This document shows, in pieces, positions 1 through 64,000 of a DNA stretch of 64,000 nt. The DNA comes from Promethearchaeota archaeon. Its GTDB lineage: Archaea; Asgardarchaeota; Lokiarchaeia; Sigyniarchaeales; SOKP01. The notes below the pieces were generated by a model, which worked only from the letters and a program-made list of their open reading frames with translations, was not told where the DNA came from and did not search any database. Numbering within the stretch: the stretch's first letter is position 1; each line of letters begins with the position of its first letter. A program made the translations under genes and the position numbers. The DNA is taken from assembly GCA_019058445.1 (NCBI GenBank), contig JAHPZA010000007.1:20129-84128 (forward strand), written 5' to 3'.

Positions 1-35
1 TGTAATAGGAGACTTATTAAAAATATAAAATAACG

Positions 36-1403
36 ATGAAAAGAGCAATCGAAGAAGACTTAATTTTAAGAGAAATTGATGAAAGTATACAAGATTACAT
101 TAAGTTTTTGAAATTAATGATAAAAACTGATTCATGCAATCCCCCTGGAGAGGAGGGAAAGATAGCTTCAATAATAAAGAATTATTTAGATGAGCAAGGC
201 ATCAAATGTAATATTTTTCCGTTTAATCAAAGCCGGGCTAATTTATTAGCATATTTAAGTGATAATTTCGATGGCAAAATATTGCTTCTGAACGGACATA
301 TGGATACTGTTCCCTTTTCATCTGAAGATAAATGGAAATACCATCCATTGTCAGGTAAAGTAGAGGATAATAAATATATATACGGAAGGGGTACGGCAGA
401 TATGAAGGCTGGTTTAGCTGCTATGGTTATTACTTTAAAAATTTTAAAAAAATATCGGAAGAAATTCAATGGTAATATTATCTTAAACGCGGTTGCCGAT
501 GAAGAACAGGGAGGTGATTTAGGAACGAAATGGTGTGTTGACAATGTATTAAAAAATATTAAATGTGATTTTGCAATTATAGGAGAATATTCAGGATTCA
601 ATCCATTTCCTAAGTCTGTAATAATTGGTGAAAAAGGAAGAACTCATGTAAAAATTACAACTCACGGGATTTCTTGCCATGCATCTACACCTTTTCTCGG
701 AAAAAATGCTGCATATATGATGACAGATATTATTCAAAATATAGATAAGATCATTAAATATATCCCCGATATAGATCCTCCGTTAACAGAATCTAAGTTA
801 AAAGAATTTATTTCTCAAAGTTACTCAAACCCAGAAGAATTTAATAAAATTTTAAGGGACAATCCTCATCTTAACAATCTATTTACATCTGTGACTCAAT
901 TTTCAAAAGCTTTAACAATATTAAATTGTGGAATTAAAGAGAATATTATTCCCGATAAATGCGAAGCAGTTATAGATTTTAGATTATTACCTGGACAAGA
1001 TTCAAAAATGATTGTTAATGGGCTTGAGAGGTTGATAACTGATTTAGGCTATTTGATCGCCAAGAATAGTACAAAGAAGGGAATCAGTGAATGTGTGGAT
1101 GTAAAAGTTATAAGTGATAATAAAGCTTCTTTTATTCATAAATGGAGATCTTCTACAAATCTCTCCTCATTTTTTAAGATTGTCGAGTTAATTTATAAGA
1201 AAAAACCTTTTCCATTTATAACCCCCGCTACTACTGATGCTGAATTTTTGAGAACAAATGGATTTTGTCCTGAAACCATTATATTCGGTCCTGGAAGTTT
1301 TGAAAACATACATGCAGCTAATGAACATATCGAAATTCAAGACTTTATTAATTGTATTAAAGTTTATTCTTTATTTGCATTCAAATTATTGAGTTCACTT
1401 TAA
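36..1403 (+). CDS. M20 family metallohydrolase (ArgE/DapE-like)
   Basis: NGHMDTVP, GRGTADMKAG, DEEQGG and C-terminal HAANEH metal-ligand motifs. Confidence 0.9.
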   Translation: MKRAIEEDLILREIDESIQDYIKFLKLMIKTDSCNPPGEEGKIASIIKNYLDEQGIKCNIFPFNQSRANLLAYLSDNFDGKILLLNGHMDTVPFSSEDKWKYHPLSGKVEDNKYIYGRGTADMKAGLAAMVITLKILKKYRKKFNGNIILNAVADEEQGGDLGTKWCVDNVLKNIKCDFAIIGEYSGFNPFPKSVIIGEKGRTHVKITTHGISCHASTPFLGKNAAYMMTDIIQNIDKIIKYIPDIDPPLTESKLKEFISQSYSNPEEFNKILRDNPHLNNLFTSVTQFSKALTILNCGIKENIIPDKCEAVIDFRLLPGQDSKMIVNGLERLITDLGYLIAKNSTKKGISECVDVKVISDNKASFIHKWRSSTNLSSFFKIVELIYKKKPFPFITPATTDAEFLRTNGFCPETIIFGPGSFENIHAANEHIEIQDFINCIKVYSLFAFKLLSSL

Positions 1404-1446
1404 ATTTCAAAAATAAAATACTAAATTTAAAGAAAAAAAAATTTAC

Positions 1447-1689
1447 CTATTTTCCAAACAAAGGACCATCATTTAGGTTTTTGAGAAATTTTTCCCGTTC
1501 TTTTTCGGGAGTTCTTAGCCAATCGATTAATCCTCTAAAAAACCATCTACCTTCTTCTTTTTTCGCAAATTCGACAAGAAAATCTTGCTCATTTTGGATT
1601 AAATCTTCTGCAGAATCCCATTTTAACAAACGATTGACTTTCTCTATAGTTTTTTCCAATTCCTTATCAGAAAACTTCATTTTTACCAT
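1447..1689 (-). CDS. hypothetical protein
   Basis: 80-aa ORF with protein-like composition downstream of ftsZ. Confidence 0.65.
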   Translation of the reverse strand: MVKMKFSDKELEKTIEKVNRLLKWDSAEDLIQNEQDFLVEFAKKEEGRWFFRGLIDWLRTPEKEREKFLKNLNDGPLFGK

Positions 1690-1808
1690 TCTTAAAGTAT
1701 GACCTTTAAATAAAATTTTCTCAAATTCGGTTTGAATTTAAGTAGAATACGTATTTTCTATATAGATTAAATTAAAAAAAGGAATATTAAAAGGGCTAAA
1801 ATTTTTAA

Positions 1809-2915
1809 TTATTCAAATGTAATTTCCCCAATATCAAAAATATCATCCCCTAATCCAATCTTTGATTTAGGGATCTTCGACTCATAAGAGAGTGGATCAT
1901 CTGAGGGAGATTTTCCGAAGATTTGGGGTGATGTTATTCCTGTTATTAATAGCATTACTCTTAAATACCCATTAAATTCATCAGAAACTCTTGCGCCCCA
2001 AATTACCATTGAATCATTGATATCCATTTTATCATATATTTTCTGAGCAACTGAGTTAGCCTCGGCAAGGGTCATATCATTTCCTCCGCACACATGAATT
2101 AAGGCCCCTTTCGCACCATCAATAGTAACATCAAGCAAAGGCAAGTTAAGCGCATCGTTGATCGCTTCTTCTACACGATGTTCCTTCCCATTTGATTCTC
2201 CAACTCCAACTATTGCCACCCCTCCTGTACTCAATATTGTTCGCACATCTGCAAAATCTAGATTAATTAATGAGGGTAATGAAATAGTTTCCGTAATACC
2301 CTTTACCATACTAGCTAAAACTTCATCAGCAACACTAAATGCTTCGATAATAGGCAAATTTGGAGCAATTTCTAATAACCGGTTGTTATCTATTACCACT
2401 AAAGTATCCGCATATTGTTTTAAAAGGTTTAATCCCTCTTTCGCCTTTTCAATACGTCCAATTTCTGTATTAAATGGAATTGTCACCACTCCAACGACAA
2501 TTGCACCTTCAAGTTTTGCTATTTCAGCTACGATTGGTGCACTTCCTGTTCCAGTGCCTCCACCTTCACCACAAGTAATAAATACTAAATCGGAGTCTCT
2601 TAATACTTTAGTTAAATCTTCTCTAGATTCTTCTGCTGCAGCTCTCCCAATCTCCGGATTACCCCCTGCTCCTAAACCTCTTGTTAGATTTTTCCCTATT
2701 AAAACTTTTATGTGAGCATCTCTCATATCAAGATGCTGACGATCCGTATTTATCGAAACACATTTGGCACCTCTAATCCCTATTTTCATTAATCTATCAA
2801 CAGTATTATTCCCCGCACCACCACAACCCATAATTTTAATATTAGCATACCCAATTTTATCTTGTCTAGATTGAATGATATTCCTTTTTTTAGCATTTCG
2901 AATAAAAGATTCCAT
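1809..2915 (-). CDS. ftsZ: cell division GTPase FtsZ
   Basis: GCGGAGNN, GLGAGGNP, GGGTGTG tubulin signature, INLDFADV T7 loop. Confidence 0.97.
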   Translation of the reverse strand: MESFIRNAKKRNIIQSRQDKIGYANIKIMGCGGAGNNTVDRLMKIGIRGAKCVSINTDRQHLDMRDAHIKVLIGKNLTRGLGAGGNPEIGRAAAEESREDLTKVLRDSDLVFITCGEGGGTGTGSAPIVAEIAKLEGAIVVGVVTIPFNTEIGRIEKAKEGLNLLKQYADTLVVIDNNRLLEIAPNLPIIEAFSVADEVLASMVKGITETISLPSLINLDFADVRTILSTGGVAIVGVGESNGKEHRVEEAINDALNLPLLDVTIDGAKGALIHVCGGNDMTLAEANSVAQKIYDKMDINDSMVIWGARVSDEFNGYLRVMLLITGITSPQIFGKSPSDDPLSYESKIPKSKIGLGDDIFDIGEITFE

Positions 2916-2981
2916 ATCTTATTTTTCACACTATTTATTTCTTTTAAGGATAAAGAAAAAGATTTTAAAAAAAAATTAGAA

Positions 2982-3016
2982 TTTATATAATATCCAGATG
3001 TTACTTCAGATGATAC
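2982..3016 (-). promoter_or_regulatory. putative ftsZ promoter: TATA box with an adjacent 12-bp tandem direct repeat
   Basis: minus strand reads GTATCATCTGAA-GTAACATCTGGA-TA-TTATATAAA. Confidence 0.4.
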
Positions 3017-3092
3017 AGGGAAAAGTTCTTAGTAATATAATAAATAGAAGTAGAAAATTAAATCAAAGTGGCTAATTGTACAAAATGACCAT

Positions 3093-4313
3093 TTAGTTGA
3101 GAGTAAAATCATGATTTATTGACGGGCTGAAAATTGGGGTAATATCGTGATCCTTAATAAGAAAAATATGAGGTAAAGCATATGGAAAACGATTAGAAAA
3201 TGTAAGAGTATAAGCACCTACATTTGTAACAATAACGACATCTCCTTCTTTTAATTTTTCAGTGAAAAAGTAATCTTTTGCTAAAACATCTTGATCAGAA
3301 GGAATAATCCCAGCTATATTTGTTTTGTATTTATGTACTTTATCAATCTGAGTTGCATTATAAAATCTTAAGGAACATCTGGCAAATTTAGGACAGATAT
3401 GGTTTCCTATATTTAAGAAGATCCATCTGTCATCAATTATATTAATAACTTCAGTAATAAATAATCCCGCATCTCCAACAAAATATCTACCAGGTTCAAA
3501 ATAGATTTTCTCATAATCAATATGGAGATTTTCTAGAGTAGTTTTTAATCCCAAAGCTAACTTCCTTAATTGCTTTTGAGGCATTATGGTTGCCTCAGGA
3601 AATCCTCCTCCCAAGTTTATATTCTTAATGTTAATTCCAATCTGAGTTAGCTTCTTTAAAGCATCTCCAACGGTAATTATATTTTTTTTGAATTGTTCCA
3701 TGTTGTTCATTTGAGTTGTGTAATGAGATAAAATGGATACAATATTGATATGATGCAATTTATTTGTTTTTTCATCCAATCTCAATAATATTTTATCATC
3801 TAGAATAATTCCTAATTTACTAGCATATTTTTGGGAGTTGATCCTTAAACAAATATTCTGGACAATATTTTTTTCTTTTGCAACAGCATTAATCTTATCT
3901 AAGTCATTTAAATTGTAGACAATTATTTCCCTAACCTTATTTTTGACACTTTCTTTTATAAGTTCATATGGTAAATAGGGGCCTCCAACCAAAATTTTGT
4001 TTTCAGGAAAGCCTATTTTTAACGCTAATTTAAGTTCAGGCAATCCAATTATTTCAGCACCGATTTCTTGTGAACATATAATTTTACAAATCTCAGGAAG
4101 AAAATTAGCCTTAAAGGAATAGAATCCCTCGAAATTTTCGAATACTTCTCCAAACACGCTCTTAAATGAATTCACATTATCTCTAATTCTATTTTCTAAA
4201 AAGATCATAATTGGTGTTTTTGAAAGGTTTAAGATCTCATCAATGGGTATTAGATCTAATAAAACTTTTTTGTTATCTCTTTTTATATAAGGATTTCCAG
4301 ACAATATTTTCAT
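3093..4313 (-). CDS. LysA/ornithine decarboxylase family PLP enzyme (divergent)
   Basis: YSFKAN PLP lysine, NLGGGF, EPGR, VGAY; the Cys of the GPxCE motif is absent. Confidence 0.8.
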   Translation of the reverse strand: MKILSGNPYIKRDNKKVLLDLIPIDEILNLSKTPIMIFLENRIRDNVNSFKSVFGEVFENFEGFYSFKANFLPEICKIICSQEIGAEIIGLPELKLALKIGFPENKILVGGPYLPYELIKESVKNKVREIIVYNLNDLDKINAVAKEKNIVQNICLRINSQKYASKLGIILDDKILLRLDEKTNKLHHINIVSILSHYTTQMNNMEQFKKNIITVGDALKKLTQIGINIKNINLGGGFPEATIMPQKQLRKLALGLKTTLENLHIDYEKIYFEPGRYFVGDAGLFITEVINIIDDRWIFLNIGNHICPKFARCSLRFYNATQIDKVHKYKTNIAGIIPSDQDVLAKDYFFTEKLKEGDVVIVTNVGAYTLTFSNRFPYALPHIFLIKDHDITPIFSPSINHDFTLN

Positions 4314-4331
4314 TTTTTCTTCACCAATCTC

Positions 4332-5636
4332 TCATCTAGGGGTGTTTTCTATTAATTCATGATATAGGACATGAGTCTTCTTGGCAACGATCTCCCATGT
4401 ATAATGTTGAGAAACTTTAATTTTGCCAGCTTCACCAAAACGTTTCCTCAATCTCTTTTTCTTCAATAGTGTTATTACTTTTTCAGCGATATCATGGGAA
4501 TTATCATATTCCACTAAATACCCATCAACATTATTATTTATAACTTCGGGCGTCGCGCCAATATTAGCACCAATAACCGGTTTCCCAGCGGCCCATGCCT
4601 CTAAAAAAGCTATTCCAAAAGCATCACTTCTACTTGGCATACAATAGAGATCGGTTTCCTTAAATGCGGCTAACTTTTTTTTATCATAATACCCTGTCAA
4701 ATTATCAGGTGTAAAGTTAATAATCCTAACATTTTTATTTTTTACGATTTTAGATAATTCTCGATTATAAGCTTGAGTTGAGGGTCCTATAAACACAAAA
4801 TAGACCTTTTTTATTTTATCTAGAATTAGTGGGATTGATTTTAATAGAGAAATAGCTCCCTTCTCATAATTCTTATAACCGCAAAATAATACCATTTTAT
4901 AGTTCTTTTCTTTTTTTTTAAAAAATTTCTCTTTAAATGTAGAGGTTAGTGATTTAGGTTTGGTTACAACCTCAAATTTTTCCATATCAACTCCCATTGG
5001 AATAACTTTAACACATCTTTCGTCAATTTTGCAGTGTGTAATTAAAAACTTCTTTTCCAGAAAAGTACATGCAATTAACAAATCAAATTTTCTTAAAACT
5101 TCCATTAAACTTTCATTTAAATATCTAGGATTAGAAAAATGGAAAAAAGGAGTACATACAGTAGGGATTTTATATCGCTTTCCAAGAATTAAAGTGATGA
5201 TAAGATTAAAATAAGGAAAAAAAACAGTATGAACTAAGTTATAATTCTCATTCTTAGAATTTAAACCATAATTAATTAACTCTGGTAAATATGGCCCGTT
5301 ATTTAAAACCAATTTTAGACAATCATCAGACAAAATTAATGCTTCATATTCAGGGATGCTCTTGATATGTGATATTTTTTCTTCTAGAGTAAGTTCACTT
5401 TCAATAGGAAATCTCTGAATTTTTAAATTGTTTACGTTGTCGAAAAATTTATCATTTTCTCCTATTATTTTTCCTTGCCTGCTTCTCAAAGCTTTAAAAT
5501 CAATTGCATTTGATGTATAAACATCGGTATGATAGTTATATTTAGTAGATAATAGTTCTGCAATTCTTTGTATATAAAATTCTGCTCCAGAAATGGAGGG
5601 AAAATATCGCGTTGGAAGGTATAATATTTTTTTCAA
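4332..5636 (-). CDS. GT4 glycosyltransferase
   Basis: P-x-SGAE N-terminus, PSRSDAFGIAFLEAWAAGKPVI motif. Confidence 0.92.
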   Translation of the reverse strand: MKKILYLPTRYFPSISGAEFYIQRIAELLSTKYNYHTDVYTSNAIDFKALRSRQGKIIGENDKFFDNVNNLKIQRFPIESELTLEEKISHIKSIPEYEALILSDDCLKLVLNNGPYLPELINYGLNSKNENYNLVHTVFFPYFNLIITLILGKRYKIPTVCTPFFHFSNPRYLNESLMEVLRKFDLLIACTFLEKKFLITHCKIDERCVKVIPMGVDMEKFEVVTKPKSLTSTFKEKFFKKKEKNYKMVLFCGYKNYEKGAISLLKSIPLILDKIKKVYFVFIGPSTQAYNRELSKIVKNKNVRIINFTPDNLTGYYDKKKLAAFKETDLYCMPSRSDAFGIAFLEAWAAGKPVIGANIGATPEVINNNVDGYLVEYDNSHDIAEKVITLLKKKRLRKRFGEAGKIKVSQHYTWEIVAKKTHVLYHELIENTPR

Positions 5637-5679
5637 ATTAATGATCCTTTTTATATATCTATAATAATATTATAATTGA

Positions 5680-6078
5680 ATGCAATCGTCAAAAGATTTT
5701 TTATCAGAAATATACTTAAAAACAAAAGAAAAAGGAGATATTGATGATGAATTTGTAAATTATTTGGAATCGATATATCCAGACAAATCTTCAGAAATCC
5801 TACAAACATTAAAAAGAGGTATTACCAAGTATGTTTTTAAACCGTCTAATAGAATCATTTGGACCGCAATAGGAGAAAATGATGAATATTTGATTTATCC
5901 AAAAATTTACTGTAGCTGCATAGATTTTTATAATAGAGTGGTAATAAAAAGAAAAAAAGTTGTGTGTAAACACCTGATTGCTCAGGCCATCTCTGATGCC
6001 TTGAATGAGTTTAAAGAACAAGAATTGGATGATAAAAGTTTTACAGAGTTTATTAAGGAGTTAGAACTAAAGGAATAA
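5680..6078 (+). CDS. SWIM zinc-finger protein
   Basis: YCSCIDF...CKH motif. Confidence 0.8.
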   Translation: MQSSKDFLSEIYLKTKEKGDIDDEFVNYLESIYPDKSSEILQTLKRGITKYVFKPSNRIIWTAIGENDEYLIYPKIYCSCIDFYNRVVIKRKKVVCKHLIAQAISDALNEFKEQELDDKSFTEFIKELELKE

Positions 6079-6702
6079 AATTTCTGACCTTTTTATTGAG
6101 GAAATTATAAGATTATTAATATCCATTTTCGTTTCTTCTGCATTGATTTCTTTAAGTTTGGCGTTAGTTTCAGGATATTGAGGATTGAATTGGCAAGATG
6201 CTGATTTTTTTGAGCATATCTCATATAGACCTATATCTCTATTAAGTTGTATCACATCATTTTTGTTAAATCCTATTAAAGGGCGAAGGATAGTTATTTC
6301 TTTAGCTAAATCATTATACGCATATAAATTACTGAGAGTCTGGCTTGCTTGTTCTCCTAATATGTCTCCAGTGACTATTAATGCTGTGTTTTCATTCTTA
6401 GCTATATGTATAGCGATTCTGATCATTAATCTTTTACATAAAATGCATGTTAACTTTCTTTCACAGTCATTTTTAAAGAGTTCCAAATTAGAATCATGGT
6501 CAATCAAATATAATTTAACTTTAGAATGGGTATACATTGACAATTTTTCAATGATCTTTATTATTTTGTTGCGCATTGAATGAAAATTATCATCGGAAGT
6601 TAAAAAAGAGAGAAAAATCGGTTGAAATCCTTTTTTAATCATTAAATATGCTGCAACGGGACTATCTAATCCTCCAGAAAGCAATGAAATGAAGTTGGTC
6701 AA
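6067..6702 (-). CDS. thiI: ThiI-like tRNA sulfurtransferase, catalytic domain only (no THUMP); likely TTG start at 6702
   Basis: SGGLDS PP-loop, CILC, GDILGEQASQT, RPLIG; GAGGA upstream of TTG. Confidence 0.8.
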   Translation of the reverse strand: MTNFISLLSGGLDSPVAAYLMIKKGFQPIFLSFLTSDDNFHSMRNKIIKIIEKLSMYTHSKVKLYLIDHDSNLELFKNDCERKLTCILCKRLMIRIAIHIAKNENTALIVTGDILGEQASQTLSNLYAYNDLAKEITILRPLIGFNKNDVIQLNRDIGLYEICSKKSASCQFNPQYPETNAKLKEINAEETKMDINNLIISSIKRSEILFL

Positions 6703-7298
6703 ATTATAATATCCTCTCTTTCCCATTCTTTCAAAAACGTATTATAATTGTTTATTTCAATCTCTCTTGGAATTTTTATCTTATTTTCCACTTCCAATCT
6801 TCTGATTTCAAATTGGAGATTTTTATTTTTACGGTAAAATTTTTCAGCTTTCGGATATTCGTCTTCAAAAATTATTTTTAGTTTTTCTAAATCAATATTT
6901 TTCAGTTCTTCATAACGTTCTATAACAAAATTACAGAGAGGGTCAATAGAAAGCTCAAACCGAAAAGCATCTATGCGTTTTAAGGCTAAGGGATATGCTT
7001 GACACGCAAGGGGTTTTTCATTGTGGATTATACAGCCAACCTTCTTTTTATAAAAAGGACAACATTGATTTTCATTATCTAAAATAATTCTATAAGTTAA
7101 AACTAAGATCTTCTGATTTAAGATATCTGGAAAAACTAAGTCTTCGATAACATTGAACTTTAAATCATATTTCTCTGCTAACTTTATTAATTCGTTAACT
7201 TCTTCAGGGTATAAAGGGATTCTTTTTTTTCCGAGGCTTCCATGAACCTCAAAACAGCATGTACCACACTTCATACATTTATATTTTATGTTGTTCAT
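6699..7298 (-). CDS. YkgJ-type cysteine-cluster (CxxCxxCC) protein
   Basis: CMKCGTCC, CPF...CIIH..KP..C..YP. Confidence 0.85.
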   Translation of the reverse strand: MNNIKYKCMKCGTCCFEVHGSLGKKRIPLYPEEVNELIKLAEKYDLKFNVIEDLVFPDILNQKILVLTYRIILDNENQCCPFYKKKVGCIIHNEKPLACQAYPLALKRIDAFRFELSIDPLCNFVIERYEELKNIDLEKLKIIFEDEYPKAEKFYRKNKNLQFEIRRLEVENKIKIPREIEINNYNTFLKEWEREDIII

Positions 7299-7517
7299 TA
7301 TTTAAGATATTTTATCTGATTTAATTTGCTTTTTACATTGTTTTTTAGTGATTTTAAGTATTTATATCAAAAATAATTATACTCGATATTATCTAAATAT
7401 ACCTCTTAAAATTAATATTACAATAAATCATCAGTCTATCTAGATAATATTTCATTTTATAGACAGTAAAATCGATTATAATTTAACACAAAACGATTTA
7501 TAAAGTTGTAAAACAAT

Positions 7518-8330
7518 ATGATGGATTCATTTAAAATAATTGAACATCTTAACTTTTCTAAAAACGAGTTGGTTAACCCAATTTGTATAATCGGAATGCC
7601 AGGGATCGCCGATGTTGGAAAGTTTGCATTAGATTCTTTAGTAGGTCAGTTAAAGGCTCAAAATTATATGGATATTATCTTTGATGAGTATCCAGCAGGT
7701 GCCATTGTTGATGACAGTTTATTAGCTGCACCTAAAGCCGAGATTTTAATTTGGAAGGATCCCGAGAACATTAGAGACATCATGTTAATCACTGCCGATG
7801 CTCAAAGTCTTACTCCTAAAGGGATATATAAAATATCTAATTTTCTCACAGAAATCATCGCTCAATGTGACATACAATTGATAATTGCTCTAGGAGCATA
7901 TCCAATTAATAGTCAAAATCTTCAATCTAAAATTCCAAAAATATATGCAACCTCAACAAACCGAGAAATTTTAGAAAAATATTTAACCGAGAATCATTGC
8001 GAGAAAATTTTAAAAGGAGTCATTATTGGTGCAAATGGATTAATTCCAACTTTGGCAAAGGCTCGATTTAATATTGATGGTTTAGTTTTACTTGCGGAAA
8101 CAGATAATATTGCAATGGTAAATGAAGATATTACAGATTTAAAGGCATCTTTATCTCTTTTGGATATGATTAAAAAATCATTTACTTTACCGATTAAGAA
8201 AAAATATTCTTTAGAAAATATCGATGATATTACGAAGAATTTACAGGAAAAAAGAGATAAATTAGAAAAAGATCTCGATACATTTAATATTGTAGATACT
8301 GATGAAAAACGTAAATCTTTATATATTTGA
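7518..8330 (+). CDS. PAC2-family proteasome assembly chaperone
   Basis: GMPGIADVGK, ADAQ, IIALGA, GVIIGANG, LLAET, DxxA motifs. Confidence 0.85.
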   Translation: MMDSFKIIEHLNFSKNELVNPICIIGMPGIADVGKFALDSLVGQLKAQNYMDIIFDEYPAGAIVDDSLLAAPKAEILIWKDPENIRDIMLITADAQSLTPKGIYKISNFLTEIIAQCDIQLIIALGAYPINSQNLQSKIPKIYATSTNREILEKYLTENHCEKILKGVIIGANGLIPTLAKARFNIDGLVLLAETDNIAMVNEDITDLKASLSLLDMIKKSFTLPIKKKYSLENIDDITKNLQEKRDKLEKDLDTFNIVDTDEKRKSLYI

Positions 8331-8429
8331 TATATTAATCTTTTTTTATTTTACTTGTACTAAATTAAATTAGTTTAAATGAGTTTTTCAAAGGTTGTTT
8401 ATAAAATCAGCTTTTTAAAAAAAAACAAA

Positions 8430-8579
8430 TTAACGGACTTTAATCCTTTTAATCACGTCGGGACGCTTCTTATAGAGAATTCTAAAACCGCAATGCGAGC
8501 ATTTGATCCCTGGCAAAGCGCTTAGTTCCTTCTTGCTTACTTCTTTGCCACAGTTTTTACGTGCGCATACGTATTTAAT
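8430..8579 (-). CDS. rpoP: RNA polymerase subunit P (Rpo12), absent from the ORF track; probable ATT start
   Basis: manual translation IKYVCARKNCGKEV...IKCSHCGFRILYKKRPDVIKRIKVR; in-frame TGA three codons upstream of ATT. Confidence 0.92.
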   Translation of the reverse strand: MKYVCARKNCGKEVSKKELSALPGIKCSHCGFRILYKKRPDVIKRIKVR

Positions 8580-8744
8580 TTTTGATCACATCAAAAGATT
8601 TTATTTTATAATATCTTGAATAATTAACAAGAATTAAATTTTTCGCTTTTATTCAAGGTCTTGTTGAAGCAAAAATAATCATTTATCTTTAGGAATCGTT
8701 ATTAAATAAAGGATTGTTTAAAATTTAGAAGATTGATTTGAGAG

Positions 8745-9671
8745 TCATGAAAAGATCTCATTTTGTATCTTTAAGTGGTTGATAAGTTCTTTATAACGAT
8801 TGCGAATAGTGGCCTCAGTTACACCTGCCGCCAAAGAAATTTCTCTTTGTGTCCTACGTTCTCCTTCCTGCATAGCAGCAACATATAAAGCAGCGCCCGC
8901 AAGACCCGTAGGCGCTTTTCCTGCAGTGATACGAAATTTTTTCGCTAATTTTAATATTTCTGCTGCCCTATTTTGGGTACTTCCAGACAGGTTTAATTCT
9001 GCGCAAAATCGAGGTATAAAATTTATGGGAGAAGATACTTTGATGCTTATTCTTAGCTCATTTATAATCAATCTATAACAGCGAGCAATCTTTTTTTTAT
9101 CAACTGAAGCAAATTCAATAAAATCATCGAGCGTTTTAGGAATACTATTTATCCGGCAAGCGGCATATATAGAGGCAATTAGCATTGCTTCAATTGATCT
9201 GCCTCTTATAAGATTTTTATTAGCCATTTTTCGATAAATATGTGCTGAAGATTCTTTTATATCCTTAGATAAATTTAATTGAGAGGCAAATCTATCTAAT
9301 TCATTCATCGCATAAGCTAAGTTTCGATCAATAGACTTATTAGTTCTAGTTCTTACGTGCCATTTTCTTAATCGATATACTTCGGCTTTCATTTTAGGAC
9401 TAATAGATTTTCCAAAAGCATCCTTGTTTTTCCAACCTATCATAGTTGACAATCCTTTATCATGTAATGTGAGAGTTGTAGGGGCTCCGACTCTCACCTT
9501 ATTATTAGCCTCTTCTGCTGAAAATGCCCTCCATTCGGGACCGGAGTCAATGATCTTTTGAGTTAACACCAAACCACAGTCGTTACATATGATTTCGGCT
9601 CGTGAATTATCTAAAATTAAATTATTATTACCACATTCCGGACACAAATTTGTTATATCTTCCGACGTAAT
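8745..9671 (-). CDS. tfb: transcription initiation factor B (possible ATT start at 9671, otherwise TTG at 9647)
   Basis: CPECG/CNDCG zinc ribbon, GPEWRAF, HDKGLST, GVTEATIRNRYKEL. Confidence 0.96.
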   Translation of the reverse strand: MTSEDITNLCPECGNNNLILDNSRAEIICNDCGLVLTQKIIDSGPEWRAFSAEEANNKVRVGAPTTLTLHDKGLSTMIGWKNKDAFGKSISPKMKAEVYRLRKWHVRTRTNKSIDRNLAYAMNELDRFASQLNLSKDIKESSAHIYRKMANKNLIRGRSIEAMLIASIYAACRINSIPKTLDDFIEFASVDKKKIARCYRLIINELRISIKVSSPINFIPRFCAELNLSGSTQNRAAEILKLAKKFRITAGKAPTGLAGAALYVAAMQEGERRTQREISLAAGVTEATIRNRYKELINHLKIQNEIFS

Positions 9672-9991
9672 TTAACCAACCCTTTAAAATATCTTATCTC
9701 TAAGTTCTATAATTTTTTTTACATTTTTAAATGTTTGCGTTTTAACAATTGTTTGGTTAATAATGATATTAATTTTTTTTATTCCGTTTTCTATAAAATT
9801 TTAACTCTTTGATAGAATATTTTTGTCGGCTAATATAAGAAAAATTAAAAATTTTTATTCAACAGGTAGATTTTGAAAATTAAACCGATAAATTGATTTT
9901 TAAAAGCCTAATCTAAAATTCGTTGAATTTTTAAAGATATTAGAAAAGTTAATCGAAATATTTTAATAGGGGGTTTTTTTCATTTTAATTA

Positions 9992-10459
9992 ATGCGACAA
10001 ATTTATAAGTCACATGGAAAACACTGTTATCTCCGTTCTTTTAAGACTTCTTGTCCACGTTGTGGAGATGATGTTTTGTACTGGGAATGTACCCATGGAT
10101 GTAAGGTATTTTTCCAATATCCTCCATATGGGAGATTAATAAGACATATTTGTAAAAGATATGAAGGGAAGAGTCAAGCTTCTGGGAATAAATACCCGGT
10201 AATTGTAAAAAAACCAAAGGGTTTACTAGGAAAAGCCTCGCCTAGTTGTCCCGCTTGTGGAAAAATATTTAAAACAGAAGTGAATTTAAGGGAACATTTA
10301 AAACAACTAAAGAAATCTGATTATTTACATAAACTCTATTTTGGACAAGAGATAGTAATTGAAAATGAGAATGAGGTAAAAAATAAGATCCCAAATGAAA
10401 AAATAAGAATTCATTATAGACCTATTTTTGGGAGAATTAATGTAAAGAAGAAAAACTAA
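9992..10459 (+). CDS. zinc-finger protein (CxxC ribbon plus C2H2-like finger)
   Basis: CPRCG, CTHGC, CPACGKIF....LREH. Confidence 0.7.
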   Translation: MRQIYKSHGKHCYLRSFKTSCPRCGDDVLYWECTHGCKVFFQYPPYGRLIRHICKRYEGKSQASGNKYPVIVKKPKGLLGKASPSCPACGKIFKTEVNLREHLKQLKKSDYLHKLYFGQEIVIENENEVKNKIPNEKIRIHYRPIFGRINVKKKN

Positions 10460-10587
10460 GTGTTTTTAAAACTATTGCTATCCATAAATTTTTATTAAAA
10501 TTTTTATAATTATATTTATAAAAAAGTTTAAATCTAAGATTTTTATTATTATTGATGTATAAAAATCGAAAATAAGGAAATGAAAAA

Positions 10588-11193
10588 ATGCCAGTAGATC
10601 CCGCAACTGCTGTTTATAATTTAATGCAAGCAGATCCTCATATTATTGCCGCAACGGTTATTTCAGGCTCAAATGAAATAATTTATACAACAGATAACTG
10701 GGATATAAGTGCGGATATAGGCAGAGTCATTTCAAGTTGGGTTGCTCAGAATGCTCAATTTATAATGGTCTCTGGAGTAAAGTATTCTATGCTACAATGT
10801 GAACCGGAAAGACTCGTTGCTACCTCTATCCGTGGTGAGGGAAGTATTGTAGCTGCAAAAGATGATGAGCATAAATTAATTGCTTATCTTGAACCGGATG
10901 GATATGCCCCTGGAGCTGCTATGGATGTACAGAGAACGATTACTTCAATGAGTTCTAGATCGCACTATATGGGAGATGATGCTCAATTAGGTAAAAGTAT
11001 GCCTGCTGCAGCTTCGGCATCTCCAAGCATAGATCCTCAATTAAAAGGGGAAATTGAAGCATTTTTAGAATGGATCAAAGATACTGATGGACTTTCGGGC
11101 TATATAAATTATTATTTGCAGCAAAATAATGCCCAAATAATATCTGAGCTCTCAAAAATTTATAGTGAGTTAAGGCAGATTTTTGGAGTTTAA
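10588..11193 (+). CDS. Asgard profilin with C-terminal helical extension
   Basis: IIYTTDNWDI, GVKYSMLQCEPERLVATSIRGEGSIV resemble the Loki profilin core; linker plus ~55-aa helical tail. Confidence 0.8.
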   Translation: MPVDPATAVYNLMQADPHIIAATVISGSNEIIYTTDNWDISADIGRVISSWVAQNAQFIMVSGVKYSMLQCEPERLVATSIRGEGSIVAAKDDEHKLIAYLEPDGYAPGAAMDVQRTITSMSSRSHYMGDDAQLGKSMPAAASASPSIDPQLKGEIEAFLEWIKDTDGLSGYINYYLQQNNAQIISELSKIYSELRQIFGV

Positions 11194-11439
11194 CTTTTTT
11201 CTTAATTTTATGAAGTTGATATCAATTTAAGACTAGTGTAATTTTGAAGAACCAATGATATATAAGTTCAATTAAGCTTTTAATTCCTCTTTGTTAATAG
11301 GTAATGCTGTTAGGATTCAAATATTTTATTCATTACTTTGATGCCCGAAAATAACAATTATTAAATAAAATTTTTTCATTTTTTATTAAATCTTCAATTA
11401 TATCGATAAGTTTAAAATTTTATTAGCATTTTTGACCAT

Positions 11440-12516
11440 ATGGAAGTTGGCGTTATAGCTGCAAGTGGTTATGCCGGTGGAGAGGCTGTTAGGTTACTAA
11501 GTTATCATCCTAATGTGGACTTAACATACATAACCTCTCGGAAACTAATCTCTAAATATTTTCATTCAATTTATCCAAATTTTCGAAAAATCTCTAATCT
11601 GAAATTTGAGGAATATAATGTTGAAAAGGCAAAAGAAAAATGTGATATTGTATTTTTAGCGGTTCCTCATGGAGTTTCACAAGATATGGTTCCTGGATTA
11701 TTAGAAGCAGGGTTAAAAGTAATAGATTTAAGTGCGGATTTTCGCTTAAAAGATAAAACAATTTATCAACACTATTATAAAAAGGAACATTCTCATCCTG
11801 AACTCTTAGATAACGCAGTCTATGGCTTACCTGAATTACATCGTGAAGAGATTAAAAATGCAAATTTAATAGCAGTGGCAGGATGTCATGCTTCAAGCGC
11901 TATTTATGGTCTATATCCCTTAGTTAATGAGAATTTAATTGAAGTAAGTAATATTATAGTTGATTCGAAAACCGGATCTTCTGGCTCTGGCGCAGGCTTT
12001 AATGAATCAACTCACCATCCGATTAGAGCTAATAGCATTCGACCATATAAGATGACCGGCCATAGACATACTGCAGAAATAGAACAAGAATTAACATGTA
12101 TTCTTCAAAAAAATAAAAAACTAAATCAACAAGTTAAAGTGGGATTTTCTGCACATGGCGTCAATTTAGTACGAGGAATCTTGTCTACGTCCCATGTTTT
12201 TTTTAATGAAACACAAGAAATTGATGAGAAAATATTATTTAAAGCATATAGGATGGCGTATGATAAAGAACCATTTATACGATTAATTAATCAAAAAATA
12301 GGAACTTTTAGATTACCCGATCCAAAACTAATTAGCGGAACGAACTATTCAGATGTAGGGTTCCAAATTGATAAGAGAATGAATCGAATAGTAGTTTTAT
12401 GTACACTTGATAATTTAGTTAAAGGAACTGCTGGAAATGCTGTTCAATGCATGAATATAATGTGTGGGTTCCCCGAACGTTCCGGACTTGAATTTCCGGG
12501 ATTTTTCCCGTTATAA
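11440..12516 (+). CDS. argC: N-acetyl-gamma-glutamyl-phosphate reductase (ArgC/LysY family)
   Basis: ASGYAG, DLSADFRL, AVYGLPEL, GC, HRH..EI, DNLVKG.AG.AVQ. Confidence 0.93.
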   Translation: MEVGVIAASGYAGGEAVRLLSYHPNVDLTYITSRKLISKYFHSIYPNFRKISNLKFEEYNVEKAKEKCDIVFLAVPHGVSQDMVPGLLEAGLKVIDLSADFRLKDKTIYQHYYKKEHSHPELLDNAVYGLPELHREEIKNANLIAVAGCHASSAIYGLYPLVNENLIEVSNIIVDSKTGSSGSGAGFNESTHHPIRANSIRPYKMTGHRHTAEIEQELTCILQKNKKLNQQVKVGFSAHGVNLVRGILSTSHVFFNETQEIDEKILFKAYRMAYDKEPFIRLINQKIGTFRLPDPKLISGTNYSDVGFQIDKRMNRIVVLCTLDNLVKGTAGNAVQCMNIMCGFPERSGLEFPGFFPL

Positions 12517-12584
12517 CTGTTAAAGTTATTCTTATCTTCCCTTAATGTTAACCCTTAAATTTTATATCATTGAAGTAAGATCCC

Positions 12585-12803
12585 TTACGAGAGAAAAAAG
12601 CTCATCAGTATAACAATTAATATTGGAATTAGACATAACAAACCAACACATCCCACGAAACTATTTCTCCATTTTACATAATGATTTGGGTCCAAAATTA
12701 TACCACAATTAGGACATTGCTTGAGTGTAGGATTATTAATTTCTGTATTGCAATTATAACATTCAAAGATATCACTTTGATCATTAGGTTTTAGATTTGA
12801 CAT
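12585..12803 (-). CDS. zinc-ribbon membrane protein
   Basis: CYNC, CPNC and a C-terminal TM helix. Confidence 0.7.
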   Translation of the reverse strand: MSNLKPNDQSDIFECYNCNTEINNPTLKQCPNCGIILDPNHYVKWRNSFVGCVGLLCLIPILIVILMSFFLS

Positions 12804-12911
12804 ATAACAAGAATTCCTAAACTTGATATTTTGGAGTTTATTATTATACTATAATACTTAAATAAAATATAATTTTAAAAGAATTGCTAAAAATAGGTAT
12901 GAAAATTTAAA

Positions 12912-13715
12912 ATGTCCGGATACATCGGTAAAAGTATTAGAATGGAAAGAATTATGAATAGGGAAAACGGAAAAGCAATTATCATCCCAATGGATCATGG
13001 ATTAACCGTTGGACCCATCAAGGGAATTGAAAATAATTTGGGGGAATTAGTGAATAAGGTTGCCTTAGGTGGGGCGAATGCTGTATTAGGTCATATAGGA
13101 ATTCCATTATATGCGCACAGAGGGTATGGTCCTGATATCGGGTTGATATTACATCTCTCAGGATCAACCTCATTAAGTCCAATGTCAAATTATAAAGTGT
13201 TAGTAAATAATGTATTAGAGGCCGTTAAATTAGGGGCTGATGGAGTTTCGCTCCATATTAACATAGGGACTCAAGCTGATCCAGAGATGCTTGAAACTCT
13301 AGGCAGCGTTTCAAGAGAATGCAGGGAATATGGAATGCCTCTCTTGGCGATGATGTATCCTAGAGGCGAAAATATAAAGGATGAATATGATGTTCAAGTT
13401 GTAAAGATTGCTGCGAGGGTTGCTGCCGAATTAGGTGCCGATATTGTAAAAACAAATTGGACGGGAGATCCAGATTCCTTTAAAGAGGTGGTTAAGGGAT
13501 GCATGGCTCCGGTTATCATCGCAGGAGGAGAAAAGGCAGGAATAAGAGGGATATTAGAAATCACAAAGCAATCAATAGAAGTAGGTGGTGCTGGCGTAGC
13601 GTATGGCAGAAACGTTTTTCAAGCCGAAGATCCTACAAAAGTGGTAAAAGCCTTGTATTTAATTGTAAATAAAAATTATGAGGTAGATGAGGCCTATAGA
13701 GAAGCAAAGCTTTAA
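12912..13715 (+). CDS. DhnA-family class I aldolase, probably 2-amino-3,7-dideoxy-D-threo-hept-6-ulosonate synthase
   Basis: [35 protein letters not shown]. Confidence 0.85.
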
Positions 13716-13761
13716 TTTTTTTTTTAGTTTAGTTAATTAAATAAAAAATCTCATCAGAATA

Positions 13762-14124
13762 ATGATACCCCTAGTAAAAAAAGATATTTTAATTGAGAAT
13801 TTAAAAATTTATCTGGTCTTATTTAAGTTACATAATAGTTTCCTCTTGTTAATTTCTGATCAAAAAGAGATGGGCCTTGGAAATGTGACTCTGGGAAGCC
13901 CTCCATTGACCGAGGGATTAAAATCAATTTCAGCATCTTATAACTTATTCGGTGTTGATAAAAAATTATTAAGTACCATAATTTCTGAGAAAGCGTCTCA
14001 TATTTTGAAAAAACCCGTTTTATTACTCCTTTTCTTAAGAGATAAAATAAAAGAGGAAGAAATTGCAAAATCCCTTTTGAATTTTTTAATTGAAATTTTG
14101 ACAGAAATAGTTGAAAAAGATTAA
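13762..14124 (+). CDS. PAC4-like proteasome assembly chaperone (putative)
   Basis: NSFLLLISD, LGNVTL, LFG, KKPVLL pattern. Confidence 0.5.
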   Translation: MIPLVKKDILIENLKIYLVLFKLHNSFLLLISDQKEMGLGNVTLGSPPLTEGLKSISASYNLFGVDKKLLSTIISEKASHILKKPVLLLLFLRDKIKEEEIAKSLLNFLIEILTEIVEKD

Positions 14125-14192
14125 AATTAGAGAATTATTATATAAACATATAATATTCCGAGATCGCTGGTTAATAGTTAAAATCTCTTCAA

Positions 14193-14352
14193 GCAGGGAT
14201 AACCAAGCCTGGTCAACGGTGCCGGACTCTATTGAGATTTATTCTCATAAGCTGGACTCAAGATCTTTAAAAATTAATTTCCGTTGATATACCAACTCTG
14301 ATGAGATATCCGGTCTCATAGGAGTACGTGGGTTCGAATCCCACTCCCTGCA
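14193..14352 (+). tRNA. tRNA-Leu(CAA), two introns (14228-14257 at 32/33; 14263-14307 at 37/38)
   Basis: GCAGGGA/TCCCTGC acceptor stem, long variable arm, GTTCGAAT; two BHB motifs give the mature arm CCGGA-CTCAAGA-TCCGG. Confidence 0.85.
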
Positions 14353-14358
14353 TCTAAT

Positions 14359-14476
14359 GCGGGAATTGCCAAGTCTGGTTAATGGTGTTTTCGAGCTTTT
14401 TCGAAAGCCGACTTGAGGCGCTGGACTTAGAATCCAGTCTTGTAGAAGTTCGGGGGTTCAAATCCCTCTTCCCGCA
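14359..14476 (+). tRNA. tRNA-Leu(TAG) with D-loop intron (~14383-14415)
   Basis: GCGGGAA/TTCCCGC acceptor, CTGGA-CTTAGAA-TCCAG; hairpin insert before the 3' D-strand. Confidence 0.9.
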
Positions 14477-14648
14477 TAAAAATATTAAAAATGATGAGGG
14501 TAATTATTTTCTTGTTTGAAACTCATAATGGAAAATTTTTAATTTCTTAATTGATTTAAACATCTACCTAGCAAACTAGTTAATTATGATTTTTTTAAAG
14601 GAAAAACCTTAGTTAACTATCATTCTAAAATTTGCTGGTATTTACACA

Positions 14649-14753
14649 GCTCTCGTAGTGTAGCTCGGCCAAAGTCTCCTTGATTCCAAAGGTGACAGCG
14701 AGGCATGCTAGGCTTTCACCCTGGTGACCCGGGTTCAAATCCCGGCGAGAGCA
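14649..14753 (+). tRNA. tRNA-Glu(TTC) with D-loop intron (~14673-14702)
   Basis: GCTCTCG/CGAGAGC acceptor, CTAGG-CTTTCAC-CCTGG, CCGGG-TTCAAAT-CCCGG. Confidence 0.9.
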
Positions 14754-14789
14754 TCCAACGCTTTATGCGTTTATGCATTGGAAAACCAA

Positions 14790-14956
14790 GCCTCCGTAGC
14801 TCAGTTAGGTAGAGCACTGAGTATTAATCATGCTCAGCCCGCCCAAAGCACCCGGCTTTCATAATTGATTACCAGTATGACCGGAAGTTAACCGGGCGGT
14901 CGCATGTTCGATCCATTAGTGATTCGAATTCCGATTCGCTGGATAAGCCGGGGGCG
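14790..14956 (+). tRNA. tRNA-Asn(GTT) with three introns (~14813-14846 D-arm; 14858-14886 at 33/34; 14917-14946 at 63/64)
   Basis: GCCTCCG/CGGGGGC-G acceptor; removing the inserts restores CCCGG-CTGTTAA-CCGGG and GCATG-TTCGATC-CATGC. Confidence 0.85.
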
Positions 14957-15128
14957 TACTTTATTCCCTATTGCTTTTTATTTTAAAAATTTGATCTTTC
15001 CTGCACGACCATCATTTTTTCTTTATATATTTTCAAAATATTCAACAATAAATTTTCTACTTAAAAATAGCATAATAACCATTTCAATCGTAAATTTAGA
15101 GATTAATTCGATATTAATAGGTGATTCA

Positions 15129-15467
15129 ATGGAAGGAGGAAAGAAAGGATATATAGTACTCTGGATATTCATGGGAATAATTTTATTTATAACTATACTT
15201 TATCCCATTTTTGGCATAAATTTAAAATATCAGATTGGAACTGCTATAAGCACAACGCTTATAAAATTAGGAAGCATTTTGATTATGGTAGGGACTATAA
15301 TCCTTATTTTAGGCTTTATTATGTTATTTATCTCTGGGACAGGTTCAGGAGCGTTAAAACCAATGTTAATCGGGTTCTTTTTAATAGTTCTGGGAGTAAT
15401 ACTTATTGATCCGATGGGTACAAGCTATTTCACTCAAGGCAGAGAGGCCCCGAAAGGATATCATTAA
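15129..15467 (+). CDS. small membrane protein with VirB2/CedA-like hairpin (true start ATG 15129)
   Basis: GGTGAT Shine-Dalgarno before MEGGKK; three hydrophobic segments; the longer ORF overlaps tRNA-Asn. Confidence 0.75.
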   Translation: MEGGKKGYIVLWIFMGIILFITILYPIFGINLKYQIGTAISTTLIKLGSILIMVGTIILILGFIMLFISGTGSGALKPMLIGFFLIVLGVILIDPMGTSYFTQGREAPKGYH

Positions 15468-15564
15468 TATTAATTAGAATTATGTTAATTCTGCCTTGAA
15501 TAAAAAATAACATAGTGTTTTTTAGAGATAAAAGTCAAATTCCCACATAAAAAATTCAACAAAT

Positions 15565-15798
15565 TCATACTCTAAAATATCTTAAACCGGTATATAATCC
15601 TGTCATCCACACAAGCATTATACCCGAAACAATAAGTAAAACAGCGTAGCGTTTTGCAAAACGTCCTCCAATAATCAACAATACAAATCCAGCAATAAGG
15701 CCCAAAAAACCTAATAGTGAAGCAAAAGCAATTAAAAATTGAATTGCATCCGCTACTCTTGAAAAATACCCTGTGTAAATCATTTTAAATTTCCTCAT
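15565..15798 (-). CDS. small two-helix membrane protein, VirB2/CedA1 pilin-like
   Basis: hydrophobic helix - GGRFAKRY loop - hydrophobic helix. Confidence 0.7.
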   Translation of the reverse strand: MRKFKMIYTGYFSRVADAIQFLIAFASLLGFLGLIAGFVLLIIGGRFAKRYAVLLIVSGIMLVWMTGLYTGLRYFRV

Positions 15799-15902
15799 AT
15801 TTTAGGGACGCGAAGTATTGTACTTAAGAAGAAGTTAAGTTGAATATATTTAAAAGAAAAATATTGATCTCTTTTAAGTGATATTTCAAACTAATCTGCT
15901 AT

Positions 15903-16700
15903 CTAGTAATATTCGGATAACTTATTATTAACTTTCTCATGAATTTCTCTACAAATATCGGTTTTAATTTCATCTGGCACATATTGCATATAAGATTCTA
16001 CTGTGTGGTTAATAATGGGCTTAATACTGGCCATAAATTTTTCAATTTTGACTTCCTTTGCGAGATATAGTTTTTCGTAAGTATTTATATAGGACCTATT
16101 TAATGTTTTTAGCCAAGTCTGCCCTATAGATTCCAGATTTTTTCTAATTTGAATTGATTTTTTATCATTATAATTTTCAAACACCCAATCATATTTTTCA
16201 AAAACCTCACTAAAATGATCTAAAATGTAGTCCTGAATTCTTAAACTCAAATCGGTATTCGCATTCAAAAAGACGATAATCATGTAATTTTTATCTTGAA
16301 AAAATATTTTTATTTTTATGTTAGTACCGCCAATTCCAACATGCCGCAGATTTTCAATTTTTACATTTTCAGCAAATCCAATCAACGAGCTAAGATACAT
16401 TGAGATAAAATCTGAAAGATCATCCTGATCTTGATTTAAATATTTTTCAATTGGACCAAATCTATTTCTACTATTTCCATCATATTCATATGTTAGTATT
16501 GAGATTCCAGCTTTATTAGATAGTATAATACCGATAATTGGGGGGATTTGATTAAAGTTAAATAAAGATAAAAATGCTCTCCTTGAATTGAGTTCACTTC
16601 CAATAAGAAATTTGTCGTAATCATAAGGAATATTAGAACTATTATCAATAACTGGCAAGTTATTTAGAGGTTTTTCAAACTTATGATCTAATGCTCTCAT
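15903..16700 (-). CDS. longin/roadblock-like domain protein
   Basis: IIGIILSNKAGISIL, helix DFISMYLSSLIGFAE, three strands ending YMIIVFL, helix. Confidence 0.55.
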   Translation of the reverse strand: MRALDHKFEKPLNNLPVIDNSSNIPYDYDKFLIGSELNSRRAFLSLFNFNQIPPIIGIILSNKAGISILTYEYDGNSRNRFGPIEKYLNQDQDDLSDFISMYLSSLIGFAENVKIENLRHVGIGGTNIKIKIFFQDKNYMIIVFLNANTDLSLRIQDYILDHFSEVFEKYDWVFENYNDKKSIQIRKNLESIGQTWLKTLNRSYINTYEKLYLAKEVKIEKFMASIKPIINHTVESYMQYVPDEIKTDICREIHEKVNNKLSEYY

Positions 16701-16893
16701 TGTTGATTAATATAAAATACAAAATTCGCTTATAAGAAGAATAGACAGAAAGTTTTGTAATTTGAAAATCCTATAATTTTTTCGTGAAATGCGGGTTTCA
16801 TGAAGATTTATATATATCCCGATATTACCAATTTAAATTATTTTTGTATGAAGAGTCTTTTTTTTTTAAATATCTTGGATTTAACAATGATTA

Positions 16894-18429
16894 ATGAGAG
16901 CACGTAATAAAACTGTAGTTATGTCAAAGGTTGAAAATTGGATTCAGAAAGGATCAAAATATGTCGAATTAGGTGATTTCAAAAGTGCTATTGAAATTTT
17001 TCAAAAAGGATTAAAAGATGAGCCAGAGAATGAGAAACTTTTACTCAATCTTGGGAATTTATATGATGATATAGGGGATTATAATAAAGCAATTGACGTA
17101 TATAAAAAAATTTTAGGGATGGATGATCAAAATAAAACTGTTTGGTATAATTTAGGAAATTCCTTAAGGAAAAATAAAGAATTTTACTCTGCTATTAAAG
17201 CGTATAAAAGAGTTATTGAAATAGACGTTTACCAATTGAATGCATGGAATAATCTAGGTTGTGTTTATTACGAGATTGGAGAAAAAGAAAATGCTATTGA
17301 TATACTCAAAAAAACTTTAAATGTAGATTCAAATTACAAATTAGCCTGGTATAACCTTGCTTGTATATATTCCCAAATGCGAGAGTATGATAAATCTATT
17401 CAAATTTTTAAAAAAGCAATAGAAATTGATCCAGGATACAAAAAGGCATGGGATAAGCTAGAGATTGTTTATAAGAGAAAAAATGAATTCACATTTGATT
17501 TAAAAAATATAAAAATTCTTAGGGGTGGAGATTGGAAAGTTGAAGGAGATAACAGTATTTTTTATTTTAAAGTAAAAATAATAAATAACTCACAATATCT
17601 TCTTTCTAATATCCAAATAATACTCACTTCAAAACCTAAAGGATTGAAAATAAAACGTGATAGAATTCAAATCGAATCACTTAATCCTCATTCATTTATT
17701 GCTCCAAGATTTAAATTTAAGGCGAAAGAAAGCTGTGTAGGAGAAATAATAAAGGGAATGACATTATTTATTGATTATCTTGGAAATAGTCATACAATTG
17801 AAATTAAACCATTTAGAATAAAGTATGTATGCAATTTGCTTGTCAAGAAAAAAGTTACCAAAGATGTTTTCTATGAAAAAGTATCGAAGATGGATGGCAA
17901 TAGGATATTATTTGATTGTAAAGGCCAAATTGAAGATATAAATAATATAATTTCAGATATTTTAAAAAAAAATAATTTTTATTTATTAAAACAATTACCA
18001 GATTATCAAAAAGGAGGTTATAGAAAATTAGAGGGTTTTGCGCAGGGAAAATATGATAATAAAGAGGTAGCACTAGCGGTTTATTTAGAACAGAAGTTAA
18101 ATGAACATACTCAACTAATAATTGATGCAATGAGTGAAGATAAAGCCAAAACAATCGATATTTTAAGAGATATAAGCTCGCAATGTAATGAGATAAAGAT
18201 TAGTACAGAATTAATTAAGGAATACACATCGAAAATAGAGGAAATATTTGAAAGGGTTGACGATCTCGAGTCTTTTCTGATTAAAAATCTCGGTTCAGAT
18301 TGGACAAAAGTGAGATATGCTTGGCAAGAATATAAAGAAGGTATAATAGACAAAAAACAATTAATTAAAGAATTTATTAAAGTATTAGGCAAAAAATTCA
18401 TTCTAGCTTTAGTTAAGAAGTTTATCTAG
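16894..18429 (+). CDS. TPR-repeat protein with adaptin-appendage-like (Ig plus platform) C-terminus
   Basis: about five TPRs (W.NLG..Y...A...Y/FKK); beta-rich VKIINNS..LSNIQI..IESLNP segment followed by an alpha/beta domain. Confidence 0.75.
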   Translation: MRARNKTVVMSKVENWIQKGSKYVELGDFKSAIEIFQKGLKDEPENEKLLLNLGNLYDDIGDYNKAIDVYKKILGMDDQNKTVWYNLGNSLRKNKEFYSAIKAYKRVIEIDVYQLNAWNNLGCVYYEIGEKENAIDILKKTLNVDSNYKLAWYNLACIYSQMREYDKSIQIFKKAIEIDPGYKKAWDKLEIVYKRKNEFTFDLKNIKILRGGDWKVEGDNSIFYFKVKIINNSQYLLSNIQIILTSKPKGLKIKRDRIQIESLNPHSFIAPRFKFKAKESCVGEIIKGMTLFIDYLGNSHTIEIKPFRIKYVCNLLVKKKVTKDVFYEKVSKMDGNRILFDCKGQIEDINNIISDILKKNNFYLLKQLPDYQKGGYRKLEGFAQGKYDNKEVALAVYLEQKLNEHTQLIIDAMSEDKAKTIDILRDISSQCNEIKISTELIKEYTSKIEEIFERVDDLESFLIKNLGSDWTKVRYAWQEYKEGIIDKKQLIKEFIKVLGKKFILALVKKFI

Positions 18430-18558
18430 ATTTTTTTTTCACTTATATTTTGCCTATTATAGTTTATTTTTAATTTAAAGGATAAATCTTCAATCTAATT
18501 TTTACTAAACTTAGAACTGAAATTTTTAATGTAGATATTATTCTTTATCTAATACGGA

Positions 18559-18577
18559 TTTTGTCGGAGTTTTTATA
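18559..18577 (+). promoter_or_regulatory. TTTTGTCGG motif plus TATA box upstream of the ATPase operon
   Basis: TTTTGTCGG-AG-TTTTTATA, same spacing as at 23558. Confidence 0.55.
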
Positions 18578-18614
18578 TTTAATTCTAAATTATTTTATAA
18601 AATTTAGCAGATTA

Positions 18615-21443
18615 ATGATTTTTTTTTCTAAATATCTTATAATTCTCTTAGGTTTTTTAGTATTTTTTCTTCTCCTAACACCATTCTATTTAAGAATTAA
18701 GGAAAAGAGGGAGAAAACAAGAGCTTATGAACTATATTATTTGTTTCTAGGTATTTTGATATACATTTTTTCTTTTTTAGAAACAGTTATATATCCACTT
18801 TCGGATAATTCACCCTTTCTATTAATAATTGAATTAGAAATGGTTTTCATTTTATTTCTTTTCAACATACTGTATTATTTTAGTCAACAAAACGCTCAAG
18901 ATGAATGGACTACTATTTTATATCTAAGTATTATCATTTTACTTTCTCACATAGTTATTTGTGGAATTTATTTATCATTTTTAGTAGGAACTATTATTTC
19001 TCTTTTCATTGCATTGTTAAGTTTTACTATCATAATTCCATATAATAAGGACTGGAAATTAAGAGGTAATCTCATTATTTTTTCCTTATTAATTTATTAT
19101 TCACTTATAGAAAATATACTCTTTATCTCAATTATTTCATTTTGTATCACTATAACACTTGTTTCCCTTGTACACGATGAGATCCGCTTAAGAATTGTAG
19201 CTGTATATCCGGGATTGATAATAATTCTTAAGCGTATAATCTTTAGACCTAAAATCCTTATGAATAAATTTAGCATTATTTCAGATATAGAAAAACCTAA
19301 GAATTTAAATACAAATAAAAAAGTTAAGTTTTTCCAAGTAAAAGTTAAAATAATCCAGAGAAAACTTGAACAAGAACAAGATCCGTTAAATCTATATCAA
19401 TTGAATGAAAGAAGTTTTTTAATTGATCTTCTCCCAGTAAAAGCCACTTATGTTCTTGAAATTATATCTCATAAAAAATTTTCCTTATCATTTATAACAA
19501 AACATAGGAATAAAGAAAAAGCTCACGAACAAGGTTTAACGATATTAACTAAATTAAAAAGTCTTTATGAGGGAATTGATGGGGAAATAAGCGTTATTAA
19601 AATCTCTAGCAAGGAAATCTACAAAAAGGATCGATATTGGGAAATTAAAATCCCCAAACCACCATTCATAGAGAAAATGACGTTTATTAGGGATATTATA
19701 AATCTTTTTGATTTAAATGAAGAAAAAATAGAGATTTATATCATGTGGAAGCGAGTCTCATCATTAAACCAATTTAGAATAAAAAAAATACGAGAGGATG
19801 TAAGAAATATAAAATTTAATGATGCAGATGAGAAGGAGAATTTCTTAGAAATGTGGCAAGGAGATCTTTATAAATTGAGAATTTTTTTCACTTTCAAAGT
19901 CTTTGAAAAAGATGTCAGATTAAGAAATCAAAAAATCCGAGAAATTGAAGCCATGCTAAAGACTCTCGCTATGTCAAGTAGAAATGAGACTAAGATAGCT
20001 AAAATTAAAAAAGCTTCACCTTTTGCAAATGCAAACATCATAAGTAATAGATTATATGGAGGTCGCTATATAACATCTAAAAGCTTGGACTTTGATGTTC
20101 TTCATGGAATTCCTTTACCTCGATCTTACGCATTGGAAGATGAGAATATTATTAATTTGGATGTAGAAGACCATGATTTAAATTATATTTTAATTGGAAA
20201 TTATATTAGAAATGGACGGGTTTCAGAAAAAAAGATTCCAATTCATAAAAATATATTTAGTCAATCAGTTTTAATAGGTGGGCAACCGGGTTCAGGAAAG
20301 ACTTACCTTTTGAGCCAAATTACAAAAGAATTTTATACCAAATGTCCAGATATTGGGATAATGATTATTAATTTAGGAAAAGGGAATCAAGAATTACTTT
20401 ACAAATTTGATAAAATTTATAAATATGGGAAATCAAATTTAAGAGTTCCTTATTTTATCAGGGGAAAATTTCCAAGAAGGAGTTTACAAGAAACTGCTAA
20501 GTATTTAGTTGCTGCGGTTGGGTTAAAAAACATTGTTGAGATAAATATGTTTAATGTAATGCAATTATTTGAACAAAAAAGGGGACAGCCCAAAACTGCT
20601 AAAGTACTTTTTAATAATTTATTAAAATACTTTGAATTTCGACCATATCATTCCAAATTTCAAACAAATATCATAAGAGCGATAGAAAATCGAGTTCTGA
20701 GTATGTTATCAGATATGAGACTAGAAAAAACATTAGAATTATATAATAATCCCTATAAAATGCCATCATGGTTTGAGGAATGGCGAAAGGGTAAAAAAGT
20801 ATATATTGATTTATCTAGTTGCACAATCTATGAAAAAAGACTATTATGTAATGCAATTTTTCAAATTGTTCGATCTTGTGTACCAGATAAGGAGGAAGGT
20901 AATCTAAAAAACATCATTCTTCTAGATGAAGCACATCAAATCTTAGAAAAGCCTTCTTTACCTGCTGATCCTGACGATGATGATTATATTAGCAGACAAT
21001 CGTTAAAGGATATTTTTAATGAATTATTAAGGGAATTTCGTTCTAAGGGCGTTTCATTTATAATATCAGACCAAACACCATATACTTTATTCGATTGTGC
21101 GACAATATTGCCCAGTTTAAAATTTCTTTTCAGATTAGGACATTTATCGGCGTCTATTATGGGTTCAAATGAAAAAGAAGAAGCTCTTTTACCAGAACAA
21201 GAAAATAGACATTTTATCGTAGTAAACGGTGTAACTGGCGAAAAATATAGAGGAAAAACTCTTGATTTGCCCATTCCAACAAGATTATATAATAAAAGGA
21301 AGCAATTTGAAAGGGAATATGAAAATACAAACAAATTTTGTCAATTTTGTCATCAGATCATAGATATTGATGCTGTTTTCTGTCATAGATGTGGGAGCAA
21401 ATTAATTTATGATACCTTTATAAATTCAAATTCAAAATTATAG
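18615..21443 (+). CDS. membrane-anchored HerA/FtsK/VirB4-superfamily ATPase (likely start ATG 18615)
   Basis: about six N-terminal TM helices; GQPGSGKT, IILLDEAH, REFRSKG...DQTP; C-terminal CxxC..CxxC ribbon. Confidence 0.88.
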   Translation: MIFFSKYLIILLGFLVFFLLLTPFYLRIKEKREKTRAYELYYLFLGILIYIFSFLETVIYPLSDNSPFLLIIELEMVFILFLFNILYYFSQQNAQDEWTTILYLSIIILLSHIVICGIYLSFLVGTIISLFIALLSFTIIIPYNKDWKLRGNLIIFSLLIYYSLIENILFISIISFCITITLVSLVHDEIRLRIVAVYPGLIIILKRIIFRPKILMNKFSIISDIEKPKNLNTNKKVKFFQVKVKIIQRKLEQEQDPLNLYQLNERSFLIDLLPVKATYVLEIISHKKFSLSFITKHRNKEKAHEQGLTILTKLKSLYEGIDGEISVIKISSKEIYKKDRYWEIKIPKPPFIEKMTFIRDIINLFDLNEEKIEIYIMWKRVSSLNQFRIKKIREDVRNIKFNDADEKENFLEMWQGDLYKLRIFFTFKVFEKDVRLRNQKIREIEAMLKTLAMSSRNETKIAKIKKASPFANANIISNRLYGGRYITSKSLDFDVLHGIPLPRSYALEDENIINLDVEDHDLNYILIGNYIRNGRVSEKKIPIHKNIFSQSVLIGGQPGSGKTYLLSQITKEFYTKCPDIGIMIINLGKGNQELLYKFDKIYKYGKSNLRVPYFIRGKFPRRSLQETAKYLVAAVGLKNIVEINMFNVMQLFEQKRGQPKTAKVLFNNLLKYFEFRPYHSKFQTNIIRAIENRVLSMLSDMRLEKTLELYNNPYKMPSWFEEWRKGKKVYIDLSSCTIYEKRLLCNAIFQIVRSCVPDKEEGNLKNIILLDEAHQILEKPSLPADPDDDDYISRQSLKDIFNELLREFRSKGVSFIISDQTPYTLFDCATILPSLKFLFRLGHLSASIMGSNEKEEALLPEQENRHFIVVNGVTGEKYRGKTLDLPIPTRLYNKRKQFEREYENTNKFCQFCHQIIDIDAVFCHRCGSKLIYDTFINSNSKL

Positions 21444-21456
21444 TAGGTAATATATT

Positions 21457-22143
21457 ATGAGTGAAATAAATAGTGATGAATATGAGGAATACGAGGAATA
21501 TGAAGGAGAGCAAGATGAATCAGAAGAAAATGAACAAAATAAAGAACTTCAAGTGGATTATGGATATGATCAAGAAAAAGAACAAGAAGATAAACTTAAA
21601 GTAGATTATGGATACGATCAAGAAAAAGAACAAGAAGATAAGCTCCAAGTAGATTATGGATGCGATCAACAAGAAGAACAAAAAAAAAAAGATCATATTG
21701 ATAAAAAAAATAATGAAATAAGATCAGAAGAAGATAAATTCAAATCAGAAAAAGGAGCTTTATTTGGAGGAGAAAAATCGAAGGAGAATTTATACAAGAC
21801 TAATAATAATATTACAGAAAAGGATAAAATTAAGGATTTAGAAGAAAAAAAAAATGAGTCAGAAAACAAAATAAAAAACCAGAAAAAACAAAGTTCTAAA
21901 GATAAAAGGGGTAAAAGAGGTAAAAGAGGCAGAAGAGGCAAGCGTGGACGTCGAGGGAAGAGTGGTAAGTCTAAAGGAGGTATGTTAGATTTTAGAACAT
22001 TAAAAAAAGAGAAAAAGGAAGAGAAGAAAAAACGAGGAGTATTTAAGAAAACAGAGGAAGAAATAAAAGAAGAAATTAGAAAAGAAATATATAAACAACT
22101 TCAAGATGAACAAATTAAGAGAAAGGCAGGTATATTAAGATGA
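21457..22143 (+). CDS. low-complexity bipolar (acidic N / basic C) repeat protein
   Basis: E/D-rich N-terminus, 16-aa repeats, G[KR]R triplets; 13 nt after the ATPase gene. Confidence 0.8.
   Translation: MSEINSDEYEEYEEYEGEQDESEENEQNKELQVDYGYDQEKEQEDKLKVDYGYDQEKEQEDKLQVDYGCDQQEEQKKKDHIDKKNNEIRSEEDKFKSEKGALFGGEKSKENLYKTNNNITEKDKIKDLEEKKNESENKIKNQKKQSSKDKRGKRGKRGRRGKRGRRGKSGKSKGGMLDFRTLKKEKKEEKKKRGVFKKTEEEIKEEIRKEIYKQLQDEQIKRKAGILR
21547..21681 (+). repeat. 48-bp coding tandem repeat, ~2.8 copies (L[QK]VDYG[YC]DQEKEQEDK)
   Basis: units start at 21547, 21595 and 21643. Confidence 0.9.
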
Positions 22144-23045
22144 AAAGAGGTCAATCTGTTTCAGAGGGATTAAAGCAATACAAAAAAACGATGTCAGAAA
22201 AATTTAGTGATTGGAAAGAAGATTCTTATGGGCCTTGGAAAGAAGAGACCTATAAGCCATGGAAAAAAGAATTTTCTAAGAATGTGAAACGATTTAATAA
22301 ACAATTCAAAAAGATGCTTGTCCGTTGGAAGAGGAATATGTTAGAAAAATATAAGCAATGGCGTAAGAATAAGGTAAAAAGAGAAGCAGGGTTGCAGATA
22401 AAAATAAAAAACATAGAAAAGGTGGAAATAGGGAATAAAAAGATCAATTACCATAATCATCTCAATTATTTCCCTTCAAATGAGGGGCCTACAGAATTTG
22501 AGTATCAGAATATTCGAGAGAGAAATACGTTTCCTGTAAGAAATCAATATCCGGAAATTGAAGATCGATATTATTATGAGAAAACTGCATACAATTTGGA
22601 TGAAGATATTAGATCACAGAAATATTTAGGATATGATCGAGGAAAGGGAATTCAAAAAAATGTTGATTTTAATAGTTTATTTCGGGATTTTGCCCTAATT
22701 CAGGATTTACTGAGAACGAAATCACATCAAGAAATTTTTATTAAATGTCGTTATTTAATTGAGTCTTTTCTCGAGAAAATTGCGGATATGATTGGAATTC
22801 AATATAGAAATGTCCAACATTTCTTAGCAAGCTTAACAAATATGAATCTTAAGAGAAAATTCATATTCTATGATGAGATTATTGGGTATACTAAGTTTTT
22901 AAATGCAAATCTACATAATGTAGATAGGTTCATGGCTCACTCAATTTATATCCTTACGAAAAGAATTATTAACAAATTAGAAAGCATTTTGAGTAGAAAA
23001 TCGAATAATAATTTTTATTCAGAATATGGAGAAATCTTTCATTAA
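22140..23045 (+). CDS. Trp-periodic amphipathic N-terminus plus degenerate HEPN/DUF4145-like C-terminus
   Basis: ATGA overlap with the upstream gene; WKEDSYGP-WKEETYKP-WKK; CRYLIESFL...FLNANLH. Confidence 0.65.
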   Translation: MKRGQSVSEGLKQYKKTMSEKFSDWKEDSYGPWKEETYKPWKKEFSKNVKRFNKQFKKMLVRWKRNMLEKYKQWRKNKVKREAGLQIKIKNIEKVEIGNKKINYHNHLNYFPSNEGPTEFEYQNIRERNTFPVRNQYPEIEDRYYYEKTAYNLDEDIRSQKYLGYDRGKGIQKNVDFNSLFRDFALIQDLLRTKSHQEIFIKCRYLIESFLEKIADMIGIQYRNVQHFLASLTNMNLKRKFIFYDEIIGYTKFLNANLHNVDRFMAHSIYILTKRIINKLESILSRKSNNNFYSEYGEIFH

Positions 23046-23160
23046 TACTCAACTGATTCAATTCAATTTTTTTTATTACTTATCTTTAAAGCTTGTTGTA
23101 GTTTAAATAATTTAAATCCAAATATAGAGTATATTATTTAGCTAAAATTATCAGATTATT

Positions 23161-23496
23161 ATGACTCAAGAATATAAAAATTGTCCTCGTTGCAATGGGA
23201 AGAAGATTGTAGATTTAGATAACAAAATAAAATGTTTAGATTGTAAGTTAACGTTTGATAAAAAAATCATTAAGTTAATTGAAGATAAAGCATATATCTT
23301 GGCAAATGAGGAAAATGAGGAAATTCTTAAGGAAATATTAGATTCTAAAAATATTAATGAATTTATAGATTTGTTAAATGAAGTTGATGGAAATTTTTCA
23401 CACTGCCCCTATTGTTTTGGAAAAATAGAAAAACAGCTTAAAATTTGTCCCTCTTGCGGAATTTTCTTAGAAGATTATGCAAAAATTAAGAATTAG
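23161..23496 (+). CDS. double zinc-ribbon protein
   Basis: four CxxC pairs. Confidence 0.75.
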   Translation: MTQEYKNCPRCNGKKIVDLDNKIKCLDCKLTFDKKIIKLIEDKAYILANEENEEILKEILDSKNINEFIDLLNEVDGNFSHCPYCFGKIEKQLKICPSCGIFLEDYAKIKN

Positions 23497-23557
23497 CAAA
23501 ATTATGATAATTTATACTAATTTAGAATTTTAAATTTTCTTTCCAATGTAACACTAG

Positions 23558-23576
23558 TTTTGTCGGGATTTTTATA
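23558..23576 (+). promoter_or_regulatory. TTTTGTCGG motif plus TATA box; probable leaderless transcript
   Basis: TTTTGTCGG-GA-TTTTTATA ending ~21 nt before ATG 23598. Confidence 0.55.
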
Positions 23577-23597
23577 GCTATATTTAGAACTAAATCG

Positions 23598-24212
23598 ATG
23601 ATATCTCAGGAAAATTCAGATTCTTCGGACCCATTTTCCGTTTTTCAATCGGTAAATGACGCCATAGTGGGAATATTAGTCCCATTTAACGAGATTTGTA
23701 TCAATATTTTTCGTTTTGGAAACTGGATTTTATTTCTTATTTTTATATTTTTAGGAGTAAATCTATTAATGAGTGCCCATGAAAAAGAAACTGAAGAAAG
23801 AATTCACGGAAAAAACTTAGAGTATATTCAAAAAAGAGGTCGTATTGGATCTTTTATTTTAATTTTAATAGCCATTGGTTTCTTATTCAAAGGACTAACG
23901 ATACTAACGATAATTAGCTTTAGTTCATTTTCAGCTCCGCCCGTTTTTCGATGGCTAAAATGTCAATATCTATATAATAATATAAGTACGTTAGAGGACC
24001 TGAAAAAGTATGATGTCTTTGAAGTAAGTTTATTTCTATTTATTAGTTTAGTGTCTTTCATTTCAATAATTCTAATTAGTTTTGGTATTTATCTTCTTCT
24101 TTTTAATAAGAGAATTCTTAGAACACATTATAAAGCTTGTTCATTCATTGTTATTGGAGTTATTTTAGCTTGTATCTTTGGGATTACTCCAGGATTACTC
24201 CTAACTTTGTGA
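23598..24212 (+). CDS. 4-TM membrane protein (two hairpin units); paralog of 27684..28301
   Basis: shared AIG, PPxF, KYxxFE, SF, NxRI and FG motifs. Confidence 0.8.
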   Translation: MISQENSDSSDPFSVFQSVNDAIVGILVPFNEICINIFRFGNWILFLIFIFLGVNLLMSAHEKETEERIHGKNLEYIQKRGRIGSFILILIAIGFLFKGLTILTIISFSSFSAPPVFRWLKCQYLYNNISTLEDLKKYDVFEVSLFLFISLVSFISIILISFGIYLLLFNKRILRTHYKACSFIVIGVILACIFGITPGLLLTL

Positions 24213-24251
24213 GATGTTCATAAAGGAATTATGATTTAAAGCTTAATATAA

Positions 24252-24776
24252 TTATGATTTTAATTGTTTTTCATATAAATCTTTGATATATTCATTTAAT
24301 TCTTTAAATTTCATTTCATTAATCGTCGTTAATTTATCTTCTTCCCAGTTAAAGGTAGTCATACTCTTATCTGGTTTATGGTTGAATTCTAAATCTTCAT
24401 ACTTAGGTACAAAATCCTCATTAAAATCCTCTTGATCCTTAAATTCATCATCTTCTTCTATAGTGTTATCAATTGCCTCATATTCACTAAAAGATAACCT
24501 TTTTAGAAAAAAATATACTAAAATACAAAGAAAGATAAACACAAGATTACTTGGAATTACTGTTTCTGAGGTTAAAATTACATCTGTTTTATTATACAAA
24601 TTAGGAAGTGAATTTAGGATATAAAAACTCACTGATAACAATATTAACACAGTTATTACGAGCTTTAATCTGTGAAATGTAGGTTGATAAGCTTGAACTT
24701 TATAGAAAACGGCTATTGAAATAGCTAAAGCTGTAGTTAAAATAACAAATGTTAAAAATAATTCGAATGTGACCAT
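24252..24776 (-). CDS. 3-TM membrane protein with acidic tail
   Basis: three hydrophobic segments followed by an E/D-rich C-terminus. Confidence 0.75.
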   Translation of the reverse strand: MVTFELFLTFVILTTALAISIAVFYKVQAYQPTFHRLKLVITVLILLSVSFYILNSLPNLYNKTDVILTSETVIPSNLVFIFLCILVYFFLKRLSFSEYEAIDNTIEEDDEFKDQEDFNEDFVPKYEDLEFNHKPDKSMTTFNWEEDKLTTINEMKFKELNEYIKDLYEKQLKS

Positions 24777-25062
24777 CTCTATCTTTTTCTCTTTATGATC
24801 CTATAAATCGCCTTATCGATATCAATTAATTATTTAAAATTAAGTATAAAAAGTTCGAGATTTATCCATGGCAGTTATAAAAAGTAAGTAAATTTACTAA
24901 ACCAGTTTTTTTTTTAAATTGAGAAATTTATATTTTTATAAGATTAGACTAATTAGATCTTTTTGTCGATAATACTTCGATTTTATAATTTTCATTTTAT
25001 TATTTTACAAATGAGCTAACAGTGAGATTAAATAGATTACATAGTTTTAAGTAATAAGCAAA

Positions 25063-26589
25063 TTAATCTTTAAAATAATTAAAAATAACTTTAAGAATTA
25101 AGTCTTTAAAACATTTTAACACTTTTTCCCCTTCTAACGCGCATACTGGATACACTACTAAAGAACCATCAGGATATTTAATTTCGTTAGGTAGATTTAA
25201 GATTCTTTTAAATATATCTAATGAAATCGCATTATCTAAATCTCTCTTATTTAGTTGCACGTTTATAGGGACTCTGAGATGTCCAATGGTATTTATTAGT
25301 TCCTGAAAGCTTTGTTTGTTTTGTTCCATCTTGGAAGGATCAGAATCACCTATAAAAATCACTCCGTCAGCGCCCTCAAGGATCCGCCTGCGAGCTACCG
25401 AAAAATTTTCAAGGGCAGGAACAGTTACAATTTGAATAATTACCCCATATTTAGTATCCTCAATTTCAAACTTTAATAAAATATACTGAGAATCATGCCA
25501 CAGTGTTGAACCGTTAGTGGTTTCAATGGAATATCCTTTGGTTAAATTCATAGATGAAAATTTTTTTTGTAGTAACTTAAAATTAGAGGTTTTTCCGGAT
25601 TTAGAAGGGCCCCAAAAAATTATTCTAAATTGTAGGATTTCATCACAATTTTTTAAGCTTCGATTATCTTTAGCTTTTTCAATTTCATGATCTATATACT
25701 TAGTTAATTCTTTATATCGTTTCCTAATCGTAGCTTCGGTTACTCCAGCTGCTAAAGAAATTTCTTTTTGGGTTCTTCGTTCTCCCTCCTGTAGCGCAGC
25801 AAAATAGAGTGCCCCCCCAGCAAGCCCAGCAGGAGTTTTTCCGGCGGTGAGTCGATACTTTTTTGCTAAATTTAATATTTTCGTGGCACGATTTTTCGTA
25901 TTTTCTGAGAGATTAAGATTAGCTGCAAATTTGGGAATATAACTTAAAGGTGAACTTGCATTAAGATTTAGCTTTAATTCTCTGAAGACAAGTCTATAAC
26001 ACCGGGCTAGTTTTTTTTTCTCAATAGCAGTAAATTCCAAAAAGTCTTCAATAATTTTGGGGACATTATTAATTTTGCATGCTGTATAAATTGAAGCTAT
26101 CACAATGGCCTCAATGGATCGACCTTTAGCAAGATGCATTACTTTTCTATAAATATGAGCTGAAGATTCCTTTAGATATTTTGGCAAATTCATTTGAGAT
26201 GAGATTCTGTCTAATTGAGTCATTGCTTCCGCTAAGTTTTTCTCTTTAGGCGTATAAATCATCGATCTTTTATTCCAAGTTCTTAGCCTTTTGATTTCTC
26301 CAATCATTTTCGGACTAATTTTGTTCCCTTTAGCATCTCGATTCGATTTTCCAATGACCGTGTTTAAACCTTTATCATATTGCATTAAATTCGTTGGAGC
26401 TCCGATTCTAACTTTTTTTGCCTTATCTTCTGAGTTAAAAGCACGCCAATCAACCCCAGAATTAATAAGATGTTGCTTAATTACCAATCCACATGCGTTA
26501 CAAATGATTTCGCCGCGAAAAGCATCATTTATTAATATTTCATTCCCACATTCAGGACATATATCTGAAACTTTTTCTGCGACATTCAT
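25063..26589 (-). CDS. TFB fused to C-terminal MglA/Arf-like small GTPase domain
   Basis: complete TFB (CPECG, DWRAF, GVTEATIRKRYKEL) then GPSKSGKT, GADGVIFIGDS, NKRD, CA in one frame. Confidence 0.9.
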   Translation of the reverse strand: MNVAEKVSDICPECGNEILINDAFRGEIICNACGLVIKQHLINSGVDWRAFNSEDKAKKVRIGAPTNLMQYDKGLNTVIGKSNRDAKGNKISPKMIGEIKRLRTWNKRSMIYTPKEKNLAEAMTQLDRISSQMNLPKYLKESSAHIYRKVMHLAKGRSIEAIVIASIYTACKINNVPKIIEDFLEFTAIEKKKLARCYRLVFRELKLNLNASSPLSYIPKFAANLNLSENTKNRATKILNLAKKYRLTAGKTPAGLAGGALYFAALQEGERRTQKEISLAAGVTEATIRKRYKELTKYIDHEIEKAKDNRSLKNCDEILQFRIIFWGPSKSGKTSNFKLLQKKFSSMNLTKGYSIETTNGSTLWHDSQYILLKFEIEDTKYGVIIQIVTVPALENFSVARRRILEGADGVIFIGDSDPSKMEQNKQSFQELINTIGHLRVPINVQLNKRDLDNAISLDIFKRILNLPNEIKYPDGSLVVYPVCALEGEKVLKCFKDLILKVIFNYFKD

Positions 26590-26753
26590 TATAACTAACT
26601 TTTAACATCATATAAAATAGAAATTATAAAAAATACACGAAAATAGGTTAGACATCCAGGCTTTATTAAATTCAAGAAAATGTTTGTATAAAAACAAGTC
26701 ACTAGAAAAAGTTTAAAATTTTTTCTTTAAATAGGCTTAAAATACAGAAGGAT

Positions 26754-27161
26754 ATGATTAAGACTGAAATAAGATATGAAAAATCGCTTGGAAGACTGAA
26801 ATGTGATATTTGTGACACTAGATTTCGAGAAAACGCAAGGATTTATAAAGTTAATAATGACATAGGGTATGTTTGCCAACAATGCAATGATAATTTTTCT
26901 AAGGAAGATATATATCTGATTATAGACTTGTTTAAATCTTATGGCGGGTATTTTGGGAAATTCGATGATATAAAATTATCCTTAGATAATATTTTAACGG
27001 AATTTTATGATAGAATTTCGGCTGACGGTAATTTAAAAAACACTTTCGAATATAATAGGAAATTATGTCATAAAGCACTGCTAAATGGCTATACCCCTAA
27101 ACAGCTTATTCAAAAAATGAAAGTTCCAAAAAATTATAAACTTAAAAAACGCACCATTTAG
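26754..27161 (+). CDS. zinc-finger hypothetical protein
   Basis: CDIC and CQQC pairs; divergent from the TFB-GTPase gene. Confidence 0.7.
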   Translation: MIKTEIRYEKSLGRLKCDICDTRFRENARIYKVNNDIGYVCQQCNDNFSKEDIYLIIDLFKSYGGYFGKFDDIKLSLDNILTEFYDRISADGNLKNTFEYNRKLCHKALLNGYTPKQLIQKMKVPKNYKLKKRTI

Positions 27162-27347
27162 ATAGATATTGCTTGCTTAAATCACTAGACCTGTGAACTC
27201 ATATAAATTAAATTACCAATAAAATTTGGTTTGATACCCCTTTTGACAGAAATATTTGAGTTTAAATAATCATCAAAACAAATATTGATAGTTTAAATTA
27301 GATTTGAATATTTAAAAGTTCAAATTTAACTTTTATGGTGGGAGAAT

Positions 27348-27599
27348 ATCTCAAAATCAATCAATTTTCATGACTTAATTGAATCAGAAAAGATCTTACC
27401 TCCAATACAATTTAAATTGATTAAAGCCTTAATATTTAAAGGACCATTAACGAGAAAAGAATTATCAATTGAGCTCAATATTCCTCGGAGTACCATTTAC
27501 GACAATTTAAAGAAACTTGAAAAGCGGAACGTTGTTATAAAATACATATTAATAGAAGGTAAACAAGGGCGTCCTCCTGTCTTTTGGCAAATCAAATGA
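27348..27599 (+). CDS. small winged-HTH (TrmB-like) regulator; probably starts upstream of TTG 27417 (e.g. ATC 27348)
   Basis: LTRKELS..LNIPRSTIYDNL..L, GRPPVFW; paralog of 36402. Confidence 0.75.
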   Translation: MSKSINFHDLIESEKILPPIQFKLIKALIFKGPLTRKELSIELNIPRSTIYDNLKKLEKRNVVIKYILIEGKQGRPPVFWQIK

Positions 27600-27683
27600 A
27601 CTCAAAATTAGTTTTAACTAATTATCTTTTATTTTTTTTTAGTTTAAATAATTACTTTACAAATTAAAAATGAGGTATTTAAT

Positions 27684-28301
27684 TTGCCAAAAGATCTATT
27701 AGTGTTTAAAATTTTTGAGATTGGTGATTCTGATGATATCTTCTTCATAATTAATCAGGGAATACTTATGTTCTTTTTCTTTTTGAAATATATATTTATT
27801 TTCATCCTCTTAATGATATCTTTACTAACATTAACAAAATTAAGAGGAATTTATCTGCATGAAAGATATAATAAATTAGAGGAGAGTGAAAACAAATTGC
27901 TGAAACCCCGATTAATTTTGGGTATAACATATCTTTTTCTGGCAATTGGTATCGCTTTTAATTTTCTGATTTATTTTTTAATATGGATATCATATTTTCT
28001 TCCACCGCCATTAATTTTCCAGCTTCTGGATGTTATTGATCCGGGATTCTATGATCCTAATAGGATTCGCGATCCCAATAAGAATAAATATGAATTCGAG
28101 CGATTTATTTATCTTCTATTTGCATTAGCATCTTTTGAAGCATGCCTGCATTTAATCTTGACAATATGGTATTTAATAAATAATAATAGAAATATTAGCA
28201 ATCCTAGAGTAGTTATTCATAATTTAATTTGGTCTCTTTCTGTTTCAATTGTTTTTGGATTCTTAACCTTCGCACCATACTTTTTGCGGGCAACTTGGTG
28301 A
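27684..28301 (+). CDS. 4-TM membrane protein; paralog of 23598..24212
   Basis: collinear motif match to the paralog. Confidence 0.8.
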   Translation: MPKDLLVFKIFEIGDSDDIFFIINQGILMFFFFLKYIFIFILLMISLLTLTKLRGIYLHERYNKLEESENKLLKPRLILGITYLFLAIGIAFNFLIYFLIWISYFLPPPLIFQLLDVIDPGFYDPNRIRDPNKNKYEFERFIYLLFALASFEACLHLILTIWYLINNNRNISNPRVVIHNLIWSLSVSIVFGFLTFAPYFLRATW

Positions 28302-28391
28302 TGTTTGTTAAGCTAATCATGCTTTTCAGAAAAATCATTTATAAAAAACGTTAATATTAAATAATTGTATTTAGAATATTTTAAGATTTAA

Positions 28392-29798
28392 ATGACTGAA
28401 AGCAAAGGAAGTAAAGATCCATCTAATTTTAAAAATATAGAGCAAGAAGTCTTGAGGTTTCTTGATTCCAGAGGGTCAATTCGTGCAGCTCTTCTGCACA
28501 AGATCGAGAAACATTTTTGCGGTCAGAAATCCATTATAAATCTTCGTAAAGAGTTTTTATTATCATGTCTTTGGCAGATAGCTAAGGATAAGAAGATAGA
28601 AATAATTATCCCTGAGCTATTCCGCGTTAAATGGAGTCAAAAAAAGCTAACAAATTTAAAATATTTAAAGGATGGGATTTATCTATGTAGAAAGTTTCCG
28701 ATGATTCGAAATAAACTTCTTAAATCTATTTTAAATAATTATTACTTTGATTCAAGAAAGAGAAGTTTTAGTGAATTAGATCAAGGAATAGAATATCTTA
28801 AATTAATTTTAGAGAAGGTAAGAAATTTTAACAAAAAGATAATCATATATAACCCTTTAGGCAGCAATCCATTGGATATTTATGAAGAGAAGGCTCAATT
28901 TAATTATAAATTACAAAAAGCTAATTTTCAAATAAAACAAGATAACATGATTAAGGAAAAGTTAGATATTCCTTCAGAAGACCGGGCAGAGGCCTTGGCA
29001 GTAGTTCAAGGATATAGAAGTAGATATATGTGCTTTTATATTCCTTTAATTGAATCTATTTTAAAGACTATAGAGTATATTCAAGTACATAAGGAAGATC
29101 TTTCAGATTATGAAAAAGTTTTACAAGACTACACGGAAAAATTTGCCTATAATTGTATAGAATTTGTTAAGTCTGATTATATTGAAATAGAGCCAAATCC
29201 TTTAAGATGGGAAAGCATCTTCAACTATTTAGATCTTCCTATAAAAATTCTTGAGTATGATTTTAAATATATTAAATTTCATGGAAGAACATGGGAAAAT
29301 TATCAAATACTTAAAATTTGTATATATATTGAAAAACAAAAATCGAGTATTATAAAAAAATTGAAGAAATTAGGCTATGAAGAATTTCCTGAGGAAAATT
29401 ATGATGATCTTATTGCTATTGGTTTAAATATAGAGATCTATTATCCTTGCTCTACAATCGAGCATATCTATTTTTTAAGTAAATTTATATGCTTCTATTA
29501 TTTGTTTCTGTTATTTTATCACTCTTTTGAATACATCAAGGAAGTAAAACCGAAGATTCGCTTTACAAAGAAGGAGAAGAGTTTATATACAAAATTTTTA
29601 CCAGTGCTTACAAAGTTATTTAATTTAAATGAAAGTGAAAGTAAAGTTTCAAGGAAACTAGTTTTTAAATATTATACCCTTGATCCTGATGAACTGGAAA
29701 TAATTTTTAATCACTTTTTAATTAAAAGACTTAAAGAGATTGAAAAAAAATTGTTTTATTGGTGGAGATATAAAACAACTCTACTTAAACCGGCTTAA
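28392..29798 (+). CDS. hypothetical protein
   Basis: 468-aa ORF, no motif recognised. Confidence 0.75.
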   Translation: MTESKGSKDPSNFKNIEQEVLRFLDSRGSIRAALLHKIEKHFCGQKSIINLRKEFLLSCLWQIAKDKKIEIIIPELFRVKWSQKKLTNLKYLKDGIYLCRKFPMIRNKLLKSILNNYYFDSRKRSFSELDQGIEYLKLILEKVRNFNKKIIIYNPLGSNPLDIYEEKAQFNYKLQKANFQIKQDNMIKEKLDIPSEDRAEALAVVQGYRSRYMCFYIPLIESILKTIEYIQVHKEDLSDYEKVLQDYTEKFAYNCIEFVKSDYIEIEPNPLRWESIFNYLDLPIKILEYDFKYIKFHGRTWENYQILKICIYIEKQKSSIIKKLKKLGYEEFPEENYDDLIAIGLNIEIYYPCSTIEHIYFLSKFICFYYLFLLFYHSFEYIKEVKPKIRFTKKEKSLYTKFLPVLTKLFNLNESESKVSRKLVFKYYTLDPDELEIIFNHFLIKRLKEIEKKLFYWWRYKTTLLKPA

Positions 29799-29804
29799 GC
29801 TTGG

Positions 29805-30440
29805 TTAACAAAACTTATATTTAAATGGATTATATTTCTTTTCTTCTCCTATTGTGGTAATTCCTAAATGTCCCGCTAAAATTAAAAAGTCCTCACTTAA
29901 TTTTGGATTATAAATCAGTTTATTTCTAATGTTTGAACAGAGTAATTCTTCATTTCCTCCTGTGAGATCAGATCTTCCTTTATCTCTTCGAAAAATTAAG
30001 TCTCCCGTAAAAACTAATCCATCATATTCTCTGTTTTTGAAAAGCGTAATATCTTTACTGTACAAACTAATATTACCTGGAGAATGCCCTGCGGTTTCCA
30101 TGATATGTAAATTAATACCGTTGATATTTAAGACATCCTCCTCTCTCAGCCAATTATCTGCTCTCATCCATTTAAAAATTTTAAAATATTATAATTCCTT
30201 TTTATTATACCATAAGGGTACGTTATATCGCTGCATTAACGGTTTCAAAGTTTTTGTATGATCTGGGTGTGTATGAGTTAATATTATTCCAATTGGCTTA
30301 TATTGTAAAAGATCCAATTTATTAATAATTCTATTTGCCTCTCCGCCAGGTTCTATGATATAGACTTCTTTTTTCTTTGCAGATCCAATGATATAGCAAT
30401 TTGTTTCATATGGCCCTACTACAAGTTTTTCTAAAATCAT
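29805..30440 (-). pseudogene. MBL-fold (glyoxalase II/YcbL-like) hydrolase interrupted by an in-frame TAA
   Basis: THTHPDH in the 5' part, GHSPG/FTGD/GH in the 3' part; both in one frame, TAA at 30189-30191. Confidence 0.8.
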
Positions 30441-30594
30441 AAATGAGGATGAATATGTTATTTAGAAAGATAATTTTTAGCTCTTTTATCTTAATTATAC
30501 TTATTTTTATTAGTTTTATTTAAAGAAAAAATCAATAATCAAGTCAAAAAAATGAAAAGAAAAAAACTAAAATACAATGATTTCAAAAAGTTGC

Positions 30595-32220
30595 CTAAGT
30601 TATTTTCAATGGTATTGTTTTATAAGGAGTTTTCGCTTTTACCGATTTATTTAATGTTTTGTCATATAAGTTGAGTAATTTAGAAAACGTTCTTCTATAC
30701 CAAATGTGCTTTGTAATGGAATAAAAGGGATTTTTGAATTCCTTCTGTGCTTTAAAGATGGAATCTACTATTGAAAAAATTTCTTGTATTGATTTGGAAA
30801 AGGATAAATGCTTACTTGGTCTTATTACAGCACAATAAAGATACTGTTCTTTATTAAATATCTTCCACCACTGTTTGTAATAATATTTGGCTCCAAACAT
30901 TGCTTCTCCTTTATCATAAATTGTACTCCCAATTAATAAGCCGTATATGCCTATATGTAAATTAACCTTATATCTTTCCATAATTCCTTGTCCATCATAA
31001 TTTTTATCAAAAAAGAAACTCCGGCTCTCTTTGAAAGTATTTATATCGGCACCAGGTAATCCTAACATATAAAAGAATATAACAGGGGTATCAATTTCAT
31101 TAGCATATTCGATAATTTTTAATACTTTTTCTAAAAATGTTAATGCTCCTTTATTGATATCTGCTGAAGTTCTTCCCAGATTCTTACCAATCCTTGAGAG
31201 CAGCTTTTTTGATGTTGTTTCTAACCCTATTCCTGGAATTATATTAAACTTTTTAAACTTTTTCAGATCAGATATGGAGCAAGTCTCCACTCGTTCAAAT
31301 ATATAAGTTTTGAATGAAATCTTATGATAAATCTTCTCCAATTCTTTAAAAAACTGATCCTTTACATTTCTAGAGAAAAAGATAGGGTCAACAATAAATA
31401 AATTTTCAAAATTTAACCACTTTGTATCTAAAATAATATTTAGTTCTTTAATACAATTCTCTAATGATTTATATCTGACTCTTCTATAACTAGGCATATA
31501 GTTTTCAGAAGGCGGGCAAAATTTACACCTGAATTGGCAGCCCCTTCTCCATTGAATATAAAAATCACCAATCTCTCGAATTCTTTCTTTATACTTCTCG
31601 AATAAACTCAAATCTATGATAGGGACTTCATTTAAATTTTCTAATATTTCCCTTTGTAAAATGACTGGATTTTCATAGACTCCATTTCTCATCTGATTAG
31701 TTCCATTTGATATTCGTTGAACTAAATGATAAAAAGGGATTTCACCTTCATCAAGTATAATGTAATCGACTGGTGTTGTATTTTGAGGATAGAATTCATC
31801 AAAATAATGCGGTATATTTTCAATAAAAAGGTCTTCTGGACATACTGAAGCATGATAGCCTCCAAAGACAATATAACAAGAGGAATCTATTAAGTGCTTT
31901 ATCATTTTAGCGATCTCAATGGAATTAAGATAGCAAAATGAAGTATAGCACGATATCGCTGCAATATCGAACTTAAACCTCTTATAAATCTTTTTCAATA
32001 AGTTTCTCAATGCATCTCGATATTCTCCAATCTCTTCTGGCCAGTAATGAGGTAACCCTTCTATTCTTAAATCAACATACTCCTCTTCGATCTCTCCGTT
32101 AATTTTATGCTTTTTAGAGTTTAGATAATTACTAATACGTATAAAGGGTTCTGTACAAAAGTGAGCTTTTCCCCAGGATTCAAATGGTTGTAGATAAAGT
32201 ATTCTTATTTTTTTACTCAT
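30595..32220 (-). CDS. B12-binding radical SAM protein
   Basis: VFGGYHAS, EGE, RGCQFRCKFC, GLET. Confidence 0.9.
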   Translation of the reverse strand: MSKKIRILYLQPFESWGKAHFCTEPFIRISNYLNSKKHKINGEIEEEYVDLRIEGLPHYWPEEIGEYRDALRNLLKKIYKRFKFDIAAISCYTSFCYLNSIEIAKMIKHLIDSSCYIVFGGYHASVCPEDLFIENIPHYFDEFYPQNTTPVDYIILDEGEIPFYHLVQRISNGTNQMRNGVYENPVILQREILENLNEVPIIDLSLFEKYKERIREIGDFYIQWRRGCQFRCKFCPPSENYMPSYRRVRYKSLENCIKELNIILDTKWLNFENLFIVDPIFFSRNVKDQFFKELEKIYHKISFKTYIFERVETCSISDLKKFKKFNIIPGIGLETTSKKLLSRIGKNLGRTSADINKGALTFLEKVLKIIEYANEIDTPVIFFYMLGLPGADINTFKESRSFFFDKNYDGQGIMERYKVNLHIGIYGLLIGSTIYDKGEAMFGAKYYYKQWWKIFNKEQYLYCAVIRPSKHLSFSKSIQEIFSIVDSIFKAQKEFKNPFYSITKHIWYRRTFSKLLNLYDKTLNKSVKAKTPYKTIPLKIT

Positions 32221-32330
32221 TTTACTTCTTTTTTTTATTTTTTGTATGAATATATCTAACGACTCACATATTTTATTTAGCTAAGTATATAAACAACATC
32301 AAAAGCCAAAAAAAATAAAACATTTTATAG

Positions 32331-32355
32331 GAGGATTGCTAAGGAAAGCAATCTC
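32331..32355 (-). terminator. hairpin just after the stop of the upstream radical SAM gene
   Basis: GATTGCT-N6-AGCAATC inverted repeat. Confidence 0.4.
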
Positions 32356-32360
32356 ATTAA

Positions 32361-33905
32361 TTAATAATCACCTATAGTAGTTGTTAATCTTGGTAACGGA
32401 ACTTTAGGTGTAGCGATTTTCAAAAAATTGTGTTTTTCAAGAAATTCTATTAATTCTTTTTTTTGTTTTTTAATTATTTTTATAGCTTGCAGTAAGGGTA
32501 AATAGCCCCACTCTTTATTTCTATATTTTAATTTGTCAAGTTTTATGTGATTATCTGTAAAAATTTCGATGCTATCTATCAAAGATAATTCTCGCGAAGG
32601 TTTTATTGCAAATGCGCCCATTTTTAAAGTACTCATATTTTTCCACCACTCTTTAAAATAAGCTATAGTCCCATAATTCTTGTTTAAGAGACGCAAATTG
32701 TCATAATTGGCGGTTTTTGGGAAGAGATGATATAGAGTAGGACTGATATTAGCTTCCTCATTTTTAGCAATCCGATTTAAATTTGCAAAAGTTTCTTGAT
32801 AACTTTCTCGAGATTCCCCTGGATGATTACAGAGAATACCAATTGTATAATCATATCTTAATTTTTTATGAATTTTAAAAATTTTGTTTACCGCTCGCAA
32901 ATATCCTACAGGATCATACGTTTTGTTCATTATCCTTAGCATTTTTTTAGAAAAACTCTCAACACCATAGAATAAAAACATTTTTTTTTTCTTAAGCAGG
33001 CGCAATACCTTCTTATTTAAAATATCTACACGTGTTTCTAGAAAGTGGTTAATTATCTGCTCGTTTACCTTATATTTTTTTAAAAACTGCTTTAACCAAT
33101 CAATATTATAACCGAATACACAGTCGTAGAAACCAAAGACGCCTTGAAATCCGTGTTCTATTCCATAATTCACCATTGTATTAACCTCCTGTACGGCTCT
33201 CTTAGGACTATAGGCTCTCCATCTTTTAATACCTCTATTAACTAGTTTTTTTTCTATACAGAAGTTACACTGACTCGGACAGCTTCTGGAAAGACTAATA
33301 CTAAGCCCCCTAGCCTTATCTCTGAGCATATTTATATACTTATCTAATATTGAAAAATCTAAGGAAGGTAAATCATCTAGATTACCAATGGGGTTGTTTT
33401 TAAGGACTATAGGTGTTTCTTGCTTCTTAAAACCATTATTTACAATAAAATGGAGATTTAATTCACCTTCACCTATGTTAATATAATCTACCGGAGAATT
33501 TGGACAGATAAAATCATCAGGACAGCTTGTAGCATGATACCCACCGACAACTACTATTGCAGTTGGGAAAAAGCTCTGAAAATATTCAGCAATCAATTTA
33601 ACAGCTTGATAATCGAAAGATGTAGGTGACCCAATGCAAATATAACTATTTTCGGGAGTAAAATCTAATTGCGAAATTGATTCATCTAAGATTGAGTAAA
33701 GCGTATTTATGTCTTCACGTCTCAAAGGACCATCAAATTTTGGTTCAAAGTTAGTTTCGGCAGGTAAATAGATTAAATCACTCACTATATTATTTACTTT
33801 TGACTTTATAAAGTTATCGAGATAAATACTCCATGGTAGAATTTCAGAAGACAGTTTTTTTTTTACAAATTGGAATGGATTGATATATAAAACTTTTTTT
33901 TTCAT
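32361..33905 (-). CDS. B12-binding radical SAM protein
   Basis: VVGGYHAT, GEGE, SRSCPSQCNFC, GVES. Confidence 0.9.
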   Translation of the reverse strand: MKKKVLYINPFQFVKKKLSSEILPWSIYLDNFIKSKVNNIVSDLIYLPAETNFEPKFDGPLRREDINTLYSILDESISQLDFTPENSYICIGSPTSFDYQAVKLIAEYFQSFFPTAIVVVGGYHATSCPDDFICPNSPVDYINIGEGELNLHFIVNNGFKKQETPIVLKNNPIGNLDDLPSLDFSILDKYINMLRDKARGLSISLSRSCPSQCNFCIEKKLVNRGIKRWRAYSPKRAVQEVNTMVNYGIEHGFQGVFGFYDCVFGYNIDWLKQFLKKYKVNEQIINHFLETRVDILNKKVLRLLKKKKMFLFYGVESFSKKMLRIMNKTYDPVGYLRAVNKIFKIHKKLRYDYTIGILCNHPGESRESYQETFANLNRIAKNEEANISPTLYHLFPKTANYDNLRLLNKNYGTIAYFKEWWKNMSTLKMGAFAIKPSRELSLIDSIEIFTDNHIKLDKLKYRNKEWGYLPLLQAIKIIKKQKKELIEFLEKHNFLKIATPKVPLPRLTTTIGDY

Positions 33906-34076
33906 TTTTTCAAGAAAAAAGGAATTTTTATACTTTTTTAAAGAAAAAATAATTTAAACCCCATTTTTCTTCAGTTTTCCTCGTGAGCAATATTAATCAT
34001 TTACTATTAAATATTATTTATTTCTATTAAGCTAAAAACTACAAAAAATGAAATATTTTTAAGATAAATCAGTGAT

Positions 34077-34889
34077 TTAATAAAGGTTTACATGATTAGG
34101 TGATTCATATAAGAATACTTCATCATTAGGAAATTCCAAACTTAACATATTTGATAATCGTTTCATAGCTTTGATTTCACAATTATAATGGGGAACTCTA
34201 ATTAAAGACAATCCCGTGTCCCTAGCAAATATCGCATCTTCATAATTAAAGTCGCATGAAATAAGACAATTGCATCCCTGTGTAATGATTTGCTCTAAAA
34301 ACATATTATTTGGAAGCTTACCACCAATTATGCAAATTTTCTTTATTTCTGTATTCAATCCTCCCACATATAGTAGTTTGTCTACTTCTAAATTAACTTT
34401 TATTCGTTTCAATAGATCTTCTAATTTCAATGATTCAATTTGATTAGGATAATATTTTGGTAAACATAATCGTCCAATTGGAATAGCAACATTATTTTTA
34501 TTCATAATGTCAACAGTTTTATCAAGAATTAAATAAATTGTATCTACTATAGTATCAGATATTCCCCCCTCCGCTGCTATAAAAGAAGAATTTAATACAA
34601 AAATAGAAATTGGATATTTAGAGAGTAAAGATAATTTATTTACTAAAATTTGATTGAAATTTTCAATAGGCTTACTTATTAATCCTCGGTAAGTAATGAT
34701 AAGATTTACCTTGTTAAGAGTAGCATAATGAATTGCTTCTAAAGTCAAGTCTAGTGTTAGCATAATTTTTTTAATAACACTATTAGAGCTTCTGGATCCA
34801 TATTCAAGGCCATAATTCTCATTTTCTAATTTATACTCTTCAGGAGATAATTTATCTCTCAGTAATGAATTAATTTCTTTAAAATGCAT
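34077..34889 (-). CDS. Nif3/YbgI-like protein, degenerate metal site
   Basis: LTLDLT, LIITYRG in place of HHP, PHYNCE. Confidence 0.75.
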   Translation of the reverse strand: MHFKEINSLLRDKLSPEEYKLENENYGLEYGSRSSNSVIKKIMLTLDLTLEAIHYATLNKVNLIITYRGLISKPIENFNQILVNKLSLLSKYPISIFVLNSSFIAAEGGISDTIVDTIYLILDKTVDIMNKNNVAIPIGRLCLPKYYPNQIESLKLEDLLKRIKVNLEVDKLLYVGGLNTEIKKICIIGGKLPNNMFLEQIITQGCNCLISCDFNYEDAIFARDTGLSLIRVPHYNCEIKAMKRLSNMLSLEFPNDEVFLYESPNHVNLY

Positions 34890-35049
34890 TGATTTTAATA
34901 ACAGTTATTTTAAGTATTAAAAGAAATTTCTATATATAAAATAATAAAGAGTCTGTGGAAATTTTTTAAATTTTAAATAGGAGTTTTGAACTAAATTGAA
35001 TTATAGAACCATATAAAAGATTAGAAAAGTTTATAGAAGTGAAGTTATT

Positions 35050-35469
35050 ATGGTTGATAGTGATTGTATATTTTGCCAGATTGTTGAAAAAAAGATTCCC
35101 TCAAAAGTTTTATATGAAGATGAGAAAAATTTAGCATTTTTAGATATTTTTCCTATATATAAAGGTCATACAATTGTTATACCTAAGAGACATTATCACA
35201 ATTTAGAAGAAATTCCGGAATCTGAACTCATAGAAACATATAGAGTAGTTAAAGAATTAGCAACATTAATCCATCATAAACTTAACATAGACGGATATAA
35301 CATTCTTCAAAATAATTTCGAGGCTGCGGGTCAAGTGATCCAGCATTTTCATGTGCATATTATTCCTAGAAGTAAGAATGATGGAAGATTCAATATTAAA
35401 ATCCCAAGAGAACAGGCTAATGACGAAGAACTTAATAAAATTCTAGATATTTTACAAAAAAAAGAGTAA
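35050..35469 (+). CDS. HIT family nucleotide hydrolase
   Basis: CIFC, AFLDIFP, GH, AGQ...HFHVHIIPR. Confidence 0.95.
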   Translation: MVDSDCIFCQIVEKKIPSKVLYEDEKNLAFLDIFPIYKGHTIVIPKRHYHNLEEIPESELIETYRVVKELATLIHHKLNIDGYNILQNNFEAAGQVIQHFHVHIIPRSKNDGRFNIKIPREQANDEELNKILDILQKKE

Positions 35470-35532
35470 ATGGCTTTGGATTCTTAGAGGAAAAATAGAC
35501 TACTTTAAAAATATAGCTTAAAAAAATAGTTT

Positions 35533-35754
35533 ATGACATTAAAAGATTTGTTAAAGAACGCACCAAAGAAGATCAAAAACAAAGTTAAAGAATTTTTTTA
35601 TGATGAATTCGGGGGAAATTTAGTTGAATATGCTCTTCTGATTGGATTTGGGTTGTTTATATTCTTTCTTTTAGCAAGTATAGTGCTATCTATGATGGAT
35701 TGGACTGCTGGTCAATCAAGTGAATTTTATGAAACAGCTGAAGGATTCGAATAA
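35533..35754 (+). CDS. Flp/type IVb-like pilin
   Basis: FFYDEFG|GNLVEYALL followed by a hydrophobic helix. Confidence 0.8.
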   Translation: MTLKDLLKNAPKKIKNKVKEFFYDEFGGNLVEYALLIGFGLFIFFLLASIVLSMMDWTAGQSSEFYETAEGFE

Positions 35755-35811
35755 AAATATTAAATATATTTTTTGATAGAAACTTAATTCTAAAATTTTT
35801 GTAGAATAAAA

Positions 35812-36204
35812 TTAGTTCATTTTCAAAATAATACCCTCTTCATATGTGAAATTATATTTTATTTTCCACTCAGGAAGCATATCATAAAAAAAGTTTAAAT
35901 CAATATTTAAATAATTTAGAAATTCATTTATGGGTATTTTATTTGCTCCTGAAAGTACATTTTTAATTCTTTTTTCATATACTTCAGGCTGTTTAGCCAT
36001 TTCTTTTGCTATAGCTTCCTCTTCAAGTAATTTTTCTAGGTCTAATTGTTGTAAGTAATTAAAGTATTCTGCACTATCTAAAAAATTTTCAACAATTTTG
36101 CTTATCACTTGAGCTCTTGTCGTAGCGTATTTTCCAACAAGATTTTCAATTCTTTTCATATATCTTTCCGTTAATGTTACCGTTGTTCTGGCAGTGTCTG
36201 TCAT
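35812..36204 (-). CDS. ribbon-helix-helix domain protein
   Basis: RTTVTL strand followed by two helices (TRAQVISKIV). Confidence 0.7.
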   Translation of the reverse strand: MTDTARTTVTLTERYMKRIENLVGKYATTRAQVISKIVENFLDSAEYFNYLQQLDLEKLLEEEAIAKEMAKQPEVYEKRIKNVLSGANKIPINEFLNYLNIDLNFFYDMLPEWKIKYNFTYEEGIILKMN

Positions 36205-36267
36205 TTATAAACCATTATATTTCTCTAATAAGATAATATTGAAATTACTATTTATATGTTATGTTAA

Positions 36268-36288
36268 TTTATGATAATATGTCATAAA
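36268..36288. promoter_or_regulatory. palindrome between the divergent RHH and wHTH genes
   Basis: TTTATGA-N7-TCATAAA. Confidence 0.45.
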
Positions 36289-36401
36289 TAAGCACACTTA
36301 TATATTAATTCTACTTTATGAGTAATAAGAATCAAATTTTAAGATTCAATAATTAAAAAGTCGAAAATATGTCGAACTAAAACTAATGGAGGATTAATTT
36401 T

Positions 36402-36656
36402 ATGGCAAATAAAATGATGATTAAAGAATATTTTGAACTCAAAGAATTTATAACCCCGATTCAAAATAACTTAATAAAAGCATTACAACAAATAGGGCCC
36501 TCTACTAGAAGAGAGTTGGTTAGTTATCTAAATACTCCTAGGACGACAATCTATGATAATTTATTGAAATTACAAAAAAGAAAAGTTGTAGAAAAATTTA
36601 CACGAAATAATGGGAAAAGAGGGCGTCCAGTAGTTTTTTGGAAATTTGCAGGTTAA
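36402..36656 (+). CDS. small winged-HTH (TrmB-like) regulator
   Basis: STRRELV..LNTPRTTIYDNL, GRPVVFW; GGAGG Shine-Dalgarno. Confidence 0.85.
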   Translation: MANKMMIKEYFELKEFITPIQNNLIKALQQIGPSTRRELVSYLNTPRTTIYDNLLKLQKRKVVEKFTRNNGKRGRPVVFWKFAG

Positions 36657-37023
36657 TTTTTTTTTATATTTTTTTTTTTTTCAACTTTTTTTTAAAAAAT
36701 AAGATAAATAGGTTTTACTATTGATTTAATTTTCTATTCATAAAAATATTATATAGTCCTAAATTTCCATTGCAAATTTATATAATTAAATGTGAAAATG
36801 ATAAAGTCTATAAATAACTAATTAAATGGACCCCATTGAAAATATCTTTCGTAATATTTAAATTTAGTTATTACCTCTTTAATTTTCATCAATTTTCATG
36901 ATATTACTTCAAAAGACAAGAATATAAAATTTGCAATGGAAATTATGGAGTGTCAATAAAATTTTGCATTTATAGTATGAATTAAATTTTTCTAAATTTT
37001 ATATAATATAAAATAAAATAGTT

Positions 37024-38016
37024 TTGATAAAAATGGTTTCATTTAAGGAATTAGGTCTTAGTAATACAAAAAGAATGTTTGAAATTGCATTAGAAAGAAA
37101 ATTTGCTGTGCCTGGTTATAATATAAATAATTTAGAACAATTACAAGCAATTATTATAGGTTGTGGTGAAAGCGAATCTCCTGTTATTATTCAAATTAGT
37201 CAAGGTGCTAGGAATTACGCGAATCAGACGATGCTTAGATATTTGGGACAGGGTGGAGTTGAAATGGCAAAAGAGTTAGGTTTCAACTTTCCAATTGCTC
37301 TACATTTAGATCATGGCAACTCGTTTGAACTCGCAAAATCATGCATTGACAATGGATTTTCAAGTGTGATGTTTGATGGCAGTCATTTAAGCTATGAAGA
37401 AAACATTAAAATTACTCAGCAAGTAGTTGAATATGCTCATGAGAGGGATGTAAGTGTTGAAGCGGAATTAGGGGTTTTGGCAGGAATAGAAGAGCATGTA
37501 AAATCAGATGTACATCACTTTACGGATCCTGAGCAAGTCGAAGATTTTGTGACCAGGACTGGATGCGATTCTTTGGCCATAGCAATAGGCACTTCGCATG
37601 GAGCATATAAATTCAAAGTTGAAAAAGAAGAAGACATACCTGAATTACGCTTTGACATACTTAAAGAGGTCAGGAAGCGCTTAGATAAGTTTCCTATTGT
37701 CCTGCACGGTTCGTCTTCCGTATTGAGTCATTATGTTCAAATGATAAATCAATTTGGTGGAGCACTGGAAAAAGCGTTTGGTATACCCGAAGAACAGTTG
37801 AGAAAAGCCACTCAATATGGCGTTAGTAAAATTAATATCGACACAGATGGTCGCCTTGTAGTCACAGCTATAGTAAGAAAAATATTGGCCGAAAACCCAA
37901 GAGAATTTGATCCAAGAAAGTATCTTGGTCCCGCTCGTGAAGAATTGATTCTAATGATAAAAAGAAAAAATAAAGAAGTCTTAGGCTCTGCAGGTCAAGC
38001 GAAATACATTGTTTAG
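37024..38016 (+). CDS. fba: class II fructose-bisphosphate aldolase
   Basis: LHLDHG, SSVMFDGS, GTSHGAYK, VLHGSS, KINIDTD, FDPRKYL. Confidence 0.95.
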   Translation: MIKMVSFKELGLSNTKRMFEIALERKFAVPGYNINNLEQLQAIIIGCGESESPVIIQISQGARNYANQTMLRYLGQGGVEMAKELGFNFPIALHLDHGNSFELAKSCIDNGFSSVMFDGSHLSYEENIKITQQVVEYAHERDVSVEAELGVLAGIEEHVKSDVHHFTDPEQVEDFVTRTGCDSLAIAIGTSHGAYKFKVEKEEDIPELRFDILKEVRKRLDKFPIVLHGSSSVLSHYVQMINQFGGALEKAFGIPEEQLRKATQYGVSKINIDTDGRLVVTAIVRKILAENPREFDPRKYLGPAREELILMIKRKNKEVLGSAGQAKYIV

Positions 38017-38055
38017 CGATTTAATTTTTAATTCGAGTGCCTTTTAGAATTTAAA

Positions 38056-39876
38056 TTATTTGGGGATGTAATAATATTCATTAATTCGTTTCTGGTACGC
38101 GTCTTTATTACTTCCTAATTTATTTACTCGAGGTCTTTTAGTTATCGTATCCCTACGAAAAGTAATACCCATCATTTTTAAAAATAAATTAAAACCATCT
38201 CTTAGATTTTGAGGGGGTAGGGCATTCCCTTCCAAACCGGGTATACCTTCAAATACTAAGATTGAATCAGCAATGAAGTCTTGCGTAATAATATCATGTT
38301 CGACAACAAAAGCGGCTTTTTTCAATTCTTCGATTGATTTTCTTAATAATTGAGCTACCTGCAATCTCATTTCTACATCTAAAAAAGCGGAGGGCTCATC
38401 CAATAAATATATATCTGCTTCAGAAGAGAGGCATTTCGCAATTGAAACTCTTTGTAACTCGCCACCACTTAATTCAGACATATATCTCTCACTAATATTA
38501 TCTAAATCCAAATTATTAATTAACCGTTTTTTATAAGATTGACTTAGATAGGGAGCAAGTTTAATATTCCTGATAAGCTCAGATACTAAATTATCCTCTT
38601 CTACTTTAATATATTGAGGCTTAATGGCAACCTTTAGTTCTACTGATTTCTCCTCATCTTCAGCTGAATTATCAATAATATCAGATTCAATTTTATTTGC
38701 AATTAAGTTAATGAAAGTAGATTTGCCAATACCATTAGGTCCTAAAATTCCAATTATTTCTCCAGCATGAATTTCACTGCCAGAAACTTGTAAATGAAAA
38801 TTCCCTAATGTTTTTTCTAAATCATTGTAATCAAAAATTACATCTCCAACATCAAATAATGATTCTTGTGGTGGACGTTCATGAAATTGAATTGGAACTT
38901 CTCTTATTCTAACATTTTCATCTTTTATATATCCATTCAGATATATATTGATTCCAACTCTAACACCTTGAGGATGAGAGATAATCCCATAAACTCCAGG
39001 CACCCCATAGAAAACAGAAACATAATCACTTAAATAGTCGAGAATGGCAAGGTCATGTTCAACCACAACAATGGTTTTACCATCTTCTGTAAGGGATCTG
39101 ACTAATTTTGCCATATTAATCCTCTCACTAACATCTAAATAAGAGCTAGGCTCATCTATAAGATAGACATCACCATCCTTTAAATAGGCAGCCGCAATTG
39201 CCACACGTTGTAATTCTCCACCAGATAACACAGATATGGAACGATCTAAAATTTCATTTAAATTTAATTTCTCAGCAATAATATCCAATTTGTCAGCAAC
39301 ATCATTCTTTTTGAGTAATTCATATACTTTACCGGATACGAATTTGGGAATTTGAGTAATATTTTGTGGTTTATGAATGATATTTAACTTTTCTTCCTTT
39401 AAATCTAAAAAATATTGTTGAAGTTCAGAACCCTTGAAAAAATTTATTATTTCATTATCATCCGGCGCATTATTCTCAAAACGCCCGAGATTCATTTTTA
39501 AATCTCCAGATAAGATTTTTAACATAGTACTTTTCCCAATTCCATTTTGCCCTATTAATCCCAATACTTTTCCTTTTTTAGGAATGGCCATTCTGAATAA
39601 TGAAAATTGATCTGAACCATATCTATATGTAATTTGATCACTCATCGGATCAGGTAAGTTTACTATACTAATCGCTTTAAATGGACACTTTTTTATACAA
39701 ATCCCAGTACCTGAACATAAACTCTCAGTAATAGTTACACTTTTTCCATCTGGATTTAAAACAATTGTGTTATCTCCCGTTCTAACTCTGGGACAGTATT
39801 TTATGCAAGGTTTTTCACCAAATGGACTACATTTATCTGGTTTACACCGATCTTTATTTAATACAGCGATTCTCAT
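38056..39876 (-). CDS. ribosome recycling ATPase ABCE1/Rli1 (true start MRIAVL at 39876)
   Basis: N-terminal Fe-S domain, two GxNGIGKS and LSGGELQR cassettes. Confidence 0.96.
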   Translation of the reverse strand: MRIAVLNKDRCKPDKCSPFGEKPCIKYCPRVRTGDNTIVLNPDGKSVTITESLCSGTGICIKKCPFKAISIVNLPDPMSDQITYRYGSDQFSLFRMAIPKKGKVLGLIGQNGIGKSTMLKILSGDLKMNLGRFENNAPDDNEIINFFKGSELQQYFLDLKEEKLNIIHKPQNITQIPKFVSGKVYELLKKNDVADKLDIIAEKLNLNEILDRSISVLSGGELQRVAIAAAYLKDGDVYLIDEPSSYLDVSERINMAKLVRSLTEDGKTIVVVEHDLAILDYLSDYVSVFYGVPGVYGIISHPQGVRVGINIYLNGYIKDENVRIREVPIQFHERPPQESLFDVGDVIFDYNDLEKTLGNFHLQVSGSEIHAGEIIGILGPNGIGKSTFINLIANKIESDIIDNSAEDEEKSVELKVAIKPQYIKVEEDNLVSELIRNIKLAPYLSQSYKKRLINNLDLDNISERYMSELSGGELQRVSIAKCLSSEADIYLLDEPSAFLDVEMRLQVAQLLRKSIEELKKAAFVVEHDIITQDFIADSILVFEGIPGLEGNALPPQNLRDGFNLFLKMMGITFRRDTITKRPRVNKLGSNKDAYQKRINEYYYIPK

Positions 39877-39966
39877 AATTTTCTCACTATTTAATAAAAT
39901 AATAAATGATAAATAATTTTTTTCATTTATACTTATAATAATTTCAGCTAAATTAATGAAAAGATA

Positions 39967-41676
39967 ATGAACAAAAAATTTCCAGCTCATTGGTTAGAAG
40001 AAATCGTAGATAAGATATCAGAGCGAAATGTTAAAAAGATCACTTTATCTACGGGTAAAACTCCATCAGGACATATTCATATCGGAATTTTAAGAGAGAT
40101 TCTAATCTGTGATGCTTTACGAAGAGTATTTGAATCTAGGGGATATAAGGTTGATTCCTTTCTATTTATGGATGATCTTGATGCTGCAAAAAGATTTCCA
40201 GAATATATTGAAAAGGATTTTCAGAAAGAACATTTAGGGAAACCTTTCGCTTATATGCCTTGCCCATTTAAAGAATGTGGATGTGAAAGTTATGGCCATC
40301 ATTTTGGATATGAATTAATTTCTACTTTTGAAAGTTTTGGTATTAAAACTAAAGCTATATGGACCCATGAATTATATAGAGAAAAAAAGATGCAGGAGAA
40401 AATTAAAATTGCCCTTGAAAATACAGATTTAATTAAAGAAATATTGAAAAAATATATTATACCCACATTAGATAAAAATAAAAAAGAACTCTTTCTTGAT
40501 ATGCTCCAAAATTGGATGCCTGTTATGGCAATATGCGAAAAATGTAGCAAAATTCAATATAGAGATAATGATGGTGCAATTAAACCTAATAGAGTCCTTA
40601 AATATGATGAAAAAAAAGAAATCGTAGCATATAAATGCTCTGCTTGTGGAAATTATAACGAAATTTCCGTTTACAGTGGGATCCTTAAGTTAAACTGGCG
40701 TGTAGATTGGCCAACCAAATGGGCCCTGTTCCAAACTACCTGCGAACCCGCAGGAAAAGATCATTGTGTTAAAGGAGGATCATACGACACAGGTTTAGAG
40801 TTATGTCAGAGAGTTTTTAATTATAAAGGACCTGTTAAAGTGGCCTATGAATGGTTGCGATTAGGAGACCGTGACATGAAAACTTCAAAGGGTATTGTTT
40901 TTACCCCGAAAAAATATTTAGAGATTGCCGATCCAGAGTTGTATAGAATGTTAATTTTAAGGACTAATCCGATGAAGCACATTTCTCTTAGAATTGAGGA
41001 AATACCACAATACTATGATTATTATGAAAGAATGGAAGATATTTATTATAGCTCAGGAAAAATAGAACCAGAAGAGGAACAAGAATTCATTCGTTATACT
41101 TATCCATTAACAAAAATTGATGAATTTTTAGATAAAAAGCCTAAAAGGATACCTTTGAAACTTCTAATTTTTCTTTCACAAATTCAAAATATATTAAATA
41201 TAGAGGACTCATATGAAAAAGCTAAGTCAGTCACAGGAATAGAAGATCTCGAAAAATCTATTTCTATTAAAGATTTTGGGATTCTCCTTAAACGAACAAA
41301 AAAATGGGTTGAAGAAGTTAAAAAATTAATTGAAAATGAAACTGATAGTCAGTTAAAGAAAAGTATAATGCAGAAAATCTCTCTATTTGAAATTCCAGAT
41401 AAACATGATGAAGATATTCTTAAAAGTTTAGATAAAAATCAAATAAATGGTATTAAACTTTTACGAAATTTCATATTAGAAAATGATGCAGTAGATGCAG
41501 ACATTATCCAAAATAAAATATTTACTATTGCCAAAGAAGATTTAAAGATGAAACCTAAAAAAATGTTTGAGGCTATCTATCAAGTAATTTTAGGCAAAAA
41601 ACATGGTCCTAGATTAGGATCTTTTTTATCATTACTAGATAAAAACTGGTTGTTAGAGAGATTAAATCTCGAATAA
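39967..41676 (+). CDS. lysS: class I lysyl-tRNA synthetase
   Basis: TPSGHIHIG, KLNWRVDWP, EPAGKDH, MKTSKG, GPRLG. Confidence 0.96.
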   Translation: MNKKFPAHWLEEIVDKISERNVKKITLSTGKTPSGHIHIGILREILICDALRRVFESRGYKVDSFLFMDDLDAAKRFPEYIEKDFQKEHLGKPFAYMPCPFKECGCESYGHHFGYELISTFESFGIKTKAIWTHELYREKKMQEKIKIALENTDLIKEILKKYIIPTLDKNKKELFLDMLQNWMPVMAICEKCSKIQYRDNDGAIKPNRVLKYDEKKEIVAYKCSACGNYNEISVYSGILKLNWRVDWPTKWALFQTTCEPAGKDHCVKGGSYDTGLELCQRVFNYKGPVKVAYEWLRLGDRDMKTSKGIVFTPKKYLEIADPELYRMLILRTNPMKHISLRIEEIPQYYDYYERMEDIYYSSGKIEPEEEQEFIRYTYPLTKIDEFLDKKPKRIPLKLLIFLSQIQNILNIEDSYEKAKSVTGIEDLEKSISIKDFGILLKRTKKWVEEVKKLIENETDSQLKKSIMQKISLFEIPDKHDEDILKSLDKNQINGIKLLRNFILENDAVDADIIQNKIFTIAKEDLKMKPKKMFEAIYQVILGKKHGPRLGSFLSLLDKNWLLERLNLE

Positions 41677-41716
41677 TCTAAATGTAAAATGAATTAGAAT
41701 TAGTTAAAAAGATTCT

Positions 41717-41911
41717 TTAGCTCTCCTTGTTTTTTTTTGATTCAGATTTATCTTTTTTTTTCTTTTTGCTTTTTTTCTCTTTTATTTTTTTATAGCAATC
41801 AGGACAATATGTTAAAGATTCTTCAATCATTTGCCCACATGTTTTGCAATGTTTATGGGGATATACATAATAAGATTCTCCCTTTTTTTGATATCTTTCG
41901 AATTTGCTCAA
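41717..41911 (-). CDS. DUF2116-like zinc-ribbon protein
   Basis: PHKHCKTCG...YCPDC plus a basic tail. Confidence 0.75.
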   Translation of the reverse strand: MSKFERYQKKGESYYVYPHKHCKTCGQMIEESLTYCPDCYKKIKEKKSKKKKKDKSESKKNKES

Positions 41912-41975
41912 AATTAAAACTCCTACTTGTTTTTTTCTATAAATGATTATAATTGAATATTCCTTTTGTACTTAA

Positions 41976-43247
41976 TCAATTTTTTTCAATAATAGAAACA
42001 CCTTGAGAGCAGATTTTAATCCTGTAAAATTCAGCATTATTTAATTGAGACCTTATATTTGGTGGGTAATTTGGAAAAGTCTTTTTAAATAGATCCTCAT
42101 CATTTATTAAATCACGCAAACTTTCCTTCCAAGTTAATAAAACACTTTCTATCTTATTTGGATTTACCAGAGCAAAAACAGATCCTCCACCTCCGGCCCC
42201 AGTTAACTTCGCAGCATAAACATCTGGATGATCTTCAATTAACTTAATCAAGATATTATTTGCTAAACCAATCCCATATTCAAAACCAGCATTTTTCATT
42301 ATAAGATTCATAATTTCGGTGTTTAATTTGAAATATTCACCTAAATGCTTCCAATCTTTTTTCATTAATGCAAATCTAGCTTTCCATGCGATTTTTGATA
42401 ATTTTTTGTAATTTTTTAGAATTTTAGCCTCTTTCTGTATATATATTTCCCTTAGTTTGTCATGAACACTTCCGCTTTCATGTGTTACACCAGAATAACA
42501 CAATATGATTGGTAATTCATTAATATTATAAACTTCTCCAATATTGTCATAAACTGCTAATGGTTCTTTAGAGATCTCTTCATGAAATAATTTTCCAACG
42601 TAAGAACAAAAACTTAATCCTCCTCGACTGATAACATATCGATCTGAGTAACCTGCAGTAATTTTTAAATCCTCATCCTCAACTTTCGTGGCCATTTCAG
42701 CAATAATATCTTTGTTTATAGGAAACTCATTTTCCCCTAAAGGTGATAAATTATTAAAAAGATCAAAGTAATGAGATAGTCCATAAAGGATTGATATAAT
42801 TATAGAAGCACTGCCTCCTAACCCACTCTGGCGTGGGATTGTATTAATCAACCCAAATTCAATATTCTGTTCTTTAAATTTTTCCCAAAAATTAGCGCTT
42901 GTTTTAATCAACCTATATATACTAGCATAAACTAAACCACATTCGCCTAAACAATTTTCTTTTAAATCTCTTATATTTTTACTGAGTTCTTCTTCGATAT
43001 CAATTTCAAAAGTGAATTTATTAGTATTTTTAATTATTTTATAGATGCGAAACCGGCTTGAGCTATTTGTTTTTTTGATATATAAAAATACAGATAATGG
43101 GTTTTCTATTCCGTTAATTGCAACTGCGGGCATCCAAAAATCAGCTTCCACAGCATCTAGCGGATTTATTAAATTAATTCTCGACGGAGCTTGAACAATT
43201 ATTTCTGGCATTAAACTTTTAAGAAAATTAACAATAGAATTTAACAA
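41976..43247 (-). CDS. GHMP family sugar kinase
   Basis: APSRI, PRQSGLGGSAS, AKLTGAGGGG. Confidence 0.88.
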   Translation of the reverse strand: MLNSIVNFLKSLMPEIIVQAPSRINLINPLDAVEADFWMPAVAINGIENPLSVFLYIKKTNSSSRFRIYKIIKNTNKFTFEIDIEEELSKNIRDLKENCLGECGLVYASIYRLIKTSANFWEKFKEQNIEFGLINTIPRQSGLGGSASIIISILYGLSHYFDLFNNLSPLGENEFPINKDIIAEMATKVEDEDLKITAGYSDRYVISRGGLSFCSYVGKLFHEEISKEPLAVYDNIGEVYNINELPIILCYSGVTHESGSVHDKLREIYIQKEAKILKNYKKLSKIAWKARFALMKKDWKHLGEYFKLNTEIMNLIMKNAGFEYGIGLANNILIKLIEDHPDVYAAKLTGAGGGGSVFALVNPNKIESVLLTWKESLRDLINDEDLFKKTFPNYPPNIRSQLNNAEFYRIKICSQGVSIIEKN

Positions 43248-43325
43248 TTTAAAAACCTAAGGCTAGTTTATATTAAATTTATTAAAATTCTTGGTATTTA
43301 TAAGTTTTATTTTAAATAATTCTAT

Positions 43326-43961
43326 GTGCCGAAGAAAAAAAAACCAAAAAGCAATAGTAAGTTTTTGATTATCCTATCCATCTGTTTAATCCTAATTTTA
43401 TTACCCTTCATTCTTTTTAGGGATAGATTATTTGTAATAACGAGTAATTCCATGGAACCTACCTTAAATGTAGGAGATCTTGTCATCCGTGGAGATAAAG
43501 ATCCAGAAGATATTAAAACAGGGGAGGAAGATGGAGATATTTTGATATTAAGAGGACCTGATTATTATTATGATAAAGGATTTGATCCAATATTCTGGGG
43601 AAATTTAGAGGATGGAACACCAATAATCCATAGAGCCATTGATAAGAAAAAAATTGGTGATAAATGGTATTTTAAGACAAAGGGCGACAACAATAAAGTC
43701 GCTGACGGGGGATATAAGTTTATTAATAAGACGGATGAATATGATTATGTTGTAATTGAATATAATGAATCTGAAGTAATATATATTTCTGAAACTGAAG
43801 TCTTAGGGATAGTTATTTTTAAAATCCCCTATATTGGATATATAAAAATTTATTTTCCAGTAATTTTTGCATCTCTAATAGGGGTTTTGATATTTTATTT
43901 ATTTATCAAATTATTTCATTTTGAAATTAAAATTGTTAAGATTCAAAATAAGGAAGAATAG
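43326..43961 (+). CDS. signal peptidase I (Sec11 type)
   Basis: SNSMEP, PIIHR, TKGDNN, IPYIG. Confidence 0.92.
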   Translation: MPKKKKPKSNSKFLIILSICLILILLPFILFRDRLFVITSNSMEPTLNVGDLVIRGDKDPEDIKTGEEDGDILILRGPDYYYDKGFDPIFWGNLEDGTPIIHRAIDKKKIGDKWYFKTKGDNNKVADGGYKFINKTDEYDYVVIEYNESEVIYISETEVLGIVIFKIPYIGYIKIYFPVIFASLIGVLIFYLFIKLFHFEIKIVKIQNKEE

Positions 43962-44009
43962 AAAGAAAAAAGCTATGTTTTTATAATTTTATATAGAAAA
44001 TTTGATGAT

Positions 44010-45143
44010 ATGGTTAAAAAAGGGAAATTTAAATTATTGTCATATGTAATAGAGGATCAATTAATCTTCTATAAAAGTCTAAATAAAAATATAAAAATTC
44101 TGGCTTTTTCGATTATTGAAGCTGAAAGCTTTATTCCGCTATTACAAATCTTATTAGATTTTTTAAAAAAAAGAATGATTAAATATTTCTCAATCCAATT
44201 AAAGGTGCATGACAAAAATAAGAAATTATTTTTAATAAATTTTGAGGACGTTAATAAGAATGAGATAATCAAGCTTTTCAACATTACTAACTATAAAATT
44301 AATAGCGAAACGACTCAAGTAACTTTTTTAAACAACGAGAATTTGGAACAGATATTTCTAAATATTTTCAATAAAAAGAATACTTCTAATTTATCCATAT
44401 CTGAATCCCGAGAGTCAATCCTAATAAAAAATCATAAATTATCAACATTGTATAACTTTTACGCATTAAATCTTAATCAAATTCATATAAAATCCTCCTT
44501 TATACATAGTTTCTTGGATCTAGCGGGAAGTTTTAATATTAATGGCTATTTAATCTTTAATTTTAAGCCTGGTTTAGATGACAATATCTATTTAGCATCA
44601 TATTTTGTGGAATTTAGCAATAGACTTGATTATAATGAGAAAACTGATCAAAAAATTAATGATTTTTATGATCTTGAATTACTAACAAAACAAAAAATGG
44701 AATTAAACCGGTTTTTTAATTTTCTTTGGAGATTTGACATTTTCAGTAATACTATCTTATATAAGGAATGCTTAGAATTATTTAAAGAATCTTCAGAACA
44801 ATATGAATTTCATGATTTAATCAAATTTAATTCGCAATTTGAAACTAACTTACAGAAACAAAATTTAAAATTCAAAAGATTAAATCCAAATTTATTATTC
44901 ATAGAACAGGGTGTTTTGTTTTATTCGTCTACTTTTTTAGATTCTAAAGTGATTTTAAAAATTTTAAAAAGATATTATTCGAAATTTAGGATCTTCATAT
45001 TAATTTTGGTTGAGAGGGAGTATGAAAAATTGCTTAAAATAAACAAAATTGACATATTAAATAATGTAGAGGTTTTAAATTCAAATAAATTCCTTAAATT
45101 GGATTTTCAAGTTTTTAAAAACCTTTGTTTAAAAAATGCTTGA
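44010..45143 (+). CDS. hypothetical protein
   Basis: 377-aa ORF, no motif recognised. Confidence 0.7.
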   Translation: MVKKGKFKLLSYVIEDQLIFYKSLNKNIKILAFSIIEAESFIPLLQILLDFLKKRMIKYFSIQLKVHDKNKKLFLINFEDVNKNEIIKLFNITNYKINSETTQVTFLNNENLEQIFLNIFNKKNTSNLSISESRESILIKNHKLSTLYNFYALNLNQIHIKSSFIHSFLDLAGSFNINGYLIFNFKPGLDDNIYLASYFVEFSNRLDYNEKTDQKINDFYDLELLTKQKMELNRFFNFLWRFDIFSNTILYKECLELFKESSEQYEFHDLIKFNSQFETNLQKQNLKFKRLNPNLLFIEQGVLFYSSTFLDSKVILKILKRYYSKFRIFILILVEREYEKLLKINKIDILNNVEVLNSNKFLKLDFQVFKNLCLKNA

Positions 45144-45145
45144 TA

Positions 45146-45409
45146 TTAGAATACTCCTAAATCAATTGCAATATCTTGAGCAGAATTATCTGGGTGCAGT
45201 TTAATAAAAGCTTTTTTCTCTCCTCGTGAAGTTATTAAAGTGTTAATTTTTACTACTTTTACCTTATGAATTTTTTCAATAGCTCGTTTTATTTGGCTTT
45301 TATTGGCTTTTCTGTCAACAAGAAAAACTAATTTATTCTCTCTTTCTATTAAATCGAATGTTTTTTCAGTAATTAATGGTTTTTTAAGAACCTTATAATA
45401 TCTCTCCAT
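45146..45409 (-). CDS. rpl23: 50S ribosomal protein uL23
   Basis: PLITEK, NKLVFLV, KINTLI, KKAFIKL. Confidence 0.96.
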   Translation of the reverse strand: MERYYKVLKKPLITEKTFDLIERENKLVFLVDRKANKSQIKRAIEKIHKVKVVKINTLITSRGEKKAFIKLHPDNSAQDIAIDLGVF

Positions 45410-45410
45410 T

Positions 45411-46202
45411 TTAGATCAGCACCTCGTATGTAGTATTCAACTCGTTAAATGCAGATTGTGTCCATATTATTAATCTTCCTGCAACCCCGCCAGGAGCTAA
45501 ATTTTCAATGGATAAATCTTCAACCTTAATTACTTCGGCTCCTGGTATATTTTTTGATGCTTTTAGAATTCCAAAGTTATCTTTTATAACGATTAATATT
45601 CCTTTCTTTTTTTTATATTTACGACCCCTACGCTTTCCTTTACCGCTTCTAATTTTTTTAGATTTTTTAATTTTAAATAATTCCTTTTCGAATCCTAATT
45701 CGCATAATATAGAATAAATTTGTGCCGTTTGTTTAATTGTTTGAATTTTATCGTCTACAACGAGAGGTATTTCAGGGATAGTTTCAATACTATACCCTCT
45801 TTTTTTTACAAAATTAACATCTCCAGAAGCAGATATGGCTGATAATAAGGAAAGCTTGTATGTTTTTTTATTAATTTTTTTTTTAATCATCTTTTCGGTT
45901 TTAATTGAGTGAGATCGTCTGCCCCCTCTTGCAAAAGGAACACGTCCTACATTTCTGGCTGTTGGAAAACCAGATCCCTTTATTCTAGGGGCCCTTGACA
46001 TTCCATGTCCTGTTCCCCAACCCTCTGCAGTAGTCCTAAGACCCGCTCTTTTATCCCTACCTTGAATTTGTTTATTTTTACTTTGAAAAATTTTACTGGC
46101 TTTCCCAATAAGGTCTTTTCGTGGTTTGACTAAAAATATTTTTGGTTTGTCAATTAATCCTTTAGACTTTCCATCCAATCCATATATATTGATTTTTTCC
46201 AT
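45411..46202 (-). CDS. rpl4: 50S ribosomal protein uL4
   Basis: WGTGHGMSRAPR, RSGKGKRRGRKY, LAPGG..GRLIIWT. Confidence 0.96.
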   Translation of the reverse strand: MEKINIYGLDGKSKGLIDKPKIFLVKPRKDLIGKASKIFQSKNKQIQGRDKRAGLRTTAEGWGTGHGMSRAPRIKGSGFPTARNVGRVPFARGGRRSHSIKTEKMIKKKINKKTYKLSLLSAISASGDVNFVKKRGYSIETIPEIPLVVDDKIQTIKQTAQIYSILCELGFEKELFKIKKSKKIRSGKGKRRGRKYKKKKGILIVIKDNFGILKASKNIPGAEVIKVEDLSIENLAPGGVAGRLIIWTQSAFNELNTTYEVLI

Positions 46203-46224
46203 ATGATCACTTCGCGTTGTATAA

Positions 46225-47244
46225 TTATTTACGTTGTTGACTCTCTCGATTGATGAAAGTAATTTCAGGAGATTGTATTATAAATGATTTTAATGGACGT
46301 ATTGTTTTTCGCAACCTAATTAATCTCTTTTTAGGTCCTGGAACTGAACCGAGTATTAAAAGATAATCTCCTTTGATTTTTCCATAATTAATTAATCCCC
46401 CTTTAGGATTAATCTCCTCCTCATTCTCACCAATAAGCATAATTCTTTTATGATATTCAGTCCTCTGATGGAATCCCATTTGTCCTGGACGTGGAACAGT
46501 ATAGAGTACTCTAGCAGGATGCCATGGACCAATACAAGCTACTGCCCTTTTGATTTTATTATTTTTTCTCGTTAGAATTTTAATGCCAAATCGTTTCACG
46601 GGACCCTGAAATCCTTTTCCTTTGGTAATAGCAGTGACATCTATTAATTCTCCTTCAGTTAAAACGTCCCGTGCTCTTACTTCTTGTCCAAGATAATTTA
46701 AAGCATAATTAAACTCTTCGATTGGATTTCTATTAGAATTTACCTTTATTTCAATAATATCTGGCTTTTTTCTTGGAATCGTTGTTTCATATGGTTGAGT
46801 TTGGAAAATTCCTCTAATTTCACATGCGTCAGTTATCTTATTTAATAAATTTTCTTTAATCTCATCGAAATTATATCTCTCAAAATCAGGAATATTAATT
46901 TTTCTTGTTAAAAAAGTATTAATTTCTCTCGTAAATAATTCTCCTAAAACATATTTTCCATAATCATCTTCTCCATAGACTCGTATTCCAATTAGAATTA
47001 AGGGTGGTACCTCAACTAAAGTTACTGGTTTCATTAATTCTTTTCCATAATATGGGCTATTTTTTTGGTCTTCTATATATGCTATATGGGTCATACCCGC
47101 TTTAAAACCAGCAAATCCAAGAAAATTAATATCTTCAGAATGATCTAACCAATGTCTCACGCGACCTTTTATGTGAGCTGCCCTTTTTCTTGGAAGAAAT
47201 GCTAATGATCCGTGTCTGGGTGCGTGTTTTTTTCGATGAGCCAT
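46225..47244 (-). CDS. rpl3: 50S ribosomal protein uL3
   Basis: PRHGSLAFLPRKR, GFKAGMTH, TKGKGFQG, GQMGFHQRTE. Confidence 0.97.
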   Translation of the reverse strand: MAHRKKHAPRHGSLAFLPRKRAAHIKGRVRHWLDHSEDINFLGFAGFKAGMTHIAYIEDQKNSPYYGKELMKPVTLVEVPPLILIGIRVYGEDDYGKYVLGELFTREINTFLTRKINIPDFERYNFDEIKENLLNKITDACEIRGIFQTQPYETTIPRKKPDIIEIKVNSNRNPIEEFNYALNYLGQEVRARDVLTEGELIDVTAITKGKGFQGPVKRFGIKILTRKNNKIKRAVACIGPWHPARVLYTVPRPGQMGFHQRTEYHKRIMLIGENEEEINPKGGLINYGKIKGDYLLILGSVPGPKKRLIRLRKTIRPLKSFIIQSPEITFINRESQQRK

Positions 47245-47432
47245 ATCTAATCACTTAAACTTTGAAAATATAAATACTTCAAGTTAAATAAATTTTTTGA
47301 AATAATAGACGAAAATCCTTTTATTTTGATTAAACAATGAAGAGAGTTGTATATTTTCTCCATTAAATTCCCCTATCAGAAGATTGTACAAAAAAGAGCT
47401 GTTTAAATTAATATTTTTAAAAACAAATTTAA

Positions 47433-49631
47433 ATGATGATGAAAGTAAATAAAAAAGTTAGTTTTCAGCAAAGAACTAATTTAGAAGGTAAACATGAGAG
47501 AATATTAAGAATTAGCTGTAAAGATTGTTCCAATGTGAATGAAAGCTTTTTTAAAAATCATATATGCATTTCCTGTTTATTAAAGAACTTAATTGAAAAT
47601 AAAAATAAGAAATTCCATTCCATTTCCGTAGAAAAGCTCGATTCTCTTATTAATGCAAAAGAAATTGAACCCCTTTTTGAATATTTTAAAAACCTCAAAA
47701 AATTTAAAAAACTGTACAATGGAATTAAAGAGGTAAAATCAACAATATGTAAATTTAAGGAATTTAAATGTAAGGTTTTTCATGATTTTTCGAGATTCTT
47801 TAGAGTCGATGAGGATCTCTATTATAATCCAATTCAATTTTATATTTTTATTAAGATTAAAGAAAAGGAACTCCAAAAAAATGAAAATAATGGTAAAATT
47901 CAGACCTCGTGCCGCAGGTGTTTCCACCATATTAATAAAACTATTAAGGGCATACTTAGTTCATTAAAACAATTGGAAATTATTAAAAAGTTTGATGAAT
48001 TCCAAACCACTGATGATAATTTACAGGAAATTTCAAGTTTCTATGAGTTTTTCCTCTCTAAAGACTATAAATGGAATAAGATAAAACCATTAATTGAGAA
48101 GAGGGAATTAAAAGAGAATAGGGAACTACTTGAATCATATCAAATTGGGGAATATAGCTTATTTCAAGTATCAATTTATAATGTATTAGATGAACCTGAA
48201 AAGAAGTACCATGTGAATTTGTTACTTAGATCAGAATCGGAGAAAGCTTTTTTTATAATGGTTGCAGAAGATACTTTACAAAATTTAAATGTCACTAAAT
48301 TGGATACCATAGTATCTTTAGAAGATTTAATAGAGCTATATAAACAAAAATCATTAAATTTAATCAATTCTAAGTTTAATTTACTTGAAGAAGAAAAGAA
48401 TAAAATAGCATATTATACTTCAATAAAAAGATTAAATTTAGAAAAAATATTCCCGCTATTGATTGATGATTTTATCGAAGAAATTTTTTTAGACTCTCCT
48501 AAAGATTTTATTTATATAAATCATCAAAAATATGGACGCTGCCGCACAGAAATTAAATTTACTTCTGAAGAAATTGAAAGAGTTAAAACATTTATAAGGC
48601 TATATAGCGGACTAAGACTTGATTTCCTAAATCCGAGTATTAAACATGTAATTAAAAACAAATATTTTTATTGTAGATTTGCAATTGATATTGGTCCTGT
48701 AAATTTTAATGACTTCTCTTTAGATATAAGAAAATTAAATAGGAATATATTTACAATTCAAGATTTATTAAAAAATAACACTCTCAATCCATTAATGGCC
48801 TCTTTTTTATACTTTTGCATATTAAGAAGAATAAATATTACAGTAACCGGGGAAACAGATACGGGAAAAACAACATTAATAAATGCTTTAGATCTCTTAA
48901 CTCCTAAAGAATTTCGAAAAATATATATTGAGAATGTAATAGAGTCCCTAAACCAATTTGAATTTAATAAACACCAATTAAAGTATAAAGTAGATTCTTT
49001 AGATGATTCAATAAATAGAATGCATTCCAAAAGTAATCAAATAAAAACTCTATTACATAGAACCCCTGATCTAATTTATTTAGGTGAAATCTTAACTAAA
49101 GAAGAGGCTGAAGCGATGTTTCATTGCCTTGCCGCAGGATTAAGAGGCTTTCAAACAATCCATTCTAATGATATTGATTCTTTAATTAATCGATTCTTAT
49201 ATCATTTTAAAATAGATCAGTCATGTTTAAACGATTTAAATCTCATTTTATTAATGAAAAAAGAGTTTAATAAAAGAAGAGTCGTATCTATCAACGAGAT
49301 TGATTTGAATAATAGTCTCAATTCAAAAAAAGCATACAAAGCAATATTTAATTATAATCCAGAAAATCATAGTTGGGATAATATGATCTCTATTTATAAA
49401 ACTAATACAATTAAGAAGTTAAAGATATACGAGGATTTAAGTGTTGAGAAATTTAATGCGATAATTGAAATTTATTATGATATTTTTAAGTGTTTATCGG
49501 AAATTGATAAAATTAACAATGAAGGGCTTATCTCATTCTTTCATAAGGTTTCATATTATTCTATGAATTCAATTGCAACTTTAGAACATTTTTGGGTCAA
49601 GTGGAAAAAGATGAGAGGTTTAAATCTTTAA
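47433..49631 (+). CDS. type II/IV secretion (VirB11/TadA/FlaI-like) ATPase with Cys-rich N-terminus
   Basis: GETDTGKTT, LHRTPDLIYLGEI, QTIHS. Confidence 0.9.
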   Translation: MMMKVNKKVSFQQRTNLEGKHERILRISCKDCSNVNESFFKNHICISCLLKNLIENKNKKFHSISVEKLDSLINAKEIEPLFEYFKNLKKFKKLYNGIKEVKSTICKFKEFKCKVFHDFSRFFRVDEDLYYNPIQFYIFIKIKEKELQKNENNGKIQTSCRRCFHHINKTIKGILSSLKQLEIIKKFDEFQTTDDNLQEISSFYEFFLSKDYKWNKIKPLIEKRELKENRELLESYQIGEYSLFQVSIYNVLDEPEKKYHVNLLLRSESEKAFFIMVAEDTLQNLNVTKLDTIVSLEDLIELYKQKSLNLINSKFNLLEEEKNKIAYYTSIKRLNLEKIFPLLIDDFIEEIFLDSPKDFIYINHQKYGRCRTEIKFTSEEIERVKTFIRLYSGLRLDFLNPSIKHVIKNKYFYCRFAIDIGPVNFNDFSLDIRKLNRNIFTIQDLLKNNTLNPLMASFLYFCILRRINITVTGETDTGKTTLINALDLLTPKEFRKIYIENVIESLNQFEFNKHQLKYKVDSLDDSINRMHSKSNQIKTLLHRTPDLIYLGEILTKEEAEAMFHCLAAGLRGFQTIHSNDIDSLINRFLYHFKIDQSCLNDLNLILLMKKEFNKRRVVSINEIDLNNSLNSKKAYKAIFNYNPENHSWDNMISIYKTNTIKKLKIYEDLSVEKFNAIIEIYYDIFKCLSEIDKINNEGLISFFHKVSYYSMNSIATLEHFWVKWKKMRGLNL

Positions 49632-49647
49632 ATTTAGATTAAAAATT

Positions 49648-50070
49648 ATGACGAATTTGCTGGAGAAATCACTGATAACTGGTTTTGGAATTTTTATTTT
49701 AATTCTCTTCTTAATCTTAATCGCACCCTTTTTCCAAGAAATTGAAGAATATAAAGAAAGTGAAAAAGATGATTTGGATGATTATTCTAATTTTATTAAT
49801 AAAGTAAATTCGGCAATAAATTATTTCATAAACAATCCTGAAGAGGAATATATTGAAAAGATAGAATATCCAGAAAATATAAACGTAACTTTTACAGAAA
49901 ACTATGCTATTTTTGATTTTCTTATAGACGGGAAGGTTTATAGTAAGACATTAAAATATGATGACCAATTCATTCACAAGAGTTATTGTGATATACCTCC
50001 TAAAACATATGAGCTCATTATAACTCTTAACTCCTCTTTATTATATGTTAATTTCAGAAATCTAGACTAA
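49648..50070 (+). CDS. pilin-like / membrane-anchored pilus accessory protein
   Basis: N-terminal LLEK plus hydrophobic helix; lies between the ATPase and platform genes. Confidence 0.55.
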   Translation: MTNLLEKSLITGFGIFILILFLILIAPFFQEIEEYKESEKDDLDDYSNFINKVNSAINYFINNPEEEYIEKIEYPENINVTFTENYAIFDFLIDGKVYSKTLKYDDQFIHKSYCDIPPKTYELIITLNSSLLYVNFRNLD

Positions 50071-50079
50071 AAAAGGATT

Positions 50080-51603
50080 ATGATGAGGCTAACTAATTTA
50101 TATATCAGTTTTTGTAATTTATTTCATAATCATTCTTTACCGACTCTAAAATTTAAAGAATTAGATGAAAACTACAAAGAACTTTACCAGACTAGATATC
50201 TGATTGAAGAAAATGACATTAATAAGGCAAGCTTTTTCATTTTTTTATTAAGTTTTTCTATATCTATGCTTATTTCTTTTCTGTTCATATCAATAAACCT
50301 CTTAATTATAATCTTTTACTCTTTAATTATTTCTTTGATAGTTGCATATAATTTTAATTTAAATCTTTATAAAAAGATTAAAAGAGATGAAAATATGATT
50401 AATGCGTTATTATACTTAATAAAAATCGATTTTTCTTTACTCAGTAAAACTTATAATGAAAAATCTGATTATGCATTAGTTTTTATTGATTTGATTAAAA
50501 ATTATAATCTTCCAATATCAGAAAGTTTTAAAATTATTTTAAGAAAGGTTCATGAGGGTGAAATTCCCGAGGCGGAAATATATAAAATTATTACTCCCTC
50601 TGAAGACTTTAATAATTATTTGAAGAATTTGCTCATAAATAATTTTAATTATACTTATGATTATAATACATTAGAAGAGACAAATTCAGAGAGGAATTTT
50701 AGAATAATTTTAAGAGATATCGAATCAAAAATAAGCATTATCTTTTTTATTGGCCTCTTCTTTCCTATTGGACTCTGTTTTTTAATACTATTTCATCAAA
50801 TCGATTATGTTTTTATGATTTTATTTATTCCTTTCTTTCTTTTTTTTTTGAATTTTCTATTTAAAAAGTTTATAAAAATAGATATCATGTTAATTGGATT
50901 GTTAAATGAATATTCAATTAAAGAGCGGAAAAAATTCGATGAGTTTCTCTTATTTCTAAAAAGTTTTGCCCTTAATTTAAAAACTAATATATCTCCAGAA
51001 AAAGCATTCATTAATAGCTATTCTCAAAATAAAGATTTTTTTAATCTCTTAAAAAGTCCGATAAATACTCAAATCGCCCATTTATTAAGTTTTTCTGGTT
51101 CATTCCGCCATATTTTAAAGTATCTAAAATTCGAATTAAATTCATTACGATATAATTTAATTCTAAACACAATTGAGAGGATGATTGATGAAAATGCTTA
51201 TTATTCTTCAGAAAAAGTTTTTGAAATTTTAGATATCATTTCCAAACATAGACGGCTTGAAAAAAAATTAGGAATTATTATTAAAGGAGAAAAATTTAAA
51301 GTCTTTCTCTTTTTATTTCTATTGCCAATTATAATAGGCGCTATTGGAGGATTGTTTCCATTAGTTATAATGCTAACAAATAATAATGATATGAGTTTGA
51401 GTAGCTATTATTATCCCAATTATCTCAAGCTCATTGAAATCTCAATAATTTATCTTACATTGCTATTTAGTAATTTAATAACATCCTATTATTTTTTAAA
51501 AGTAATTCACTATGAAAAAAGATATTTTATTGTTTTTTTATCATGTTCTATTTATACCCTGGTATTTTTTCTTACATTCATGAATCTGAGCACAATGATA
51601 TGA
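50080..51603 (+). CDS. TadB/TadC/FlaJ-like pilus membrane platform protein
   Basis: two T2SSF-like repeats (GEIPE, NISPEKAF) with TM clusters; operon context. Confidence 0.7.
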   Translation: MMRLTNLYISFCNLFHNHSLPTLKFKELDENYKELYQTRYLIEENDINKASFFIFLLSFSISMLISFLFISINLLIIIFYSLIISLIVAYNFNLNLYKKIKRDENMINALLYLIKIDFSLLSKTYNEKSDYALVFIDLIKNYNLPISESFKIILRKVHEGEIPEAEIYKIITPSEDFNNYLKNLLINNFNYTYDYNTLEETNSERNFRIILRDIESKISIIFFIGLFFPIGLCFLILFHQIDYVFMILFIPFFLFFLNFLFKKFIKIDIMLIGLLNEYSIKERKKFDEFLLFLKSFALNLKTNISPEKAFINSYSQNKDFFNLLKSPINTQIAHLLSFSGSFRHILKYLKFELNSLRYNLILNTIERMIDENAYYSSEKVFEILDIISKHRRLEKKLGIIIKGEKFKVFLFLFLLPIIIGAIGGLFPLVIMLTNNNDMSLSSYYYPNYLKLIEISIIYLTLLFSNLITSYYFLKVIHYEKRYFIVFLSCSIYTLVFFLTFMNLSTMI

Positions 51604-51614
51604 TTTATTATGGA

Positions 51615-51914
51615 TTATTGAGTGATAAATAAATATAGTAATTGAACGAGTAAAAAAAAGCCAATAAAAAGATTAATAATTGTAGAATAAAAAAAAAGGA
51701 CTTTAAAAAAGAGCTTATTTTCAAGATTATTTGCAAAGATTAAGCAATTTAATTTATCTAATAAAAGAAAAAGTGGTAATAAAAGGATTATATAAATAGA
51801 TAATGATAAGCAAGTAGTAATGGTATCGCTAGAGATTGCTGAATAAATAAATATTATAATATAAAGCAGAATTATAACTAAAATCTCAAATACAACAATA
51901 CTTATTTCAGACAT
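51615..51914 (-). CDS. small 3-TM membrane protein
   Basis: hydrophobicity pattern. Confidence 0.6.
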   Translation of the reverse strand: MSEISIVVFEILVIILLYIIIFIYSAISSDTITTCLSLSIYIILLLPLFLLLDKLNCLIFANNLENKLFFKVLFFYSTIINLFIGFFLLVQLLYLFITQ

Positions 51915-52136
51915 AATTATGAATTATCCTATTTAAGTAACTATCTTAATATTTCCTTTAAAACAACTATATTTTTATGAAAAATGATTCAATACCACAG
52001 CGATTTCTTCTATATAATCAGTAAGCTGTTTCTAAAAGAAGTCCCCTTTTTATCGCAAATTCAAAGATAAAATATAAATAAACAAAGAGATTAAATGAAT
52101 TTGTCTTAGGTAAAAAATCTTTTATAACAAGAATTA

Positions 52137-52637
52137 ATGATTATAATAATGAGAAATATAAAATTGAAAGGTTTGAAATATAGTAGAGGAAAATATTTAT
52201 TATTTGATGATCGCTTTATATTCTTCCCTCCTCAGTTGATTGATATTTTAGCATCTATCTATGGTGAAGGGGTAAAGTCCTTATTAGTATGGTTAGGAAA
52301 AAAAACAGGGTGGACGTTATCCCAGAATTGGGAGGAAAATTTAAAACCAAAAAATTTAGATGATTTAGTAAATCAATTTAGTAATATATTAAGTAATCAA
52401 GGATGGGGTATTTTCGTTCCAAAACAAATCTCTGATGAGCTTATAATCATAGAACATTATCATAATATTTCTTCGGAATTAGAGAATAAATCCAGGTATT
52501 TTTGCTATTTCATAACGGGAATATTATCTGGTTTTGGGGAATTTGCGTTATACCGCACAAATGTTCACGAACAAAATTGTAGTATTGAAAATCCGAGTTT
52601 AGATTATTGTGAATACAGAATTGAGAAAATTCATTAA
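52137..52637 (+). CDS. V4R / TRAPP Bet3-like domain protein
   Basis: LGKKTG, QGWG, CYFITGILSG, EQNC......CEY. Confidence 0.8.
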   Translation: MIIIMRNIKLKGLKYSRGKYLLFDDRFIFFPPQLIDILASIYGEGVKSLLVWLGKKTGWTLSQNWEENLKPKNLDDLVNQFSNILSNQGWGIFVPKQISDELIIIEHYHNISSELENKSRYFCYFITGILSGFGEFALYRTNVHEQNCSIENPSLDYCEYRIEKIH

Positions 52638-52648
52638 CAAATTTGAAC

Positions 52649-53041
52649 TTACCAAGGATCCCATTCCTCAGGATTTAATTCTTCAGTATCATCATCCTTA
52701 ATTGATTTTTCAGTAGAATCATGATTAATCTGATATAATTCTTGTTTTAATTCTGGAAATTCTTGTGTGTCATTTACCTTAGTTTCAATTGTGTTAAAGT
52801 TATTATCTAAAATTATAGCTTCATCACCAATTACCACATCTTTAAAAGCAGCAATTAATGAGAGGAATTTAAGAAATTCTTCTTTATTTATATTCACCTT
52901 AGTGGAATTTTCTTTATTTATAAGTGCGAGTTTTATCATCCGAACTTCACCACTAATCTCAACAGAAGTTATTTCTATAAATTCATCTGTATTGTGTAAT
53001 TGAATTTTCCATGATGTCTCTCTTTTTTTTTCAATTTCCAT
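52649..53041 (-). CDS. hypothetical protein with acidic tail ending EEWDPW
   Basis: 130-aa ORF. Confidence 0.7.
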   Translation of the reverse strand: MEIEKKRETSWKIQLHNTDEFIEITSVEISGEVRMIKLALINKENSTKVNINKEEFLKFLSLIAAFKDVVIGDEAIILDNNFNTIETKVNDTQEFPELKQELYQINHDSTEKSIKDDDTEELNPEEWDPW

Positions 53042-53262
53042 AATTACTTCTTCTGTTTGTATAATTAATAAATCTCATTAATTAAATAACAATATATAAA
53101 TTTAAAATTTTATATCATTAGGATATTTCGTGTTGAATGATAGATGCATTTTTACTATAATATAAAGTAATATATCTTAGAAAAATGAAGCTTTCATGAG
53201 GGTATTGAACTATCAGTTTAAAAATAAATTAAAAAATATAAAAATCATGCATAGTTAAGAGC

Positions 53263-53577
53263 TTAGAGTAGTTTTTCTAAAAATAGGTCCTGAATGAAAT
53301 CTACAAACTCTTCATTTTCAACAATATCTTTTAGAAGGTTATTCAGTTCATTAATTTTAATATTTTTTGAAATCTTCTTCATTATTGCTTTTAAATCCCC
53401 TTCTTTTTCGAAATCATTTAACTCCGAGATCTTTTTAAACAGATCATGATTTTCCGAATTTTTCAGAAAAATTTGAAATTTTTCAAATATTGTATCATAG
53501 TCTCCCTCATCAAATTTAAACTCTGAAATTAATTCGATGGATTGATCCAGATTTTTTTTAGTGATATCTTCATTCAT
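53263..53577 (-). CDS. hypothetical acidic protein
   Basis: 104-aa ORF with GAGGT Shine-Dalgarno. Confidence 0.65.
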   Translation of the reverse strand: MNEDITKKNLDQSIELISEFKFDEGDYDTIFEKFQIFLKNSENHDLFKKISELNDFEKEGDLKAIMKKISKNIKINELNNLLKDIVENEEFVDFIQDLFLEKLL

Positions 53578-53626
53578 TTTTTAATTTACCTCATATTGTT
53601 TTAAATTAATCTTTTAAAGGAATTAT

Positions 53627-54325
53627 TTAAATTACGATTATTAAAAACAAGATTAAAAAGTATGAAATAAAACATATTAATGTCAGTGGAGGTCTATACA
53701 TACCTAAAAACTGTAATTTTCTATTCTGATTATTATATACGATAAAAAGATAGTCGATGTAAATTTTTTCTCCTTCAAAATCCGTTAATTTTGATAAAGC
53801 AAAAAACTTATAGAACGATTTAATAAACAATTTTCTAAGAATTGATAATTTAACATCAAAAATGTAAAATACTCCAAATGCGTAAGAATTATTTTTCATA
53901 CTATTATGAACTAAATTAATAAAAAACATAATTAAGAAAAAAAGTGAAAAAAAAAAAAAAAAAAATACCACGAAATAATAATTTAGATATCTAATGGGAT
54001 GAACTGAAAATATCAAAAGAAATAATTTTCCATCACTCCCTCCTATAATTTTTAGAGAAAATAACACAAAAGAAAATAAAAAAATTATACAAAAAAAAAG
54101 TATTTTTAAGAGTAAAATCAGCAAAATTTCACTATAAAAAAACACCATCTCTACTGTATTTAGAAAGATAGAAAAACAAAAACATGTTCTTAGGAATCTA
54201 TTTGAAATTTTTCTAAATTTAAGGTCAAGATACACCGAAATTAATAAAATAATGGTTATAAAACAAATATCTATAAAAATTATCCATGATAACATGAAAT
54301 TATAAATCGCCTTCCCAAATTTCAA
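53627..54325 (-). CDS. A24 prepilin peptidase (TadV/FlaK-like)
   Basis: SVYLDLKFRKISN, GGSDGK, C-terminal PPL. Confidence 0.8.
   Translation of the reverse strand: MKFGKAIYNFMLSWIIFIDICFITIILLISVYLDLKFRKISNRFLRTCFCFSIFLNTVEMVFFYSEILLILLLKILFFCIIFLFSFVLFSLKIIGGSDGKLFLLIFSVHPIRYLNYYFVVFFFFFFSLFFLIMFFINLVHNSMKNNSYAFGVFYIFDVKLSILRKLFIKSFYKFFALSKLTDFEGEKIYIDYLFIVYNNQNRKLQFLGMYRPPLTLICFISYFLILFLIIVI
53947..53965 (-). repeat. T19 homopolymer within the prepilin peptidase CDS
   Basis: A19 on the + strand; encodes FFFFFF. Confidence 0.9.
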
Positions 54326-54593
54326 TAAACTTTTTCAAATATCTTGCTTTTACATTTTCATTTTTATATCTATAAATTTTAATCCGGCCAAACTTTTTTT
54401 CTTGAACTAGATTTGTTCGCTTTAAGAAGTTTAAATGTTTTAAGACGATAGTGTGATTTAGATTTGTTTTGGTAATAATGAGAGAAATATTCAACTCATT
54501 ATTTAACGCAAGCATTTTTAAGATCTTTATTCTTGCTCTGGATCCTAATAAATCTTCAATATGGTTTAGTTCTTTTTGTTCATTAATAATCAT
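54300..54593 (-). CDS. ArsR-like winged-HTH protein
   Basis: LLGSRARIKIL, HL..L....LV, FGRIKIY; ATGA overlap with cdc6. Confidence 0.85.
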   Translation of the reverse strand: MIINEQKELNHIEDLLGSRARIKILKMLALNNELNISLIITKTNLNHTIVLKHLNFLKRTNLVQEKKFGRIKIYRYKNENVKARYLKKFIEIWEGDL

Positions 54594-55795
54594 ATTTTCA
54601 CGCCCTTAGAATTCAAAATATCTCTAACTATCCTTTCAAATTTCAATAAAGGGATATCTGGAATTTCAATTAGTGCTTTTCTTCCCCTAATTGATTTACT
54701 TTGCAATTTTACATATATAAGCTTTTCCTTTTTATATTCTTGGAGGTAATTCCATAATTGAGAATATGATCTAGGTCTCAAACCAGCATTTTCACACAAT
54801 ATTAAATAAGGTTTTAAAATTTCTAAAAATGTAATTCTATTTTCATTATTGGTTTTTAAGTGAAGTATCGTAGCCAATAAAAAAATTAATTTTTGGGAAG
54901 TCATGTCTTTTAAGATGTCTAATGTTGAAAAAGGGACCATGTCTTGGTTCGCAAGTCTTATACATTCAGAGCTAATTAACTTTAAATTTTTATTTTCCGC
55001 TATTTTACCTGCTTTCCATAGTAAGTTTAAACCATATCTAATGTCTCCATTCAGGGACACTATATCTGAAATCATTTCAATCAACTCATCAGATAAAACA
55101 TTTTTTTTGAAACTTATTTCAGCTCTATATTTTAAAATATCAAAAATTTGTTCATTTGTATAATTTTCAAACCTTATTATGTTTCTTTGTAATGTACTTA
55201 ACGTACTATTATCTAAATTATTAATACATGAAACATCTCTTACAATTCCTATTAAAGAGATCCTTTGTGGCACATTGTAAGAATCATCGTTTAACCTCGT
55301 TAAGGAATAAATCAAATCATTATCATTATTAATTAAATAATTTAACTCATCTAGAATAATTAAAATATGAAGATTATGGGTATTGAGAAAATCGTCTATA
55401 ATCTCTAAAAGGTCTTGAGGCGAATAACCTCTCTTTGGAAAACTCTTATTAATTGATCTTATTATTTTTATCATTACTTTATAACTAGTACGTTCTTTTC
55501 GACAATTTACGTGAATATAACTAATCGAGATATCCTTTTTTTTTGCTGCTTTAACTAATAAATTTCCAAAAAATTTTACAGTCACAGTTTTGCCTATTCC
55601 AGTTCTCCCTGTTACGAGAACTTTTCGAGAGATCTCGTTTGGATTTGTTAATAATGTTAAAAATAGTTGCGATAGTAATGATAATTCTTTATTGCGATGA
55701 GGTAATGTATCTGGAATAAAATTTATATCTAATTTGCGTTCATCCTTGAAAATAGAGGGCTTATTTAATAGATTTTCAAATATATCCACACTCAT
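54590..55795 (-). CDS. cdc6: Orc1/Cdc6 replication initiator
   Basis: IPDTLPHR, GRTGIGKT, ILDELN, GDIRYGL, C-terminal winged helix. Confidence 0.95.
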   Translation of the reverse strand: MSVDIFENLLNKPSIFKDERKLDINFIPDTLPHRNKELSLLSQLFLTLLTNPNEISRKVLVTGRTGIGKTVTVKFFGNLLVKAAKKKDISISYIHVNCRKERTSYKVMIKIIRSINKSFPKRGYSPQDLLEIIDDFLNTHNLHILIILDELNYLINNDNDLIYSLTRLNDDSYNVPQRISLIGIVRDVSCINNLDNSTLSTLQRNIIRFENYTNEQIFDILKYRAEISFKKNVLSDELIEMISDIVSLNGDIRYGLNLLWKAGKIAENKNLKLISSECIRLANQDMVPFSTLDILKDMTSQKLIFLLATILHLKTNNENRITFLEILKPYLILCENAGLRPRSYSQLWNYLQEYKKEKLIYVKLQSKSIRGRKALIEIPDIPLLKFERIVRDILNSKGVKI

Positions 55796-56051
55796 AATGC
55801 TTAACCCACAGAATTTATATTATCACAAACAACTTATTATTTAAAAGAAAACACAGAGTAGTAATTTTTTAATATCTTTTTTTAGTTTTTTTTTATGAAG
55901 GGGCCATCATATTATTTACTTCTTCTGTTCTCTTTTATATAAAATAGATATTATCTTTCGAAGTTTAATCATGGGGCAATTCTGTATTTTGTCGGTTTAA
56001 CATTTTTACTAAAATTATTGTGTTTTATACAAAGTTTTGTTATAAAAATGT

Positions 56052-56972
56052 CTAATATTTAATTGTTAAATCCGCCAAATCTTTTTGTTTCGCTTTTTTA
56101 ATATTATTATGATAGAAGATAAGAAAACCTAAAACTGAGATACTCAATATAGAGAAAATGATTGGAATGAAATTTATAGTAGTATTTTCTTGGGTTTCAG
56201 AATTATTACTTTCAATGCCAGATTCATCATTTCGTATTGAACCGATAATTAGTTGATACTCAAAAGTTGAATCAGTATAAAATTTATCACTATATATTTC
56301 AAATATCAAATTATAAATTCCGATTGTGATGTTTTCAAAATTAGATATTATTATCTCAATCATTCCGGAGGAATTTGTTGTGAAATTGTTTGTATAATGA
56401 ATCCCCTCATTTGACACAATTTTTACATTTATTATATGATTAGTCAAGTTGATATTGTCATCTGAAGAATAGAACCTAGCTTTAAACTGTAATAAATCTC
56501 CATAATTAATGTTTTGCTTAAAATCAATTAATTCACAAGAGATATTTCTTTTAATCGCTTGGATATATCTTACTTCCGCATAACCATCGGTTATAACACC
56601 TGTATTCAGATAATAATAAAATGCCACAATAAGGTCAATGGATGTGTTGTTAAAGGGTAAGTCTAAGTCTTCAATGTTTATATACCATTCTCCCTCTAAA
56701 TGAGACCCTTTTTGACTATATAAAGAGGAATTCCAAAGAAGGTCCCATGCATTGTCTAAAATTTTTATCTGAATGAATGAAGTCTGCCCAACTTCATAAT
56801 TTAAATCCCATGAAGCATTAATATAAATTTCCTCATCATAGTAATATGTTTCCTTATCCGTATTGAAGTACCAGACGATAATATAAGGTGAGCATCTACC
56901 TTTATTCGCTAAATTAATAATCCCGATAAAAACAATGATTAAAAAAAATATTGTTTTTTTCTTTTTTTCCAC
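56052..56972 (-). CDS. secreted Ig-like surface protein with C-terminal anchor
   Basis: signal peptide, TDKETYY, TTNSSG, many NxS/T sites, TM helix plus basic tail. Confidence 0.7.
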   Translation of the reverse strand: MEKKKKTIFFLIIVFIGIINLANKGRCSPYIIVWYFNTDKETYYYDEEIYINASWDLNYEVGQTSFIQIKILDNAWDLLWNSSLYSQKGSHLEGEWYINIEDLDLPFNNTSIDLIVAFYYYLNTGVITDGYAEVRYIQAIKRNISCELIDFKQNINYGDLLQFKARFYSSDDNINLTNHIINVKIVSNEGIHYTNNFTTNSSGMIEIIISNFENITIGIYNLIFEIYSDKFYTDSTFEYQLIIGSIRNDESGIESNNSETQENTTINFIPIIFSILSISVLGFLIFYHNNIKKAKQKDLADLTIKY

Positions 56973-57092
56973 ATCAGAATTCTAGATCTAAATATAAAAA
57001 GACATACTATTCCAAAAGACATAAATTTTATAAATAATTTATTTTAAAAGAGTCAAAAAAATAATTCCAAAAAAATAATAATTGCTAAAAAA

Positions 57093-57290
57093 ATGGGAAA
57101 AGTTAGAACGTTTTTAATTAAAAATATTTCAAAGGAACTAATAAATAAATATCCTGATGTATTTACTACAGAGTTCGAAGAAAATAAGAAACTACTTGAT
57201 AAATACCTTGAAATTGATTCAAAACATTTAAGAAATAGAATTTCGGGATATATTGTAAATTTACTTAAAATTAAAAATCAAGAACAATAA
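57093..57290 (+). CDS. rps17e: 30S ribosomal protein eS17
   Basis: MGKVRT, FEENKK, SKHLRNRISGY. Confidence 0.96.
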   Translation: MGKVRTFLIKNISKELINKYPDVFTTEFEENKKLLDKYLEIDSKHLRNRISGYIVNLLKIKNQEQ

Positions 57291-57362
57291 TTATATTACA
57301 AATTAGTTCGTTTAATAATATCACTTCATTTTTGAATTTGATTAAGATTTAACCATTTTCAT

Positions 57363-57794
57363 GTGAGTACCATTCAAGAAAAAAAGAACGATGAAGCAAA
57401 AATAATGGCTGGGCTTCTAAGGGCTGGTCATACCATGCTAAATTTGGCTTGTCCCTTATGTAATAATCCTCTTTTTCGAAATAAGGAGAATGATATCTTT
57501 TGTCCAATATGTAATAAAAAAGTTATCATTAAAAAAGAAGATTCATTAGTTAATGAAGGAGAAAATTCAATTAAATCAGAAGATAGAGGTCAAAATTCAA
57601 AAAACATAGATAAACAACGATATTATAATCCTAATACGTTAATCAGAATCATTGAAAATAAAATAAATATGATAACTCAAAAATTAGAACATGAAACTCA
57701 AATGGATATAATTGAAAGATACATAAAGGTTTTGACAAAACTTTTTGATCTTTTAAAAAAATTAAATAATTGTAATGCTTCTGCCGGGATTTGA
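57363..57794 (+). CDS. UPF0148 / Sjogren autoantigen-1 family zinc-ribbon protein
   Basis: MA.LLRAGHTML..ACP.C..PLF...CP.C. Confidence 0.85.
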   Translation: MSTIQEKKNDEAKIMAGLLRAGHTMLNLACPLCNNPLFRNKENDIFCPICNKKVIIKKEDSLVNEGENSIKSEDRGQNSKNIDKQRYYNPNTLIRIIENKINMITQKLEHETQMDIIERYIKVLTKLFDLLKKLNNCNASAGI

Positions 57795-57886
57795 ACCCGG
57801 GTCGCGAGGGTGAGAGCCTCGCATGCGTGGTCCTTTACATCATCTTTAAAAAATTGAAAAGTTTGACCGAACTACACTACAGAAGC
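57776..57886 (-). tRNA. tRNA-Glu(CTC) with 36-nt D-loop intron (57827-57862)
   Basis: GCTTCTG/CAGAAGC acceptor, CGAGG-CTCTCAC-CCTCG; BHB with GGTC/GACC helix. Confidence 0.92.
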
Positions 57887-58118
57887 AAAGAACACCATTC
57901 TTTCTCTTATAGATTGGAGATTAAGAATTATAAATCCTAATATTATAAAGATTTAATAATTTATCAATTTAATAGTATTCTAAAAAACATGTTCCAAATT
58001 CATATCTACGTTGAACTGTAAAGAAATTAAAAAATAAAACAGTAATGGAAAAAGAAGGTCATAATTAGCAATCTTGACACTATCACTCGAAATTAACAAT
58101 GCGAGTTCTAATTAATAT

Positions 58119-59144
58119 TCAAAGTTTTTTAATAAAAAGTGGTTTTAATAGATTTACATAGTGGTCTCTAATTGAATACTCAGCGATTTTAGTAGCTTCA
58201 GATATAATCTTTTGAGTCAAAAGCGCCTTATGGTTATATTCCCTTGCTAATAACTTATCTGCAAGATAAATTGTGGCGCCGGCTAAAATGAACGGATTTC
58301 TGCCACCGCGGTGTTTTAAAGTTAAAGATTTCAATATTTCTTGGCATTTTTTAGTTATTTTAATCCGAAATTCTTGTTTGGTCCATAAATTCCCCTTTTT
58401 AACTAATCGCTCCTCCAATTCATCATGACTTATCACATTATCAATTAGTCTAATAATATAATCTTCACTTTTATGAGGAATTGAATCCTTGTTCAAATGA
58501 TGTTTGTATTTAATTCCATCTCTTAAAATGAGCCTAGGATTAACTCGGTGTCCAAAATTCTGGAATGCTTCAGAAATTTCTTTAATTGTAATAGGTGCGT
58601 TATGATTTTCTTTCCTTACAGCATAAAAGATGCAAAATGCGATTAATGAAATATTATTAATTACTTTTTTCTCATTTTTCAACACTTTTTTGTAATAGTA
58701 AGCGGCGACATTACGAATATTTTTATTAAGATTAAGATATATTGAAATTTTATTCAATATATTGAAAACTCTATATTCTGTTTCATGATTTTTAATACGT
58801 AAGAACTGGGCATAATTCTTTTTTAATCTCCTATAGAGTTTTTGCTCATTGGGGGGTAGTAGCCTTCCAGATTTATCTTTTAGATATTTTGAATTCTCAA
58901 AATCAATAAAAGTACCTAAACCTCCTATAAAATTAGTTCTTTCTCCTAGAGCTACATATTGTTTGCTCAGATTATTTTTATTGCTTTTATCATTAAATAC
59001 ATAAGAGGAGTCCCCAAAAATTTCATTAATCACTAAACCACAATCTTTACATGTTCTCTCAAAACTCGAGATAATTATTTTTCCACCGCATTCAGGACAA
59101 ATATTAAGTTCAACAGCACATAATTCTTTTATTTTTACCACCAA
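58119..59144 (-). CDS. divergent TFB paralog
   Basis: CPECGG/CKDCGLV ribbon, cyclin repeats, GRNPFILAGATIY, TQKIISEAT.IAEYSIRDHY. Confidence 0.85.
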   Translation of the reverse strand: MVVKIKELCAVELNICPECGGKIIISSFERTCKDCGLVINEIFGDSSYVFNDKSNKNNLSKQYVALGERTNFIGGLGTFIDFENSKYLKDKSGRLLPPNEQKLYRRLKKNYAQFLRIKNHETEYRVFNILNKISIYLNLNKNIRNVAAYYYKKVLKNEKKVINNISLIAFCIFYAVRKENHNAPITIKEISEAFQNFGHRVNPRLILRDGIKYKHHLNKDSIPHKSEDYIIRLIDNVISHDELEERLVKKGNLWTKQEFRIKITKKCQEILKSLTLKHRGGRNPFILAGATIYLADKLLAREYNHKALLTQKIISEATKIAEYSIRDHYVNLLKPLFIKKL

Positions 59145-59376
59145 AAATTATAAAATCTAAGTAATTAATTTTAAGAAAACCTTATTTAGATTTTTTGGAA
59201 TAAAGATTCTTTTAATAGAAAATGCGCTTTTTTTAAATTAACTAATAAACCTTATAGATAGAGAGGGGGGTAATTAAAAATAAAAAAATAGGACTTTAAA
59301 ACATTCAATTTTGAGTAATTTCGTATTGTTTAAAAAATAGTAAATTATTTATCTAAATTAAAATCTATGAGCTTCC

Positions 59377-59613
59377 ATGAGTAGTAATACTGCTAAAATT
59401 AAAGAGATAATGGAATTTCCTAACAATCACCCATATTTTTTGCTAATAATTCTGAACAAATTAAATAAAATTATTAATGGGAAAAGAAAAATTATGTATT
59501 CAGATATAATAAACATAGTAATAAAAGAAGGAATGAAAGATGATATGAGCAAACAACTTATCCTATGGTGTAATTATAAAATAAGATCCGGAGAAATTTT
59601 CGTAGAATTTTAA
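59377..59613 (+). CDS. hypothetical protein
   Basis: 78-aa ORF. Confidence 0.6.
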   Translation: MSSNTAKIKEIMEFPNNHPYFLLIILNKLNKIINGKRKIMYSDIINIVIKEGMKDDMSKQLILWCNYKIRSGEIFVEF

Positions 59614-59830
59614 TGTTAGCTTATTTTCCCTCTCAAATTATTTTAATAAAACTAAAACACTTAATTTAAACAAAAAATTAAAATATCAAATACAACTTAT
59701 CTATATTTAAATATAATACAATTTAAATATAATAATTAGATCTTTCCAAGTTTTTCTTAATTTTTAATTCTTTTAATGAAAAGAACAATAAAATTTCTCT
59801 AACAATTTATAATTTAAGGTAGAGTATTCA

Positions 59831-60520
59831 ATGGTTCGATGGACAGCAGATCATAATGTGTATATAAAAATACTTTATTGGGGAATGGGAGGGTCAGGAA
59901 AAACAACAGTTGTGGATACATTATATAGACTAACAAAAGACCAAAAGCAAGATATTGAACCTACGGGAAATTTGACAAAAATTGCAATGGCTAGTGGCTC
60001 AACTTTATATTTTGATCGTGGTATTTTTCGTTCTACAAAGCAGACAAAGGTTTTCTATCACGTATACACCGTTGCTGGTCAAAGTAGGTTTTCTCCTTTA
60101 AGAAAAAAAATATTTAAAGGGACAGATGGAGTTATTTTTGTAGTTGATTCCCAAACTCATTTTTTTGAAGATAATATTGAATCGTTAAAAGAATTAAAGA
60201 ATATTACACGGGGGCAATTAATTACGGAAATTCCGCTGATTTTGATGATTAATAAACAGGATCTTTCTGAAGTAATTGGAGAGGAAGATTTTAAACAAGT
60301 TTTAAAAGATGAAAAGCTTTGGTTTGAACCGGACCATGAGTTATATATTTGGAATCCGATAATTTATAAAACATGTGCTTTATATGAAAAACAGCAAGGT
60401 ATTATCAGAAGTTTTTCTGAATGTGCAAGAAGGACAGGACTCTATCAAATATATGGAAATGGGAAAGCACCGGTAGGAGATAACTTCTTGAAAATATCTA
60501 AAGAAATACCTGATCTTTGA
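59831..60520 (+). CDS. MglA/Arf-like small GTPase
   Basis: GMGGSGKTT, TLYFD, TVAGQ, NKQD, TCA. Confidence 0.9.
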   Translation: MVRWTADHNVYIKILYWGMGGSGKTTVVDTLYRLTKDQKQDIEPTGNLTKIAMASGSTLYFDRGIFRSTKQTKVFYHVYTVAGQSRFSPLRKKIFKGTDGVIFVVDSQTHFFEDNIESLKELKNITRGQLITEIPLILMINKQDLSEVIGEEDFKQVLKDEKLWFEPDHELYIWNPIIYKTCALYEKQQGIIRSFSECARRTGLYQIYGNGKAPVGDNFLKISKEIPDL

Positions 60521-60697
60521 ATATTTATTAGTATAGTCATTTTAAATTTTCTCATTTTTATTGATCTATCGGTTATAAAAAGATTATAATTATATCCCTT
60601 CTTCATTAAAGTAATTAAATTGTTGAGGAAAAAAAGTAATTCTTAATACAATTTAATTAATTCACAAATTCAGCAAAGAAGAGGTTATAAAATTCCA

Positions 60698-60790
60698 ATG
60701 AAAGAACTTGACAAGTATGACCTACTTTTAGTAGGAATGAAAACTTATAGTTACTTTGAGGATTATACAAACCTCCGTAAAAGTTATTAA
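60698..60790 (+). CDS. possible small protein (MKELDKYDLLLVGMKTYSYFEDYTNLRKSY)
   Basis: manual translation; GAGGT upstream. Confidence 0.35.
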   Translation: MKELDKYDLLLVGMKTYSYFEDYTNLRKSY

Positions 60791-60877
60791 TTTTTCATTA
60801 CTTCCCTTAGTAATATAAATTTTTATTAGTTTAATATAAAAAATTAACTATAATTAATCATTTCTAGTGAATATAAT

Positions 60878-61054
60878 ATGGGACTATTTGATAATATTAA
60901 AGATAAATTGACCGATCAATTTTCAATATTCCAATTTATGAGTGTTTTAGGAATAGATGCCAATGATGTACGCCTAGCGCGAAATTTATTAAAACAATTT
61001 TATTTAGAAGGGTATATTAAAAGAATTTCAAAAAATATGTATCAAAAAAATTAG
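60878..61054 (+). CDS. 58-aa winged-helix-like small protein (below the ORF-track cutoff)
   Basis: MGLFDNIKDKL...ARNLLKQFYLEGYIKRISKNMYQKN. Confidence 0.65.
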   Translation: MGLFDNIKDKLTDQFSIFQFMSVLGIDANDVRLARNLLKQFYLEGYIKRISKNMYQKN

Positions 61055-61095
61055 TAATTGCTAATTTCATTTTTATTGAATCAAGCTCAATGGAA

Positions 61096-61707
61096 TTAGA
61101 GGGTTTGATTTACTTTTACATTTAGTTGAGGAAAAATAAAGCTAATTAATTGTTGAAAGGAATCTAAAACTCCTACACCTTCAGTTGCTATTGTTTCATT
61201 AAATGAGATATGACTAAATTTTTCTGATTCAATAAATTTAATAAAAAGATCTCTATCTAGTTTTTCTCCATTATTCAAATCATACTTGTTAAAGGATACA
61301 ACTAGAGGGATATTATAAAATTCGGGGCCGAATAATGTTCTCAATTCATTCCAAGATCTAATATTATGCTCAAGATATTTAATTTGAGAATCAGCAATAA
61401 AAATTATACCATCCACTCCATTTAACGTAGCTGGGCGAGTACTAGCATAAAAATCTTGCCCTGTGGCTGTGTATAATAGGAATTTTAAACCCCACACAGC
61501 ACCTTTAAATTGTAAAACACCAAAATCAAAAAACAGAGTTCTTCCCACTGAATTTTCGATAGATTCCAACCCATTGTCTTTTCCAAAATAAGAGAAAAGA
61601 TATCTTAGTGACGTAGTCTTACCAGACATCGCCGGTCCATAATATACACACTTTACTTGAACTAATTTATTTTCATAATCTAATAACATAGTATAGTTTA
61701 ACCCCAT
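61096..61707 (-). CDS. MglA-like small GTPase
   Basis: KCVYYGPAMSGKTT, RTLFFDF, TATGQ, NKYD, IAT. Confidence 0.92.
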   Translation of the reverse strand: MGLNYTMLLDYENKLVQVKCVYYGPAMSGKTTSLRYLFSYFGKDNGLESIENSVGRTLFFDFGVLQFKGAVWGLKFLLYTATGQDFYASTRPATLNGVDGIIFIADSQIKYLEHNIRSWNELRTLFGPEFYNIPLVVSFNKYDLNNGEKLDRDLFIKFIESEKFSHISFNETIATEGVGVLDSFQQLISFIFPQLNVKVNQTL

Positions 61708-62594
61708 AATGAATCGATTTTATCAACAATAAATATTTTATTATTCTTTTCTATTAAATTGGAATAGTCCTCTCCCCATTCATGTTTTATAAAAGAAATA
61801 ATTCTGCCAATAGGTACATCTTCGAAGTCTATTGTTTCTAAGAGAGTCTTGCTTCCAATTTTAGTTTTAATCTCTAAAGTATTTAATAAATTTAATCGGG
61901 ATAAAATGAAAAAAGCTCTTTTTGATCCTGAATAAAATACTCGAATCTCTTTTTTAAAAATATTTCTTTTTAATTCATTTTTTTCAGCATTAAAATCTAA
62001 CAATGTTTGAATTAAATCATCATCAATATTATTCAATTTTATCCTCTCTGATAAAACACGCTTCATTCTTATAATTGATTTTTCAGTATCTTGGGATATT
62101 TTTTGTAAGATTTCCTGCTCTAATGATAAGTCCAGTAATTTTGTATTTATCCCCTCAAATTCTACAGAAGGGTTATTGGAGGTAACTATTATATTCAAAA
62201 ATACACCTATCTTCTTTTTAATTAGACTTCTTATCTGTTGTATATTTCCATTTTGTTTATCTACATTAATTCCAATCAACCAAGAACGAAAATTTTCAAA
62301 CTGATTTAAAGCTTCAAAGCTAACATCATCCGGACATCGAATTTGGATTCTCTGAGTATTATAATCAATATCTTCGTTTTGAATTAAATTCGTGTATTCA
62401 TTATTTGAGATAAAGTCAGTGTTAAATACCATTTCTTTTCGAAAATCGATAAGTTCTGTTAACTCAAGTAGAAGTTCATCAATATCGTTTGAGTCGTCAC
62501 CAAAAACCAGTATTGGTATTCTATCTAATAAGCAATAAAGAATTAATGAAGAATGCTTTCTTTTTAACTTGTCTAAAAGTTTAAAGAAATTCAT
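61698..62594 (-). CDS. DENN-core-like protein (putative)
   Basis: LYCLLDRIPILVFG..helix..WLIGI pattern resembles cDENN. Confidence 0.55.
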   Translation of the reverse strand: MNFFKLLDKLKRKHSSLILYCLLDRIPILVFGDDSNDIDELLLELTELIDFRKEMVFNTDFISNNEYTNLIQNEDIDYNTQRIQIRCPDDVSFEALNQFENFRSWLIGINVDKQNGNIQQIRSLIKKKIGVFLNIIVTSNNPSVEFEGINTKLLDLSLEQEILQKISQDTEKSIIRMKRVLSERIKLNNIDDDLIQTLLDFNAEKNELKRNIFKKEIRVFYSGSKRAFFILSRLNLLNTLEIKTKIGSKTLLETIDFEDVPIGRIISFIKHEWGEDYSNLIEKNNKIFIVDKIDSLWG

Positions 62595-62611
62595 AATTTC
62601 ACCTAGTTAAT

Positions 62612-63613
62612 TTATTTAATAACCAAATCACCTAATAAACGCTTAACATCGAATGCATAGGGATCTTGAATTTCAGAAGCTTTTTTAATTAAGTTATTAA
62701 TTTTATTTAAAAACTGTGGGAGAATTAATCTTAATAATCCTAATTTTTGCTTAGTTTTTCCAATTTCGGTACAAAATATCGCCTTTCCTAGCCCATTTAT
62801 GAATTGAAATGTATTTTCACAGTCAATCAAAATCTTTTCGGCATGCATTTTCTTTAATAACCAGGAACATCTATTAGCGGTTTGAAATACAGAATAACTC
62901 ATTGCCGAAATTCTATCTAAAATTTCCTTGTCAATTATTGCATTTTTTAATAACTGTGAGGCAATGAAACCCCCTTCAAGACATATAAATGCATATCGTA
63001 AGTCTGGAATGGTAAGCGAAAAGTCGCTTAACACTTTTCGCAACTCTAATGAGATATTTTCAGAAAAACTCAATGAGAATGAAGAGACATGTAAATCTAA
63101 GTCCTTATCTTCCTTAACATCGAAACCTTTTAATATATTCTCAATTTTTTGACCATCAAATTGAATTAGAGGAGGCTTAAAAGACTCTCCAGAAGTAATT
63201 AACGATGTCTTTATTTTCTTTAAACATTCATTAGTTTGCAAAAAAATACCCCCTAAATTCACATTAGGTTGAGCAGTAATTGCGATGAAAAACTCATGAT
63301 TGTTATTGAGAATGCCCTGTTGTTCCAATATCTTATTCAAGGAAAAATGTAAGGGGCTATTTAACGGGGCAATGAGAATTTTTGCTTTTTTCCCCTCTAT
63401 TAGAATATATTTTAGATCAATAGGATGTAAATGTATCCCTACATTGAAGATAGCACTAGCTGCTGAGCACACATTAAAAATCTCGTCTTTTGAAAACCAA
63501 ACTCCTGTTGATTGAATAGGATTTCCATCTCTTTGAGTTAAAACTGCATTTTCTACGCCTCTAAGTTGTTTTATCTGATCTAAGTGAATTTTAATTTTTT
63601 CTTGTAAGTTCAT
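62612..63613 (-). CDS. tandem Roadblock/MglB-like domain protein
   Basis: two repeats: GVENAVLTQRDG...NLGGI and LRYAFICLEGGFIAS...KLGLLRL. Confidence 0.85.
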   Translation of the reverse strand: MNLQEKIKIHLDQIKQLRGVENAVLTQRDGNPIQSTGVWFSKDEIFNVCSAASAIFNVGIHLHPIDLKYILIEGKKAKILIAPLNSPLHFSLNKILEQQGILNNNHEFFIAITAQPNVNLGGIFLQTNECLKKIKTSLITSGESFKPPLIQFDGQKIENILKGFDVKEDKDLDLHVSSFSLSFSENISLELRKVLSDFSLTIPDLRYAFICLEGGFIASQLLKNAIIDKEILDRISAMSYSVFQTANRCSWLLKKMHAEKILIDCENTFQFINGLGKAIFCTEIGKTKQKLGLLRLILPQFLNKINNLIKKASEIQDPYAFDVKRLLGDLVIK

Positions 63614-63761
63614 TTTAAATCTTCAATTCTTTTTTACAATTAGTTTTTTTTAGATTAGAAAAGAGATTTTTAAACTACGAAGAATTTATATCTTTGCTAT
63701 TTTCTTTTTAGAAAATAAAAAAATTTATAATTTAGAAATGATATTTTATATCACAGCACTT

Positions 63762-63830
63762 CGCATCGTTACCGGCGTAAGCTCGGATTGCGGAAAAGTC
63801 CGTTAAATGATGAGTGTAATCAACGATGCG
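63762..63830 (+). other. structured element upstream of the 16S rRNA (possibly 5' ETS)
   Basis: CGCATCGTT...AACGATGCG stem with an internal hairpin and ATGATGA. Confidence 0.5.
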
Positions 63831-63955
63831 GTATAAAAGATGTAGTTATAATTTAATATATTATAACCGAAGAAAGTTTAATTAAGAATCCCATATGAGT
63901 AAATTTCCAAAATTAATTTAATTTAGCCCAGTGCGACAACATTATAATAATTATT

Positions 63956-64000
<45 letters not shown>

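Follow-up and report, generated by a model that had tools for sequence, protein, structure and literature searches.

A membrane-embedded ATPase of VirB4-like fold in an accessory island of a Lokiarchaeia-type genome, possibly part of a DNA-moving machine

The window analysed here is a stretch of 64,000 nucleotides of contig JAHPZA010000007.1 from a Promethearchaeota genome of Lokiarchaeia type (G000), in which a 12.7-kb accessory island occupies positions 14996–27730 and adjoins a tRNA cluster. The features of the island and its borders, in window coordinates, are the following.

14190..14960, + strand: intron-bearing tRNA cluster, the left island border; sub-threshold Rfam signals, conserved in relatives
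14996..27730, no strand: accessory island, an insertion relative to the sequences of relatives
15129..15467, + strand: m1, 112 aa, 3–4 TM helices, family F11; a homolog of 32% identity adjoins a soluble family ATPase in locus L026
15565..15798, − strand: m1b, 77 aa, 2-TM hairpin, family F5
15903..16700, − strand: 265-aa protein, function unassigned, no family match; motif copy at 16809–16822
16894..18429, + strand: TPR protein, 511 aa (TPR_1, 5e-35), upstream of the ATPase
18564..18577, + strand: BRE/TATA-like element TCGGAGTTTTTATA, 38 nt before the ATPase ATG
18615..21443, + strand: ATPase, 942 aa (ORF 18561/18615–21443; homologs begin to align at the ATG at 18615)
18615–19235, + strand: ATPase membrane domain, ~7 hydrophobic helices (residues 19–225)
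19308–20075, + strand: VirB4-NTD-like domain of the ATPase, by fold resemblance
20133–21290, + strand: HerA/FtsK-class ATPase domain with intact catalytic motifs
21336–21404, + strand: Zn ribbon of the ATPase (residues 926–948)
21457..22143, + strand: acidic-repeat/basic protein, 228 aa, its start 14 nt downstream of the ATPase stop codon
22140..23045, + strand: 301-aa protein; its C-terminal domain is common to the conserved TM-anchored DUF87 ATPase P0189
23161..23496, + strand: double zinc-ribbon protein, 111 aa (DZR, 6e-4); weak relative in L017
23563..23576, + strand: motif copy TTTTGTCGGGATTTTTATA, 22 nt before m2
23598..24212, + strand: m2, 204 aa, 4 TM helices, family F2
24252..24776, − strand: m3, 174 aa, 3 TM helices, acidic tail
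24845–24858: motif copy by the m3 gene
25063..26589, − strand: TFB paralog fused to an Arf/MglA-like GTPase (TFIIB 3e-36, Zn_Ribbon_TF 2e-13, Arf 3e-9)
26754..27161, + strand: CxxC zinc protein, 135 aa, divergent partner of the TFB-GTPase
27684..28301, + strand: m4, 4 TM helices, family F2, a backbone gene outside the island

The multi-TM ATPase of about 940 aa with HerA/FtsK/VirB4-type motifs, which an earlier note on this DNA had pointed out, was confirmed in all these traits. Its reading frame is open and the catalytic set of the VirB4 class is complete, comprising Walker A (GGQPGSGKT, residue 573), Walker B (LLDEAH, residue 787), and the Arg finger and sensor-1 Q (FRSKG at 826 and ISDQT at 835, span 826–839). 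The G, K, D, and E columns of these motifs are invariant in the family alignment, and intramembrane Glu and His residues are conserved in the TM domain. The Pfam matches of the island protein to DUF87/HerA were weak, while DUF87 matches were obtained for 22 of 30 family members; these members matched DUF87 instead of the AAA_10/VirB4 models, and PF03135 (CagE_TrbE_VirB) had no match in the whole genome at E values up to 10. Searching PDB sequences by phmmer with the ATPase and with P0189 gave nothing useful. At the level of fold, VirB4 was the best match in both the PDB and the Atlas, either with the whole soluble part or with the N-terminal domain (NTD) alone, and the model of the NTD matched neither HerA nor a HAS barrel. 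Thus, the fold comparisons assign to the protein the VirB4/CedD architecture without a sequence-level VirB4 match, that is, TM helices followed by a VirB4-NTD-like and a HerA/FtsK-class ATPase domain, in agreement with the earlier proposal of a VirB4/CedB-type ATPase. Identification as a repair HerA was rejected on the basis of the NTD lacking a HAS barrel, the membrane-embedded nature of the protein, and Pfam scans, which revealed no NurA, Mre11, or Rad50 partner near the gene. Viral packaging ATPases of the A32/B204 type are small, single-domain proteins encoded along with capsid genes, and this assignment was also discarded.

The family is patchily distributed and confined to Asgard archaea (approximately 175 clusters among 1.84 billion representatives), and its named members are annotated as "hypothetical" or generically, for example, as "ATP-binding protein". 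The nine same-genus genomes searched yielded no full-length ortholog, and two of them (G008 and G006) contain partial homologs cut by contig ends. Single-protein scans of genome contigs and, with the query used, of viral contigs (IMG/VR) detected no relatives, and a tblastn search of PLSDB plasmids with the ATPase domain gave nothing below E 0.2.

Comparison with relatives indicated that the island is an insertion, since positions 1104 and 1298 of L033 join window positions 14995 and 27731, respectively, and an empty site is present at the same place in two same-genus genomes (G003:C212 and G007:C85). The left flank shows 82% nucleotide identity with L033 3–1104 and reaches position 14995; the insertion lies exactly 3′ of the tRNA cluster. 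The cluster itself was only partly borne out: a tRNA-like, intron-bearing sequence is kept at this position in relatives, but ARAGORN found no tRNA in the region and all Rfam tRNA signals (14309–14745) were sub-threshold. The inserted segment does not correspond to the single block described before. The m4 gene lies outside, as genomes devoid of the island have orthologs of it (70–82%) whose right-hand neighbours are also the same, and the supposed "domesticated, chromosomal" status of the system is contradicted by the absence of the insertion from same-genus genomes and by the patchiness of the ATPase family.

The location of the insertion, the empty sites in congeners, and the mosaic build of the island, the modules of which occur separately in other genomes, would suit a decayed integrated mobile element or provirus whose ATPase served for transfer of the element or packaging of its genome, the other genes being cargo. 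Two genes also look like pieces related to a TM-anchored DUF87 ATPase: the N-terminal TM helices of m3 resemble the N-terminus of P0189-type ATPases (E 1e-4) as well as a 112-aa gene found at L025, the paralog locus, and the 301-aa protein matches P0189 618–744 (BLASTP E 3e-13). Furthermore, the two-domain fold recurs in BFVD among large proteins of Bacillus phages (6.5e-24). Against this, integrase, relaxase, replication, and capsid families were missing from the island in Pfam, NCBIfam, and PHROGs scans, as the earlier note had stated, and PF00589 had no match on the contig. No flanking direct repeats (att) were found, the ATPase has retained its frame and motifs, and the IMG/VR search mentioned above was negative. 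In the source metagenome, read depth did not differ between the island and its flanks and the reads showed no excision joint that could be trusted, so we consider this explanation improbable. A joint connecting 14100 to 27766 was rejected because one of its sides comprised only 22 letters and it disagreed with the junctions inferred from relatives.

The four membrane proteins of the block had been supposed to share a hairpin unit. This proved to be valid for some of them: m2 and m4 are both members of a 4-TM family (F2), and the m1b family (F5) matches the C-terminal hairpin of F2 (hhalign 79.5%, E 1.5e-5), whereas m1 and m3 have no significant relation to these families. BLASTP with composition correction among the island membrane proteins found nothing. 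Within F2, hhalign gave no significant match between the N-terminal half and the C-terminal one, which leaves "tandem hairpins" unproven, and the F2 profile hit no pilin in the PDB, only PsaJ by chance. Neither the ATPase TM domain nor m2 gave a usable match in Atlas feature searches. The TM domain had no significant hhalign match to F2, F5, F11, or F19 and gave 22% against the N-terminus of P0189, while the predicted complex of the TM domain and F2 scored 0.01, which is uninformative either way. A possible F2 fusion (P0250) comes from only one contig, 3.4 kb in length, and may have arisen from faulty gene calling.

Small membrane proteins of these families also accompany the ATPase family in other Asgard genomes. 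Homologs of m2 (38–43%) directly adjoin TM-ATPases in L015 and L037, and those of m1b immediately precede the TM-ATPase of L018 and neighbour the ATPase of L026. Altogether, families F2, F5, F11, and F4 recur beside the ATPase family in independent genomes and at the paralog locus of the own genome.

The most constant partner of the ATPase is, however, the acidic-repeat protein, which the earlier note overlooked as such, although its description as a charged repeat protein was accurate (four 48-nt tandem repeats; 26% D+E and 27% K+R). Family F4 occupies the same position downstream of the TM-ATPases in L037–L040 and has the N-terminal MSE-acidic aromatic repeats and the C-terminal FxKTEEEI..YK motif in common with the island protein. 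Elsewhere this partner often precedes LAGLIDADG, HNH, PD-(D/E)xK, HTH, or TFIIB modules or is fused to them (LAGLIDADG, PDDEXK_5, HNH_3, and HTH matches in related loci; TFIIB repeats in the 1673-aa partner in L021). The association with variable nuclease and DNA-binding modules opens a serious rival reading, namely, membrane-anchored defence by "HerA/FtsK capture". The ATPase, located at the membrane, would catch foreign DNA as it enters or replicates and pass it on to a partner of variable type, either a nuclease or a DNA-binding protein; the island copy would have no nuclease or have lost it. Family scans found no nuclease domain in the island, and the nuclease families seen in related loci are homing-endonuclease types, which may be selfish passengers. 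In addition, neither recurrent small TM partners nor a ~7-TM domain whose intramembrane charges are conserved is a feature of the described HerA defence systems, and the NTD resembles VirB4, whereas HerA proteins of defence systems have a HAS barrel. On balance, we regard defence as somewhat unlikely. If it were nevertheless correct, the island would represent a new architecture for HerA/FtsK-based immunity. The variable C-terminal modules could alternatively be toxin-like heads of acidic-repeat proteins exported by a protein-secretion or envelope-biogenesis machine similar to EssC/EccC of T7SS, with no DNA moved at all. The likelihood of this appears remote, as the TFIIB, HTH, and LAGLIDADG heads look DNA-binding rather than toxin-like, WXG-like substrates were not found, and the matches to ESX score on a par with those to unrelated folds.

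As to regulation, the fusion of a TFB to a GTPase was verified by the family matches listed above, while the reported wHTH regulator was not, for no HTH family matched outside the TFB. The shared promoter motif is a real promoter-like element: TCGRRNTWTWTATA has four matches against 0.18 expected, all within the island, with a pattern derived post hoc. The 17-mer TTGTCGGAGTTTTTATA, which contains the motif, is identical upstream of the island ATPase and of its homolog in the congener G008, and a near-identical 19-nt promoter segment is common to the ATPase and m2. Control of this element by the island TFB-GTPase would be conceivable, but no other genome showed the two genes in synteny with the ATPase on the one side and the TFB-GTPase on the other. 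Its 53% homolog in G008:C271 is likewise paired with the 135-aa Zn protein and does not adjoin an ATPase, and a 62% homolog of the 265-aa gene is present on a 6.4-kb contig (G008:C225), also devoid of an island-ATPase homolog. The genome G000 carries 13 TFB genes, thus the proximity of the TFB-GTPase may be due to chance. These data, together with the backbone nature of m4, would be compatible with there being no single system, only an ATPase operon, membrane genes, and a TFB-GTPase pair that are unrelated neighbours in a variable region. The recurrence of F2, F5, F11, and F4 beside the ATPase family, the promoter segment common to the ATPase and m2, and the TFIIB repeats in the L021 partner make such an assembly very improbable.

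In the crenarchaeal Ced (CedD/CedB) and Ted (TedB/VirB4) systems, the ATPase is tethered to the membrane, and its VirB4-NTD-like domain precedes a HerA/VirB4-type ATPase domain (PMC11868833, PMC9905601). In Sulfolobales, ced/ups are under the control of an alternative TFB, TFB3 (PMC6101591), to which the island offers a parallel in its TFB paralog and shared BRE-like element. The island resembles Ced/Ted in the ATPase layout, in the presence of neighbouring membrane proteins, both small 2-TM ones and polytopic ones, and in the lack of a relaxase. The likeness is one of architecture, and the searches made here detected no sequence similarity. The differences are also apparent: the Ced/Ted anchor consists of one or two helices instead of a fused ~7-TM domain, the acidic-repeat partner and the Zn ribbon are extras of the island, and the island is accessory and patchy, whereas Ced/Ted are lineage-conserved. 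With regard to the VirB2-like pilins with a 2-TM hairpin (CedA1/TedC), the 77-aa hairpin protein m1b is at most a candidate.

The two-domain fold is also common to bacterial VirB4 (TrwK of R388, PDB 7o41/7o43/8rtd; ~10% identity) and to the VirB4 of monoderm MPF-FATA systems and Patescibacteria (DUF8128+DUF87+TrwB_AAD_bind). Unlike VirB4 systems, the island has no PF03135/AAA_10 match, VirB6, VirB8, T4CP, or relaxase, and family scans revealed no second ATPase. Repair HerA-NurA (PDB 4d2i, 7f6d, 9x1m) has the HerA/FtsK-class ATPase domain in common with the island protein and differs in the features for which repair HerA was rejected above. The island differs from the HerA/FtsK capture systems, including DndH/DptH (PDB 7es4; PMC10853773), and from SIR2-HerA and DUF4297-HerA by its VirB4-like NTD without a HAS barrel, the polytopic membrane domain, the small TM and acidic-repeat partners, and the lack of a nuclease.

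Considering these likenesses, the island may be a DNA-moving machine, with its pilins, channel protein, and DNA transfer all putative. The T4SS/Ced-like apparatus claimed earlier is supported in part, by the ATPase layout, the recurrent membrane partners, and the conserved element, but not as regards its domesticated status or the TFB-GTPase synteny. The reading we tentatively prefer, though we give it somewhat less than an even chance, is an insertion carrying an Asgard-specific membrane machine that works like a minimal T4SS/Ced/Ted apparatus. Its core would be the hexamer-type HerA/FtsK-class ATPase with a VirB4-like NTD, fused to its own ~7-helix membrane domain, and its partners would be the translationally coupled acidic-repeat/basic protein and small 2–4-TM proteins (m1b, m2, and perhaps m1 and m3), some of the genes having the BRE/TATA-like element in common. 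The ATPase ring may dock on the membrane domain, where ATP would drive the threading of DNA, or of a DNA-protein complex, through the membrane, with the acidic-repeat partner acting as an adaptor or substrate-recruiting factor. In this reading, DNA as the substrate, its passage across the membrane, the direction of transport, and control by the island TFB-GTPase are inferred.

VirB3-VirB4 fusions provide a precedent for joining the motor to a membrane subunit, and the fused 7-TM domain could stand in for VirB6. A bolder version, which we judge to be unlikely as a whole, envisages a lineage-specific T4SS-derived DNA-transfer machine of Asgard archaea, in which a VirB4-type motor fused to its own channel uses an acidic-repeat adaptor with exchangeable DNA-recognition heads, including TFIIB, and is switched on by the TFB-GTPase via the special BRE/TATA element.

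Models of eukaryote origin give a central place to gene flow and to contact between cells, yet we know of no mechanism of DNA exchange or cell contact in Asgard archaea, and the literature searched contained no description of a VirB4-type system in this group. A T4SS-derived machine, if real, would provide the prokaryotes most closely related to eukaryotes with a mobile apparatus for gene exchange. The present analysis defines an Asgard-only ATPase family, its conserved partners, and a candidate cis-element.

A TPR protein also flanks the paralogous ATPase of the own genome in L025, and TM-anchored DUF87/FtsK ATPases are encoded within 10 kb of the family ATPase in L015, L038, and L040, as well as elsewhere in G000.

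All ORFs listed in the earlier note were present in the region, and comparison with relatives delimited the segment carrying them. A Lokiarchaeia-type metagenome contig, L033, matched the window at 82% over 13879–14995 and then at 73% over 27731–28917, with only ~190 bp of the contig between the two matches. In the same-genus genome G003 (contig C212), collinearity with the window extended from 7.5 kb up to the tRNA cluster, which was directly followed by m4, the 468-aa gene and the radical-SAM gene, and the same empty site was found in G007 (C85). Orthologs of m4 (70–82%) occur within the backbone context in many Promethearchaeota MAGs. These empty sites and the backbone position of m4 indicated that 14996–27730 is a 12.7-kb accessory island, thus the earlier description of the system as domesticated and chromosomal is without support; by these alignments m4 evidently lies outside the inserted segment and belongs to the conserved backbone. 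Neither direct repeats flanking the island nor a tyrosine recombinase on the window's contig (C7) was found, and family searches detected no mobile-element, capsid or replication families. In the source metagenome, the read depth of the island equalled that of its flanks and no trustworthy excision joint was seen. That the island is a decayed integrated element is considered less likely. Two neighbouring B12-binding radical-SAM paralogs (30595–33905) are likewise part of the conserved backbone, alongside m4 and the 468-aa gene; relatives differ in the order and orientation of the pair (L030 vs L033).

ARAGORN called zero tRNAs in the window and the Rfam tRNA signals at 14.3–14.75 kb were sub-threshold (28.4 vs 29 bits). 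Since the 14190–14960 bp part is 82% conserved in L033 and visibly tRNA-like in relatives, the tRNA cluster noticed earlier is probably real and intron-rich; several non-canonical introns presumably account for the missed calls.

The ATPase ORF opens at TTG 18561, while homolog alignments begin at residue 19 and a promoter-like element occupies 18564–18577, thus the start is most likely ATG 18615, with a predicted product of 942 aa. About seven hydrophobic helices lie in residues 19–225, this membrane domain containing conserved intramembrane Glu93 and His130. Residues 573–839 include Walker A, Walker B, an Arg finger and a sensor-1 Gln, the signature of the HerA/FtsK clade (PMC10853773), and the C-terminal end is a zinc ribbon. 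When 1.84 billion representatives were searched exhaustively with HMMER, only 175 relatives emerged; nearly all those bearing an organism name came from MAGs of Promethearchaeota, Lokiarchaeota or Helarchaeota, and they were labelled "hypothetical protein" or generically. The conserved core of the family corresponds to query residues 280–905, and DUF87 was matched in 22 of 30 members. Most members are soluble and about 650 aa long, while the TM-domain subfamily (TM-ATPases) measures 900–950 aa and is about 50% identical to the window ATPase.

Sequence comparison did not place the window ATPase in the VirB4 family, and against PDB sequences the family profile reached only HerA, the STIV B204 ATPase and defence HerA (E 1e-6 to 1e-3). 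AF2 modelled the soluble part with confidence (pLDDT 88), and Foldseek ranked full-length TrwK/VirB4 first (3e-17), followed by SIR2-HerA, DndH-C and Sulfolobus HerA (about 1e-13). When the N-terminal domain was folded alone (pLDDT 85), its 11 best PDB matches were all TrwK/VirB4, and its best ESM Atlas matches were DUF8128+DUF87+TrwB_AAD_bind "type IV secretory system conjugative DNA transfer" clusters (TM 0.61–0.62, 200 residues aligned, rmsd 4 Å). From these models we conclude that the architecture is VirB4/CedD-like, the N-terminal domain being the deciding feature. CedD is described as consisting of a TM segment, a VirB4-NTD-like domain and a HerA/VirB4 ATPase (PMC11868833). A packaging ATPase was unsupported as its identity, as was a repair HerA.

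The gene beginning 14 nt past the ATPase gene codes for a 228-aa protein in which an acidic 16-residue unit is repeated four times and a basic stretch is rich in RG. This protein shares N-terminal MSE-acidic/aromatic repeats, a basic middle and a C-terminal motif with the acidic-repeat family F4, which sits 3′ of the TM-ATPase in the related Asgard loci L037–L040. Judged by gene order, the acidic-repeat protein is the most constant ATPase partner. The modules behind F4 or fused to it are highly variable among loci:

LAGLIDADG, with or without intein: L017, L037, L040, L025
Three PDDEXK_5 domains: L038
Two HNH_3 domains: L039
Sigma-r4 HTH repeats: L015
TFIIB repeats and HTH: L021, 1673 aa

The L021 protein (3836–8857, minus strand) lies directly 3′ of a soluble family ATPase and contains three TFIIB cyclin-repeat stretches (2e-19) besides the HTH, so that this ATPase partner has a TFB core among its modules. 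In the partners of L017 (12783–14909) and L037 (13401–15650), an intein splicing domain interrupted by LAGLIDADG spans residues ~246–698 of 708 and ~295–742 of 749, respectively, leaving a C-extein of just about 7–10 residues, so that the intein is nearly the whole C-terminal part. No LAGLIDADG, PDDEXK_5, HNH_3, HTH or TFIIB module was found in the window 301-aa protein downstream of the 228-aa gene.

The tentatively preferred reading is a T4SS/Ced/Ted-like, ATP-driven translocase that would move DNA or a DNA–protein complex. The ATPase would use ATP to thread its substrate across its own membrane domain, which, with Glu93 and His130, may form the passage, and the acidic-repeat protein could act as an adaptor. 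The main rival, which we hold to be only somewhat less likely, is a defence system of the "HerA/FtsK capture" type anchored in the membrane (PMC10853773), favoured by the variable nuclease heads of the partner proteins, by SAVED, TIR-LRR, STAND and OLD genes as neighbours and by the patchy, multi-copy distribution of the ATPase family. A T7SS-like protein exporter is less likely.

Recurrence at other loci argues that some island genes probably belong together; unrelated neighbours forming no single system are a less likely explanation. The 4-TM family F2 (about 205 aa; m2 and m4) directly adjoins TM-ATPases in L015 and L037 and lies beside one in G008:C692. It is present too in L025, the paralog locus of the source genome (G000:C6:513000–532900), where a soluble family ATPase recurs together with a TPR protein and an m3-like gene. 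This locus also contains LAGLIDADG (664 aa) and F18 genes and borders on an AAA_15+TOPRIM gene of the OLD family, which gives it a Gabija-like setting. The 2-TM hairpin F5 (m1b) is located directly 5′ of the TM-ATPase in L018, and F5 and F11 (m1) together adjoin the ATPase in L026. The proposed hairpin unit common to the membrane proteins was partly vindicated, as hhalign paired F5 with the C-terminal hairpin of F2 (79.5%, E 1.5e-5), while their assignment as pilins gained no support from the tests made. P0250, a single 646-aa protein from a 3.4-kb ENA contig, combines a domain common to the L015 partner (E 4e-6) with the C-terminal F2 hairpin, and is possibly a Rosetta-stone fusion or a gene-calling artefact.

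The C-terminal helical domain of the 301-aa protein is also present in P0189 (E 3e-13). P0189 is a DUF87/FtsK ATPase with a TM anchor that is conserved in these archaea, and G000 encodes a 79% ortholog of it at another site. P0189-type ATPases lie <10 kb from TM-ATPases in L015, L038 and L040, a proximity reminiscent of both VirB4 with coupling proteins and CedB with CedD. They are 780–800 aa long with three N-terminal TM helices and DUF87/FtsK domains (L030 957–3359; G000:C6:1269827–1272157). In L030 and L033, where the F2/P0189 context was seen, argininosuccinate lyase and thermosome genes are nearby; for the G000 copy, the adjacent lyase was confirmed.

Four copies of the motif TCGRRNTWTWTATA are present in the 64 kb, every one inside the island, where they precede the ATPase, m2, m3 and the 265-aa gene. 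The copies ahead of the ATPase and of m2 agree at 18 of 19 nt. TCG precedes 4 of 125 TWTWTATA sites (0.7 expected), a pattern picked post hoc. The 17-mer TTGTCGGAGTTTTTATA is identical 5′ of the G008 TM-ATPase homolog (41% protein identity), the rest of the intergenic region being different, which offers independent sequence-level support for the motif. More distant TM-ATPase genes have another conserved upstream word, CTCTAAC-TTTTTATA, in the same place. In G008, an AT-rich run of ~60 nt of TAATA-type short repeats (L043 940–1010, minus strand), absent from G000, separates the promoter element from the ATPase start.

Domain matches confirmed that the TFB–Arf-like GTPase fusion is real, while the wHTH regulator of the earlier note found no support in the tests made. 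The gene for the fusion is paired divergently with that for a 135-aa CxxC zinc protein (25063–27161), and the pair is kept at 53% and 43% identity in G008:C271 (L041 3402–5474), G008 being the only other same-genus genome found with the fusion. That contig is without the ATPase, the pair being conserved independently of it. G000 has 13 TFB genes. A dedicated TFB regulon in the island would be an attractive inference, paralleling the control of ced/ups by TFB3 in Sulfolobus (PMC6101591). In G000, a TFB paralog is also located at a distance of about 6 kb from the P0189-type ATPase gene.

Follow-up and report, generated by a model that had tools for sequence, protein, structure and literature searches.

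A TFB paralogue fused to an MglA-type G domain that lacks both catalytic residues, in an accessory block of an Asgard archaeal genome

Haloarchaea have multiple Tfb proteins. In Sulfolobus, TFB2 is reported as a driver of cell-cycle transcription (bioRxiv 10.64898/2026.09.06.749720), and Asgard viruses and mobile genetic elements reportedly carry TFB homologues together with many Zn-finger proteins (Medvedeva et al., 10.1101/2021.07.29.453957). Of the eukaryote-like features of the Asgard archaea, few are discussed as much as their small GTPases and the roadblock or longin regulators that go with them. Some Asgard small GTPases belong to multidomain proteins that also contain a longin or roadblock domain (Tran et al. 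2024, PMC10933270), and the same paper names the intrinsic Arg finger and the G3 Gln as the two catalytic residues of MglA. Here, in a window of 64,000 nucleotides (the whole stretch of Asgard archaeal DNA that was analysed), we describe a gene that joins a TFB to an MglA-type G domain from which both of these residues are missing (Table 1). A literature search for a TFB-GTPase fusion found no description of one, and the architecture is apparently undescribed.

Table 1. Coordinates (window positions) of the fusion gene, its parts, and the related features of the window
Feature	Position	Strand	Evidence or remark
TFB + linker + MglA-type G domain, whole gene P0001	25063..26589	-	single 508-aa ORF, Pfam/NCBIfam domains
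TFB Zn ribbon, aa 10-51	26437..26562	-	PF08271 E 2.4e-13, 49.8 bits vs cut-off 29
B-reader/B-linker region, aa 52-105	26275..26436	-	alignment to canonical TFBs
Two cyclin-fold TFIIB repeats, aa 106-300	25690..26274	-	PF00382 E 2.9e-36, 2 stretches, 123.8 bits vs cut-off 23.6
BRE-reading helix TEATIRKRYKEL, aa 284-295	25705..25740	-	alignment with canonical TFBs
Linker HEIEKAKDNRSLKNCD, aa 301-316 (16 aa)	25642..25689	-	alignments
MglA-type G domain, aa 317-508	25066..25641	-	PDB phmmer, Foldseek
G1 P-loop GPSKSGKT	25588..25611	-	intact in 5/5 fusions
Switch I GSTLWHD	25492..25512	-	Ser361 at intrinsic-Arg position; Mg-binding Thr retained
G3/switch II TVPAL	25411..25425	-	Ala392-Leu393 in place of TxxGQ Gly-Gln
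G4 NKRD, guanine-specificity motif	25240..25251	-	intact in 5/5 fusions
G5 CAL	25135..25143	-	xAL in all fusions and free-standing copies
Canonical TFB of the genus, closest paralogue, inferred parent of the TFB half	8745..9647	-	61% identity
135-aa Cys4 Zn-ribbon gene, upstream of the fusion, opposite strand	26754..27161	+	neighbour in all loci with upstream sequence
Accessory block, ~12.7 kb, carrying the fusion	14957..27683	.	absent at the syntenic site in same-genus G174, G175

The reading frame contains no internal stop. Pfam recognizes Zn_Ribbon_TF at aa 10 to 51 and two TFIIB repeats reaching as far as aa 297, as well as an Arf match at aa 405 to 498 (37.1 bits; cut-off, 22.3) that spans model positions 80 to 171 only. 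The original prediction had described aa ~1 to 300 as a complete TFB close to the TFB at 8745, and this proved correct: the two are 61% identical, and the GERRTQ[KR]EISLAAGVTEATIR[KN]RYKEL stretch is present. The NCBIfam TFIIB model PRK00423 aligns end to end, aa 5 to 304 matching model positions 10 to 311 of 312; the score of 354.2 bits lies below the whole-protein cut-off of 384, a shortfall that is due to divergence and not to a missing part.

Each module of the TFB half can be followed across the other members of the fusion family. The four aligned fusions all share the Zn-ribbon cysteines (C11, C14, C30, and C33), which are found in a further fusion, P0005, too. The B-reader/B-linker region aligns without gaps to canonical TFBs and retains WRAF, RxGxP, and DKGL, with an FGK-to-GN change that is fixed across all fusions; its pLDDT below 50 in the AF2 model indicates flexibility, matching the expectation for a free TFB. 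The cyclin repeats (pLDDT above 90) superpose in Foldseek on P. woesei TFBc (1d3u_B) with a TMt of 0.85, an rmsd of 2.1 Å, and 43% identity, and repeat 1 carries a 2-aa deletion fixed in 5/5 fusions. The BRE-reading helix-turn-helix motif GVTEATIRKRYKEL is present as well. The sole fixed substitution of the BRE helix is shared by all five fusions and puts Lys290, beside a conserved Arg, where the canonical TFB of the genus has Asn; this Lys is unique among the paralogues of this genome with a readable motif, and 8 of the 111 matched TFB representatives have it. Judged by its sequence, the gene is a lineage-specific TFB paralogue with every hallmark of a working TFB.

The linker is 100% identical to that of the relative P0002 at a dS of 0.57 and is the best-conserved stretch among close members; its second half is the counterpart of an extension that the free-standing parent GTPase has at its N terminus. 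In the AF2 model, a helix at aa 285 to 310 extends the last helix of cyclin repeat 2 into the linker, and the full-length prediction (pTM 0.47; linker block pLDDT 63) contains no fixed two-domain arrangement. Beyond the linker, the frame continues into the proposed G domain with GPSKSGKT, NKRD, and CA, whose coordinates we verified. The original prediction had called this domain MglA/Arf-like, a label of which only the MglA part stands. By phmmer against the PDB, the best match is T. thermophilus MglA (3t12_A; E = 2.8e-19 over 182 residues), with Asgard ArfR at 7.6e-5 and the Arf family at 7e-4 or worse. Foldseek also places MglA first (TMt of 0.83 for 6izw_A and 0.85 for 3t12_A) and Arf and Rab behind, Asgard ArfR reaching 4.6e-9 versus 2.9e-14 for MglA; the G-domain pLDDT is mostly 85 to 93 (AF2). 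Moreover, the N terminus of the domain is the TFB linker and offers no free amphipathic helix. Membership in the Arf family was rejected on these grounds.

The nucleotide-binding motifs of the domain, namely, G1 (GxxxxGKT), the G2 Thr, G4 (NKxD), and G5 (xAL), are found in 5/5 fusions. Given this intact set, which includes the switch-I (G2) Thr, we infer that the domain still binds guanine nucleotide. The catalytic positions tell a different story. As originally read, GSTLWHD and TVPAL of the fusion align with GRTLFFD and TATGQ of the GTPase at 61096. At the intrinsic-Arg position (MglA Arg53), the five fusions have S, S, S, K, and S; at the G3 Gln position, L, F, F, I, and N; and at the G3 Gly position, A, A, A, G, and G. 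The first G3 position is Thr in four fusions and Ser in one, and the aligned MglA reads TVPGQ. Both catalytic residues are thus absent from every fusion, as had been claimed for this one, and they are retained in the free-standing orthologues, since all 12 of those fetched have GRTLW[QE]D and VTCTGQERF. Among further free-standing relatives in the databases, all at most 56% identical to the fused domain, GQ is kept in 48/48 and GRTLW in 46/48. In these alignments, only the fused clade has lost both MglA catalytic residues.

With no intrinsic Arg or G3 Gln left in any of the five members, and with the G3 Gly also replaced in three, MglA-style hydrolysis is unlikely. We predict that the domain cannot run the MglA hydrolysis mechanism and that it is a GTP-locked or very slow “pseudo-switch”. 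The change of the G3 Gly to Ala could also disturb the GTP-induced conformational change. With an MglA-style hydrolysis cycle unlikely, a GTP-locked docking module or a nucleotide sensor is a more probable role for the domain than the “nucleotide switch” of the original prediction.

The same architecture is encoded on four other contigs, at 49 to 90% identity and always without the Arg and the Gln; the five fusion contigs derive from ENA (two), JGI, an NCBI MAG, and this genome. A search of other Asgard genomes, one of the checks first suggested for this locus, recovered the fusion in 2 of 400 species genomes, and five sequences are known in all. Among the 150 best matches in a set of 1.84 billion representative proteins, P0005 represents the only other cluster with the fusion architecture. 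The contigs of P0004 and P0005 are 5.6 and 1.7 kb long. The TFB-MglA fusion is confined to a narrow clade. Nine other longer-than-usual TFBs were rejected as G-domain fusions, as they carry a third cyclin repeat or unrelated tails. Overall identity among the five members is only ~50%, and in none of them has the G domain been lost or truncated. The dN/dS values are 0.063 (TFB) and 0.181 (G domain) against P0002 and 0.091 and 0.180 against P0003; both halves are under purifying selection, which extends across the junction. In place of the unique fusion with unconstrained halves that would have spoken against the original prediction, we thus found five members with dN/dS values of 0.06 to 0.09 and ~0.18.

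The window comes from a metagenome-assembled genome, in which an assembly chimera, or two genes misread as one, could produce such a reading frame. Reads bear on the junction in part. A 22-kb contig (depth 28) assembled separately from run X1, possibly the source sample itself, spans the ORF and shows 0 differences, whereas runs X2 to X4 gave only short low-depth contigs, none of which bridges positions 25540 to 25731, and the uncovered part is uninformative. However, neither a stop codon nor a misassembly appears at the junction: the frame is uninterrupted and the linker conserved in five contigs from different projects, and purifying selection runs from one half into the other. A chimeric origin is effectively refuted, and the fusion is genuine, conserved, and selected.

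Both halves have identifiable relatives. The TFB halves are monophyletic (100/99) inside the clade of the genus's canonical TFB, on a stem of 0.37 versus ~0.01 for the canonical branches, and the G halves are monophyletic (98/99) inside the free-standing clade. On this phylogenetic evidence, the fusion arose once, by the joining of two duplicates, one from the canonical TFB gene and one from the free-standing MglA-like gene; both halves then evolved fast while purifying selection was maintained. The free-standing MglA-like gene is directly preceded by a 183-aa gene in 12/12 loci. This partner aligns with the Robl_LC7 proteins of this genome in hhalign (92% probability, E = 5e-7), and on the basis of this match and of its Atlas features, we identify it as a divergent roadblock (MglB-like) protein. 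Its profile found no match in PDB sequences and none in Pfam, and a single-sequence AF2 model was unusable (pLDDT 44).

A docking model of the fused G domain with two copies of the 183-aa protein scored 0.83, versus 0.44 for the best of three controls, the mark applied being one that 58 of 80 solved complexes and 2 of 110 mismatched pairs reach. The contacts agree by at least 71% between runs, with a partner pLDDT of at least 83. The modelled interface is formed by switch I/II and the C-terminal helix of the partner, in a 1:2 geometry that is MglA/MglB-like. This pass may be a memory of the solved MglA/MglB complexes, and it shows likeness, not binding by this copy. Conservation between fused and free copies is 0.45 for the residues predicted to contact MglB and 0.54 for the rest of the domain; as enrichment is absent, interface conservation was rejected as support for MglB binding. 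No roadblock gene lies beside the fusion in any of the fusion loci inspected, and the partner of the fused G domain may have changed.

The gene had been placed in an “island”, a fair description of the block in which it lies and which two genomes of the same genus lack at the same site. Its right edge is approximate, upstream of a conserved 205-aa membrane gene at 27684. Searches of the block for tRNAs, Rfam families, integrases, and viral families or capsid genes found none, and in IMG/VR no viral contig encodes a relative of the fusion; “island” is used here in the sense of a variable block and implies no proven mobility. The 135-aa Zn-ribbon gene adjoins the fusion in 4/4 loci having upstream sequence, and it was rejected as a fusion-specific partner because 88 of 135 genomes of the archaeal family contain several members of its gene family. 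Of 10 fetched loci with a homologue of the membrane HerA-like ATPase of the island, 4 also contain a TFB paralogue no more than ~9 kb away; in the flanks fetched for the four closest orthologues of the island ATPase there is no TFB, and a related-locus search with this ATPase as the query returned no matches. As a side observation, TCG occupies positions -6 to -4 of TWTWTATA at 4 of 25 sites within the island versus 0.7% genome-wide, for a candidate motif that was defined post hoc from the island sites themselves. Island promoters with TCGRRN-TWTWTATA lie at about 16822 (-), 18564 (+), 23563 (+), and 24858 (-).

This genome has about 13 TFB genes. The one in the fusion originated by duplication of the canonical factor and has evolved fast with all TFB modules kept, which makes a role at a specific class of promoters plausible. 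The interpretation that we put forward, with slightly less than even confidence, is that of an alternative TFB of the accessory block whose G domain is a GTP-locked docking or regulatory module, perhaps held by an MglB-like dimer, and not a self-cycling switch. As an alternative factor, the protein would initiate transcription of accessory genes, the most plausible of which are the genes of its own island, and the fused G domain would be a constitutive docking or regulatory module. In its GTP form, this domain would be held by a roadblock platform, the first candidate being the MglB-like dimer of the parent operon. The availability or location of the TFB would in this way be tied to the cell's MglA/MglB-type module and its GTP supply, and not to a hydrolysis cycle of its own.

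Binding motifs that are intact and constrained, combined with lost hydrolysis residues, are also what an equilibrium sensor would need. The protein might be a self-contained device in which the G domain, without a partner, loads with GTP or GDP as their concentrations in the cell dictate and, acting in cis through the linker, masks or unmasks the TFB core or the surface that contacts DNA and TBP, so that initiation reports the energy or GTP status of the cell. The exceptional conservation of the linker among close members, its continuity with the last cyclin helix, and the absence of an adjacent partner gene are consistent with this, but AF2 gives no confident packing of the two domains against each other. 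Small GTPases, furthermore, bind nucleotide so tightly that sensing normally requires an exchange factor. The parent family operates with a roadblock partner, and the docking model with the 183-aa protein passes its controls, both of which point away from a sensor that works by itself; we consider it unlikely.

A hydrolysis-dead MglA would form a long-lived complex with its GAP, and the gene sits in an accessory block, which raises the alternative that the fused domain is a decoy or anti-regulator. It would soak up the host MglB-like GAP or another MglA effector, the island thereby rewiring the host MglA module, and the TFB would merely provide expression, stability, or a DNA tether. The margin of the docking score over its controls agrees with such a role, subject to the same caveat of remembered MglA/MglB complexes. 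Yet it is the TFB half that is more strongly constrained (dN/dS of 0.06 to 0.09 versus 0.18), with a Zn ribbon, a B-reader, and a BRE helix that would be needless for a mere tether, and the interface residues show no special conservation; a decoy appears improbable. Quite improbable in our view is a passenger domain, decaying or purely structural (e.g., for dimerization or solubility), on what would be one more TFB paralogue. The loss of the catalytic residues, the variability of G3 among members (A-L, A-F, A-F, G-I, and G-N), the approximately twofold-faster evolution of the G half, and the tolerance of other TFBs for C-terminal additions, such as the third cyclin repeat, might be taken in that sense. 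A dN/dS of ~0.18 over 188 codons nevertheless represents clear purifying selection, and the domain persists at full length in every member. The preservation of G1, the G2 Thr, G4, and G5 despite ~50% overall identity argues for retained nucleotide binding.

To return to the GTP-locked docking module, it can be extended to a more specific proposal, possible but doubtful, in which the MglA domain tethers a promoter-selective TFB to a roadblock platform and host GTPase/roadblock signaling switches the initiation of an accessory, possibly mobile, block. If this tethering were true, a Ras-superfamily module would for the first time be seen coupled directly and covalently to the basal transcription machinery, and this in the archaeal lineage that is closest to eukaryotes. 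The natural and selected joining of a G domain to a TFB provides one concrete candidate output of such GTPases, namely, transcription initiation. As predicted from its motifs, it is also a clean natural example of the conversion of a switch GTPase into a hydrolysis-dead module. The fusion, its active free-standing paralogue, the MglB-like partner, TBP, and the candidate promoters constitute defined biochemical reagents that require no cultured organism.

Like the haloarchaeal Tfbs and Sulfolobus TFB2, the fusion is a TFB paralogue, but of these proteins only the fusion carries a G domain. For that domain, the best match in sequence and fold is provided by the MglA/MglB systems of Thermus thermophilus and Myxococcus xanthus (PDB 3T12, 3T1Q, 6IZW, and 6H5B). 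As in MglA, a Thr and not an Asp stands at the start of G3, and as in the MglB system, the roadblock protein of the parent gene has a C-terminal helix. Unlike MglA, the fusion has neither the Arg finger nor the G3 Gln, is not accompanied by an adjacent roadblock gene, and bears the domain at the C terminus of a transcription factor. PseudoGTPases such as the Rnd proteins and RhoH bind nucleotide but are catalytically inactive. The fusion resembles them in its intact binding motifs and its substituted catalytic Gln, a pattern that predicts a protein constitutively bound to GTP and under the control of abundance, location, or partners. However, Rnd and RhoH are free-standing eukaryotic proteins of the Rho family, whereas here an archaeal MglA-type domain is carried by a basal transcription factor.

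Similarly to the TFBs of Asgard viruses and mobile elements, the fusion resides in accessory DNA that also encodes Zn-finger and HTH proteins, and in such surroundings an initiation factor specific to the element is to be expected; unlike those TFBs, it has no IMG/VR relative, and its block contains no integrase or capsid gene. The account of these elements by Medvedeva et al. (10.1101/2021.07.29.453957) mentions no G-domain fusion and uses the word “GTPase” 0 times. The text of Tran et al. (PMC10933270), in turn, does not contain “TFIIB”, and the fusions in it combine a GTPase with longin or roadblock domains. What those cases share with the TFB fusion is a frequent Asgard habit, that of building a GTPase module into a larger protein.

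The fusion gene encodes 508 residues in a single ORF. Its TFB half carries the TFIIB zinc ribbon and both cyclin repeats and shares 61% identity with the genus's canonical TFB in the same window, in line with the original prediction of a complete TFB similar to that protein. The NCBIfam TFIIB model aligns end to end with residues 5 to 304, with a score slightly below the strict cutoff. The four cysteines, the WRAF and DKGL motifs, both cyclin folds, and the BRE-reading helix are retained. By every sequence and fold feature examined, the fusion belongs to the TFB family. Fixed in all five known fusions are an Asn-to-Lys change in TIRNRYKEL, a 2-residue deletion in cyclin repeat 1, the replacement of LAGAALY by AGGA, and that of FGK by GN in the B-linker. 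Among this genome's TFB paralogues with a readable motif, only the fusion has this Lys; it also occurs in 8 of 111 matched TFB representatives and hence is not unique in general. Additions at the TFB C terminus are evidently tolerated, since other TFBs of 428 to 538 residues (P0009, P0018, P0025, P0031, P0081, and P0152) have either a third TFIIB/cyclin repeat or a different tail at this end. The canonical TFB, called from a TTG start, begins at MCPEC, and its genus orthologues are about 7 to 9 residues longer N-terminally; translation probably begins farther upstream, at a codon outside the counted start codons.

The C-terminal 190 residues share 31% identity with the canonical MglA-like GTPase at 61096..61707. 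The closest solved structures to this G domain are the MglA proteins of Thermus and Myxococcus (sequence E value of 2.8e-19), and Foldseek yields TM scores of 0.83 to 0.85 by target, the best matches being MglB- and GTP-analogue-bound forms. Because Arf and Rab proteins score far lower, the domain is of the MglA rather than the Arf type, and the "Arf-like" part of its original label ("MglA/Arf-like") has to be abandoned. An AlphaFold2 model built from a 40-row alignment shows confidence above 90 for the cyclin core and about 85 to 93 for the G domain, with a disordered switch I. The pTM of the full-length protein is only 0.47, and therefore no fixed mutual placement of the two domains is predicted.

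The G-domain motifs first read from the sequence proved correct when their coordinates were checked: G1 (GPSKSGKT), G4 (NKRD), and G5 (CAL) are kept, as is the switch-I Thr, and all five fusions retain these four elements, G5 in the form xAL. Two residues are implicated in MglA catalysis, the switch-I Arg and the G3 Gln (PMC10933270). In the fusion of the window these positions hold Ser361 and Leu393, and Ala392 replaces the G3 Gly. Across the five fusions, the Arg position reads S, S, S, K, S and the Gln position L, F, F, I, N; the G3 Gly is also lost in three. Judged from these motifs, the fused G domain is a derived branch of the MglA family, putatively devoid of catalytic activity, in which two defining catalytic features are missing. 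Another MglA-like GTPase of 229 residues, adjoining the canonical MglA-like gene, carries Ser in place of the intrinsic Arg (SGSTLYFD), yet its G3 Gly-Gln is preserved (TVAGQ).

Coordinates of the fusion, its domains, and related features (window positions unless a contig or locus is named)
Feature	Location	Strand	Source or detail
TFB-GTPase fusion (P0001)	25063..26589	-	
TFIIB zinc ribbon	aa 10-51 of fusion		Pfam
Two TFIIB cyclin repeats	up to aa 297 of fusion		Pfam
Arf-superfamily G domain	C-terminal part of fusion		Pfam, above gathering score
Canonical TFB	8745..9647	-	
MglA-like GTPase, canonical	61096..61707		
MglA-like GTPase, 229 aa	59831..60520	+	
Accessory block	about 14,957-27,683		
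Matching stretches left of block	~14,360-14,956		
HerA/VirB4-like ATPase	18615..21443		
Zn-ribbon gene	26754..27161	+	
Zn-ribbon paralogues	G000:C4:234447-234800; C9:551029-551358		
MglB-like/MglA-like operon, copy 1	L004 4810..6029 = G000:C9:393809-395028		
MglB-like/MglA-like operon, copy 2	L005 4799..6014 = G000:C9:567298-568513		
TCGRRN-TWTWTATA sites	16822; 18564; 23563; 24858	-; +; +; -	
TCGRRN-TWTWTATA site, close relative	L002 3460	+	
Separate-gene locus (L051)	G211:C116:31000-50900		

The fused frame occurs in 2 of 400 species genomes of the phylum, this one and a same-genus genome (G172). Three further full-length fusions, from ENA, JGI, and an NCBI MAG labeled Ca. Hermodarchaeota, came from a region-restricted search across 5.8 billion protein clusters; the fifth (P0005) emerged when 1.84 billion representatives were scanned exhaustively with HMMER. 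Public annotations of these homologues mention TFIIB only. The architecture sought elsewhere is thus found on four further contigs, each fusion being an unbroken gene on its own contig, with pairwise identities of 49 to 90%. Nei-Gojobori dN/dS values at unsaturated distances are 0.06 to 0.09 in the TFB half against about 0.18 in the G half, and the 20-residue linker of P0001 is identical to that of P0002 despite a dS of 0.57. A 22-kb contig separately assembled from sequencing run X1, possibly the source sample, covers the gene with 0 differences. Since the fusion recurs on separate contigs and both halves are constrained, it is neither the product of a stop codon or misassembly at the junction nor a unique gene with drifting halves, the two outcomes against which the original prediction had been set, and we regard an artefact as extremely unlikely.

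About 13 TFB genes are present in this genome, one of them fused. Maximum-likelihood analysis places the fused TFB halves in a single clade (100/99) attached to the genus's canonical TFB clade. Members of the canonical clade are near-identical, with branches of about 0.01; the fused clade sits on a stem of 0.37, and its internal branches are long. The G halves likewise form one clade (98/99), within a family of free-standing GTPases of 210 to 220 residues found in 95 of 134 other genomes of the taxonomic family. This genome has two such copies (53 to 55% identity). GPGESGKT, GRTLW[QE]D, and VTCTGQERF are present in 12/12 fetched members, and 48 further database relatives, at most 56% identical to the fused domain, show GQ (48/48) and GRTLW (46/48). 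No degenerate free-standing copy was found among these 12 members and 48 relatives, and loss of the catalytic residues is a feature of the fused lineage.

At all 12 loci, a gene for a 183-residue protein directly precedes the free-standing GTPase gene, at a spacing of -17 to 161 nt (5 to 27 nt in most cases). This protein has no Pfam match; hhalign against this genome's Robl_LC7 proteins gives 92% probability (E value of 5e-7) over the whole roadblock core, and its language-model features resemble roadblock clusters. A neighbor so constant and roadblock-like indicates that the parent was an MglA-like/MglB-like operon. Its products are a divergent roadblock protein with a long C-terminal helix and a 213- to 216-residue MglA-like GTPase with invariant GPGESGKT/GRTLWxD/VTCTGQERF.

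In two same-genus genomes (G174 and G175), only about 315 bp separate the DNA matching the window up to 14956 from the orthologue of the 27684 membrane gene; the about 12.7 kb missing at this site is therefore an accessory block. Besides the fusion, it encodes a 265-residue ORF, a TPR protein, a membrane-anchored HerA/VirB4-like ATPase, several small membrane proteins, a small HTH protein, and, on the strand opposite the fusion, a 135-residue Cys4 Zn-ribbon protein. Searches of the block for integrases, tRNAs, Rfam families, and viral hallmarks were negative, as was one for relatives of the fusion among the viral contigs of IMG/VR. Just left of its edge, stretches of 60 to 190 nt match many contigs in all genus genomes at 80 to 97% identity; neither a tRNA (ARAGORN) nor an Rfam family (gathering score) was found there, and possible explanations are tRNAs that are atypical or contain introns, small RNAs of another kind, or a dispersed repeat.

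The Zn-ribbon gene is an opposite-strand neighbor in 4/4 fusion loci with upstream sequence (43 to 71% identity). Its family, proteins of ~130 residues with a Cys4 Zn-ribbon and a helical domain, is multicopy in 88 of 135 genomes and recurs near MglA-like genes as well as beside the fusion: in genus g12, the free-standing MglA-like gene is followed on its own strand, about 1.3 to 2 kb downstream, by a copy (for example, at G239:C129, G265:C288, and G263:C104), and in g11, a copy lies about 12 kb away. The ATPase family is patchy, multicopy, and often pseudogenized (57/135 genomes), with a TFB paralogue within about 9 kb at 4 of 10 fetched loci. At one of these four loci, L051, homologues of the 265-residue ORF, an MglA-like GTPase (GPAMSGKT/RRTLFFD/TTTGQD), the HTH protein, the ATPase, and a 326-residue TFB paralogue are separate genes within 19 kb, with Zn-ribbon paralogues about 4 kb beyond; since this GTPase is of the 61096 type and not of the fusion's parent type, the parallel is only loose. 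A motif defined post hoc, TCGRRNTWTWTATA (TCGRRN directly before TWTWTATA), has 13 sites in the 4.6-Mb genome, 4 of them inside the block; in a similarly post hoc comparison, TCG precedes 0.7% of TWTWTATA sites genome-wide versus 4/25 in the block. The site before a 174-residue gene is retained in a close relative's contig. The 18564 site is 3 nt within the ORF as listed from its TTG start, so ATG 18615 is probably where the ATPase begins.

With G1, G2, G4, and G5 intact under selection, established G-protein chemistry suggests that the fused G domain binds nucleotide. MglB merely positions MglA's catalytic Arg and Gln; both being lost, hydrolysis by the MglA mechanism, whether intrinsic or stimulated by MglB, is not expected, and the domain is therefore predicted to be a GTP-form or slow-exchange domain rather than a cycling one. 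The reading that we tentatively prefer, at slightly less than even odds, is that of an alternative TFB carried by an island, with a GTP-locked G domain serving as a docking or regulatory handle, the MglB-like dimer being the first candidate partner. The availability or location of the TFB would then be coupled to the host's MglA/MglB-type module. Docking of the fused G domain with two MglB-like copies, run on custom alignments, scored 0.83, versus 0.44 for the best of three controls; of 80 solved complexes, 58 attained this mark, as did 2 of 110 mismatched pairs. Contact agreement between runs was at least 71% and partner pLDDT at least 83, and the modeled interface, as in MglA/MglB, is formed by switch I/II with the linker end and the C-terminal helix on one side and by the C-terminal helix of the partner on the other. 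The pass speaks for likeness to MglA/MglB and may reflect the predictor's familiarity with their solved complexes. Between fused and free copies, the predicted contact residues are not better conserved than the rest of the domain (0.45 versus 0.54).

A G domain acting in cis as a GTP sensor without any partner is an unlikely alternative, though the likeliest of the rivals. That the domain, with its MglA-like modeled interface and lost catalytic residues, is a decoy for a host GAP seems to us improbable. Slightly less credible still is a passenger pseudo-domain, a view to be weighed between the loss of Arg and Gln and the constraint on the G half.

No account of a TFB-GTPase fusion emerged from full-text literature searches. 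What is new is the undescribed covalent combination of a known factor with a known G domain, in a narrow distribution; the mechanism is a proposal. TFB homologues are reported on Asgard viruses and MGEs, with a G-domain fusion absent (Medvedeva et al., 10.1101/2021.07.29.453957). The GTPase fusions listed by Tran et al. 2024 (PMC10933270) involve longin or roadblock domains only, whereas here the GTPase is joined to a TFB.
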